Below, piece after piece: positions 1-64,000 of a stretch of DNA of 64,000 bases. The stretch comes from Torpedo marmorata. Taxonomy: Eukaryota. Each line of letters opens with the position of its first letter. Position 1 is the stretch's first letter. The stretch lies in assembly GCA_977017645.1 (NCBI GenBank), contig OZ360240.1:71176001-71240000 (forward strand), written 5' to 3'. The notes beneath the pieces are model-generated. The model did no database searches, was not told the origin of the DNA, and worked only from the letters and a program-made list of their open reading frames with translations. Both the position numbers and the translations under genes were made by a program.

Positions 1-2000
1 AAGTATGGTCGAGGGAGGCGGAGGAGCGTCTGCAGGACTGCTTTGAATCGGTGGACTGGAACATATTCAAGAACATCCATACACCTGAATGAATATGCAC
101 AGGTGTCACCGACTTCATCAAGACCTGCGTGGATGAGTGTGTGCCCACGCGCAAATACCAGGTGTTCGCCAACCAGAAGCCCTGGATGAATCAGAGAATT
201 CGCAATCTGCTGAGTGCGAGAACAAGGGCGTTTAAGGCCGGGGATCGGGATCTTTACAAGAAGTCCAGGCACGACCTGCGGAAGGCCATCTCTGAAGCAA
301 AGTGGCAATTCCGGAGGAAGCTAGAGAGACAGATACACGCCAGCTATGGCAGGGAGTGCAGGCCATTACTGCCTGCAAAGTGAGGGCGAACACTATAGAT
401 GGCTGTGATGCTTCACTACCCGATGAGCTGAACACCTATGCCCGCTTTGAGAAGAAGAACCAGGACCCTGTGATATCTGTCTCCGAGGGTGACATCAGAA
501 CATCATTCAAGAGGGTGAACCCTCGCAAGGCGTCAGGCCCTGACGGCGTACTTGGCAGGGTACTAAAAATCTGCGCCAACCAACTAGCCGGAGTGTTCAC
601 GGATATTTTCAACCTCTCATTGCGGCAGTCAGAGGTTCCCACCTGCTTCAAAAGGGCATCAATCATCCCGGTACCCAAGAAGAGTAGTGTGGGCTGCCTC
701 AACGACTACCGCCCAGTAGCACTAACTTCTACTGTGATGAAATGCTTTGAGAGGCTAGTCATGGATAGAATTAACACGTACCTAAGCAAAGATCTGGACC
801 CACTGCAATTCGCCTATCGTCACAATCGCTCCGCAGCAGATGCAATATCGCTGGCTCTCCACTCAGCTCTGGATCACCTTGAAAACAGCAATTCATACAT
901 ATGGCTGCTCTTCATCGACTACAGCTCGGCCTTCAATACCATTATTCCCTCAGTGCTGGTCAAGAAGCTACAAACTCTAGGCCTCTGTACGCCCCTCTGC
1001 AACTGGATCCTTGACTTTCTCATCGGAAGACCACAGTCAGTACGAATTGGAAACGTCTCCTCCTCACTGATTATCAACACAGGCGCACCCCAAGGATGCA
1101 TGCTTAGCCCACTGCTCTACTCGTTATACACCCATGATTGTGTGGCCAGGCACAATTCCAATGCCATCCACAAGTTTGCCGATGACACCACAGTTGTCGG
1201 CAGAATCACAAATGGCAATGAGGAAGCGTACAGGAAGGAGATAGATCAGCTCGTTGAATGGTGTAACAACAACCTTGCACTCAACGTCAGAAAAACCAAG
1301 GAGATGATTGTGGACTTCAGGAGGAAGTCAGGGGAACACGACCCAGTGCTCATCGAGGGCTCAGTAGTGGAGAGGGTCAAGAACTTCAAATTCCTGGGTG
1401 TCAACATCTCCGAGGATCTGTCCTGGAGCCTCCACGTTGATGCAATCACAAAGAAGGCTCGCCAGCGGCTATACTTTGTGAGGTGTCTGAGGAGATTCGG
1501 TATGTCACCGAAGACTCTCGTAAACTTCTACAGGTGTACCGTGGAGAGCATTCTGGCTGGTTGCGTCACTGCCTGGTATGGAGGCGCCAACTCTCAGGAC
1601 AAGAATAAACTCCAGAGGGTTGTTAACTCGGCCTGTGACATCACAGGCACCAGACTTCACTCCATCGAGGACATCTACATGAGGCGGTGTCTTAAAAAAG
1701 CAGCCTCTATCCTCAAAGACCCCCACCACCCAGGCTATGCCCTCTTCACTCTGCTACTATCGGGAAAAAGGTACAGGAGCCTTAAGTCAAGCACTCAACG
1801 GCACAAGGACAGCTTCTTCCCCGCTGCCATCAGATTCCTGAATAATCAATGAACCAAAGACACCGCCTTACTTTTCGTGCACTATTATACTTTTTTAAAA
1901 TAATGTTGTAAGATGGTTATAATATGAATGTTTGCACTATGATGCTGCCGCAAAACACCGAATTTCATGACTCGTTCATGACAATAAATTCTGATTCTGA
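1..2000 (+). mobile_element. Rex1/Babar-clade non-LTR retrotransposon (RT region and 3' UTR), frameshifted near 300-380, cut by the window edge
   Basis: ORF 302-1852 has [42 protein letters not shown] and ends ...[11 protein letters not shown]; tail gacaataaattctgattctga. Confidence 0.9.
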
Positions 2001-3790
2001 TCTGGTGGTCAGCATGGACTTAATGGGCTGAATAGCTCATTATCTGTGTTGTATGATCCCAAGAGATCCTGTTGGGAGTCCGTGGCAGGGCCAGGATCAG
2101 CAAACTGCATCTACCACACTGAAGACAACTTACTGACAAGCAGCCCCGAGTAGGTTTCTCACTCTTCCAATGCTGATCAAAGTTCATTGACATACTGCCT
2201 GACCTGCTGAGTTTTTCCAGCATCTTCTTGTATTTCAGAACTTCAGCATCTGCAGATCTTTGCTCCAATTCGGTCACCACCCTTATTTGCAAAAGCAGGT
2301 GGTGGTGAATTGCAGTCACTTTCATTGTGCTAAAAGTTCCAAGGTCTTCCCTAGTAATGATGATGAGATTGCAAGTTTCATCCTCTGAGAGTACGGTATA
2401 TTTAATTTAAATTTTTTAAAGGATGTAGATGCTTTGGAGAGGGTGCAGAGGAGTTTTTCTAGGATGTTGCCCGGGTTGCAGAATGTCTTATGAAGCAAGG
2501 TTGACAGAGCTAGGGCTTTTTCCTTTGGAGTGACGAAGGAGGAGAGGTGACAATAGAGTGTACAAGATTATGAGAGGCTTAGATAGGGTGGATTGCTGGG
2601 GCGACATTAGCAAATACTATCTGCTTAAAGTGAGTGGAGGAAAGTTTAGAAGATGTCAGAGGGAAGAATTTAAACTGAAACAGTGGTGGTTGCTTGGAAT
2701 GCATTGTCAGAGGTAGTTGTGGGCTATTCAAAAGACTCTTCAACGGGCACATGGATGCAAGATAAATAGAGGGTTATAGGTATGAGGTAGGGAAGGGTTA
2801 GGTTGTTGTTGATCAGGTTTAAGAGGTCGGCACAACATTGTGGGCTGAAGGGGCTGTACTGCACTGTAATGATCTATGTTCTTAATTTAGAGATACTGCA
2901 TGGTAACAGACCCTTCCAACCCATGCCACACAAATACACCCATGTGACCGATTAACCTACCGACCACGTAAATCTTTGGAACGTGGGAGGAAACTTGAGT
3001 ACCTGGAGGAAATCCACGTGGTCACGAGGAGAATGTACAAACTACTTGCAGACAGTAGTGGATTCGAAACCGGTTCGCTGGCGTTGTGATAGCGTTGCAC
3101 TAACTGCTACGCTAACTGTGCCGCCCAGTATGTACGAAGGGAGAGGATGTTCAATAAGCCTGGCTTCTTCTTGTCAGGTGGTAGAGCTTGGAGGTTTTTG
3201 TCCTTGCTGAAAGTTGTTAAAATACCCACTGTCTGACTTTGGGAGAGGTAATTACCGCTTCTTGCTTTTCTTAACCCATCTTGGAAGTCATTGACCACAC
3301 GAACTTCCCACAACATCATTCAGCTGATTCCATTCATGTCCACCCAGTCCTGGCAGAGTGCCCATTTATGGCCGCTCGCTGCAGTTACCTCGGGGCCCTT
3401 CTTTGGGATATTTTCTTCCTCTCATTACCCTGCTCGTTTGAAAACACAGTGCCAGCTTTCACACGGCTGCTAACACACCTGACTCAGACTCCACACCACC
3501 TCCATCGACCTTTACACCACCTCTCCTTGTCAAACATCTGTTTCAACGCCTGATGCTTTATGACCAGGACAGCTGTCCAAACACAGAGGGTGAAGCCACC
3601 GTCTTCAACTTCCTTTCCCAGATTCAACTCTACCCTCCTTTCCAGAACTGTCCAAACTCAATTTCCATTGACAAGCCCTGGCTGGAATCTGGAACCCACT
3701 GCCTGTGGAAGTGGGTTCCGTCGTGGCCTTTAAGAGGGACTTGGATAAATAAATGGCACGGAAAAATTTGCATCCTCGGAATAAGGGGCA

Positions 3791-4768
3791 GGAAGACCAG
3801 AGTCAGTACGAATTGGAAACAACGTCTCCTCCTCACTGATTATCAACACAGGCGCACCCCAAGGATGCGTGCTTAGCCCACTGCTCTACTCGTTATACAC
3901 CCATGATTGTGTGGCCAGGCACAATTCCAATGCCATCCACAAGTTTGCCGATGACACCACAGTTGTCGGCAGAATCACAAATGGCAATGAGGAAGCGTAC
4001 AGGAAGGAGATAGATCAGCTCGTTGAATGGTGTAACAACAACCTTGCACTCAACGTCAGAAAAACCAAGGAGATGATTGTGGACTTCAGGAGGAAGTCAG
4101 GGGAACACGACCCAGTGCTCATCGAGGGCTCAGTAGTGGAGAGGGTCAAGAACTTCAAATTCCTGGGTGTCAACATCTCCGAGGATCTGTCCTGGAGCCT
4201 CCACGTTGATGCAATCACAAAGAAGGCTCGCCAGCGGCTATACTTTGTGAGGTGTCTGAGGAGATTCGGTATGTCACCGAAGACTCTCGTAAACTTCTAC
4301 AGGTGTACCGTGGAGAGCATTCTGGCTGGTTGCGTCACTGCCTGGTATGGAGGCACCAACTCTCAGGACAAGAATAAACTCCAGAGGGTTGTTAACTCGG
4401 CCTGTGACATCACAGGCACCAGACTTCACTCCATCGAGGACATCTACATGAGGCGGTGTCTTAAAAAAGCAGCCTCTATCCTCAAAGACCCCCACCACCC
4501 AGGCTATGCCCTCTTCACTCTGCTACTATCGGGAAAATGGTACAGGAGCCTTAAGTCAAGCACTCAACGGCACAAGGACAGCTTCTTCCCCGCTGCCATC
4601 AGATTCCTGAATAATCAATGAACCAAAGACACCGCCTTACTTTTCGTGCACTATTATACTTTTTAAAAATAATGTTGTAAGATGGTTATAATATGAATGT
4701 TTGCACTATGATGCTGCCGCAAAACACCAAATTTCATGACTTGTTTGTTCATGACAATAAATTCTGAA
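3791..4768 (+). mobile_element. 5'-truncated Rex1/Babar copy, nearly identical to 1026-2000
   Basis: ORF 3869-4621 is almost identical to the C-terminal half of ORF 302-1852; same 3' UTR. Confidence 0.9.
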
Positions 4769-5950
4769 TGGTATAAGTAGTGAGTTGTTCTGGTACAGAG
4801 CCAATGCAATGGGCTGAATTGTCTCTGTGCAGTAGAACCATACGATCCTATACCTTTACCTGGATGGTGTTAAACTTCAAGTGTTGGAGCTGCATTCATC
4901 CAGATAAGTGGAGCACATTCCATCCGACCCCAACTTGTACCTTCGCAGAGAAAGGCTTTGGGGAATCAGATCATAAAAATGACCTTTCAGAACACCAAAT
5001 CTCTGAAGATTTAATGTAGGCTCAGGACCTATGCAGCTGGTATAGTTAGGTTACTGATGTTTCTCAAGAGTTTGTTCAGAGGATATTTGGCAATCATTAT
5101 GGCTTTGAATGTCAGTGAAAGGTGGCTGTCCTCAAAGATGCAGATGGTGGTTGCCATGGTCCATCAGGCAGGGGTGATCTGTGCTCTTCTGTCCACAAAG
5201 ACATGGACAACCAACAGGCAACCCTACTCTCTCACTGCTCCCACCAAGCTATCTTCGTGTCTACTGGCATGAGAGCAAACTGATGTTAGCATCTTCTCCC
5301 AGGTCAACACATTGCCACCCAGGCTCTGATCTTGCTCAGCCAGCTGCAATGGGCTTCCAAAGCTGGCACTGCCCCAGGCTCTGTCACAGAAAGGATGCTT
5401 TTCAAAATCAGTGTTACGTCCTCACCAGCTCTGGCCCTTGATCAATCAAAATGGAGGTAGTGTACCCGGAATGACAGCGAGAAGGAAGGTGTAAAAATCA
5501 GTGCAGCATCTCTCCTTCTCCTCACCTATCTGCCCAAGCACCCTCCACCATAGCCAAGGCAGAGTCTGTGACCCTCAACAACCACCTCAGAACTGAGTGA
5601 AAACAAGTCATCCTTGACCCAAAGAGACTGCTGAGATTTGCACCTTTTAGAGAATAAAGGATCAAAGAGAGTCAGAAAGTGAATTGTGTTCCACAGAAGA
5701 CACAGCCTGATGTGCCTTTGTGTCTACAGTGTTCATGTGGGAGCATTATTGACCTGAAATTAAGTTAAACCAACCACAATATTGTGCAAACACGAGAGGG
5801 TTATGGGTGTGAGATAGGAAAGGATTAGATTGTTGTGGAGCCGGTTTACACAGCACAACACCGTGGGCTGAAGGGACTTTCCTGTGCTGTGATGTTCTAC
5901 ATTCTAATATTGAATACAGGGGAATGAACCACTAGAAATGGTTAGACATA

Positions 5951-6232
5951 CAGGTATTCCTCAACTTACGTCCGTGGTCCGTTCTGACCGACCGGTCGTA
6001 TCTCGAAATGGACGCACGTCGGAAATTCACTGTATCTGTGTTATCGTTCATCAAATACAACATGGCGGCCAGCTCTCACGAGGTTGGCCACCCCTGCCAT
6101 AGGCGTTATTTTCCATAGATAGGCCCCTACTTTCACCCTTAAAAGCGTAATTTTAATATTTTTTCTTTATTTAAAAAAAAATTCCGTCGTATGTACGTAT
6201 GTACGCATAGGTTGTAAGTCGAGGAATACCCG
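5951..6232. mobile_element. Tc1/mariner (Tigger/pogo-like) MITE
   Basis: TIRs CAGGTATTCCTCAACTTAC / GTAAGTCGAGGAATACCCG flanked by TA. Confidence 0.8.
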
Positions 6233-6620
6233 TAGTTCTTGTCTGGTAGCAGTAATTGTTAGGAAGAAATGTTACTAGTTTCTTGGTCATGGTGAGCACC
6301 GTTCTGACCGACCGGTCGTATCTCGAAATGGACGCACGTCGGAAATTCACTGTATCTGTGTTATTGTTCATCAAATACAACATGGCGGCCAGCTCTCACG
6401 AGGTTGGCCACCCCTGCCATAGGCGTTATTTTCCATAGATAGGCCCCTACTTTCACCCTTAAAAGCGTAATTTTAATATTTTTTCTTTATTTAAAAAAAA
6501 ATTCCGTCGTATGTACGTATGTACGCATAGGTTGTAAGTCGAGGAATACCTGTAGTTCTTGTCTGGTAGCAGTAATTGTTAGGAAGAAATGTTACTAGTT
6601 TCTTGGTCATGGTGAGCACC
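5981..6620 (+). repeat. 320-bp direct tandem duplication
   Basis: 5981-6300 and 6301-6620 match except for two C/T differences. Confidence 0.95.
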
Positions 6621-7539
6621 AAACACGGGCAAACAGAAGACTTCATTACCCCAGGAGTTGGGATGGAAGTGAACATCATTTCTGAGCTTCTACTGAAGGA
6701 CAGATCATTGACAAAGCAACAGCCACTGCTCTCAACGATGAGAGATCAATGAACTGCAGATGCTGGAAATCTGAAATAGAAACAGAAAATATTGAAAATA
6801 CTCAGGTCAGGCCACATGTGTGGGAAGAGAAACAGAGTTAACGTTTTAGGTCAAAAACCTGTCAGAACTGAGACAAAAGAAGCTTGTTAAGATGCAGTGA
6901 AAGTGGGGGGAAAGGGATGTCTCTATCAGAGTAAAACCAGGGTGACCATGGATATAAGCCATAAACAAGGTTATCTGGGAGTATTTAGAGCATGAGAATG
7001 CAGACAAAAAATAAAACCAGACAAACTGCAGGGGTTGTGAAATGCAGGGAAGGAAAACACGCCCATCTGGCCAGGGGGTGGAAGTTAGCATCAAGTCCAG
7101 AGCACTTGTTGGGCCTCATTGTAACAGTGCAGGAGGTCACAGTTCAAGGCAGCAGATGTATCAGACTTCAGAAATTCTCACCATCAGTTCAAACTGGAAG
7201 AATGGAACATAGGAGGGTGGGATGAAGAGAAGTTGAGATAGCTGTGGGAGTCTGTAGGGTAGTAATGAATTTTAGCCCATCCCTCCGCTCATATCCCTAC
7301 TCTCTTACTGCTCCCACTCATCTCCATGGTCATCCTGGTTTTACCCGAGTCGTTCCTCACCTCAAACTTGAGAAGCTTCTCTGGTCTCCTCCTTATGCTG
7401 ACAAATGGTTTTTGACCTGCAACATCAAGTCTGCTTCTCTACCACAGATCTGACTTGCTGAGTATTTCCAGCATTTTGTTTGTAATCCACCAATCCTGAC
7501 TTTCCTGTCTCTATCTTGGCTATCTCTTTCATAATTGTG

Positions 7540-9400
7540 TTTCCATTGGATCCCCTCTCATTCTTCTAAATTAAAGCGAGTCTAGTCCCTCTCCTCTTAG
7601 GCTAACCACCTCAACTCTGGAATCAGCCTGGTGAACATTCTCTGCACCGCCTCCAAAGCCAGTATATCTTTTCTCAAGTTAGGAGGCCAGAAATGCACAA
7701 GTACACCAGATGCGGCCTCACCAGTACCCTGTTCAAATGCAGCAGAATCTCCCCGCTCTTAAATTCACTCCCTCTGGCAATGAAAGATAACATCCCATTT
7801 GCTTTCTTGATAACTTTCCCGCTGCACCTGCAAACTAACCTTTTGCGATTTAATGCACAAGTACTCCCAAGTCCCTCTGCACAACGGCATGCTGCAATTT
7901 TTCACCATTTAAATAATAATTTACTATTTTTCCTTCCAAAGTGGATTGTTCTCCATCTGCCAGACCCTTGAGCACCCTATCACTCCACTGAGTTTCCGCA
8001 TCCACTGCAGAATTAGTTTTCCCACTGTTATGGACCATAACTGACCATTTGGACTGCGGACGGTCAGCAGGAAGGATGAAGTCTTTTGGAGTACACACTG
8101 GGACCTGGTACTGAAGGAGTTAACTTGCCCAGGACTTCTTGTATTTACCAGAGAGAGGCACCAGGGGGAGACAAACTGTGGAAAAAGATACTTGGTTGTT
8201 GAACTTTTAAAAAGGGAACTGGAGACTCTCTGCAGGAAGGCCTAAAAGTTCAGTCGTGAAAAATTTAATCAGTGGCAGTTTTGGAGTTGCAAAGGCGGGA
8301 GAACTCAGCAGGATCCAGGCTTGTGCATCCCAGAGAAGAGGTTGGGAGAAGAACACAGAGCCTCTTGAATTAGAAAATCCAGGCTTGTGCATCCCAGAGG
8401 AAAAGTTTGGGACCAGAGGCAAGGCCTTGGTGATTCAGCAAAATCCTGAGTTGAGAGCAGCTTTTGTGAAGAACAGGCTGTGAGATCCAAGAATACGCCT
8501 CAATCCAAAACGGATCTGGATTCGCAATCCTTGTGAAAACACCAGAAGGGAAAGTCATCAGAGAAGAAAAGCAAGTCAAGCATTCGTAAGCATAAACAGT
8601 CATTGTCTCTCTCTCCAACATTCATTAAGAAGTCCTGCTTGCCAGCACACAGAGCTGAATTTGGACCCTAAACATAGAGAGTGAATTTTTGTGGACTGTA
8701 TTTTTGGGACTGACTTGTTTTTATGACTGATCTAGAGTTTTTGGAGAAAGTTTTTCCATTTTTACATGAGGGTTGGGCACAGACTGTAATGGTCTGAGCT
8801 TTACACACACCTTTTAGATAAGAATAGTGTTTATAGACGTTTATAGTGGGGTTAATTGTTGTGAAATTATATGTTTAATTGTCTTTAATAAATATAAATT
8901 TCAATTTTACCCCTTTTGCATTGCGTCTTCTGTTATTGCTGGTTTGAATTTGTAACACCACTCAATTTAATATCATCAGCAAACTTAGATACTAAGACTT
9001 AGTGCCCTCTTCCAAATCGTTAATGTATATTGTGAACAGTTGCGGGCCCAGCACCGACCTCTGCGACACTCCACTCACCACTGATTGCCAACCAGAGAAA
9101 CACCCATTTCTCTCAACTCTGTGCCTTCTGTTGGTTAACCAATCGTTTATCTGTACTAATATATTATCCACAACTCCATGCATCCTTATCTTATGATGTT
9201 TTTTATATGCGGCACCTTCTGGAAATACAAGTACACAACATCCACCTGTTCCCTTCCATCCACTGTGCTCATTATATCCTTAAAGAACGCCAGTAGATTT
9301 GTCAAACATGACCTGCCCTTCCTGAATCCATGCTGTGTCTACCTGATGGAACAATTGCTATCCAGATGTCTCGCTATTTCTTCTTTAATACAAGCATTCA
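7540..9400 (-). mobile_element. CR1 LINE RT fragment split by a solo LTR; other CR1 3' fragments at about 2420-2880, 15790-16100, 16280-16470, 19700-20620, 20640-21105, 22470-23120 with 26555-27320, 30330-31735, 40300-40640 and 50400-51120
   Basis: Peptides GVSQRSVLGPQLFTIYINDLE and QRDLGVLVH; elsewhere RLGLYSL..RR.R.DLI.VY.I and TRGH.LK; CR1-type 3' UTR gggccgaagggcctgt.ctgtgctgta. Confidence 0.75.
8026..8957 (+). mobile_element. Solo LTR (932 bp) inserted in a CR1 fragment
   Basis: TGTTA...TAACA ends, 4-bp TSD ccac, AATAAA near 8887; second copy at 42780-43748. Confidence 0.88.
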
Positions 9401-9750
9401 AATCTTCTCGGGTTGTTCTCTTGGAGGACACACAGAAGTGAAAGAAACAGCAGGTAGGTCATTATAAGAAAAGCCTTTGTTTAGCATTACAGTTGATTAA
9501 TCTCTCATTAGCACAAATTCCCCATCCACCTTGTAACATTGTCAACACACGTGAATTGACAAGCTCTGCAAAATGAAGGTCAGATTCAAACATTCAAGTT
9601 ACAAAGCTACCAAGTTAAAGTTAAAACAGAATGTTGGGTATAATAGTTCCCTCCTTAAAAAGATTTAAATTAATCCATATGAGGAGTAGTGAGCCACAGG
9701 GCAAAGCAGTTTTATTAATGGAGCTGGAAGGGATACCTCAAGTACCAATA

Positions 9751-9980
9751 GCCTGAATACGACTGGGATTGTCTGATCTCGGAAGCTAAGCAGGCACAGG
9801 ACTGGTCAGTACTTGGAGGTGAGACCGCCTAGGAACACCAGGTGCTGTAGGTTTCTGTGAGGGATGCTGGACAAAGTAGTGACTCTCTGTCTGCCTTACG
9901 GTAGACAAAAATTAAAGAATTTCATGTATGTTACATACTAAATGTAGAATTACGTGACAATAATGGAACCTTTACCTTTA
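9751..9980 (+). mobile_element. 5S rRNA-derived SINE (SINE3-like)
   Basis: 9751-9853 aligns with 5S rRNA (GTCTGATCTCGGAAGCTAAGCAGG, AGTACTTGGA..GAGACCGCCT, GGTGCTGTAGG), followed by a non-5S body and the tail gtgacaataatggaacctttacctttac. Confidence 0.82.
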
Positions 9981-12097
9981 CAAAATGGAGATGTGGAGGT
10001 CAAATCAACCAGTGCAGGAAAGAGAGGCACAAGGATGTTGTACACAGTCTCTGAAGAAAACCAGAAGAAAAATAAAACACAAAGTGCATCACAGGAAGCA
10101 AGTAAACAGCTTGGGCAGGCTCCAACTTGCCCTTAGGACAGGGGGCTTTATGCAACAAAGAAGCAATGTAACCTTGAAGGTACATTGATCATCCCTCCCA
10201 ATTTCTGAATGAAAAATCAGATCCCACTTGATGACTGCAATCTCCACGATATCCTGGGAAATTGAGGAACATTTCCCACTGATGGACAGCACACAAATTG
10301 GAGCACATGCTTTCCCTATTTTGTATGTCTGGTCATGGGTCCAAGCCACATTAACAACCTAACAACCAATGAGGAGTACTCTTGACGCGTAGCAGTGCAT
10401 TAGCTGAGTTTTGCTGGAAGCCAGTGGCATCTTTCACCACTAAACTGCAGGACACCTGCACGACTCAAAGCGAGAATGAGAAGTCTTACACAGAGTGAGG
10501 AGCATCAAACTGACGAGCTAAGATCTGCATTCCAATTCTGGGCTGCACTGCTCCACTGACCTGAATGGGTTCCAGTGACACAGCTGGGTCTTGCCAACTC
10601 TCCACAGGTTATCCTGGAGAATCTGCACTTGGATTCTCTGGCTGAATGGTGTACTGTACTAACAACCTCTCGCTCAATGTCACCAAAACCAAGGAGCTGA
10701 TTCTTGATGTGCTGTAGCTCTGAAATAAATGACAAGGAATACTGTCTTCCCAGTCCCAGTTGTAAAATGAGTAGCCTGAACAGGTTTCTCCCACTCTACA
10801 AACATTGTACCATCTACAAACTGCATTGCAGTTACTTGCCCAAGCTACAACAACAGCCTTACCATCAGGAGAATGCGCGTGGAACCCCACCTGCAGATTC
10901 TCCTCCAAGACATACACCAGATTAATATGAAAATAAGTCATTGTTGCTGGGTCTAAATCCTGGAGCTCCCTCTGCAGCAGCACTGTGCGATCACCTTCAC
11001 CAGTTGTGCCATCAGTAAGGCGGCAGCTCACCGTCACGTTCTCAAGGAGAATTAAGAATGGGCAATGAATAGCAACCTTAACACAAAAACACAATCTATT
11101 GGAGGAACCTCAGCAGGTCGAGCAGCATCAGTGGGAAAAAAGAATGGTCGACGTTTCCGGCTGGAACCCTTCACCGATCTTAAGTGTTAACAATTCTTTT
11201 TCTCCCACAGATGTTGCTCAACCCACTGAGTTCCTCCAGCAGATGTTGCTCAACCCGCTGAGTTCCTCCACCAGATTGCCTTTTTGCTCCGGATTCCAGT
11301 GTCTGCAGCCTCCTGTGCCCCTTGACCTGAGCAATGATGCCTAGATCTTGAAAAAACAATTTCAAAGAGCTCTCGGAGAGTTGGTACAGGTCCCATGGCT
11401 GCAAGGTTTTTGTTTGTGTCAACATTCCTGCCATGATTTCACACTTGTTCAAAACAAGTACATGTTTGCAAACTTGAGGGTTTTCTGGATAAAAGTAACA
11501 CTGAGAAAGACGGTGTTGCTTGAGGGTAGATAATTGTCCAGATTAGATAACAGGAGAAATGGGAAATCTTTGCCCTCTGATTTGTGTGTGAATAGCCCAC
11601 TTATTGAAAAATACTTTAGCTTCACTAGATATTTTAGAATGGTATGGTGCCTTTGGACTTGAATGATCAGATTTCAGAATCGGTTAACCAGCTTAGCAGG
11701 TGTATTATTTTATTCCTCTACTTAAGACACATTTAATACTTACAACCATTTCAGTGTCTGAGATATTCATCCCAGTGAGGCTGCTTTCACTCTCATGGGC
11801 ACTAACCAAAAGCCTCATCCACATCATATCCTTCTTTGTTAGAAGAATCATAACTTTCTCCATCAAAACAGGTGCAAGAGTGGTCAACTTTAAAAAAAAA
11901 TCCTTTTGGAAATCCCATCTTATTATTAGCAAACTCAATTGAATAGAAATCCTAAAAGATAACAAATTAGGCCACAAAATACAAAAGGCCATTCATTGAC
12001 ACCAGAAGTGTCAATTTGAGTTAGAAATGTATTCGGTTACATTTTGGGATGCACACATCACAGGCTTTTCTTTACATTTCAAACCAGCATTTGATTA

Positions 12098-12713
12098 CAC
12101 CGGACAACAATATTTTTCAAAAGATTTGCTTTCTGAAAAAAAGTTGGGGACTATATATTGACAACTTCAAGCTGAATACAAAGATAATTTCAAATTTGCT
12201 GTATCGTGTAGGAAGTTGGAGAAACATTAAATTAACTTCTATTGAATTTTGCATGTTTAATTGCATAATGATGCTGACACATTGCATTAGTTCAACTGAC
12301 CTAAAAATGTTTTGCCGCTGATTTTCGTTTGTACTCAGCATCTGATGCCTCTAGTGTCAGTATCCAACAATAGTCGGACAGCATTGATGGATTCCAGTTG
12401 CCCTGATACCGCTTTTCCATGGTCGCAATGTCCTGGTGAAACATTTCACCATGTTCATCACTGACTGCACCAAGATCAGCAGGGAAGAAGTCCAAGTGCG
12501 AATGCAGAAAATGAATTTTCAATGACATGTTGCACTTCATGGTTTTGTATGCTTGAAGTAGACTTAAAATATGACAAGAAATCACAAAAATAGGTTATCG
12601 CTTAAAAAATGATACGTGGTAGGAAAATTTTAAGGTGATTTTCGTGATTAGCAGCACAAAATCCATAAAATACACCAAAAGTGTATAGAAAGCAAAATCT
12701 TCATTGTCCAGTG
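12098..12713 (-). mobile_element. Chapaev3-type (CMC superfamily) DNA transposon, internally deleted, 616 bp
   Basis: TIRs CACCGGACAA / TTGTCCAGTG, 3-bp TSD tta; transposase C-terminal peptide SLKIHFLHSHLDFFPADLGAVSDEHGEMFHQDI...YCW. Confidence 0.8.
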
Positions 12714-12787
12714 TTATTAATTAAATTGTAGACAATATATTCATACTTTTGAAGTAATTACATATCACAACACTTGGGTCACTTATT

Positions 12788-12871
12788 AAAGGTAAAGGTT
12801 CCATTATTGTCACGTAATACTACTGTGCCTGCTTAGCTTCCGAGATCAGACAATCCCAGTCGTATTCAGGC
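12788..12871 (-). mobile_element. Internally deleted copy of the 5S-derived SINE
   Basis: Minus strand: gcctgaatacgactgggattgtctgatctcggaagctaagcaggcacag joined to tagtattacgtgacaataatggaacctttacctt. Confidence 0.8.
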
Positions 12872-13402
12872 ATCCAAATACTCTGAAGATCACTGCATGT
12901 TGTTGAACCCACAGAAAGCAGCTTGGATAACTTCCATTACCAATTTGCAATATTTCTCAAAATAAAAATCTTAGTCTACGTAACAGCTTATGTCCATACT
13001 CAACTCAAGTTTTTAACATTCTAGCTTCTTCACACAAGTTTACAGCAAAATGTGTCAGCAGTAGTTCTCGGAGAGCTGCTGACTGTCCTATTCCATTTCC
13101 CTTTCCCAAAGAATATTTGGTATTAAGCAAACACAAGACAAGGTCTCCCACACGCTTCTGAACCTTCTCGAAGCTCATCTCAACATCAGGGAGTTTATGG
13201 AGCTCATTCAGGAGACCATGGTCTATAGATCGTCAAATGAGCAGTAACAAGGGTCACTTCCTACCTTCAAGTCAAGGCCACCAAGGCCAATTGTTGCAAG
13301 GCTATCACCAACCAACCAAGACCTGGCCAAACATTCATTACTTAAATACTTACCAAACAGGAGACATGTATATAAACAAAGGAACTTTGGGGAAAGTCTC
13401 AC

Positions 13403-13483
13403 CTTTATTGAAGAACATGGAAGCCATCTGACCCATTTCTATTCGCTCCACAATGTCAAACGCATTGTACATGCTGGTTCTTT
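13403..13483 (-). CDS. TMEM104: TMEM104 coding exon 5 (RTSMYNAFDIVERIEMGQMASMFFNK)
   Basis: Matches the recalled FEITDRVEMGQMASMFFNK; acceptor gcctag|, donor AAG|GTGAGA; 81 nt, phase 1 to 1. The next exon (GVNLFYFCII...) was not found in the window. Confidence 0.93.
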
Positions 13484-14514
13484 CTAGGCACACAAGTTAC
13501 AGGATGGTTAGCACATTGGTGGAAAGGACAACTAGCAATTAGCTGTAATGTGCAGAGTTAAATAATGCAAGTTAAATAATCCACAAATTAATGGGCAAAC
13601 GATCAAAGAATCAGATCCCCTTGTTTAATGTAACTATAAACTATGGCTTACAATGAGAAACAACCTGTTTTCCAAAAGCTGAATTGCACTGTACAAAGTC
13701 AAGTATGGTGGGATACTTAGATCTGTACACCTAGAAAAGGAGCAGAGAAGACCTGGCCGATGGGGTGAACACACCAGATACATGTAATGCAAATGGAGAT
13801 GTGTGATGGGGAGATACCAGTGCACTAAATGGCTAACCCCTTATTTTAAGATGACTTTTGGATATACACATTCCAGCCTGGAGAACAGTCACCCCAGCAT
13901 CCACTGTCAAACCCAACAAGAAATTTGTACCTGCCAATCCTGATTACCTGGGGTTCCAATATGGGAATAGTAGCAGCACAGACTCTTGCTACCACACTCA
14001 AAGCCTTGCATCTGGATTAAAGGGCCGAATAGACTTGATCCTTAAAATTGGGCTAATTAATTAATGAAGTTTGCACAGTGACTCTGAAACCACTGGGACG
14101 CTGTATAATCCCATCTAGGTCAGTGAGATCCAAGCCCCCAACAATGTGAATTTTTAGCTGTTCTCAAACAGATTAGCAAGTTGCATTATGTTCCAGAATA
14201 ATGTTAAACAAAGTGGTCAATCGAACCACCAGATTTGAAGAGAACAAAGGGACATCTGGAGACTTTTGGCTACATCTGAAGAACCTTTGTCCCAAATAGT
14301 AAAGCAACAACTTCATAGCTCCATGGTCCTGATGTAGTCATGAATGGTGGTGGATAATGAATCAGCCAACAGAAGGCAGCTCCAGGAACATTCAATCTTC
14401 TACAATGGTGGGGACCAGCATGCCAGTGCTGAAGGTGAGGCTGAAGCATTCACATGTTAAGCAGAAGCATCAAATGGACAATTCATCTTGCTCCCTTCTG
14501 ACATCCCATCACAG

Positions 14515-15610
14515 AAATAATGGCGCTGCCGGAGCTGCTGTAACAGCAGCACTGCCGCTGGTATGGACCCAGGAGAGTAGAGACACAACTCTGCTCCCAA
14601 GGGTTCAACCGCAAACTCTCGAAACCTTCTACAGGTGTACCGTGGAGAGCATACTGGCTGGTTGCATACTGACTGGAGGAGCCAAATCTCAGGACAAGAA
14701 AAAACTCCAGAGGGTTGTTAACTCGGTCTGCGACATCATAGGCACCAGACTTCACTCCATCGAGGACATCTACATGAGGCGGTGTCTTAAAAAAGCAGCC
14801 TCTATCCTCAAAGACCCCCACCACCCAGGCCATGCCCTCTTCACTCTGCTACCATCAGGAAAAAGGTACAGGAGCCTAAAGACGAGCACTCAGCGGCACA
14901 AGGACAGCTTCTTCCCCGCTGCCATTAGATTCCTGAATAATCAATGAACCAAAGACACTGCCTTACTTTTCGTGCACTACTATTTTTATTTTTTATATTA
15001 CTGTTGTAAGATGGTTCATAATATGAATGTTTGCACTATGATGCTGCTGCAAAACACCGAATTTCGTGACTTGTTCATGACAATAAATTCTGATTCTCAA
15101 CCGCCCGGTCCTAATGGCCTGTTAAAGGAGCCGATGGTGTTTTTAAACTAAAATTCTGCAACCTATGGTGGTGCCTGTGCTTGGCAGCGGCCACAAGGTG
15201 GAGCAGCGGACTGGCGCAGGGCACCATAAACAGGGAGCACACCACCACCACCCCCACCGTTGAAAAGGAGAATCCGAGGAGATGACCCTACAGGATGGTG
15301 ACTATGGTGGCAGACCAGCGAGGGGCTCAGTGGCTGAAGGACCCACACAGACTCCGGTGGACTTGCAGTCAGGTGACCTGCACTGGCTGCTGGGTGCTGG
15401 AGACAGCTCATGGGAACCAGGTATCAGAGCCACGATTTGAGAGGGTGCTGAGGACAAAAATGGCCCCCGAAGGGCCTCGGGTGCTGAAGGCTTCCTGATC
15501 GTGTCGGAGGTTTGGATCTGGAGCTCGGGTTGCCAATGGATTGAACAGGAGTCTGTGCCGTTGCAGAGGTTGCGGGAGCACTGGAGGTGAATCTACTGAC
15601 ATCCAAAGCC
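14515..15610 (+). mobile_element. GC-rich non-autonomous retroelement (interrupted by Rex1); related 3' pieces at about 31185-31446(+), 44020-44430(+) and 17527-17950(-)
   Basis: Shared block aggcttcctgatcg..ggagg..tctggagctcgggttgcc..gcactggagg..aatccac; the other copies end in tgtctgcctta...tgacaataaa; no ORF. Confidence 0.6.
14613..15096 (+). mobile_element. 5'-truncated Rex1/Babar copy with 8-bp TSD, inserted in a GC-rich non-autonomous element
   Basis: TSD tcaaccgc at 14605-14612 and 15097-15104; RT C-terminal peptide [10 protein letters not shown]...AAIRFLNNQ; tail aataaattctgattc. Confidence 0.88.
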
Positions 15611-17395
15611 AAGAAGTAAAATAAATTTTAAAAATATGCAGTGAAAGTCCAGAATGCTATTTGTATACGGGAAAGAAACAGTGAAGTAAATAAATTGATA
15701 TTATTTTGTTGATATTAGCTGAGGAACAACAGAGTTGAGAAACTGGACTATCAGATGTTTCCAGTAAAGGAGAAGTCCATTGTTTCCATGCCATGGAGTC
15801 GTATAGGACAGAACAGGTCCTTCAGCCCAACTCATCCAGTGACCAAGATGGCACTCTCGGCTAGTCCCATTGGCCTGCATTTGGTCCACATCTTTCTATG
15901 CCCTTTTCATCAGTATACCTGTCCAAATGACGTTTTTTACATTTCAATTGTACCGTTTCTGTAACTTCCTCCAGCAACCCTTTCCAGATGCTGACTACTA
16001 CCCTCTGAGTGAAAAGGTTGCTACTCAAGTCCCTCCTAAATCTCTCCTCTCTCCCCTTATACCTATGTGCTCGAGTTCTCGAATTGTCTACCCAAGCTGG
16101 CCTTTCCCCCAACTATGATTTCACAGCCCTGTCACATCATCTGTGCCATCGCTTGTCGTTCACCTCCTTTAAGAGGTACATTCCTACAGGGAATGTAGAA
16201 GTGCCAAAACCAGAGCTCTCTGGAAGAATGTGATGAAATAACCAAAAAAATGGTGTCAACTGTCATTGGTTGATGCGACTTCATGGATCAAGCTGCCAGA
16301 GGTGGTGGAACTAGATGCAAACACTATAGTTTAGACAGGCACTTAAATAAAAGGCACAGGAGGATACGGACCTAACTTTGGAAAATGGGATTCGTGCAGG
16401 TAGGCAAAAAGGTCAGTATGGACATGGTGGGCTGAAGGGCCTGTTTCTAAGCTGTACAACTCGATGACTCTAATCTCTGTCCAAAACTGAAATCCTCCAA
16501 TGCAGGCAACATCCAGAACCTGCTGAGTGTTTTCAGAATTTTCAATCCCCAGCATTTGCAATTCTGGTCACCGCAATTTAGTCAGGAGAAGGTGGTCCTC
16601 GAGGGGGAGTTAAAAAAGATGAACTCAAATGGTCCCAGGGAAGAGGATTTCAGCTGCAAAGCTAGTTTGGAGAAGCATTGGTTGTTGTCCTTGGAGTGAA
16701 GGTTAAGAGGAGCTTTGACAGAGGTGTGCTGGATCACGACTGGTTTGAACAAGGAATTCTCATTAGTAGGTGATACAAGGAGCAAAGCCGTTGATACAAA
16801 ACGATGCAGGAGGAATGCGAGCAAAAACTACTTATGCGGAAAATGTCAACCAGCTGGAGCTCACTAACTAGCGGCAGTGGAAGCAGTTAACTCGGGGCTT
16901 TCAAAACAGAATTGGATGGGCACGAAGGAAGCTAATTTGCAAGAAAACAGGAAAATGCAGGAATGAAGTGAAACAAAAAAGTCTGCAGAAGGGCTCAGGC
17001 CTAAAATGTTGGGTATATATATTTGCCTCCTGTGGACGCTGCAGGACCTGCTGAGTTTCTCTAGCACTTTTGTGTATTAACTTAAGTGCAGGAATGGATT
17101 TTGTTTTAGTTGATTACAAGTGATGGGCATTACTGACATCCCAGCAGTTAATATTCATCCCAAAGTACCTCACATCAGGGTGAATCTAGGGCTCATCCAA
17201 AGATCAGCAACTCGAAAACCACCCCAACTGCCTAGAAGGAAAAGTCTCACTACAAGAAACCTCACTTTTTCTTGATCACTGCAGCTTGGATAGTTTGGAC
17301 AAAGTTACCTATAAGGATTAATGAGTAGATTTTAGTTACCATTTCCGCCCTGCAAGTTAATGAAGCTCACGCAAGACATTTTTCTGAATACTCAC

Positions 17396-17501
17396 GCACT
17401 GAGAGGATAGGTCTTGATTCAGACCGTTCCTGACCACCCAGCATCGCAACCTCACTCGTGTCATCATCATAGGAATCTGAAGATGCATCGCTATCGTCCA
17501 C
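17396..17501 (-). CDS. TMEM104: TMEM104 coding exon 4 (VDDSDASSDSYDDDTSEVAMLGGQERSESRPILSV-Q)
   Basis: Acidic loop ending in RPILSV, as in the recalled ERAEKRPILSVQ; acceptor ttgcattaaag|, donor C|GTGAGT; 106 nt, phase 0 to 1. Confidence 0.9.
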
Positions 17502-18404
17502 CTTTAATGCAAAACGTGACAGTAATTCAAGGTACCTTTATTGTCACGTACATAAACACACCAACTTTGTTTACCTGTAAAGGCACACAGAGAGGTTCCA
17601 CTAGTCTAGCACCCCTAACAAGAGGAACAAAAGGGAGTCTCTCCAGAGACATCAAGTGTCTGTGGACCCCACCACCTCCTCCGATACCACCATCTCCTGC
17701 GCTCCCATAGCCGCACGGTCTCCTCTCTGTTTCAGTGTCTGCGGCTTTTGATGTTCTTACAGATGATGAGAACATCTTGCGGCTCCGAAACAACCTGACT
17801 GGATCTGCCACGCGTTCGAGGCTAGCATCTCTGTCCACTAACCTAAAGAAGTGGTGGTCACATGGGGTGGGAGCCAGAAATTGCATCCCTCCGTCTTCCT
17901 TCTCTGACATGTAGATCATGCCCATAGGCATCCCGCTGAGAACAGGAGGTTTTTACCATGCAGACTCCAGGCAACTTAATGCACAGCAGCTTCACCTCTC
18001 TAGGCTCGAACATTCAAAAGATTCACAACCCTCAGAAACTGTTCTTGCTCATCTCAGTCTCAGATCAATCCTGAAACAGTTCCCCTCCCAGTTCTAGACT
18101 CCCTGATTTGGGGCAACATTTCCAGTGCATCAACCTGTCAAAATCTTCACCGCACCTGCACCAGAATCTTGCATTTCAATAAGATTGCCTTTCCTTCTGA
18201 ACTGCAGTGCGCCACTCCATGCTGATCAGCTATTTCTTATAAAACAACCCTTCATCACAGGAATCATTCTGGTCACCCTTCTGTCTTTCCTTAAATGAGA
18301 ACTGTTCATATTCCTCCAGGTGTGGTGCGACCATGGAAAGGCGGTATCAGGGCCACTGGAGTCCATCGGTGCTGGCCGACTGTTGTTGGACACTGACACG
18401 GGAG

Positions 18405-18531
18405 GCATCAGATGCTGAGTACAAATGAAAATAAGTGGCAAAACATTTTTAGGTCAGTTGAACTAACGCAACGTGTCAGCATCATTATGCGATGAAACAC
18501 GCTAAATTCAATAAAAGTTAATTTAATGTTT
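18405..18531 (+). mobile_element. Fragment of the same Chapaev3-type element
   Basis: Reverse-complement match to about 12222-12348. Confidence 0.75.
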
Positions 18532-19094
18532 AAAAAAAAAGGTGTGGTCTCACCAAAGCCTTCACCACCGATGCCACACTGGCCCACCCATACTCTCTGT
18601 CCTCCTGCGATAAAGGCCAACATTCCATTTTCCCAAATTACTTGCCGTACCTGCATTTTACACGAGGACTGCCAGAGTTCTCAGAACACCAAGAGTATAG
18701 TGCATTTACCATAGACAATGGCACAGGCAGAGACATTACACCTCTGCACAAGTTCACTTTTCCCTCAATATTCTCTTAGTTCACACGCAGTGCACTACCC
18801 GTAGACAAAAGCAAGACTTATTTAGAATACAGGAAACAGGAGCTGTTGAGTTTTTTCCACCAATCATCATGACTGATCCAATCTTGGCCTTAACACCACT
18901 TTCCTCGCTTGCCAAGCACTGCATTGAATATATTCCATGACTACAAGATGGAGAATTCTAAGAGAGTCACACTTCCCCCAGAAAAATCCTCATCTGAAAT
19001 AGGTGACTCTTGACTCTAGATCCCCAAGCAAGAGATAACCCTCTTCAGAACCTTGTATATTTTAATCAGATCGTTTCTCAGTTATCTCAACTTC

Positions 19095-19690
19095 ATATTG
19101 ATGATTTTTATTGTCATATATATTGTACAATGTACATATGCAACAAAATTCTTACTTACTGCAGTTGAACAGGTAGTTGTAAATAAAAACAATGGTATAC
19201 TTAATTTAAATAAATACAAAAAATATTCAGTTATCCTAGTGCAAAAAAAGTGTCTTAGCAGTGGTGTAGGCAACCCTTTTGTGGTGTCAGAGCAGTCCCT
19301 GATTAGTGTAAGAAGGGGAGGTTCAAGAGCCTGATAGCTGTTGGAATGAAACCTTTCTTCAACCTGGAGGTGCTGATCTGCATGCGTCTGTACCTTTTGC
19401 CTAAATGTAGCAGTGAGAAAAGGTGGTGACCAGGGTGATGGGGATCCTTATGATGTTGGCTGCCTTCTTGAGGCAATGCTTCACAGAGATGTCTGCACTG
19501 GATGGCAGGTCAGAGCCAGTGATGGACCTGGTTATGTTTACCTGGTTCTGTAGCCTTTTGCGTTCCTGGGCATTTGAATTCCCAAACCAGGCTGAGATGC
19601 AACCGGTCAGTTTACTTTCCAAGAGCATCTGTGCAAGTTTGATAGTGCATCCAACAATATTCTAAATCTCCTCAGACTCCTTAGAATGAA
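19095..19690 (-). mobile_element. Old Rex1-like 3' fragment; similar old fragments at about 29100-29410, 32720-33090, 41500-42090, 44500-45130 and 49800-50300
   Basis: Peptide ESKLTGCISAWFGN..ERKRLQ; tail atgacaataaa on the minus strand. Confidence 0.65.
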
Positions 19691-21146
19691 CTTCACTATC
19701 ACGCATCAATTCCTTGGAAATCCAAAGACACTAAATCGTTTCTCCACTGGTTTCCCTTTACCTAGCCTGTTTGTTGCATGTTGAAAGAACTTTGGCAAAT
19801 ATGTCACATAACTTCCCTTCCATAAAACTACATTGACTCTGCTTGAGTCCCCTACAATTTTCAAAATCTCCTCCTTTACAATAGATTCCACCATTTTCCT
19901 AATGACATACATCAGGCAAAGGGATGTATAGTTTCCTGCTTTCTGACACTGATTTCTTGAATAGTGGTTTTACATTTGGATTTTGAGAGACAGTTACACA
20001 GCACACAAACAGGCCCTTCAGCCCAGCTCACTGATACCTGCCAAGTTGCCCTCCTGCACTTGTCCCATTTGTCTGCGTTCGACCATATCCCTCTAATCCT
20101 TTGCTATCCATACAGCTGTCTAAATATATTTTGAATGTTGCAACTGTGTCCTTCAAAGCCCTTGCTAAAGTCACGTAGATACTGTCGACTGCCCTGCCGA
20201 ATCAATCATCGGTCACTCTTCAAAAGAAAAGAGTTTTCCACACAAAGGCATGGTGACCATCCAGAATCAGCCCTTTCCAATGCAGGTAGATCCTGTTGCT
20301 CAGAATCCCCTCCAGTAATTTCCGACCATTGACGGCAGCCTCACTGGCCTGTCGTTTCCTGGCTTCTTGCAGCCCTTCTTAAATAAAGGCACAACATTGG
20401 CAGTCCTTCAGTTTTCTAGCACCTCACCTGTGGCTAAAGATGATACAAAATCTCTGCAATGTCCCCAACATTTTCTACCCCCACTTCCCACAATATCCTC
20501 AGATACACTCGGGCATTTAGCCATCTTTAAACACCGGCACCTCCTCTCTGGTTATATGGATATGTTTCAAGATTTCACTATTAATTTCCCTCACTTCCAA
20601 GATCTTCTCCACGATAAACACAAAGATCCATTTAGAACATAGAAACAGAAACTACAGTTCGGCATTTAACATCATAATTTCTACAACACAGAAACAGGCC
20701 CTTCTAGTCTGTGCCAAACTATTATTTTGCCGAGTCCCACTGACCTGCACCCAGACCGTATCCCTCCATACCCCTCCCATCCATGTTCCTGCCCAAATTT
20801 TTGTTAAATGTCAAAATTGAGCCCGCATTCACCACTTCAGCTGGCAGCTCGTTCCACACTCCCACCACTCTCTGTGAAGAAGATCCCCCTAATGTTCCCT
20901 TTAAACTTTTTCCCTTTCACCCTTAACCCATGTCCTCCAGTTGCCTCACCTAACCTCAGTGGAAAAAGCCTGTTTGCATTTACTCTATCTATACCCATCA
21001 CAATTGTGTACACCTTTATCAAATCTTCCCTCATTCTTCTATGGTCCAGGGAATAAAGTCCTAACCTGTCCAAGCTTTCCCTGTGACTCAGTCCCTGAGG
21101 TCCTGGCATTAATACAAATATTTTTGTTTTTAATAAATTTATTAAA

Positions 21147-22470
21147 ATTCTGTGCTGACCAACTTACCAATGTATTCACGGATATCTTCAACATTTCACT
21201 CCGGCAGGGCGTGGTACCCACCTGTTTCAAACAGGCGTCAATCATACTGGTGCCCAAGAGCGTAGTAACCTGCCTTAATAACTATCGACCAGTGGCACTC
21301 ACATCAGCAGTGATGAAGTGTTTTGAAAGGCTGGTGTTGAAGCATATCAGCTCTTGTCTGAGCGGCGACATGGATACGTTCCAGTTCGCCTATCGCAGCA
21401 ACAGGTCTACAGCGGATGCCATCTCAGTGGCTCTACACAAAGCCCTGGAACACCTGGACAGTAAAGGTGCATTCATCAGGATGCTTTTTATCGACTACAG
21501 TTCGGCATTTAACACCATCATCCCCTAAAAGCTGATCAGCAAACTCTAAGACCGGGACTCAACACCGCACTGTGTAATTGGATCATGGATTTCCTCATCT
21601 CCAGACCACAATCAGTGAGGATTGGTAAGAACATCTCCTCCACAATCTCCATCAGTGTCGGAACACCATAGGGCTGCATTCTTAGCCCCCTGCTCTACTC
21701 ACTTTACACCTACGACTGTGTAGCTCGGTACGACAATAACACTATCTACAAATTTGCCGATGATATCACGGTAGTGGGTTGTATAAAGAAAGGCGATGAG
21801 TCAGCATACATGAGGGAGATTGAAAACTTGGCTGAATGGTGCACCAACAACAACCTTGCACTCAATGTCACCAAAACTAAGGAGCTAATTGTTGACTTCA
21901 GGAAGGGAAAACCAGAGGTATATAATCCAGTGGTCATTGGGGGGGTCAGAGGTGGAGAGGGTGAGCAAATTTAAGTTCTTGGGAGTCACTATCTCGGAGG
22001 ATCTTTCCTGGACCCAACACACTAATGGCATCATGAAGAAAGCACGTCAGTGCCTCTACTTCCTCAGGAGTTTGTGGAGGTTTGGTATGACACCAGAAAC
22101 CCTGGAAAATTTCCACAGATGTGTGGTGGTAAGTGTGCTGACCAGCTGCATCACGGTCTGGTATGGGGACACCAATATCCCTGAGTGTAAAGACCTCCAA
22201 AAGGTAGTGGACACAGCCCAGGACATCACATGCAAAACCCTCCTCACTATCGAGAACATTTACAGGGAACGCTGCTGTCGGAGAGCAGCAGCAATCATCA
22301 AGGACCCACACCACCCAGCACACGCTCTGTTCTCACTGCTGCCATCAGGAAAGAGGTATAGGTGCCACAAGACTCGGACCACCAGGTTCATGAACAGCTG
22401 CTACCCCTCTACCATCAGACTCTTCAAACTCAATCAGGGACTCATTTAAAGACTCTTACTTGTGCACTTA
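21147..22470 (+). mobile_element. Rex1/Babar LINE of a second subfamily, frameshifted RT fragment
   Basis: Peptides [64 protein letters not shown] across ORFs 20941-22449. Confidence 0.85.
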
Positions 22471-23135
22471 TAGATTCTCCTTTACCTTATCTGCCAAAGC
22501 TCTCTCATGTTCTCTTTTCGCGTCCTGATTCCTCTCATTCCTGACATTGTCCAGGGATTCACCTGATTTCAACTGCCTGTACCTGGCTGATGCTGCCTGT
22601 TTCCAGACAAGAGCGTCAATATCCCTTGTCAACCAGGGTTCCCCAATCCTGCCAGCCTTGCCCTTCATTCTGTCCCTGAATAAAGGCACAACATTGGCAA
22701 CCCTTGTTTTCCAGCACCTCACCTGTGGCTAAAAATGACACAAAATCTCTGCAAGGTCCCCAACATTTTCTGCCCCAACTTCTCACAATATCCTCACTTT
22801 AAAAACCTCCCATTTTCCTGCACACAATCTCTCCCAATCAATCTTTGTGAGTTCCTGTCTAATGTCATCAAAATTAGCCTTGGCCCAATTTAAGACTAAC
22901 TTCTGGACTTGTCCTATCTTTCTCCATAACCATTTTAAAATTAATAGAATTAGGGTCACTGCTCCTTCACTGACACTTCAGTCACTTGCCTTGGATCGTT
23001 TCCCAACAGGAGGTCAAATGCTGCCCCACTCGAAGAGAGCCGTGTACATATTGCTGGAGAAAGCTTTCCTGGAACACACTAACAAATTCTGCCCTACCCA
23101 AACTCTTAACACTATTGACAAACCCTATTATTCTT

Positions 23136-26100
23136 TAAAAAAATTTTTTTTTAAATTTTATTTAAACTTTTAAATCACAAAATACATAAGATAAAATACA
23201 AAATTATCAAAATACATGTGATACAATTTTCACACCCCCCACCCTCCCTCCCCTCCCCAACCCCCCCATACCCACTAATCTAGTAATATAAAATAAAAGT
23301 AAAAATAGAAAAAAGAAAGAAAGAAAAAGATAGAATAAGGGGAATATCATCTATAAACTAATTCTATTATGGAGGTCAAATATGCCAGTAGATCCGATAT
23401 CTAGAGATCTTCAGATCCTTAAACCCACAGCTCTCATATATGGGCTCCAAATTTTCAAGAAGAAATGATATTTATTACGTAAATTATAAGTAATTTTTTC
23501 CAGTGGTATACACGAACGGAGCTCTGCATGCCATCTTTCTAATCCTAAATCTAAATCAGATTTCCAAGTAATAGCAATGCATTTTTTCGAAACAGCAAAA
23601 GCAATTCGTAAAAATTCTACTTGAAACATATTTAATTTCTTTTTAATACTAAATTTTTTAATATCTCCAAATAAAAATAACATAGGATCCATTGGAAATG
23701 TAATATTAAATATTTTATCTAAAATTTTTTTAACTTTCAACCAAAAATCTTGAATCTTTGCACAAAACCATGTAGAATGAACAAAAGAACCTTCCTCATT
23801 ATTGCATCTAAAACATAGACCTGATAATGTCGGATTAAATTTCTTTAATTTTTTAGGTGTTAAATATAATTGATGAAAGAAATTATATTGTACTAATCTA
23901 TATCTAACATTAATAATTTTCGTCATACTTAACTTACATAAATCTTTCAAGTGATTTTCATCTATATTTACATTTAAATCTAATTCCCATTTTAATCTTG
24001 ATTTATGCAATCCTATTTTAGGCATTTTCCTCTGAAACAATTTATACATTTGAGAAATAAATTTATTAACATCTCCATTAGTAACTAATAATTCTAATTC
24101 ATTTTGTCTTGGTAAAATCAAAGCATAACCTAATTTCTCAATCAAAAAAGCTTTAACTTGATAATAAGCTAAAAATGTATTATCTGGTATATTAAATTTA
24201 TCTTTCATTCTTTGAAACGTAATAAATTTTCCAGCTTCAAAACAATCATTAATCTTCTTAATACCTTTTTGAAACCAAATTTTAAGTAACTGATTATTAA
24301 CAGTAAATGATATAAGTCCATTTTGATATAATGGCATATTTGAAGAAATTAATCCTCTTCCACCTATCTCTTTATCCGTCTTACCCCATATTTCTAACAA
24401 ATGTTTAATAATCGGTGAATTTTTCTTTTTTAATAATATTAATTTAGAATCCCATTTATAAATAATTTCTTCTTTAAGATTTTCTCCTATATTATTTAAT
24501 TATATTTTAATCCAAGCAGAAGATTTAGTTGAATCAAAAAAAATTCATTGACAAATTTTAATTGAGCTGCTTTATAATAATTTTGAAAATTAGGAAGTTG
24601 CAATCCACCCATCTCATAATTCCAGGTTAACTTTTCCATGCTTACTCTTGCTAACTTTCCTTTCCATAAAAATTTCCTAATAATAAAATTTAAATCTTTT
24701 TAAAATTTTTTTGAGGAATTCCAAAAGGAATTGATTGAAAAAGATACTGAACTCTTGGAAAAATATTCATTTTAATACAATTTACCCTTCCCATTAAAGT
24801 TATGGGTAAGTCTTTCCAATTCTCTAAATCTTTCTTTATTTTCACAAATAATGGTAGATAATTTAATTTATATAAATTTTCCAATTTTGTATCAACCTTA
24901 ACCCCCAAATATTTAATTCCTTCTTTAGCCCATTTAAATTGTGTAATTTCCTTACATCTAGTATAATCACCTTTAGATAAAGCCATTATTTCACTTTTAT
25001 CCGAATTAATTTTATATCCAGATATTTCACCATATTCTCTTAATATAATAGATAGTTGTTGAAGTGATATAATAGATTTTGTCATATATATCAATACATC
25101 ATCTGCGAACAAACTAATCTTATGTTCTTCCATACCAACTTTAATACCCACTATTTTAGGATCTTTTCTAACTAATTCAGCCAAGGGTTCTATCGCCAAA
25201 ACAAATAAAGCTGGTGACAGGGGACATCCCTGTCTCGTAGAACGTGTCAAAGAAAATTTTGGCGATATTTGTCCATTTGTAATTACTTTAGCTGATGGTT
25301 CTTTATATATAGTTTTAATCCAATTTATAAATGTATTTCCAAAACCAAATTTTTCTAATACCTTAAATAAAAAATTCCATTCTAATCTATCAAAAGCCTT
25401 TTCAGCGTCTAATGTTACAACTAATGGTAAATCTTGTTTCTTTTTATGCAAACTAATTAAACTAATTAATCTAGCTATATTATCCTTTGAATATCTATTT
25501 TTAATAAAACCAGCTTGGTCTATATGTATCAAATCTGGCAAATATTTAGCCATTCTGTTTGCTAGAATTTTTGCCATTATTTTATAATCTACATTTAATA
25601 ATGAAATAGGTCTATATGATTCAGTTTTTAATACATCTCTATCCTTCTTTGGTATAACTGTAATTATAGCATTTAAAAATGTTTTCGGTAATTAATGAGT
25701 TTCCGTAATTTGATCTAGTACTTCCATATATGGAGGTATCAATAAATCTTTAAATTCTTTATAAAATTCTGATGAAAACCCATCATCACCCGGAGATTTA
25801 CCACTCTTCAACGAAGAAAAAACTTCACTAACTTCCCTCATTGTGAAAGGCAGATCTAAAGAATTTCTACTCCGAATATTCAATTTAGGTAATATGATTT
25901 TAGATAGGAATCTATTAATTTTAGAATCATCTTGATCAATCTGCGATTTATATAAATTCTGATAATAGTTTTTAAAAGATTCATTTATCTCTTGAGGTTT
26001 ATAAGTTATTTCTCCAGTATTTTTCTTCCTTATAGCATTTATAGTTTTAGAAACTTGTTCTTTTTTCAATTACCATGCCAAAACCTTATGTGCTCTTTCT

Positions 26101-26538
26101 CCTAATTCATAATATCTTTGTTTAGTTTTCTCAATTAATTTTTCCATTCTATATGTTTGTAACAAATTATAATGTAATTTCTTCCCTATTAAACGATTTT
26201 TTTTGAATTGATCTATATCTCTGTAAATCCTTCTCCATAAGTTCAATTTCCTTCTCCAATTTTTCTGATTCCTTAAGATAATCTTTCTTAATTTTAACTG
26301 AATAACTTATTATTAGGCCCCTTAAATAAGCTTTTAAAGCTTCCCACACTATAAATTTATCATTAATAGAATTAACATTTATTCGTAAAAATTCCTGAAT
26401 TTCTCTTCTTATAGATTCACAAAAATCTTTCCTTTTTAATAACGACGAATCAAATCTCCAATTATATATAGTTTTTTCTTTTTCCGGAATTATACAAGAC
26501 AATAACAAAGGTGAATGATCAGAGATTACTCTCGCTTT
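23136..26538 (-). mobile_element. AT-rich L1-clade LINE, 5'-truncated ORF2 with frameshifts, inserted in a CR1 fragment
   Basis: 16-bp TSD aaaccctattattctt at 23120-23135 and 26539-26554; SDHSP, DAEKAFD, TRQGCPLSP, LFADD and the CFRC..H....C zinc knuckle. Confidence 0.93.
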
Positions 26539-28076
26539 AAACCCTATTATTCTTACAGCTATTTGCAATCTCCTGATATAGTTGCTACTCTAATTCATGC
26601 TGACTGTCAAGGTTCTTTGGTTCAATCCCAAATTCATCACCACCTTCTCATTTCTAAGTTCCACCCATATAGCCTCTCTGTACAATCCCCCAGCATGTAC
26701 CACAGGATGTTGTCCCAAATTAAAACACATTATCCCCTGCTCTCTTACCTCCACCTCTATCACACTAGAAGTATCTGCACACCAGAACACCGCTGCCAGT
26801 CCTCCTCAAGCACATTACTGTTATAACATCCCAGTCCCACGTACCTGTTCTAGCCACGAGTTTATCTGCCTTATCTGTCAGGCCTTTCATTAAAATAAAT
26901 GCAGTTTCATCTATCAGGCCTTCCTCGCTCCATTGTTTGTTTTAATTTTCACATCTGCCTCAACTTTAACATCTGCTACACGACTGTTATTGGTCCTACC
27001 TCCCTACTCAGCTAATTTAAACCCTCACAAGTAGTTCTAGCAAATCTCTGTCAGAATATTGGCTCTCTTCTGGTTCAGGTACACCCCATCCCTCTTGTGC
27101 AGGTTAACCCTGCCCCAGAAGAGATCCCAAGAATATGAACCTCTCCCCTCCTGCACCAGCTCCTCAGCAACACACTGATCTGCACGATCCTCCTATTCAT
27201 ACCCTCACTAGCATGTGCACCAGGAGTAATTCAGAGATTACAACCATAGAGGTCTTGCTTTTTAACCTTTTGTCCAACTGCCTATATTCACTTTGCAAGA
27301 CCTCACCCCCTTTTCTACCTGTCTACAAAGACCTTTGATCCAGAGAATCAGGGTGCATCACAACATGCGTATCTGCTATAGCCACGTCCAGAGGATCCGT
27401 TGGTCTTTAGTCTCATGTTTTCCTGGTACTTTTTATCCCTAGCTATTAGGATTGGTTCATTCTCCTTCCTTCTAGCCCCTTGATTATCTATTATTGATGT
27501 TTTTAGTGTCTACTGCCATGTAGACCGATCCAAGGTAATTATTTAAAACTGCCATTTTTCTATTTGCCATTCATTCCCCACTCTCATCGTCTAACAGAGG
27601 AACTTTGGCAATTCTCTTCCTTTGCCTGGAGAAGCTCTATGTCCAATTTTATATTTGCTAGTCAGTCCCATACTCTTATCTTTCCCCTCTTTACAAATTA
27701 TTGGTTATTCTTCGCTAGTTTCTATACATTTCCAGGTCTACTGTGCTAATTTTTGCAATATTTTCTGCCTTTTCTTTCCTCCTACGATTTCTTAGTTCTG
27801 GTCAAAGCTCATCAACTTGACCCAATAGTACCACATGCTGCCAAACCTGCTGGGAACTTCCAGCATTCTGTTTCAGGTTTCTTGTGACTGCAGCGTCTTG
27901 GTGGTCCTAGCCTTGGGCAGGAAGATACAAAGGGGATCCAAGTCAACATGTTCTTTTACAACGAACTGGAGAACAGGAAATCACTGCCTGTAGGGGTGGT
28001 GGAATGTCAACCAGGACCTTTGAAAGGGAATTACATGGGCAGGTGAGAGAGGGCAACTCTACTCAGAACCAGCAAG

Positions 28077-28821
28077 TAAAAAAACACAAATGCTGGAGAA
28101 ACTCAGCAGGTCAAACAGTGTCTTTTATGTAGCAAAGGTAGAAATACATAACCGACGTTTCGGGCTTGAGCCCTTCATCAAAGTATGAGAAAATGCCGGC
28201 AGGCATCCGAACAAAAGAGTGAGGGGGGGAAAGGTGGGGTGGCAAAGGCAGGAGATGATAGGTGGAGAAAGGAGGGAGGGGACAGCAGCAAAGAGGGGGA
28301 GGAGGGATGGCTGGGTGGGTGGAAAAAAAACAGGAAGGACAGGTGAGGGGGGAGGGGAAGGAAAAGACAAGCAGGTTTAGTGGAAAGCAGAAAAGTCAAT
28401 GTTGATGCCAAATGGCTGGAGAGTGCCCAGACGGAAAATGAGATGTTGTTCCTCCAATTTGCGGGTAGTCTGGGTGGGATAGTACATAAGGCCATGGACA
28501 GACATGTGAGTATGGGAGTGTGACTCAGAATTGAAATGGCTGGCTACTGGGAGGTCGCTGTTGTTGCGGACGGAGAGGAGGTGCTCAGCAAAGCGATCTC
28601 CCAATCTACGACCGGTCTCTCCGATGTAGAGAAACCCACAAAGGGAGCACCGGATACAGTAAATAAGTTCTCTGGATGTACAAGTGAAGTGTAGTTTCAC
28701 TTGAAAGGCCTGTTTGGGGCTACATGTTTGCTACATAAAAGACACTGTTTGACCTCTGCGTTTCTCCAGCATTTGTGTTTTTTACTTCAACCACGGTGTC
28801 TACAGATTTTCGTGTTTTACT
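28077..28821 (-). mobile_element. 5'-truncated Penelope-like element: GIY-YIG endonuclease C-terminus, pseudo-LTR with a hammerhead motif, and an inverted pLTR segment
   Basis: Peptide FTCTSRELIYCIRCSLCGFLYIGETGRRLGDRFAEH..PVASHFN; TSD tcagaaccagcaag at 28063-28076 and 28822-28835; 28727-28787 is an inverted copy of about 28075-28136. Confidence 0.88.
28147..28187 (-). ncRNA. Minimal type I hammerhead ribozyme motif (PLE-associated, U3 variant)
   Basis: Minus strand reads CATACT-TTGATGA-A-GGGC-TCAA-GCCC-GAAACGTC-GGTTATG. Confidence 0.65.
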
Positions 28822-30729
28822 TCAGAACCAGCAAGAACTGAATGGACAAAAAATTCTGCTCCAATGCCCAGACCATTCTACGATTCTGTGGAAGGCCGAG
28901 AAAGCAATTAAGCTGTATCAAAAATCACCTCATCTTAGAAGACAGAACCAACTAACATCAATTCAGGCATTGGATTTGGACAGCAATGGTATCTAACCCA
29001 CGACAAATCTCCAGCAACTGGGGTCCAAACTGGTGTACTGTGAACACCAAAAAAAGCCTTCCTTAATCAAACGTACCGAATTGTACCCTTCAGTCAGCAT
29101 CCCGGACCCCATCACAACCACTGTGTACCTCTAGGTTCAAGAACAGTATTGTTCCAATGGCTATCAGGCTCTTGAACCTCCCCTTGTTACACTAATCAGA
29201 GACTGCTCCAACACCACAAATGGACTGTAATGCCACTTTTTTTTGCACTACAATAACTGAGTTTTAATCTTTTGTATTTATTGTCTCTTTGAATTCATTA
29301 TGTTTACTTTTGTAGTTTTCTTTAAACAAAGTGCCTGATGGGCTGCAGCAAGTTAAGAATTTTGGTGCACATGCACATTGTACAATGTAAATGACAATAA
29401 ACTCATTATCACACAAGTCTCAGATACATCAGGTGGGCAGTATGGAGGTATATAATTGGCATGAAGTGGTCTTCAACATTTACCCCATGAAGTATCTCGG
29501 CGCCACATCACACTTCATGCTTTCTCTCAGTAGATTAACAGCATTAAGTTTGGAGTAATGGTTTAACAAATGGCTCCTGTAATATTGACATAGTATTTGA
29601 CGCTGCTTTTTCTATAAATACTGCAACTATGTTTTAGGAAAAAGCTTTCAGAGAAACTCTCTATGGAGGAGCTACCCCTCCTCTGTGAAGTATTTAACAG
29701 CAGAGAGGAAGGATGCATGACCCATATTTTGTTGAAAACAAAGCCCTTTGCCACTTTTCCAATATCCAGCTGAGGCTGATGTGTGGTGTTAGAAGGGCTG
29801 TCTAATGAAAACTGAAATCTAGACCCTGTGCCTGAATGGGCACTGAGAGATTTAAGTGATATATCACACCATGGAATAAATAAAGATGTCTAACCCACTG
29901 GATTCCCAGACCAATAAACTGGCTAAACAGAGACCGTGGAGGGAAACCTTACGACCTATGCTGAGTTGGGTGCTCGAGATATACGAGAACCAGCTCAGGT
30001 GAAGATGTTACGTAAAGGCCAATGGCCACAGAGGCAGAGAGCTGTACTGTGCCACGAAACCCTCAAATGAGATCCTGCAGAATGCATTGTGTGCACCAAA
30101 AAGGGCATTGCATCCCCCTGCAAAAAAAATAATTGACTATTAACTATAGTTTGTATGCAACCAGGAGTATGGCAAATCTTTTGGTGGTCTATTTACAGCC
30201 AACACTGCTGGCCAATGATGGCGAATTCTTTCAGCAGAGATCTAAATGCACGCACAATCAGGGGTACAGCCTGGCAGAACAGCTACCGCACGAGAATATA
30301 GGAAGCTACAGGAAAGTCGTCATTAAGGTATAAAGGGTGCAGCAAAGATTTACAAGAATATTACCATGACTAACAAGCTTGAATTAGAAGGAGAGTCTGG
30401 CACTTTTCTCCCTGGAGCACAGGAGGCTAGGAAGGAGCTTGGAGGTTTATAAAATCATGAAGGGAATAAACAAGATGAAAAGTCAGTCTTTTTCCCAGCA
30501 TAGGGAAATCAAAAACCAGAGGCCATAGATTTAATGTGAGAGGAAAAAAGATTTAAAAAATGGCCCTTGGGTCAACTTTTTCCAGAGGGTGGGGGGGGGG
30601 GGGGGGCGGTGATATGGAACAAGCTGCCAGAGGAAATGATAGAAGCGAAAACAATTGTACTGTTCAAGAGACATTTAGACAGGTACCTGGATACAGGAAC
30701 TTGCTACAGAAAAGATATCAATAAGATTA

Positions 30730-30995
30730 GGGCGGCATGGTTGGCGTAGCGGTTAGTGCAATGCCTTTATAGCGCCAGCGATCAGGACCGGACCGGGGTT
30801 CGAATCCCGCGCTGTCTGTAAGGAGTTTGTATGTTCTCCCCGTGTCTGCGTGGGTTTTCTCCGGGGGCTCCAGTTTCCTCCCGCCGTTCAAATCGTACCG
30901 GGGGTGTAGGTTAATGGAGTGTAAGTTGGGCTGCACGGACCCGTGGGCCGAAATGGCCTATTACCATGCTGTATGTCTAAATTTTAAAAAATTTA
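30730..30995 (+). mobile_element. tRNA-derived V-SINE/HE1-like SINE inserted in CR1
   Basis: A box tggcgtagcggtt, B box ggttcgaatcc, V-domain-like ggagtttgtatgttctccccgtgtctgcgtgggttt, tail tgtctaaattttaaa. Confidence 0.8.
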
Positions 30996-31756
30996 AAGAT
31001 TGAAACAGAGCAGAGAAAATTTACAAGAATGTTGCCAGGGCTTGAGGAGCTGAGTTACAGGAAAAGGTTAAATAGATTAGGACTTTATTCCCTGGAGCGT
31101 CGAAGGAGAGATTTCAGAGTTAAACAAAATTATGAGGGGTATTGATGGAGTAAATGCAAGCAGGATTTTTCCTCTGAAGTTAGGTGATCTGGAGCTCGGG
31201 TTGCCGATGAATCGAACAGGAGTCTGTGAGGCTGCAGAGACTGCATGAGCACTGGAGGCAAATCCACGGACACTCAGTGACTCTGAAGGGACTCTCTTTT
31301 GCTTCTCTTTCTCTTGTATTGTAAGGGGCACCAGGCAATATTAATGGCGACTCTTTGTCTGCCTTAAGGCAGGCAAAAGTTAAAATATATCATGTATGTT
31401 ACGCTTTTAATGCATTATTACGTGACAAAAAAAGGAACCTTGAACCCTGAGAGAAGAACTAGAGGACATGAGTTAAGGGTGAAAGGTGAAATATTTAAAG
31501 GCAACATTCGGGGAAACTTCTTCACGCAGAGTGGTGAGAGTGTGGAACGAGCTGCTGGCTTAAATGGTGAATGTGGGCTCAATTTCAAAATTTAAGAGAA
31601 ATTTGGATAGGTACATGGATGGAGGGATATGGAGGGCTAAAGGCCGGGTGCAAGTCAATAGGCCAAGGCAGAATAATAGTGCGACATGGACTAGATGGGC
31701 CAAAGGGCCAGTTTCTGTGCTGTAGTGTTCTATGGTTCTCAAGGAAAGGTTTAGAG

Positions 31757-32132
31757 CGGTGGTTTTCAAACTGCCCCCCTAAACTCACATTCCACCTTAA
31801 GCAATCCCTGTGCCATAAGTGCTCAGTGATTAATAAGGGATTACTTAAGGTGGTATGTGAGTGGAAAGAAAAAGTTTGAAAACCACTGTTTTAATTGTAC
31901 CTAATTGACTCGTTATGAGCACGGTTTCATAACTCCAAAGGAAATGGGCCAATGACAATTTTTCTCAAGCAAAATATTTCAGTAACAATTGGGTCTAGAG
32001 CAGTAGTTCTCAACCTCTTTTTCCCCACTCACATACCACCCTAAGTAATCTCTTACTAATCACAGAGCACTTATGGCATAGGGATTACTTAAGGTGGAAT
32101 GTGAGTTTAGGGGGGCAGTTTGAAAACCACTG
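31757..32132. mobile_element. hAT (Charlie-like) composite MITE
   Basis: Ends C(G)GTGGTTTTCAAAC / GTTTGAAAACCACTG, 8-bp TSD gtttagag, long internal inverted repeat. Confidence 0.88.
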
Positions 32133-33699
32133 GTTTAGAGGAATGTGGGTCAAATGCAGGCAAATGGAATTAGCTTGGCTGGCATGGACAAGTTGGACTG
32201 AAGGGCCTGTTTCTGTGCTTGAGAACTCTGAGACAGTTAACTTGAGGAATCTGTGAAGTTCTTGAATACCAAGCTCGAAATGTTGGATGAACAAGAGTGA
32301 GAAGTACATGGGATGAAGTATGAGACAATAGGCAGGATGGCTCAGCTGTTGCAAGTATTGTGAGCAGCAAAAAGAGCAGCTGAATACAAAATACCCCACA
32401 CATGGGAACAGTGGTTGCAACATCATTGGTCCAAAGTGCACGAAGAGGACATGAGAAGTCACTGGAGTGGACAAGAGAAGCCACGCAGGGACAGAGTTTG
32501 ATTCAGAGCACCAGATACCAAATGGGGTCAGCTCTGGAAGGAACCGCCCCCCCAAAACATTGGCACCACACAAGTGACACAACAAGAAGTGACGCAACTT
32601 GCAAGTTTAAGCTAGAAGTTTAAGTTTCTCACAAAATATCTAGTAGAGTAAGAATAGTCCTTCTGCAGGCAGACCAACAGATCATCCCTAACATTCACAT
32701 AGCTGTGTGAAGAGCACAATTACCGGAGTATAGGATTGCAATGTAAAGGAAGATCAATTAGCACCAAGGGCAGCAGGACAGCACTGTTCTGGGATTCATT
32801 CAGGAGCCTGATGGCTGCAGGGAAGAAACTGTCTTTTCTTGGCAGTAGATGGAGTCTATGGAAGGGAGGGTACTTTGTGATGTTCTGAGTCACATTTACC
32901 ACCTTCCGCAGCTTTTTTAATCTTAGGTAGAACAGCTCCTGTACCATGCTGTGATGTATCCAGCAAGTCTGCTTTCAATGGTGCACCAGTAGAAGTTGTT
33001 GAGGGACAGGGGGACATGCCGAACTTCCTTAGTCTTCCAAGAAAGTGAAGGCGCTGGTGTGGTTTCATGACCGAAGGCATTCGTGCTCTTTTGTCACACA
33101 CCCCTGAAGCAAGTCTTGGTGCAACGCAGTACTTGGAAGGTATTCACTGCACAGTCTCTATTGTTTAGCCAGTTTTCTTGCCTGGAAATCCAGTGGCTTG
33201 GGCATCTTTATTTGTTGCCTGGTGTGCTATATCACTTGAATCTCTCAGCACAAATTCACATGTTTACTGCAGAGACAGAGCCTAAAGTTCATGTTCATCC
33301 ATCAGCTCTTCTACCGCCAGCATCACCTGGGCACCAGAGTACTGGGAAAGTGTGTTCTTTTACACACAACGAACTTGGGAAGGCCTGCACTGTCAACATA
33401 GATGACACTGAAGTCAGCTGGTGAATGACAAAGAATCAAGAGAAACAGATTGTTTTTTATCTTAATAGATCAGAAACCTGTGTAACTGGCATCCAGCAGA
33501 TGGGAGTGATAAAGAACATAGAACATAACAGCACAGTACAGGCCCTTCAGCCCATGATGTTGTGCTGACCTATGCAAACCTACCTCACAACAATCTAATC
33601 CTTCCCTACCTCACACCCATAACCCTCTATTTTTCCTTACATGTCTAAAGGTTCCCTAGGACAGGACTCTGGGGAACTATCAGAGATCTACCCTTCTTA

Positions 33700-33931
33700 G
33701 CTCTCTTATCTCCCCTCTCAGCTTCTGTCTCTTCTACCCTTTCACCTGTATCCACCTATCATTCTTAACCTCCTCCCCCTTCCCCCCTCCTCTCCTCACC
33801 ACCTTTTTATTCATGCATCTACCTGTTTTTTTCTGATTCCTATCGAAGGGCTCAGGCCAAAAATGTTGGTTACCTTTCACTTCCGATGGACGCTGTGTGA
33901 TCTGTTGAGTTTCTCCAGCACATTTGTGTAT
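33700..33931 (+). repeat. Degenerate Penelope pLTR copy; others at about 2170-2262, 6755-6865, 7395-7480, 11088-11310, 16968-17080, 27800-27905, 40080-40140 and 41440-41500
   Basis: Pyrimidine tract, then gaagggctcaggcc.aaa.gttgg, then ctgctgagtttctccagca, shared with the 28 kb element. Confidence 0.65.
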
Positions 33932-34359
33932 TGCTCTTGGCAGAGTCAAGACTGGCCAGAGATATCCAGTCCTGGAGCTGAACAGGTTAGAGTGACAAGT
34001 CTATGTAAACTTTTCCAAAGCGAGAAGCTCAATGTCTCCTCTTTATGTGAACTCAACAAATGGGAGAAGGAGATCTAGAATCCACAATCTTGGTTTCAGC
34101 TTTAGATGGCTGCTGATGAATCAAGAGAGTTTACTAGCTCCGTTAGAGTGCCCTAAATACTTGCAAGGGCTGGGGCAAGAATTGGGTGAAAGGTGGGCTT
34201 TATGCTCCTCCCAATATTGACTTGAATAGAAAATAAAATTAGGGCAAATTGAGTGGAATGTAATTTGCCCTAATTTTATTTTATTCCACTCAATCCCTGT
34301 TTTCCAAAGATTGGTTGGGTTAAAGACCATCACAATTCAGCAGCACGCTCTGTACTTAC

Positions 34360-34444
34360 AATCCGCTGCCTCTCTCTCTTCTTCCAACGTAAATGTGCAT
34401 TTGCTGCTGCCATGGCCTCGATAACAAATGTTGTGGTCATATAG
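34360..34444 (-). CDS. TMEM104: TMEM104 coding exon 3 (YMTTTFVIEAMAAANAHLRWKKRERQRI)
   Basis: Matches the recalled FVTTTFVIEAMAAANAQLHWKR; acceptor ctccctgcag|, donor ATT|GTAAGT; 85 nt, phase 2 to 0. Not in the ORF track. Confidence 0.95.
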
Positions 34445-35007
34445 CTGCAGGGAGAAGGAATGTTAAAGGTTCATTTAATGCAAAGCGCTCCAAATAAACC
34501 ATCAGCCTAATGCAATCCTTCATAAAAGGGCACACATTTATTCCTCAATAAACCAAGTCATAATACTTTCCACCCAGTCTAAAACCACGCCAGCCATTAC
34601 CAAAGAGTCAAAGGTCAAACTGGACTAAAAGTAACTGGAATCAATTAAATTCTGGAAACACTCCAGTCAACCAACATATAAGAGAAAAGTTGATAACCAA
34701 TAATCGGTGCAGCACAGTGGTGCAGCCACCTCCCAGCTCTGGGGACCCTGGTTCAATCCTGTCCTTTGGTGGTGTCGGGTGTGGAGTTCGCATGCTCTCC
34801 CTGTGACTCCTTAGATTTCCCCTGGGTGCTCCGGATTTCTCCCATATCCCAGACATGGAAGTTATAAATTTCCTTGGTGTGTCAGTGAGAGATGGAACCC
34901 GGGATGAGGTGATGCGAATAAAAATAAGACGTTTAATTGGTGTGAATAAGCCTATGGTCAGGACAGACTCAGTGGGCTGAAGGCCCGATTCCTCATTGTA
35001 ATGTCTC

Positions 35008-38000
35008 TGTTAAAGTTTGTGGACATTTAAACATTATCTTGTGGCATTGTAAAGAATTCTGGGACTGTTTCTATAAAAGTTGGCCAACATAGAATGCAAA
35101 GGATTATGAGATTGTAACTTTAGTTGAACTTTAAGTTTCGGTTTCTGAAGAAGTGATTATGACTTCATTACCCCAGAAAGGCGGTCATATAAATCAGTTG
35201 TAATGCTTTTATCATCAAGAAGGGACAACATTAGATATTTCACCGTCGCAAGTTTCTTTGCCAAGTACTTCAGGAAAAGAGGATGAGGCCGAGATCGAAA
35301 TTGATGAAGAACAAGTTCATAAGGACCTTGAAGAAGCTAAATGAAGATATGATAATAAATGTTATGTAAAATCTGTTGGGGGGGAGGGTGGACTTTTTGT
35401 TTTCTCCTTCCTAGCCGCATACCACCTTAGTGGCGACGGCCACTTCACGAGTAATGGAGGGGGTAATACTGGGGTGATTTTGCCAGTATTTTATTTTCTT
35501 TTTCTTTTTAAGGAAATGTCAAATAGATAACGAATGTGGAGGAGGGTGCTGGTGGATCTGATGGAGAGAGAGTTATTAAGATTTAGTAATGATGGATAGT
35601 AAAACAATAAATGTAGTAAGTATTAATATAAATGGGCTAAATAACCCGATTAAAAGGAAGAAAACTTTAGCGTATATTAAAAAGTTAAATGTAGATATAG
35701 CTTTTTTACAAGAGACACATTTGACAGATTTAGAACATTAGAAGTTGAAGAGAGAATGGGTTGGTCAAGTGGTTGCATCTTCATTTAATTCTAAAGCAAG
35801 AGGAGTTGCTATATTAGTATATAAAAAGTTACCTTTTAAAATACAATCTGTGGTTATAGATGTGGTAGGTAGATATGTTTTAATACATTGTCAGATATAT
35901 TCGGAGATGTGGACACTTATGAATATATATGTACCAAATATCGAAGATGAACAATTTATTCAAGATTCTTTTATGCATTTGTCAGAAGCTAATGATAATA
36001 TTTTAATTGGTGGGGATTTTAATTGTTGTTTAGATCCGATAATGGATAAAACATCAAAATCAGTTGTTAAATCTAAAATTGCTAAAAGAATTCTTATTTT
36101 GATGAAAGAGTTAAACTTAATATATATTTGGAGAAAATTGAACCCTAGAGAAAAAGATTATTCTTTTTATTCTTTTAGACATGATTCATATTCTAGGATA
36201 GATATGTTTTTATTGTCCTCACAAGTCCAAGATAGGGTAACACAAGCACGTTATAAAGCAAGAATAATTTCTGATCATTCGCCTTTATTAATGTCTTGTA
36301 TAATTCCAGAAAAAGAAAAAACTATATATAGGTGGAGATTTAATTCCTCTTTATTAAAAAGAATGGATTTTTGTGATTATATAAGAGAAATTCAAGAATT
36401 TTTACAGATTAATTCTAATTCGATTGATAATAAATTTATTATTTGGGAAGCTTTAAAGGCTTATTTAAAAGGCCAAATAATAAGTTATTCAGCAAAAATT
36501 AAGAAGGAATATGTTTGGGAGGTGGATAATTTGGAGAGGGAGATTGAATTTTTGGAGAAGGACTTGCAAAAAAAAGATCAGAAGAAGAAAAATTTAATTG
36601 GGAAAAAATTGCATTATAATATGTTACAAACATACAAAATGGAAAAATTAATTGAAAGAACTAAGCAAAGATATTATGAATTGGGAGGAAGAGCTCATAA
36701 AGTGTTGGCGTGGCAATTAAAGAAAGATCAAACTTCTAGAACTATAAATGCTATAAAAAAGAACTCTAAGAAAATAACAAACCTTGAAAAATAAATGATT
36801 CTTTTAAGGATTTCTATTTGAATTTATATAAATCTCAGATTGATAAAGATGATTCTAAAATTAATGAATTTCTATCTAAAATTAAGTTACCTAGATTAAA
36901 TACTCAAAGTAAAGAATTTTTAGACTCGTCTTTTTCAATGAGGGAAGTTAATGATGTTCTTAGTTCTTTAACGAGTGGTAAATCTCCAGGGGAGGATGGT
37001 TTCCCATCAGAATTTTATAAGGAGTTTAAAGATTTATTGATACCTCCATATATGGATGTGTTGAAACAAATAACGGAAACTCATTCGTTACCGGAAACAT
37101 TTTCGAATGCAATAATTACAGTTATACCTAAAAAAGATAGATGTGTTGAAAATAGAATCATATAGACCAATTTCATTGTTAAATGTGGATTATAAAATAA
37201 TGCAAAAATTTTAGCAAATAGAGTGGCTAATTATTTACCAGATTTAATCCATGTAGATCAAGCCGGTTTTATTAAGAATAGATATTCAAAAGATAACATA
37301 GCTAGATTAATTAGTTTAATTAATGTGGAAAAAAAAGAGATGATCTAGCATTAGTATTAACATTAGATGCTGAAAAGGCTTTTGACAGATTAGAGTGGAA
37401 TTATTTATTTAAGGTATTGGGGAAATTTGGTTTTGGAACTACATTTATTAATTGGATTAAAACTATATATAAAGAACCATCTGCTAAAGTGGTGACAAAT
37501 GGATAAATTTCTTCAAAATTTTCTTTGACTAGGTCAACTAGACAAGGAAGTCCTTTGTCGCCAGCATTGTTTATTTTAGCAATAGAACCTTTGGCAGAAT
37601 TAATTAGACAAGATATTAAGATTGTAGGTATTAAAGTTGGAAGAGAAGAGCATAAAATTAGTTTATTTGCAGATGATGTATTTATTTATATGACAAAACC
37701 TATTACTTCTTTAATACAATTGACTGTTTTATTGAGAGAATATGGGGAAATATCTGGTTATGATTAATTCTGATAAAAGTGAAATTATGGCATTGACACA
37801 AGGGGATTATAGTAAATGTAAAATTACACAATTTAAATGGTCAAAGGAAGGAATTAAATATTTGGGAAAAAAAGATACAAAATTAACTAATTTATATAAA
37901 TTATTTACCATTATTTATGAAAATTAAAAAAGATTTTAAAAGTTGGAAGGACTTACCTATAACTTTAATAGGAAGGGTAAACTGTATTAAAACGAATGTC

Positions 38001-40017
38001 TTTCCAAGAATTCAATATCTTTTTAAATCAATTCCTTATGAAATCCCTTCAAAATTTTTAAAAGATTTAAATTTAATTATTAGGAAGTTTTTGTGGAAAG
38101 GAAAGTTGGCTAGAGTAGGTATGGAGAAGTTAACTTGGAATTATGAAATGGGTGGTTTGCAACTTCCTAATTTTCAAAATTATTATAAAGCAGCTCATTT
38201 AAAATTTATTAATGAAATGTTTGATATAGCTAAGTCTTCTGCTTGGATTAGAATAGAATTAAATAATATAGGAGAAGATTTGAAAGAAGAAGTTATTTAT
38301 AAATGGAATTCTAAATTATTATTAACAAAAGGGAAGAATTCTCCTATTTTTAAACATTTGTTAGAAATATGGAATAGAGTGGACAGGGAGATAGGAGGGA
38401 AAGGGTCGATTTCTCCAAAAATGCCTTTATATCAAAATAAACTTATTCCATTTACTGTTGATAATCAATTATTTAAAATTTGGTTCCAAAAGGGAATTAA
38501 GAAAATAAATGATTGTTTTGAAGCTAGTAAATTTATTACTTTTCAAAGAATGAAATATAAGTTTAATGTATTGAATAATACACTTTTTGCTTATTATCAA
38601 ATTAGAGCATTTTTAGTTGGGAAGTTAGGTTATAGTTTGACTTTACCAAGACAGAGTGAACTAGAATTATTAGTTACTAATGAAGGTGTAAATAAATTTA
38701 TTTCTCAAATGTATATAGATTGTTTCAGAGAAAAATCCCTTAAGTAGGAATTCATAAATCAAGATTAAAATGGGAATCAGATTTGAATGTAACAATAGAC
38801 GAAGAACATTGGAAAGATTTATGTAAACTAAGTATGACGAAGATTATTAATGTTAGATATAGATTAGTTCAATATAATTTTTTTCATCAATTATATTTAA
38901 CACCTAAAAAATTAAAGAAATTTAATTCGACATTATCAGGTTTATGTTTTAGATGTAACAGAGAAGAAGGTTCTTTTGTACATTCTACATGGTTTTGTCC
39001 AAAGATTTATGATTTCTGGTTGAAAGTTAAAAAATTTTTAGATAAAGTATTGAGTATTACACTTCCAATGGATCCTATGATATTTTTGTTTGGAGATATT
39101 AAAAGAATTAGTATTAAGATGAAATTAAATATGTATCAAATAGAATTTTTGCGAATTGCTTTAGCTGTTTGTAAGAAATGCATTGCTATTACATGGAAAT
39201 CTGATGTAGATTTAGGGTTAGAGAGATGGCATGCAGAACTTCGTTCATGTATACCACTTGAAAAAATTACTTATAATTTAGGTAATAAATATCATTTCTT
39301 TTTGAAAATATGGAGCCCATATATGAAGGTTGTTGGTTTAAGGATTTGAAGATCTCTGGACATCGGATCTGACTGGCGAACCTATCATCCATAATAAAAT
39401 CAGTTTATAGATGTGCTTTTTAGATTGACATTCTCCTTATTCTATCTTTGTCTTTCTTTTTTATTTTTATTTTAGTAGATTAGTAGGGATGGGAGGGTTA
39501 GGGAGGGGAGGGAGGGATGAAAATGTATCACAAGTATTTTGATAATTTCATTTTTTACCTTATGTATTTTGTGATTTAAAATTTTAAATAAAATATTTTT
39601 AAAAAAAGGGACAACATTTCACATCTGTAAGAGCCATTAACTGTGACAGTCCTGAATGAGTGATTAGAGCTAAGAAGTAATTAAAGGCTTTGGGAGTCAC
39701 CGTTGAGTGATCAATGTAACAACAAGACATTCCAATTCCATGAACAAATGTAAAAGCGGTTTCCAATTAGTTTTCAATTTGTGAGAACATGTGAAACCAT
39801 ACGTAGGTATTGATCTTTTTCACTATATAAGTCAACCCCTGAAGTACTGACTTTGGAGAAGGACTCAGCACTAAAGAGTCATTGACTTTTCATAGTGCCT
39901 CCTATCTCCCGCCAGCATTACTGCAGAAATAAACTGTTTGTGTTTTAAAACTGGTTCTGTGGTTCTCCGCTATATTCTTTATTCACAGATAAGTTTGAAG
40001 CACAGGCAACTTTTACA
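35008..40017 (+). mobile_element. Solo LTR (about 625 bp) split by the 35233-39605 L1
   Basis: TGTTAAAGTT...AACTTTTACA ends, 4-bp TSD tctc, TATATAA near 39825 and AATAAA near 39928. Confidence 0.75.
35233..39605 (+). mobile_element. AT-rich L1-clade LINE: probable ORF1 3' end, spacer and complete but disrupted ORF2 (about 35589-39349; APE endonuclease, RT, CCHC)
   Basis: 13-bp TSD aagggacaacatt at 35220-35232 and 39606-39618; NINGL, LQETH followed by a premature TAG, GGDFN, SRID, SDHSP, DAEKAFD, LFADD. Confidence 0.94.
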
Positions 40018-41603
40018 TCTCTTTGGCTCAGATCAAGCAACATTGACTGAAATTCCAAACTTGCCCTCGTACTCAGAGGCTGCCTGACTTGCTGAACATT
40101 TCCCAGCAGTGTGCATTTGTGGTTCAGATTTCCAGCACCCAGCGTCCACTGGTTCCCTGCTTCATGCTACCCCTCAGCAGACAGTTTGGTTATCTAGACC
40201 AAGTACTCAGCTGCATTACTTGCTTTATGTGAGCAAAGTCCACTCAGCTCTTGACTGGTGTGCCTGGAACCAGCTGCGTCCATAGCTGCATCTTATCTTT
40301 ATAGATTAGATAGAGGTAGGTAAGTTGTTTCCATCGGTGGGGGAGACTAGAACTGGGGGACACAGCCTCAAGATCCAGGGCAGTAGATTTAGGACAGAGA
40401 TGAGGAGGAACTGCTTTTCCCAGGGGGTGGTGAATCTATGGAATTTGCTGCCCATTGAAGCAGTGGAGGCTACCTCAGTGAATATATTTAAGACAAGGTT
40501 GGATAGATTTTTTTACAAAGGAGGGGAATTAAGGGATATAGGGAAAGGCAGGTAGGTGGAGATGAGCCTATGATCAGATCAGCCATGATCTCATTGAATG
40601 GTGGAGCAGGCTCGACGGGCCGGATGGCCTACTCCTGCTCCTATTTCTTCTGTTCTTATGTCCCTGCACCCCCGCCACTGAATCACTCCACAGCTCAGTG
40701 TGACCTAGTCGGGCAGGCAGTGCGGCCACTCAGCACTGGGATGGGGGACTTAGGGCTGCACTGTGGCCAGCATGGTGAGTATGGGTCATGGCTGGGGGAT
40801 AAGCAGCATTTGCCCGGATCCAACGGCCTCGCTCATCACTTCCAGTGGTAATGCTGCTGGCCCTTACACATCCCACTCCACTCCTCACAGGGAGCCTCAC
40901 CATGCCCAGCCATCGGGCACTAGTGGATGGCATTGACTCACCACAGGCTCCCAGCACTGTCAGTAACACATCTCTCCATACATAATTTAGCATTGATTCC
41001 ACGAGTGCATTTGTTCCTGGAAACTTATCCCAAACACTAATGTAGCTTCTGCAGGAGGCAAATGGTACACACAATCTGCAGCCTGCAAGTTACCATGTGC
41101 AACCATTTATTTCATAGTTTCTCATGTCACAGCACTATTGCTTTATAAACCGTAGATCAGTGTGCATTATATAAACGAGCAGGTAATCCACTGCAATTTC
41201 AAGTAACTGTATTTTAGAATGCACTCATTCAACAATTTAATTATCCTTTCTCTTGAATAACTTCGGATATCATCTTCGATTTACACGTCCCTCAGACATG
41301 CTATCATCTGGTAACCCTTTACACCCACACTCTGAATCACAGGCATTACTCAGCTGCTTGTGCATCCTAGCCAATCACCAACCTCCCCTTCCTTCCCTCT
41401 TTTCTTGCAACTCAAGGCTCATTTCATGTCCTTTTCAAGTTGTGATGAAAAATTAATGACCCAGAATGCTACCCGATTATCTATACAGATGCTGCCTGAC
41501 CTGCAGACCACTTCCCCAAGCCTGAAGTCGAGCAGCTCGAGCTTCAGAAACAGTTTTATTCCAACAGCTGTTGGGCTCCTGAATCTCCCCGTACTACCTA
41601 AAC

Positions 41604-41959
41604 CAGTGGTTTTCAAACTGCCCCTCTAAACTCACATTCCACCTTATGTATTCCCTATGCCATAAGTGCTCTGTGATTAGTAAGGGATTGCTTAAGGTGG
41701 TATGTGAGTGGAAAGAAAAAGTTTGAAAACCACTGTTTTAATCGTACCTAATGACTCGTTATATAACTCCAAAGGAAAGGGCCAATGACAATTTTTCTCA
41801 AGCAAAATATTTCAGTAACAATTGGGTCGAGAGCAGTAGTTCTCAACCTTCCCATTCACATACCACCTTAAGCAATCCCTTACTAATCACAGAGCACTTA
41901 TGGCATAGGGATTGTTTAAGGTGGAATATGAGTTTAGGGGGGCAGTTTGAAAACCACTG
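41604..41959. mobile_element. hAT composite MITE, second copy
   Basis: Same ends; TSD acctaaac / accgaaac. Confidence 0.88.
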
Positions 41960-42099
41960 ACCGAAACCATAAACTATGTTAGCACCACAAAACGATCTGT
42001 CTGCACGATGAAACTCCACTTTTTTCTTGCACTAACTGTAACTGATTATCTATCTTTTATATTAGCTCTTTCTGTACTGGGCTAATTTATTGTATACTA

Positions 42100-42735
42100 C
42101 AGGTCGGGTACCCTGTATCCGAAGTTCCGAATACCGAAAAGATCCAAATACCGAACTTTTTTTTAAGCACCGACATGACGTCACAAGTTGAAAAAAATTC
42201 ACCACCCGACTTGCCCATGTGGGGCTCTGACGTTCTGTTGGCGCCAGTTTGGTAACAATGGAGCTCAGAACCAGCCGGGAAGACAGACGCTGAACGGCTG
42301 GATGTCGGCTCAGAGAAGCAGGCTGGAATCTCGAGCCATCAGTGAGCGACTGGAGGAAGTCGGCGGGTCAGGCAGTACATGGGGAGAAATTAGAACTCCG
42401 ATTGTCCTCGTTTCAGGTAACTCCCTCCCCTCTCTCTTTCCATTTCTTCTTTACCCTCCACTGTACTTGGTTTACAAACTGCGTGCCGCTGTCTCCCAGC
42501 CGCAAACGGTCGGAAGAATCCTTTGTCCCGGCGACATCAAGGAGAGCGGTCTCCCGGGCAGGAGCGGGGACTGTAGTCGGGACCAGTGGTGGTGGGGAGG
42601 TGTCGGGGATCGGCAACAGCTGATGCTACTGTGCTGTTTTTTTGTTTTTTTTTCAGTTTTGTCCTGATAACCAAAAAACCCATTAACCGAACAACGTCTG
42701 GTCCCGAGTGTTTTGGATACGGGGTACTGTACCTG
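42100..42735. mobile_element. Tigger/pogo-like MITE
   Basis: Imperfect TIRs CAGGTCGGGTACCCTGTATCCGAA / TTGGATACGGGGTACTGTACCTG with TA TSD. Confidence 0.75.
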
Positions 42736-42779
42736 TATTGTATTTTTTTTTTTTACAAAATGTACCCGCTTGACTGCAG

Positions 42780-43748
42780 TGTTATGGACCATAACTGACC
42801 ATTTGGACTGCGGACGGTCAGCAGGAAGGATGAAGTCTTTTGGAGTACACACTGGGACCTGGTACTGAAAGAGTTAACTTGCCCAGGACTTCTTGTACTT
42901 ACCAGAGAGAGAGAGACACCAGGGGGAGACAGACTGTGAAAAGATATATACTTAGTTGGTTGGACTTTTGAAAAAGGCAGGTGAAGACCTCTGCAGGAAG
43001 GCCTTAAAGTTCAGTCGTGGAAAACTGAATCAGTGGCAGTTTTGGAGTTGCAAAGGCAGGAGAACTCAGCAGGATCCAGGCTTGTGCATCCCAGAGAAAA
43101 GGTTGGGAGAAGAACACAGAACCTTCTGAATCAGAAAAAAATCCAGGCTTGTGCATCCCAGGGGAAAAGGTTGGGACCAAAAACAAGGCCTTGGTGATTC
43201 AGCAAAATCCTGAGTTGAGGGCAGCTTTTGTGAAGAACAGGCATGAGATCAGCGAGACAGACTGTGAGATCCAAGTACACGCCTCAATCAAAAACGGATC
43301 TGGATTCGCAATCCTTGTTAAAACACTAGAAGGGAAAGTCATCAGAGAAGAAAAGCAAGCCAAGCATTCGTAAGCATAAACAGTCATTGTCTCTCTCTCC
43401 AACGTTCATTAAGAAGTCCTTCTTGCCAGCACACAGAGCTGAATTTGGACACTGAACATAGAGAGTGAATTTTTGTGGACTGTATTTTTGGGACTGACTT
43501 GTTTTTATGACTGACCTGGGGTTTTTGGGGAAGGTTTTTCCATTTTTTTTACATGAGGGTTGGGCACAGACTGTAATGGTCTGGGCTTTACACACACACA
43601 CCTTTTAGATAAGAATAGTGTTTATAGATGTTTATAGTGGGGTTAATTGTTGTGAAATTATATGTTTAATTGTCTTTAATAAATCTAAATTTCAATTTTA
43701 CCCCTTTTGCATTGCGTCTTCTGTTGTTGCTGGTTTGAATTTGTAACA
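42780..43748 (+). mobile_element. Solo LTR (969 bp), same family as 8026-8957
   Basis: TGTTA...TAACA ends, 4-bp TSD gcag; colinear with 8026-8957. Confidence 0.88.
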
Positions 43749-45765
43749 GCAGCAAGTAAAAATTTCGGGGTATTATACCTGTGTGGATGACAATAAATCC
43801 ATCATCATTGTTAAAATCAAAAGAAAATAAACATTACTCTGGAATAGCTCCCTGAAGCATCCTTGGGTCCCTGTAAAATGGAAGATTTGATTGGTAACTT
43901 CCGTTGTTTAGGAACCAGATTAAGGTTTGAGGGTTGCAGGGGTCACACCCTTTATCTTACAGCTAGATGCCTATGTTAAAACTCGCCAATCTATCAGGCA
44001 TAAGGGCTGTTGGCGACTCGAGGCTAAGAACCCACGCAGGCAGAGGGCTGCTGGCGACTGGGGTCAAAGGACTCACACCAGGCTGCAGGTTGCTGGAGAC
44101 TGGCTCGAGACTGGCTGAAAGGATACCAGGTATCGGAAGCTGGATGTGAGAGGGTGCTGAAGGCTTCCTGATCGCGTCAGAGGTTTGCATCTGGAGCTTG
44201 GGTTGCCAGACTAGTCTGTGTGGGTGCAGAGGCTTGTGGGAGCGCTGGAGATGAATCCACGTACACTCAGTGACTCTGAAGGGACTATCGTTTGCTTTTC
44301 TTTCTCTGACTGTAAGGGGCGCCGGGCAATTTCTGCTGATGGTGAATCTTTGTCTGCCTTACAGCAGACTAAATGCAATGTTGTGTAATACTACATCTGT
44401 TTATTACATGACAATAAAATAATCTTGATAGTAGAGGGATCCACCATGGAAATCAGGCATACAGGGAGTGATTACACACTAAGGGTCAGCACTAGCTGGT
44501 TATAGACTTCCAGAAGAGGGAGGAGCTCTCACTTGTCTGCATCAACAATGATGAGATAGTAAATTGGTAGATAGCTTTGAATTCCAAGGAGATCCAGTGA
44601 CCTGTCCCGGTCCATGCAATAGCCAAGAAAGTGCACCAGCATCTCTCTTCCTCCATAGAAGCCAGAGGAAATGTAGCAGCATCCCTTACAACTTGTAGAG
44701 GTGAATCATTGTAAGCATCCCGTCAAGATGCATCATTGCGTGGGACTGCTCCAGCGAAAACTACAAGAAATTGCAGAGGCTCGCACGCGTAAACATACAC
44801 TTACTGTATAACCTCCACTACTTTGGAAAATCAGGCAACATATTAAAAGACTGTCCCACCCCAGCCACACACTCTTCATCCCCCTCCCATCAGAAAGAAG
44901 ATTTACAAGTATGAGATCATGCATCACTAGATTCAAGGACAAATTCTTTCCTGCTGTTGTCAGACTCCTAAATGAACCTCACAAAAACAATTATGTTGCC
45001 GTTGCTCTGTACTAACTGACTTCTCTCTGCAACACTGCACTTCTGTACTGTCTTACTTGCTGCACTATGAGATGTCTAGCCAGACTTCTTGCAAAACAAA
45101 CTCTCACTGCACCTTGGTACATAACAAGCTTGAATGTTGAAGAGTTGATTCAAAAGAACCACTTGTGTTGATTTTTCACCAGATCAGTGCATGTTTGGCC
45201 TTACTGAATTATCCCACTTGCATGTGAAAACTAATCTTTTACCCCACGTTTGGAATGGAGAGAGGGAAATGTCCGATAGGTAGAACCTTGGAGTGACTGA
45301 ATGGCAGAGAAGCATGACCAAGGACAGTGAGATTGAGGCTTATGCAACAGAAGAATTTGACACGTCTAACAGATTAGGGAAAACCAGGACAGTGCCCCAA
45401 AATGACGCAAATGCAGACTGGCTTTCACTCAGAAGCAGAGAGAACTCTGGAACTGGTTGCCTGATCAAGCAGATCCTCGAATCCTTCCAGAGTCCAACGT
45501 AGAAGTGGGTGACAGAAAAGCAATCACGGCTGTTAAACAGCCAGTGGATCAGAGACTTTTTCTCTTTTTTTTTCCTAACTGTCTGGACTCCTGTAGAGAG
45601 AGATCGCACAGCAGTGGTGCAACCATTACAGCAGGTGCCTCTCAGCTGCAAGGACCCAGATTTGATCCTGACCTCCAGTGTAATAATGCAACAAATTTGT
45701 CAACCTTTGACAAATTATTAAGACAAACAAAGAGGCACCCCCACCAATAAGAGAAAGAGAAGCAG

Positions 45766-48741
45766 AAAATTAATTGAAAGAACCAAACAAAGATACTATG
45801 AGTTAGGGGAAAGAGCCCATAAAGTTTTGGCTTGGCAATTAAAAAAAAAATCAAACTTCTAGAACTATAAATGCTATAAGGAAAAAGAACTCTAGAGAAA
45901 TAACTTATAAACCTCGAGAAATAAATGATTCTTTTAAAGATTATTATTTGAATTTATATAAATCTCAGATTGATCAAGATGATTCTAAAATTACTAGATT
46001 TTTATCTAAAATTATATTACCTAAATTGAATATTCAAAGTAGAGAATCTTTAGATTTACCTTTCTCAATGAGGGAAGTTAATGAAGTTCTTACTTCTCTA
46101 AAGAGTGGTAAATCTCCAGGTGAAGATGGATTTCCATCAGAATTTTACAAAGAGTTTAAAGATTTATTAATACCTCCATATATGGATGTATTGAATCAAA
46201 TTACGGAAACTCATTCATTACCAGATACTTTCTTAAATGCAATAATTACAGTTATACCAAAGAAAGATAGAGATGTATTGAAAACTGAATCTTATAGACC
46301 TATTTCATTGTTAAATGTAGATTATAAGATAATGGCAAACATTTTAGCAAATAGAATGGCTAATTATTTACCAGATTTAATTCATGTAGATCAAGCTGGT
46401 TTTATTAAAAATAGATATTCAAAAGATAATATAGCTAGATTGATTAGTTTAATTAATTTACATAAAAAGGAAGATTTACCATTAGTTTTAACTTTAGACG
46501 CTGAAAAGGCTTTTGATAGATTAGAGTGGAATTTTTTATTTAAGGTATTGGAGAAATTTGGTTTTGGAAATACATTTATTAATTGGATTAAAACTATATA
46601 TAAAGAACCATCTGCTAAAGTAGTTACAAATGGACAAATTTCTTCAAGATTTCCTTTGACTCGATCTACTAGATAAGGATGTCCTTTGTCACCAGCATTA
46701 TTTATTTTGGCGATAGAACCTTTGGCAGAATTAGTTAGAAAAGATCCTAAAATAGTTGGTATTAAAGTTGGAATGGAAGAACATAAAATTAGTTTATTTG
46801 CAGATGATGTATTGATATATATGACAAAATCTACTACATCCTTAGTACAATTGTCTGTGTTATTGAGAGAATATGGGGAAATATCTGGATATAAAATTAA
46901 TTCTGATAAAAGTGAAATTATGGCATTATCACAAGGGGATTATAGTAGATGTAAAGAAATTACACAATTTAAATGGGCAAAGGAAGGAATTAAATATTTG
47001 GGAATAAGGGTTGACACAAAACTGGCTAATTTATACAAATTAAATTATGTACCATTATTTGTGAAAATAAAGAAAGATTTAGAAAATTGGAAAGATTTAC
47101 CTATAACTTTAATGGGAAGAGTAAATTGGATTAAAATGAATGTTTTTCCAAGAATTCAATATCTTTTTCAATCAATTCCTTATGAAATTCCTCAAAAATT
47201 TTTTAAAGATTTAAATTCAATTATTAGAAATTTTTTTATGGAAAGGAAAGTTAGCAAGAGTAGGTATGGAAAAATTAACTTGGAATTATGAAATGGGTGG
47301 TTTACAACTTCCAAAATTATTATAAAGCAGCTCAACTAAAATTTGTTAATGAATTTTTTGATTCAACTAAACCTTCTGCTTGGATTAAAATAGAATTAAA
47401 TAATATAGGAGAAGATTCCAAAGAAGAAGTTATTTATAAATGGGATTCTAAATTAATATCAACAAGAAAGAAAAATTCACCTATTTTTAAACATTTGTTA
47501 GAAATATGGAATAAGACGGATAAGGAAATAGGAAGAAAAGGATTGATTTCTTCAAGGATGCCTTTATATCAAAATGGACTTATTCCATTTACTATTAATA
47601 ATCAATTATTAAAAATTTGGTTTCAAAAAGGAATTAAGAAAATTAATGATTGTTTTGAAGCTGGGAAATTTATTACTTTTCAAAGAATGAAAGATAAATT
47701 TAATATATTAGCTAATACACTTTTTGCTTATTATCAAATTAGAGCTTTTCTGATTGAGAAATTAGGTTATGCTTTGATTTTACCAAGACAGAATGAATTA
47801 GAATTATTAGTTACTAAAGGAGATGTCAATAAATTTATTTCTCAAATGTATAAATTGTTTCAGAGGAAAATGCCTAAAGTAGGAATTCATAAATCAAGAT
47901 TAAAATGGGAATTAGATTTGAATGTAAGAATAGATGAAAATCATTGGAAAGAATTATGTAAATTAAGTATGACGAAGATTATTAATGTTAGATATAGATT
48001 AGTACAATACAATTTTTTTCATCACTTATATTTAACACCTAAAAAACTAAAGAAATTTAATCCGATATTATCAGGTTTATGTTTTAGATGTAATAAAGAG
48101 GAAGGTTCTTTTGTACATTCTACATGGTTTTGTCCAAAAGTTTATGATTTTGGTTGAAAGTTAAAATTTTTTTAGATAAAGTACCGTATTTAAGATTACA
48201 TTTCCAATGGATCCTATGGTATTTTTGTTTGGAGATATTAGAAAATTTAGTATTAAGGTGAAATTAAATATGTATCAAATAGAATTTTTGCGAATTGCTT
48301 TAGCTGTTTCAAAGAAATGTATTGCTATTACTTGGAAATCTGATTTAGGATTAGAAAGATGGCATGCAGAACTTCGTTCGTGTATAGCACTTGAAAAAAT
48401 TACTTATAATTTACGTAACAAATATCATTTCTTCTTAAAAATTTGGAGCTCATATATGAAAGTTGTTGGTTTAAGGATTTGAAGATCTCTGGATATCGGA
48501 TCTACTGGCATACTTGACCTCCATAATAGAATTAGTTTATAGATTGGCATTCTCCTTACTCTTATCTTTTTCTTTCTTTTTTCTTCTTCTTTTTCTATTT
48601 TTATTTTTATTAGATTAGTGGGGTTGGGAGGGTTGGGGAGGGGAGGGGGGGGAGAAAATGTATCACAAATAACTTGATAATTTTATATTTTATTTATGTA
48701 TTTTGTGATTTAAAAATTTTAAATAAAATATTTTTTAAAAA
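45766..48741 (+). mobile_element. AT-rich L1-clade LINE, 5'-truncated ORF2
   Basis: 17-bp TSD aagagaaagagaagcag at 45749-45765 and 48742-48758; RT ORFs 45948-48482 with stops and frameshifts. Confidence 0.93.
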
Positions 48742-50472
48742 AAGAGAAAGAGAAGCAGGAGAAAGTCCCTTCAGAGACACTGAGTGTATGTGGATTCACC
48801 TCCACTGCTCCCACAGCCTCTGCATCTGCACAGCCTCCAGCAGTGAACCCAATATGAACCCCTGGTAAGATTAAGAAACTGTTACAATCAGAGGCCCTTC
48901 AGGAACCCTGCTCGCCATCAGCACCCTCACCAATCATGGTTCATGGTCCCGATACAAGGATACCACAAGCAGCTCACAGCCAGGAGTGAGGCCTTCAGCA
49001 GATGAGCCTCTCGCTGGTGTCTGCTGCCGTGGTCTCCTTCCCTGTGGGTTGTCTTCTCAGCTGGTGGGGGCGGGGTGGTGGAAAGGGGATGTTCTCCCTC
49101 TCTGGTGCCCTGCCCCTGTCTGCTGCTCCCCTAGCGTCTGCCACCCCTCGTGGTCCGCTTCCATGTATAGGCATCGCCATCTTGGGCACAGACCACCATG
49201 GTTTCAAAATGGTAAAAGAACACCGTCAGCCCCTTCTCCAGGCTGCTTAAAGCCTGCCTGGGGCAGTCAGCTTAATAACCCGGCAGAGGGACTCTGTGGA
49301 GGAGCGCTGTGTCTCCGTTCCCCTGGGTACGGGGCCGTCAGCACAACAATCAGACAGTAGGACCCTGCAGCGGAGCACTGTGTCTCCGCTCCCCAGGGTA
49401 CGAAGCCGTCAGCATAACAACCAGGCAGCAGGACCCTGCGGAGATGTGCTGTGTCTCCACTCCCCCGGTTCTGACATCTTCACTCTTTTCCCTTGGGTAC
49501 ACCAGTTTTTGCCCACATCCAAAGAAATGCTTCAGGTTAATTGGGTATTGTAAATAAATAATCCCTAATGTAGGTGGGTGGCAGGAAAATCAGAGTGAGT
49601 CTGAAGTCAATGGTGATGGGAGTGGGAAATTTGGATGAGTGCAGATAGGTGTAAAATGGCTAGTATGGATGAGATGGGCTGAAGAACTTGTTTGTGTCCT
49701 GTGAGATTAAGGCTCCAGCCAGGTGGGATGATAGGTGCTGTAACCCTTGCGGCTTTGTGATGGTTTTGGACAGGTTGGATGGACCAGTGCAAACAAAGAA
49801 CCTTTCCAAATTAAACTGTTTATTGCTATATATACTGAGACACTGAGAGAAATTGTTTGCGCGCTTTCCAGGCAAGTGAACCCCTACTCAAGTACAGCAG
49901 GTAGTGTGAAGCTAAAATGTAGAGTATAGTGTTATACAGAGAAAAGGTTCAGCTAAAACCGCGCGAGAGAGCAGCACTGGTTAATGAAGGAGAGGTCTGT
50001 TTGAGAGTCTTAACAGGGTGGAAGAAACTGCCCTTGAATCTGGTGGTGCACTTTTTCAAGCTCATGCACATTCTGACCAACAGGAAGGAGGAGAGAGTGT
50101 GACTAGGGTGGGACACATTGGTGATTTCCTGAGGCAGTGGGAAGTGGGAAAAACAGGAAGTCGAGGGAGGGGAGGTTGGTTTGTGTGATGGCCTGAGCTG
50201 CGGTCACAAACCTCCACAGTTCCTTGTGGTCTTGGACAGAGCAGTTCCTATCCCAGGATGTACATCCAGACAGGATACTTCTATGGTGCATCTAGACCAA
50301 GGGTGGCCAAAGTACAGCCCCGGGCCAACTGCGGTCTGTTGCCCATTTTTAAGTGGCCCGTTAAAAACAGTCTCTAACAATAGGAGGTAGAAGGGGAGAT
50401 AGTCAGTCTTTTTCCAAGGGTGGTAATGCCAAACACTACAGGGCAGAGATTTAAGATGAGCAGGGGAAAGTT

Positions 50473-50701
50473 ATAAAATAAGTTTTTAAATGGTTCTCTC
50501 CTCACTATTAATCTATTTTTCTTTTTTTTCTTTTTCTCTTTTTTTAAAAAAAACTATTTTTCGATTAGTGGGGTTGGGGGGGTTAGGGAAGGGTGGGAGG
50601 GTTTGGGGGGAGGAAATATATATCACTTGTATTATGGAAATTATATATTTTGAATTGTGTATTGTGTGATTTAAAAATTTAAATAAAATATTTTTAAAAA
50701 A
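50473..50701 (+). mobile_element. L1 3'-UTR fragment inserted in a CR1 fragment
   Basis: TSD agcaggggaaagtt at 50459-50472 and 50702-50715; G-rich tract and the same terminal aaataaaatatttttaaaaa as the long copies. Confidence 0.85.
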
Positions 50702-50819
50702 AGCAGGGGAAAGTTTAAAAAGAGATTTATGAGGCAATTCGTTTTCCGTTTTACACAGAGTGGTGGGTGCTTGGAACATGCTGCCAAGGGAACTGGTGGA
50801 AGTAGATATGATAGCAGTG

Positions 50820-50981
50820 CTTAGAGAAACACGATAGGCTGCAGTCGCTGTGATTGTAGTAAAAACACCGAAATGCTGGAGGAAGCATCTATAGGAGACA
50901 AAGATATATTGCCGATGTTTCAGGCCTGAGCCCTTCTTCACAAAGATATATTGCCGACGTTTCGGGCCTGAGCCCTTCTTC
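50820..50981 (-). repeat. Penelope pLTR-derived repeat with two tandem hammerhead-like units
   Basis: Units 50899-50940 and 50941-50981 read GAAGA-A-GGGCTCAGGCC(C/T)-GAAAC(G/A)TC-GGCAATATATCTTTG on minus, followed by the ...CCTCCAGCATTT tail also seen at 28090. Confidence 0.7.
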
Positions 50982-52711
50982 CAACAGGCACTTACACAGA
51001 CACACAAACATGCAGAGAATAGAGGAATAAAGAGCAAGTACATGCAGATATGCAGTTTAGGCGGACATCCTGGTCAGCAAACAGGATGGGCTGAAGGGCC
51101 TGTCCCTGTGATGTAATGTTCTACGTTAAACAAGGTAATCATGTTAAATTAGGATTGTTCTAGCAAGGAGGCAGAGCAGTCACAACAATCCAAAAACATT
51201 CTGCTTGTCATATAAAATTCAATAGTTCCATAATCATCTGACACTTAAAATAAGAAACATGGCCAAACCTTCCCGAGTTTCATATGGCCACATTTCACCC
51301 CCTCCCCCCAAACGTATAGAAAGGAAATCTGTGCAAAGCCATGTTGCATTCTTAGTGTCAAATCCATATATACATTTCATTACTGTACATTTTATTGTTA
51401 ACCATTAATTTTACTACATCACACCCTTGCCTTTAATGTGGGCCCCTGGGGTTACTCCCCCACTCAGTTGTTTGAGGGGCTTCCCCACCAGTCTCAGCCC
51501 CTCAATGCCCTGCAGCAGAAAAGATCTTAGATTTGTTCTTCTCCACAAAGCACTTCGGCTCTGTGCTTTACCTAGCTGTACTTGTACACTCCTTTTTTCT
51601 TCACTCTGACTTCTCCTCATTTTAGTCAGGGAGACTATACTGTGCCGACCTGCAGAACTATCATTTGGTTGAGTTTTCACTGGATTCCAAACATTATGAT
51701 CATGAACTGATTTTTTTGGAAGCAAGAACTGTATGCAACTTATAACCTTTTGCTGATTTTAAAGTACAGAAGAGAACATGCATCGGATTAACCAAAAGCT
51801 GCACCCGAATTAACAGAAAACAAGCAGTCTGCTGCCATCTCCTGGTATATACCTACCCCTGCATCTGTAAAAACATCAACAGACAATGGAGGAAAATACC
51901 AGGATTGTAATTAAGATGCAATTTCAATGGAAAATAATTCTTCCTTGGAAGATTATTACTTTCCAGTTTTCTATTATGCTCAGCCCAGGAGTTAAGTGTT
52001 TCCTCAGCATGGTTCCTCTCTGAAACTGAACCACAGCACCAAAGCACACCTTGGACTGGTTTGCGTTCTGGAGAAAGAAGACAAGGAGAAACAGTGAAGG
52101 AACAGAATGCACCAACTCTGGGATCAGAACTCGCTTCCAATCCATGTAATCAACCTGGATTCCAAGCTGATCTGATTCACAGCTGACATAGAACAGGAAG
52201 ATGCAGCAGCCAGAAAACAACAGTACAAGCTAACCTGCATTGGCTAAATCACAATCTGCTCCTGGGATTTGAACAACTCATTATTGACTTGACCCTCCTC
52301 ACTTGCATTAAAGGAATTAAGGATGTGGAGTTACATTGATCAGCCCAGGGGTGTTATTTGTGACTGTTTTTTTTTTATTTAAAAAAAACTTTTCTAACTT
52401 TTTTAAAAATCTCAGTCCCTTTTTTGTAAGTTTCGTCCGGTTTCCTCCCACGTTTCAAAGACGCATGGGGTTAGTAGGTTAATTGGTCACATGGGTGTAT
52501 TTGGGCAGTGCGGGGTCGGAAAGGCCTGTTCCCTTGCTGTATTTATAAATTACTGTAATTATACAAAAAAACTGGAAAGAGTTTTGAACACAGACTAAAG
52601 CACACAAGATTTAAAAGTTGGTGTCTGGACACTATTCCCCCTGAAAATTACGATACTGTCTTGTGACACCTCTCACACAGCTGCTCTTCAGAACCACTAT
52701 GGCACAAATAC

Positions 52712-52833
52712 CTCATAAACGCCAAGAAGATAATGAGAGCCAGGCTCACAGCCCAACCAGAAACAGCGAAGGCCTGTGGCATCGTCAGTGCTCCTGTCCC
52801 AACGATCAGGTTAAACATATACACGAGCCCCAC
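52712..52833 (-). CDS. TMEM104: TMEM104 coding exon 2 (VGLVYMFNLIVGTGALTMPQAFAVSGWAVSLALIIFLAFM-S)
   Basis: Carries the APC/SLC38-type TM1 motif NLIVGTGALTMP; acceptor tttctag|GTG, donor AG|GTATTT; 122 nt, phase 0 to 2. Confidence 0.95.
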
Positions 52834-54759
52834 CTAGAAACAAAGCAGAAGACACAAACCATGTAAGCAAGACCCAACACACCCTCCTTTAAGTTTCCCT
52901 GGCACGATAAGGAAAGGGAGCACCCTTAACTTAAAACACAATCCAAGACACAGGCTGCACTTCAAGGCAAAGGATTATGACTAAATGAAGCATCACATCC
53001 ATCAGAAGGTTTTCAGATTTGTTTTGCGGACATTGTGGGTAAATGGTTCATTCCCGATTTTCTTTTCACCACCTCTGTGGTCACTCCCACAATGCAGTCA
53101 TCTACAGAGCTCTACAAATTTGACTGAACAACAATTTAAAAAACAGCAGCATAGTCAACGTTGGTCTCTAAAACAGGAGATGGTTTGAGATATCTTGCAT
53201 TGGAAAAGTAGCAACCATCATAAACTGCACTATCTATATATTAGCTGAGATGTTCCTGCAAAGGTATTGATAAAGGAACAATCACAGACCAAGGAAACAA
53301 ACCTCTCTATTTTGGCAGTTCAGCTGTTTAGACTTCCAAAACCTTGGATCATCAAAGTATCTATATCCAGTGAAGTACAGTCACAACCGAGTTAAACAAG
53401 AAAATCTGCAGATGCCGTGATTGTAGTTTATACATATATTTCCGTAAACTACAGTCACAACTGTAATGTCAGAAATAGATATCTAGGATTACTAGGTAAC
53501 CAGCCTGATTTTCATGGGGGTTGAGGTACAAATAAATATTCCTTGAACCTGGCCTTGCAACCTTTAACCCAAGGAAACAGAGTGGGCATCTCATCCTGAT
53601 GTCATCCTGCCATTCCATCAGTGCCAATGGAGAACAGATGAGATTGAGCTCAAACTGGTCGCTGGAACTAATGGTGAACAAGGACAGTTTTGTTTTTGAA
53701 AAGGAAATCGCTGTCCACGGCACCTTGCATCGTTTTATTCATGATTGAAGTTAGACCGGCCATTGGGAGTGTGCAATAATTAGGTTAATGATCTAACATG
53801 GTTTCTGGTGAGTGGAGATAGCTGGGGAATTTTCTAAGACTGAGGGAGACACTGATGTCGCGCTATCGTGGGTCAGAGGCACAGCTAGCTCTGGAGCACT
53901 TCTTCTGTATCACAGCTGGAATGGCCCACAACCTTGGCTGCATCCTGTGCTCATAGTGGTGTCTTGTTATTACATGGGGTGAAACAAATTGGCTGGTTTG
54001 TGTGTGATGGTAGGAATCTTGGGAGAAGGCCAAGGTGGATCATTCACCCAGCACTGCTGGTTGAAGATTGTTGTAATTGGATTAAACCTTGCGACTGGCA
54101 CAGCTGCCATCCTCAGTCATCAACAATCCTGCTTATCCACAAGTCGATAAAGAAGACAATACATTGAACTTGTTTCTCTTTTACCTCCACCACCCCACTC
54201 CCCCACGAGAAACCTCTCTCGTTCTAACCTTTCTCCCTCAACATTAAACTCGTGATCCACCTCGCATGCTACCTTTACAACTTACTTATAACCCAGCCAT
54301 CCTTCCGCCCCCCGCCCCCAAGAAAAGTCATGTTGACCAATGAATTAGTTTTCAAAGACAAATGTTGCAACCCGAGTACACGAGCTGAGCAGTTAGTTAA
54401 TCAGCAACATTGATTAGGGATAAACGTTGGCTTCTTACTTCAAGATCCGTGACAGGATATCCTGTATCCACTGATGCAGGCAGATGGGGCCTCACTACAC
54501 AGCCTCATAGAAAAGAGAGCAAATGATAACTTGTAGTCATGCTTTGGCGCGCTATCAATTAATACGCAGAGACTGTGAAGTTCAATCATGGAGTCTTTAC
54601 TGGATTCAAAACGAAGGTCCTATTCCCGGGGCGGAAGTCACGTCAGAGCCCTTTCTGGAAGTCCCGCCCCAAGCGTGTAGTTCCGGACACCCCGTTGTGC
54701 CCGATGGCGGTTCGAGACCCGCGAGTGCGCGCCGCTACACCACCCCCCCCTCAGAAACA

Positions 54760-57700
54760 TCCATCGGGGACCTGGAGCCCCCATCCTGTGCGCCTTGCTT
54801 GGGTGGCCGGCCTCGCCGTCACGGTGCGGTTGGTCAATGTCCAAGTGTGCCGGTTTCAGGCTGTCTATTGTAAAAGTCTCTTGCCGGTCACCCACCTCCA
54901 CAATGCACGTGGTTCCATTCCTCTGGATCACTTTGAACGGTCCCTCGTACGGTCGCTGTAGAGGTGACCTGTGTGCCCCTGCGAATAAAGACATACTCGC
55001 AGTCTTGCAGGTCCTTGGGGGTGAAAGGTGGTGTTGGGCCGTGTTTGGAGGTCGGGACCGGTGCAAGGTTCTCCACCTTGTCCCGCAGTCTCGTCAGCAC
55101 CGCAGCTGGAGTCTCTTCCGTACTGCTGGCCGCTGGAATGAATTCGCCTGGTACCATCAGGGGGGCGCCTAAACCAACTCAGCGGAGGAAGAACTCAAGT
55201 CCTCTTTAGGGGTGGTCCGAATGCTCAGCAGGACCCAGGGAAGCTCATCTGACCAGTTGGGGCCTTTCAGGCGAGCCATCAGTGCCGACTTGAGGTGGTG
55301 GTGGAAACGTTCTACCAGGCCATTGGACTGGGGGTGGTACGCCGTGGTGTGATGCAGCTGTGTGCCCAGGAATTGTGCCAATGCCGTCCACAAAGTCGAA
55401 GTGAACTGCACCCCTCTGTCCGAAGTGATGTCCGTGGGTAGACTGAACCTGGTGATCCAGTTGGCGATCAGTGCTCTGGCGCAAGCCTCCATGGAAGCCT
55501 CTGTGAGCGGGACTGCCTCTGGCCACCTGGTGAACCGTTCCACCATGGTAAACAGGTACCTGTAGCCCCGGGAGACTGGCAGTGGACCGATGATGTCCAC
55601 ATGGACGCATTGGAACCTCCTGTCTGACAGCTGGAATTGCTGGAGCGGGGCCTTAACATGTCACTGTACCTTGGAGGCTTGGCAGTGAACGCAGGTTCTG
55701 GCCCAGTGTCCCACTTGCTTGCGCAATCCGTGCCAGACAAATCTGTCCGCCACAAGTTTAATGGACGCTCGGATGGATGGATGGGACAGGTTGTGCAGAG
55801 TATCGAACACCCGGCGTCTCCACGCTGCCGGAACCACTGGTCTGGGCCTGTCTGTGGAAACGTCGCAAAGGAGCCGGTCTGCTGCTGGGCCGAAAGAGAC
55901 GTCCTGTAGCTGGAGGCCTGAGACGGCGGGGCGATAGGCCGGCATTTCAAGGTCTGCCTGCTGTGCCGCCGCTAGTGCCGTGTAGTCAATGCCCGAGGAT
56001 GAGGTGCCCACCGAGAGGAGTGTGGGGCGAGACAGTGAGTCGGTGACGACGTTGTTCTTCCCTGCAATGTGGCGGATGTCAGAAGTGAACTCTGCTTTCT
56101 TTTCGGGAGGGTTAGGGAGGGGAGGGAGGGAGGGGGGGGTGAAAATGTATCACATGTAATTTGATAAATTTGCATTTTAAACTATGTACTGTGTGATTTA
56201 AAAATTTTAAATAAAATATTTTTTTTTAAAAAGTGAACTCTGAGATGAACGACAGGTGCCTCTGTTGCCGGGCTGACCATGGGTCCGAGACTGGCCAGTG
56301 CGTAGGTGAGGGGCTTGTGGTCCGTGTAGGTGGTGAACTCTCTCCCCTCGAGGAAGTACCGGAAGTGTCGGACGGCCAGGTAGAGTGCCAGAAGCTCTGT
56401 CAAAAGCACTGTATTTTACCTCTGGCGGTCGCAGGTGCCGGCTGAAAAAGGTGAGTGGTCGCCACTGCCCCTTGACGAGCTGTTCGAGGACTCCCCCTAC
56501 AGCCGTGTCGGATGTGTCGACTGTAAGCACTGTGGGGGCTTCGGCCCTCGGGTGCGCTAAAAGGGTAGCATTTGCCAGCGCCTCCTTGGCCTGAGCAAAA
56601 GCTTCGTTTGACGCCATGTCCCAAGTGACGTCTTTGGACTTGCCTGCCATCAGGGTGAACAAAGGCCTCATTATGTGTGCTGCCACCGGAACGAAACGGT
56701 GATAGAAGTTGACCATACCCACGAATTCCTGCAGGCCTTTCACTGTGGTGGGCTTCGGGAACAGGCGAATGGCCTGGACCTTGTCTGGCAGAGGAAAAGC
56801 GCCATCTTGGTTAACTCTATGGCCTAAGAAATCAATTTCCGTCTGCCCGAACTGGCACTTTGCTGGGTTAATTGCTAACCCGAAGTCGCTCAGGCGCCGG
56901 CAGAGTTGGCGCAGGTGTGCAGCGTGCTCCTGGCATGAGCTGCTTGCCACCAGGATGTCATCCAAGTAGATAAAAGCGAAATCTAGGCCACGTCCTACCG
57001 AGTCCATGAGCCTTTGGAAAGTCTGTGCCACGCTTTTCAGGCCGAATGGCATCCTCAGGAACTCGAAAAGGTCGAACGGAGTGATGAGGGCCGTCTTTGG
57101 AACGTCGTCGGGGTGCACTGCACTAGGTCGACCTTAGAGAAGATGGTGGCTCCGTGCAAGTTCGCTGTAAAATCCTGAATGTGGGGTATCGGGTACCTGT
57201 CGGCGGTCGTGGAGTCGTTCAAACTTCTATAGTCACCGCAGGGCCTCCATCCTCCTGTGGACGTGGGCACCATGTGCAGCGGGGATGCCCACGGGCTGTC
57301 CGAGCGGTGGACGATCCCCATTTCTTCCATCTTGCGTAACTCCTCTTTGGCCAGGTGTAGCTTGTCGGGTGGAACCCTGCAAGCTCGGGTGTGTAGAGGT
57401 GGACCTGTTGTAGATATGTGGTGCTGCACGCCATGCTTAAGGCCGGTGGTGGAGAACTGCAGGGTAACGATGGAGGGGAAATCTGCCAAAACCCTGGTGA
57501 ATTCATTTCCGGAGAGCTTCACGGAGTCCAAATGGAGAGCTGGAAGGTTGGCCTCGCCAAGCTGGAGCGTTTGGAACGTCTCCACGTGGACCAACCTTCG
57601 GCCTTTCAGGTCGACCAGGAAACCTTTGGCCCGTAAAAAATCTGCTCCGAGTAATGGCTGTGAAACCGCCGCCACCGTAAAAGTCCAAGTGAAATGAGTG

Positions 57701-58555
57701 GACCCGAAACCTAGCGGAATGGTCCGTTTGCCAAAAGTGCGGATGGTTGTGCCGTTCGCGGCGGTCTGCTCCGGGCCTGGAGTTGCGTTGCGTGACCATG
57801 TTCGAGGATGGAGGACGCTGATTTTGGCTCCGGTATCTATTAGGAAATGCTACCCGGAGTGCCGGTCCCAAATGTACAGTAGGCAGTCGTCGTGGCCATT
57901 AGCGACGGCTGGCCCCGGCGTTTCCTGGAAACGCACAAGGTGGATGGCAGTGGCGTGTGCCCTGACCCCATCTTTGGTGGTAGAAACACCATAGGTCGGA
58001 ACAATCATCTTTGTCCCCAGTGGCCTTTGGTGGTTTCGGCGTTTTGAGGGGGCGTGATTGCAGCAAGGCCCAGGGAGGTGGCTCGCTATTGCCTACTCTG
58101 CCAAAGGACATCTGCTTTGGCTGCGACCTTGCGAGGGTCGCTGAAATCCTCACATGTGAGTAGGAGGCGAATGTCCTCGGGCATCTGCTGGAGGAACAAC
58201 TGTTCGAATAGAAAACATGGCTTATGGCCGTCCATGAGTGCCAGCATGTCGTTCATTAGCTCGGATGGTGTGCGATCGCCCGGGCCATCCATCTGGAGGA
58301 GCTGCGGGAGAGGCCCAAAGTTTGGATCAGGAGCGCCTTGATCTTAATGTACCTGTCCTCTGTAGGGGGTTGATGGAGGAAGTCAACGATCCGGCCTGCC
58401 GTCTCCTGGTCGAGCGCACTGACCACGTAGTAATACTTTGTGGCATTGGCTGCGATGTCCCTGATGTTGAACTGGGCCTCGGCCTGCTCGAACCATACGT
58501 GGGGCTGAGTGGACCAGAAAGTCGGGAGCTTCAGTGAGACTGTGCTGGAACTCAT
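54760..58555 (-). pseudogene. Gypsy gag-pol, disrupted (gag, aspartic protease, RT, RNase H, integrase)
   Basis: Gag LKLPTFW...WFEQAEAQF; LGADFL; RT SPWASP, CGDYR, MPFGL, YLDD; RH TDHKPL; IN DIIGPLP, SDRG, NGLVERFH, PYEGPF. Several frameshifts plus an L1 insertion. Confidence 0.9.
56095..56230 (+). mobile_element. L1 3'-UTR fragment inserted in the Gypsy pol region
   Basis: TSD aagtgaactctg at 56083-56094 and 56231-56242; same 3' end as the other L1 copies. Confidence 0.88.
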
Positions 58556-58949
58556 GGTTGATGTTGCTTCGTTAACTCCAGATGCCGTCTGGAGCGTCGG
58601 GGTCACCAATGTAGTCGCATACGGCGCGCTATCAATTAAAAATGTAGAGACTGTGAAGTTCAATCATGGAGTCTTTACTGGATTCAAAACAAAGATCCTA
58701 TTCCCGGGGCGGAAGTGACGTCAGTGCCCTTTCCGGAAGTCCCACCCTGAGCTCGTAGTTCCGGACGCCCCGTTGTGCCCGATGGCGGTTCAAGACCTGT
58801 GAGTGCGCGCCGCTACAAACTCATGATAATGTTTATTGTCATACACATTGTACAATGTACAGATGCATCAAAATTCTTATTTTCTGCAGGCAAACAGATA
58901 CTTTAAAAAAAAAAAAACAATAGTATACATTAAATTTAAATGTTTACAT

Positions 58950-59206
58950 TAAAAATTTTTTAGACATACAGCGCGGTAACAGGCCATTTCGGCCCACGAG
59001 CCCGTGCCACCGAATTACACCCAATTGACCTACAACCCCGGTACGTTTTTGAACGGTGGGAGGAAACTGGAGCCCCCGGGGAAAACCCACGCAAACACGG
59101 AGAGAACGTACAAACTCCTTACAGACAGCGCGGGATTCGAACCCCAGTCCCGATCGCTGGAGCTGTAACAGCATTGCACTAACTGCTATGCCAACCATGC
59201 CGCCCA
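58950..59206 (-). mobile_element. V-SINE/HE1-like SINE; other copies at about 2884-3126(-), 34707-35007(+), 52420-52550(+) and 60746-60980(-)
   Basis: Reverse-complement match to 30730-30995. Confidence 0.8.
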
Positions 59207-59639
59207 ATTAAAGAGATAAATACAAAAGATGGATAATAAATATTCGATGACCATAATGCAAAAAGAAGTGGCGTTACAATAGCGCAAAGAGGCCTTTTTG
59301 TGGTGTTGGAGTAGTTTATGGTCAGTCAAACAAGGGGAGGTTCAACAGCCAATGGAAATAAACTGTTCTTGAACCTAGAGGTGCTGATCTTCAGGTTTCT
59401 GTACCTTCTATCCAAAGGTAGCAACAAGAAGAGGGTGACTGGGGTCCTTTATGATGTTGGCTTCCTTCTTGAGGCAGCACCTCACATAGATGTCTGGGGT
59501 GGGTGGAAGGTCAGAGCCAGTGATGGACCTGGCTATGTTTGCTACCTACAGCAGCCTTCTGCATTCCAGGGCAGTTAACTCCCAAAGCAGGCTGTGATGC
59601 AACCAGTCAGTACACTTTTCACAGTGCACCTGTAGAAGT

Positions 59640-60627
59640 TTCAGAATTTATTGTCATGAACAAGTCACGAAATTCGGTGTTTTGCGGCAGCATCATAGTG
59701 CAAACATTCATATTATAAGCCATCTTACAACAATAATATAAAAAAAATAAAAATAATAGTGCACGAAAAGTAAGGCAGTGTCTTTGGTTCATTGATTATT
59801 CAGGAATCTGATGGCAGCGGGGAAGAAGCTGTCTTTAGGCTCCTGTATCTTTTCCCGATGGTAGCAGAGTGAAGAGGGCATGGCCTGGGTGGTGGGGGTC
59901 TTTGAGGATAGAAGCTGCTTTTTTTTAAAACACTGCCTCATGTAGTTGTCCTCGATGAAGTCTGGTGCCTGTGATGTCATAGGCCGAGTTAACAACCCTC
60001 TGGAGTTTTTTCTTGTCCTGAGATTTGGCGCCTCCATACCAGACAGTGATACAACCAGCCAGAATGCTCTCCATGGTACACCTGTAGAAGTTTACGAGAG
60101 TCTTCGGTGACATACCGAATCTCCTCAGACACCTCACAAAGTATAGCCGCTGGCGAGCCTTCTTCACGATTGCATCAACATGGAGGCTCCAGGACAGATC
60201 CTCGGAGATGTTGACACCCAGGAATTTGAAGTTCTTGACCCTCTCCACTACTGAGTCCTCGATGAGGACTGGGTCGTGTTCCCCTGACTTCCTCCTGAAG
60301 TCCACAATCATCTCCTTGGTTTTGCTAACGTTGAGCGCAAGGTTGTTGGTGTGACACCACTCAAACAGCTGATCTATCTCCCTCCTGTACACTTCCTCAT
60401 TGCCGTTTGTGATTCTGCCGACAACTGTGGTGTCATTGGTAAACTTGTAGATAGCATTGGAATTGTGCCTGGCCACCCAGTCATGGGTGTATAATGCGTA
60501 GAGCAGTGGGCTAAGCACGCATCCTTGGAGTGCACCTGTGTTGATAATCAGTGAGGAGGAGACGTTGTTTCCAATTCATACTGACTGTGGTCTTCCGATG
60601 AGAAAGTCAAGGATCCAGTTGCAGAGG
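59640..60627 (-). mobile_element. 5'-truncated Rex1/Babar copy nested in an older Rex1-like fragment (about 58825-60750)
   Basis: ORFs 59925-60518 and 59789-60037 are the same family as 302-1852; reverse-complement tail at 59641. Confidence 0.88.
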
Positions 60628-62021
60628 ATCAAGTTTGATAGAGTACATGCCAAATCTCAAACTTCTTAGAAAGTAGAGATGTTGGTGTGCCTTCTTCGCG
60701 GTTGCCTCGATGTGCTGGCTCCAGGAGAGTCCTTCTGATATTACATTTTTAAATTTAAATTTAGACATACAGCAAGGTAACAGGCCATTTCGGCCCACCA
60801 GCCCATGCTACCCAATTAACCTACAACCCCTGGTATGTTTTGAATGGCGGGAGGAAACTAGAGCCCCTGGGGAAAACCCACGCAGACACGAGGAGAACAT
60901 ACAAACTCCTTACAGACAGCGCGGGATTCAAACCCCGGTCCCGATCGCTGGCGCTGTAATAACGTCGCGCTAACCGTGCCTATCTGCACTCCCAGGAGCT
61001 TGATCCCTTCAATAACTATATATCCTTACCACATAGTAGGCCACCAGTTCAGCCCATCAAACAATCCTATCTCCCCATTAATTTACCTGACAACCACAAT
61101 TCCTTCAAATTTTACTCCAGCCTCAGCCACAAGTTTCGGAGTGAAGCCACTTTGAAGCAGACGTTGCTTCAAACAGAAATAGAATGCAATGGAACTAGCC
61201 TCTCAAATTAATGTGCAGAAACCTCCTTTAATGGCCAAAGCTAAAAGAGATGTTTAATCATGGATACTAACATGAGAGACAACAGGAGCTTAAAACGACT
61301 CTTCTTTCTGGCAAGTTTAATATTTCTTCCACCCCTCCTCTGCACACAATTAAAAAGGATCTTAGCTTTAAAACGCCTACCACTCCCTCTCCTCTATCAT
61401 GTACTGCTATGCTTGAACCTTGCTTTTTCTAGTGATTATACTGAACCTTGGCAGAGTACATTTGCTAAAAATCCTTGGAACTGCTACAAGCATCCAGTGT
61501 ACAGCAGGGACACACAGAAGACTGGAATTTGGAGCAAAAATAAAGGTTCTGGAGGTACTCAATGGGTCAGACAGCATCTGTGGAGGCTCTGCATCAAAGA
61601 CTAAGTGTAAAGGGGAGGCGCCGATATAAAGAGAGGAGGGGGGGGGTGGGTGAGGCAGGAGCTGGCAGGTGATAGGTGGATCCAGGTGGAGGAGGGACTG
61701 ATGGGGCAGACGGAGCCTGATGGGAGGGGAAAGAAACTGGGTGACAGGAAAACTGGTGTTTAAACGTGATTCAACTTACCAACAAAAACTTTAACTAGCT
61801 CAAAATAACTAAATAGGTATAATTGGTTGCTCCAATATCAAAAACTTTTAATAGCCCCATCCATTCTGGCAGCACTCATGTAGACAGAATAGAAGACGCA
61901 GGATCAGATGCAATAACGAATGTGTAGATCAGATGTAACCTTGGCAGCTCCATTACAACACATTTCCTGACACCCAGCTCTAGTACACCATCAGCTCAGT
62001 CACCAAACAGTAAATACTCAC

Positions 62022-62066
62022 ATAAGGCGAGTACAACTCCCCCGTTTCGGTAATACCACCCTGCAT
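62022..62066 (-). CDS. TMEM104: TMEM104 coding exon 1 (MQGGITETGELYSPY); whole exon is 62022-62110 including 44 nt of 5' UTR
   Basis: Matches the recalled TMEM104 N-terminus MAGEITETGELYSPY; acceptor tttttaatgcag| before 62110; donor TAT|GTGAGT; phase 0. Confidence 0.93.
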
Positions 62067-62249
62067 TTTCAGCTCCTGGAACAGCGACTTCCAACCGTCT
62101 GATGACTGACCTGCATTAAAAATAGGTATTACAACTAAACATTGTAGCATTACAGACACCAAAAATATTAAAAACTAAACTTCACCATAACCTTGTTGAT
62201 AAGTTGATGAAATAGTTCACCTCCCCTTGTACCTGCTGCTTCAATTTTT

Positions 62250-62490
62250 CCACCAAAATAAACTTTATCCACAATAAATTTATTTACAAAAGAAAACAGT
62301 GTAAAGTATTTTCACACCCTGAATGTCATATTCATACATTCCATTACTGTACATTCTCTAATTTGTTATGTAACACTGTTGCCACAACTGTGGCCCCTTG
62401 TGGTTTCACCTCCCTCCAGTCTCAGCCCCTCAATGCCCGGTGGCGGAACAACTCGAGACTATGGCCCTTCACCACAAAGAACACCCGTTC
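62250..62490 (-). repeat. Possible Tx1/L1-type 3'-end fragment, related to about 51360-51600
   Basis: Both regions share catttcattactgtacatt...gtggcccct..ccagtctcagcccctcaatgccc; family assignment is tentative. Confidence 0.4.
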
Positions 62491-62654
62491 CCCCTCCGCC
62501 TCGGCCCAGCCCTCTCCTGGTCCCCCTCGCTCTCCCCCCCCCGCCCTCTTCCAGTTCCCCCTCATCCCTCTAGCCGTCTCTTTTCCCAGCCCTCTGCCGT
62601 TCCCCCTCCTTCTCCCAACTCACCCATCTCCCTCAGTTCTCTCGCTTGTTGTCC

Positions 62655-63305
62655 CCTTTCCCCGGCCCTCCCCCCCTCTATTGCCCCGGCCCTCCCCCCC
62701 TTATTGCCCCGGCCCTCCCCCCTCTATTGCCCCGACCCTCCCCCCCTTATTGCCCCGGCCCTCCACCCCTCTATTGCCCCGACCCTCCCCCCTCTATTGC
62801 CCCGACCCTCCCCCCCTTATTGCCCCGGCCCTCCCCCCCACTATTGCCCCGGCCCTCCCCCCTCTATTGCCCCGGCCCTCCACCCCTCCCCCCCACTATT
62901 GCCCCGGCCCTCCACCCCTCCCCCCTTATTGCCCCGGCCCTCCCCCCCTTATTGCCCCGGCCCTCCACCCCTCTATTGCCCCGGCCCTCCACCCCTCCCC
63001 GCTTATTGCCCCGGCCCTCCCCCCCTTATTGCCCCGGCCCTCCACCCCTCTATTGCCCCGACCCTCCCCCCCTTATTGCCCCGGCCCTCCACCCCTCTAT
63101 TGCCCCGACCCTCCCCCCCTTATTGCCCCGGCCCTCCCCCCCACTATTGCCCCGGCCCTCCCCCCTCTATTGCCCCGGCCCTCCACCCTTATTGCCCCGG
63201 CCCTCCACCCCTCCCCCCCTTATTGCCCCGGCCCTCCCCCCTCTATTGCCCCGGCCCTCCACCCCACTACTGCCCCAACCTGCCACCCCCTGTTACCCCG
63301 GCCAT
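62655..63305. repeat. C-rich (G-rich on minus) minisatellite, unit of about 22-31 bp, TATTGCCCC(G/A)CCCTCC(C/A)CCC
   Basis: Roughly 25 variant copies of tattgccccggccctcccccc; explains the Pro-rich ORFs in all plus frames. Confidence 0.95.
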
Positions 63306-63387
63306 CCCCATCCGTTGCCCCCCTCCCATTGCCTCACTTTGCCCCGACCTCCCCCATATCTCTCTCCGTCTGTCTCCACTCACTCAC

Positions 63388-63440
63388 CGGTGCCGCCGCC
63401 GTTCCTCCGGCCCCCATTGATTGGCTGTCCACTGATGACG
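63388..63440 (-). other. TMEM104: Probable first (5' UTR) exon of TMEM104; the upstream boundary (TSS) is unknown
   Basis: Strong minus-strand donor CCG|GTGAGT (intron starts at 63387) inside a CpG-rich island, about 1.3 kb upstream of the ATG-containing exon, whose acceptor needs an upstream exon. Confidence 0.6.
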
Positions 63441-63570
63441 TACCCTAAGATCACGGGACATGATTTAAAGACACGTGGCAGTGACGTCACCGAGAAGCGA
63501 CCGGGGCATAAGACCGGGGGAGAGCGCGCGTTTCAGAGCCTTTTCAAATCAAAAGCGCCGGTGACATCCA
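63410..63570. promoter_or_regulatory. CpG-rich promoter of TMEM104 with CCAAT box, CRE and CACGTG motifs
   Basis: ATTGG at 63420-63424 (CCAAT on minus), TGACGT at 63436-63441, CACGTG at 63472-63477 (TGCCACGTGTC on minus), perfect TGACGTCA at 63482-63489; locally high CpG density. Confidence 0.6.
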
Positions 63571-64000
63571 GAATCAGCAATGCCAGGACAAAATCAGTCC
63601 CTGAATCAATGCAAAACTGTCATCTAAATCAACAGAGAGGTTGAGGTGTTTTGGGAAGGTTCAACAAAACAAGGAAAGATATTGTGGATGGAAGAGCGTT
63701 CAGAGTTGAGATTGGATGGGCTTTTGCGTCTAGTATGGTAGGGGAATTATGGGCTATGGGGAACGGGCTGACTCCTGCTCCTATTTCTTCTGTTCTTAAA
63801 GATAGCTGGGCAGATCTGTAAAATGGAGAAAATTAATGCAGGGTGCTTTCCTTTATTAGCAATGCAACACAATGTAAGACTTGTTTATCACTCAATCTGG
63901 AGTAAGACCATGACATAGGACAGAGCACATCACAGCAGCAGGCCAGCCAGACACCAAACATGATGCCCATTTTAAATGAAAGCTCCTCTGCTTGCACATG

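What the first reader, a model, noticed from the sequence alone, without database searches (positions are those of the whole stretch)
28147..28187. Minimal hammerhead ribozyme in a Penelope pseudo-LTR, on the TMEM104 sense strand
Seen: the minus strand folds as helix I (CATACU/GGUUAUG, one bulge), core UUGAUGA plus an extra A, helix II GGGC-UCAA-GCCC, then GAAAC-GUC with a palindromic ACGU and no helix III hairpin. Predicted cleavage is between 28154 and 28153. Established: Penelope-like elements carry such minimal type I hammerheads, which cleave mainly as dimers. Inference: this copy lies in the TMEM104 pre-mRNA orientation, so it could cut the intron if it finds a partner, for example the same-strand copies at 50.9 kb.
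Basis: partly seen in the sequence, partly recalled or inferred. Interest (0 to 1): 0.7.

Follow-up and report, generated by a model that had tools for sequence, protein, structure and literature searches.

The report
Wobble-core hammerhead in intronic Penelope stub
This is one of about 100,000 copies of a small hammerhead-ribozyme motif carried by a Penelope-like jumping gene in a ray-like genome; it lies in a TMEM104 intron in the gene's own direction, but it has a U-G in place of the usual C-G core pair and no usable partner nearby, so it is likely a silent passenger here.

Summary
The motif is there as described (28187-28147, minus strand; predicted cut 28154|28153). It was the only hit of a strict descriptor in the window, with 0 hits in 100 shuffles. 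It lies in the 3' end of a 745-bp, 5'-truncated Neptune-type Penelope-like insertion with a 14-bp target duplication, in a 16.9-kb TMEM104 intron, in sense. This is family-wide: 100,409 U3 against 2,762 C3 matches in the genome. Six U3 subfamilies keep the rest of the core fixed while N7 and H17 vary, which points to selection in the master elements. One published Penelope hammerhead (Saccoglossus) has the same wobble. The partner idea fails. The 50.9-kb copies lie 22.8 kb away in the previous intron, have broken cores, and form 1 and 2 of 6 helix I pairs. No same-strand copy shares this intron. Sense copies are not depleted in genes (34 sense, 27 antisense). Cutting is untested; no raw reads were available. 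The scan has noted this wobble-core family before, in this genome and in another. Verdict: new member of a known kind, likely silent at this locus.

The parts
28147..28187 (-). Minimal type I hammerhead motif with U3.G8 wobble, extra A after A9, palindromic ACGU in place of helix III; predicted cut 28154|28153
28077..28720 (-). 5'-truncated 3' end (pLTR-equivalent) of a Neptune-type Penelope-like element; 96% identical to a copy with an 893-codon open frame
28380..28718 (-). Open C-terminal GIY-YIG endonuclease coding end of the element (113 aa, P0001); stop about 190 nt before the motif
   Evidence: (PF01541 E 4.4e-4, below the curated cut-off)
28727..28821 (+). Inverted short copy of the element's 3' end with the tail extension; does not include the hammerhead
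28063..28076 (+). 14-bp target-site duplication, left copy
28822..28835 (+). 14-bp target-site duplication, right copy
17502..34359 (-). TMEM104 intron (third coding intron, about 16.9 kb) that holds the insertion
   Evidence: GT/AG ends read from the sequence; from protein homology, no RNA data
34360..34444 (-). TMEM104 coding exon that separates the motif from the 50.9-kb copies
50907..50989 (-). Two tandem degenerate hammerhead-like units of another subfamily, in the previous intron; cores broken; rejected as partners
52712..52833 (-). TMEM104 second coding exon

Best explanation
The 41 bases are the minimal hammerhead motif at the 3' end of a truncated Neptune-type Penelope-like insertion in a TMEM104 intron, in sense; the family carries a U3.G8 wobble and likely works as a slow, partner- or protein-dependent ribozyme only in tandem full-length elements, so this lone copy is likely a silent passenger. 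Shown: the anatomy, the insertion ends, the intron, the copy numbers, the family-wide U3, and the lack of a partner in the intron. Inferred: in a tandem element two motifs about 4.1 kb apart would pair through ACGU/ACGU and exchange helix I strands, perhaps helped by the element's protein, and cut after C17; a cut in the upstream repeat would leave a 5' end about 150 nt before the first ATG. Inferred: at this locus cutting is rare, and a slow intronic cut would likely not stop splicing.
For: Insertion 28077-28821 with 14-bp duplication; 96% identical to a copy with an 893-codon RT + GIY-YIG frame and the CX4CxxC linker. Tandem copy L075 has the motif in both 606-bp repeats, 4,074 nt apart, ATG after the first. 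60,040 exact copies of the 27-mer, 226 of them with C3; 100,409 U3 against 2,762 C3 with a looser pattern; U3 in 100 of the 100 listed copies found by flanks alone, of 64,256 (counted by eye). Majority sequences of six U3 subfamilies: positions 4, 5, 6, 8, 9, 12-14, 15.1, 16.1 never vary, N7 takes all four bases, H17 is C or U, while 16 of 33 tail columns vary; helix I keeps pairing with two changes on both sides between c34T and c14T. No other same-strand copy in the intron; nearest with a whole core lie 53 and 89 kb downstream. No sense depletion in 618 kb of gene bodies: 34 sense, 27 antisense; intact cores 11 and 4. Literature: single min-HHR showed no cleavage, dimers low cleavage (PMC4209133); the Anolis PLE hammerhead cleaves only with protein, is not needed for insertion in vitro, and no read ends were seen at its site (PMC11167929); introns cut by a hammerhead were still spliced (as reported in PMC2995048).
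Against: No cleavage data for this family and no measured rate for a U3.G8 core was found. The active-type dimer is far less stable by nearest-neighbour energy (-13.7) than the best dimer (-31.0) or two monomers, which argues even against activity in tandem; the model ignores tertiary contacts, and C3 subfamilies show the same gap. Helix II never varies across subfamilies, so it gives no covariation and the conservation could be at sequence level. Copies were collected by likeness to the motif (at least 20 of 26 letters), which favours a conserved core. The strand test is small, copies in palindromes are not independent, and gene direction came from Pfam exon hits. About 100,000 copies could supply partners in trans.
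Confidence: 0.6

Rival explanations
1. The U3.G8 motif no longer cuts anywhere; master elements keep it as a structure or sequence signal, for example for binding of the element's protein or for where copying starts or ends. This copy is equally silent.
For: U3 is fixed across lineages up to about 0.5 changes per column apart and no repaired subfamily has spread: G8A (U3-A8) 790 copies against 542 for the G5A control. The youngest subfamily also has U.G at the closing pair of helix I. Helix II and its loop are conserved letter for letter. Hammerhead mutants did not affect insertion in vitro (PMC11167929); Naiad elements thrive without canonical hammerheads (PMC8557442).
Against: The pattern of change is that of a catalytic core: N7 and H17 free, G5, A6, G8, A9, G12-A14 fixed. 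A PLE-linked family with U3.G8 is listed among published representatives (PMC4209133 Fig. S3), untested there.
Confidence: 0.3
2. This copy cuts the TMEM104 intron often enough to change splicing or mRNA level, using a partner in cis or in trans or the element's protein.
For: Sense orientation and an otherwise whole core. Conserved intronic hammerheads exist in amniote genes (PMC6155905). Very many potential partners in trans.
Against: The named partners fail and lie in another intron; wobble core; core-sequestering fold preferred; the copy is a young, family-typical insertion (96% to other copies) with nothing locus-specific; no sense depletion in genes; slow intronic cuts are compatible with splicing.
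Confidence: 0.05
3. The motif is a chance look-alike within a repeat.
For: Rfam gives no hammerhead match; predicted fold is not the hammerhead fold.
Against: 0 hits in 100 shuffled windows; position in the pLTR, extra base after A9, G10.1-C11.1 and palindromic 15.2-16.2 all match the published min-HHR consensus.
Confidence: 0.02

Closest known systems
Minimal type I hammerheads (min-HHR) in pLTRs of metazoan Penelope-like elements (Cervera and De la Pena 2014, PMC4209133; main text parts 1-2 of 4 and supplement parts 1-2 of 3 read)
   Same: Location in the pLTR, no helix III, palindromic 15.2-16.2, extra base between 9 and 10.1, G10.1-C11.1, thousands of solo truncated copies.
   Different: U3.G8 instead of C3-G8 in 97% of matches; about 100,000 copies against 4,000-9,000 reported for coelacanth and Xenopus; short 4-bp helix II; bulged helix I. 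No cartilaginous fish among the Fig. S3 rows that I read.
Saccoglossus kowalevskii (1) PLE hammerhead, core UUGAAGAA (PMC4209133 Fig. S3)
   Same: U at 3 with G at 8, in a PLE.
   Different: One listed representative, not discussed in the text that I read and not assayed; here the state is shown across six subfamilies and about 100,000 copies.
U3-A8 natural core covariants (S. mansoni Cercyon, PMC4209133; PMC3088659 section 8 read)
   Same: U at position 3.
   Different: There G8 changes to A and the Watson-Crick pair is kept; here G8 stays, and U3-A8 copies are at background level.
Neptune-type EN+ Penelope-like elements (Craig et al. 2021, PMC8557442, passages)
   Same: RT followed by Zn-finger-like linker and C-terminal GIY-YIG; 5' truncation, partial tandems, adjacent inverted truncated copy, tail at one end.
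   Different: Clade placed by the linker motif only; no RT tree was built.
Domesticated intronic hammerheads of amniotes (RECK and others; PMC6155905, passages)
   Same: Type I hammerhead in an intron in sense.
   Different: Those are single, conserved across species and canonical; this one is a young copy of a mass repeat with a minimal, wobble core.

Membership tests
PLE minimal type I hammerhead | Core boxes U4 G5 A6 N7 G8 A9 and G12 A13 A14 A15.1, U16.1 H17 | tested here: met
PLE minimal type I hammerhead | Watson-Crick pair at 3-8 (C3-G8 or U3-A8) | tested here: not met
   U3.G8 here and family-wide; one published representative shares it, so it lowers the claim of activity more than the claim of descent
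PLE minimal type I hammerhead | Extra base between 9 and 10.1; G10.1-C11.1 pair; palindromic 15.2-16.2; no helix III | tested here: met
PLE minimal type I hammerhead | Helix I and II with covariation | tested here: inconclusive
   Helix I: two changes on both sides between two subfamily majorities; helix II invariant
PLE minimal type I hammerhead | Lies in the pLTR of a PLE, twice in tandem elements | tested here: met
   L075
PLE minimal type I hammerhead | Self-cleavage as a dimer or with protein | not testable with these tools
   Only assembled contigs were offered
Neptune-type EN+ PLE | RT plus C-terminal GIY-YIG in one frame | tested here: met
   893-codon frame; RVT_1 E 8.7e-7 and GIY-YIG E 0.0065, both just under curated cut-offs
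Neptune-type EN+ PLE | CX2-5CxxC linker between RT and EN | tested here: met
   Seen in P0122; definition
Neptune-type EN+ PLE | Placement in an RT phylogeny | not tested
   No reference set aligned
Domesticated intronic hammerhead | Orthologous copy conserved across species | not tested
   No related genomes held for this window; young repeat identity argues against
Non-LTR retrozyme | Tandem non-coding repeats, each unit with a whole hammerhead | tested here: not met
   Solo copy joined to endonuclease coding sequence; definition

The most novel reading that the evidence does not exclude
A vertebrate retrotransposon lineage tuned its hammerhead down on purpose: U3.G8 was kept through long divergence because it slows cutting (and weakens a core-sequestering misfold that C3 makes 2.4 kcal/mol stronger in this context), so that cutting happens only in tandem elements bound by their own protein, and 100,000 copies could fill host introns in either direction without harming pre-mRNA.
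Probability: 0.12. Interest if true: 0.65.

Novelty: new member of a known kind. Interest (0 to 1): 0.3.

Why it matters
At this locus, little: thousands of introns in this genome must hold the same motif in sense. At family level it offers a direct handle on an open question, whether Penelope-like elements need their hammerhead to cut. A very successful family with a wobble at a normally fixed core pair, next to C3 relatives in the same genome, is a ready-made pair for a cleavage assay.

Tried and rejected
Rfam scan of the window: no hammerhead among 14 matches at E<=5. Partners at 50.9 kb: rejected. A repaired U3-A8 subfamily: not seen, 790 against 542 control copies. C3 members of the young subfamily as a separate active line: 5 such rows scatter among U3 rows in the tree, and several are truncation junctions or one-base deletions. 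Order of C3 and U3 in evolution: not decided; the tree of 36 copies (up to 6 per cluster and state, those with an endonuclease end, out of 215 collected) is midpoint-rooted with weak deep support, and one row (L076+6992) is chimeric. Expression and cut ends: no RNA holder listed; all runs were contigs, which cannot show ends. State of position 3 in other organisms: no row for 28181 in the cut or partial difference tables; loose ends behind 28181 in two runs read like the CAUACC-U3 subfamily, a weak hint only. Measured rate for U3.G8: not found in three searches; Lunse et al. 2017 and five other papers asked for by id were not held, so Lunse et al. and its supplements may already list this variant. 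A search for PLE hammerheads in elasmobranchs gave nothing on topic beyond one preprint that sampled one cartilaginous fish. Searches gave no output and were rewritten.

Full report
Observation. In hammerhead numbering U3 is 28181, G8 28176, A9 28175, the extra A 28174, helix II 28173-28170 with 28165-28162, G12 28161, C17 28154; the predicted cut is 28154|28153. A strict descriptor finds this one site in the window and none in 100 shuffled windows. Rfam lists no hammerhead among 14 matches. The predicted fold is not the hammerhead fold: the core pairs with CGUCGG (-11.8 kcal/mol), and helix I + II alone has probability 0.0007. In the context of the whole insertion helix II forms at 0.78 and the inner helix I pairs at 0.01-0.02.

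The element. The motif lies in an insertion at 28077-28821 between two copies of a 14-bp target duplication. It has a minus-strand part, 28720-28077, that holds the last 113 codons of a GIY-YIG endonuclease and the non-coding 3' end, and a short inverted copy of the 3' end with its tail, 28727-28821. This is the layout described for Penelope-like elements (PMC8557442, passages). The body is 96% identical to a copy with an 893-codon open frame holding RT, a CX4CxxC linker and GIY-YIG, which marks the Neptune type. A tandem copy, L075, has two 606-bp repeats, each with the motif, 4,074 nt apart; the window's copy matches both at 95%. So 'pseudo-LTR' is fair, but this copy is a solo, truncated one.

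The host gene. The gene is TMEM104: its last exon is 93-95% identical to ray proteins of that name. Exons map on the minus strand at about 62066-62013, 52833-52712, 34444-34360, 17501-17394 and 13480-13400, and on beyond the window's start. The motif is in the 16.9-kb intron 34359-17502, in sense.

The partner idea. The two units at 50989-50907 are 22.8 kb upstream, in the previous intron. Their cores read UGGAAGA and GUGAAGA, and the second has lost the palindrome. As the enzyme half for the 28154 site they would form 1 of 6 and 2 of 6 helix I pairs. Of 13 motif-like sites over about 130 kb of the gene, none other lies on the same strand in this intron; the nearest same-strand ones with a whole core are 53 kb (G10.1 changed) and 89 kb downstream. 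Partners in trans cannot be excluded.

The core variant. Position 3 is U, facing G8. The 27-mer that follows has 60,040 exact copies, 226 of them preceded by C. A looser pattern gives 100,409 U3 and 2,762 C3 matches. Copies found by flanks alone number 64,256, and all 100 listed have U3 and G8 (counted by eye); most of their other changes are at CpG sites. The change G8A, which would give a U3-A8 pair, is seen 790 times against 542 for G5A, so no repaired subfamily has spread. C3-G8 is a Watson-Crick pair in the active core (PMC3884650, passages), natural U3-A8 covariants are known (PMC3088659, section 8; PMC4209133), and single C3G or G8C changes abolish activity of a PLE hammerhead (PMC11167929, passages). 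That C3U with G8 lowers the rate strongly is recalled; three searches found no measured value. One published PLE representative, Saccoglossus (1), has the same wobble (PMC4209133 Fig. S3).

Is the motif still under selection? Among 215 copies collected from all fetched DNA, six U3 subfamilies with 3 or more members were compared (a seventh, c33T, a CpG-decay split of the young family, was left out). Ten catalytic-core columns never vary, N7 takes all four bases and H17 is C or U, while 16 of 33 tail columns vary; at the tail's rate ten fixed columns would have a chance of about 0.001. Helix I keeps its pairing, with A-U to U-A and C-G to U-A between c34T and c14T. Against this: helix II is invariant, copies were collected by likeness to the motif, and subfamilies are related. 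A tree of 36 copies without the motif puts U3 in lineages up to about 0.5 changes per column apart but does not order C3 and U3.

Effect on host genes. In 618 kb of gene bodies whose direction was taken from Pfam exon hits and TMEM104, 61 motif-bearing copies split 34 sense to 27 antisense (p 0.44); intact cores 11 to 4 (p 0.12); intact U3 cores 11 to 3 (p 0.057) (the wider tail search gave 50 to 49). There is no sign of sense depletion, but the sample is small. In the literature a single min-HHR did not cleave and dimers cleaved poorly (PMC4209133); the Anolis PLE hammerhead needs protein and left no read ends in RNA-seq; introns cut by a hammerhead were still spliced, while a fast HDV ribozyme blocked splicing (as reported in PMC2995048, passages). 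No raw reads were available here.

Mechanism. Most likely (0.6) the motif works, slowly, only where two copies are transcribed together and perhaps with the element's protein, and this lone copy is silent. The main rival (0.3) is that the wobble form no longer cuts and is kept as a signal. An effect on TMEM104 is unlikely (0.05). One speculative reason for U3: with the GG that follows the cut site, C3 makes the core-sequestering fold stronger (-14.2 against -11.8 kcal/mol).

Earlier scan notes. Notes on this genome and on another report the same family-wide variant. I had found it before the look-up and tested it here; the notes are not independent support.

Papers seen: PMC4209133 (main text parts 1-2 of 4; supplement parts 1-2 of 3); PMC3088659 (outline, sections 8 and 9); bioRxiv 10.64898/2026.07.22.740005 (part 1 of 5 and passages; supplements closed); PMC11167929, PMC6765202, PMC8557442, PMC2995048, PMC3884650, PMC6155905, PMC7151607 (passages). 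Lunse et al. 2017: title in a reference list only.

Verdict. Observation confirmed; interpretation partly supported; new member of a known kind; interest 0.3, nearly all of it for the family-level wobble core and not for this locus.

Noticed in passing
G000:C53:70.59-70.71 Mb against the window (offset about 523 kb); L049: The TMEM104 region appears twice on the contig; 10 kb around the finding is 99.95% identical (1 mismatch, 4 gap bases). A very recent segmental duplication or an assembly artefact.
   Followed up: partly
G000:C53:71168091-71168094 (L046), also L008/L009, L079: Short head-to-head palindromes of the element's 3' end whose junction falls in or just before the hammerhead core; many 5' truncations end near positions 2-7 of the motif.
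   Followed up: no
window 9735-9853 (+): 5S rRNA-like sequence, 38.6 bits, with mismatches and a shortened 5' part; likely a pseudogene or SINE3 head.
   Followed up: no
window 54500-58800 (-): Gypsy-type LTR retrotransposon remnant in several broken frames, with 179-bp direct repeats at 54561 and 58639; family name from recalled motifs.
   Followed up: no
window 23400-26600 (-), 35700-39400 (+), 45800-48700 (+): Three related L1/Tx1-like LINE copies at 81-94% identity, one inverted to the other two, so long inverted repeats lie in the TMEM104 pre-mRNA; family name from recalled motifs.
   Followed up: no
window 62560-63400: Satellite of 23-24-bp units just beyond the first coding exon of TMEM104.
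   Followed up: no
L073-L075 (G000:C5:33.39-33.41 Mb; C584:51-61 kb): Copies of this element sit between long arrays of short GC-rich repeats, twice in tandem 7.9 kb apart.
   Followed up: no
one search hits at C53:57249576 and more than ten other places: An identical 39-codon piece matching the start of the Aa_trans family is repeated on many contigs: an exon carried by a repeat or a much-duplicated gene.
   Followed up: no
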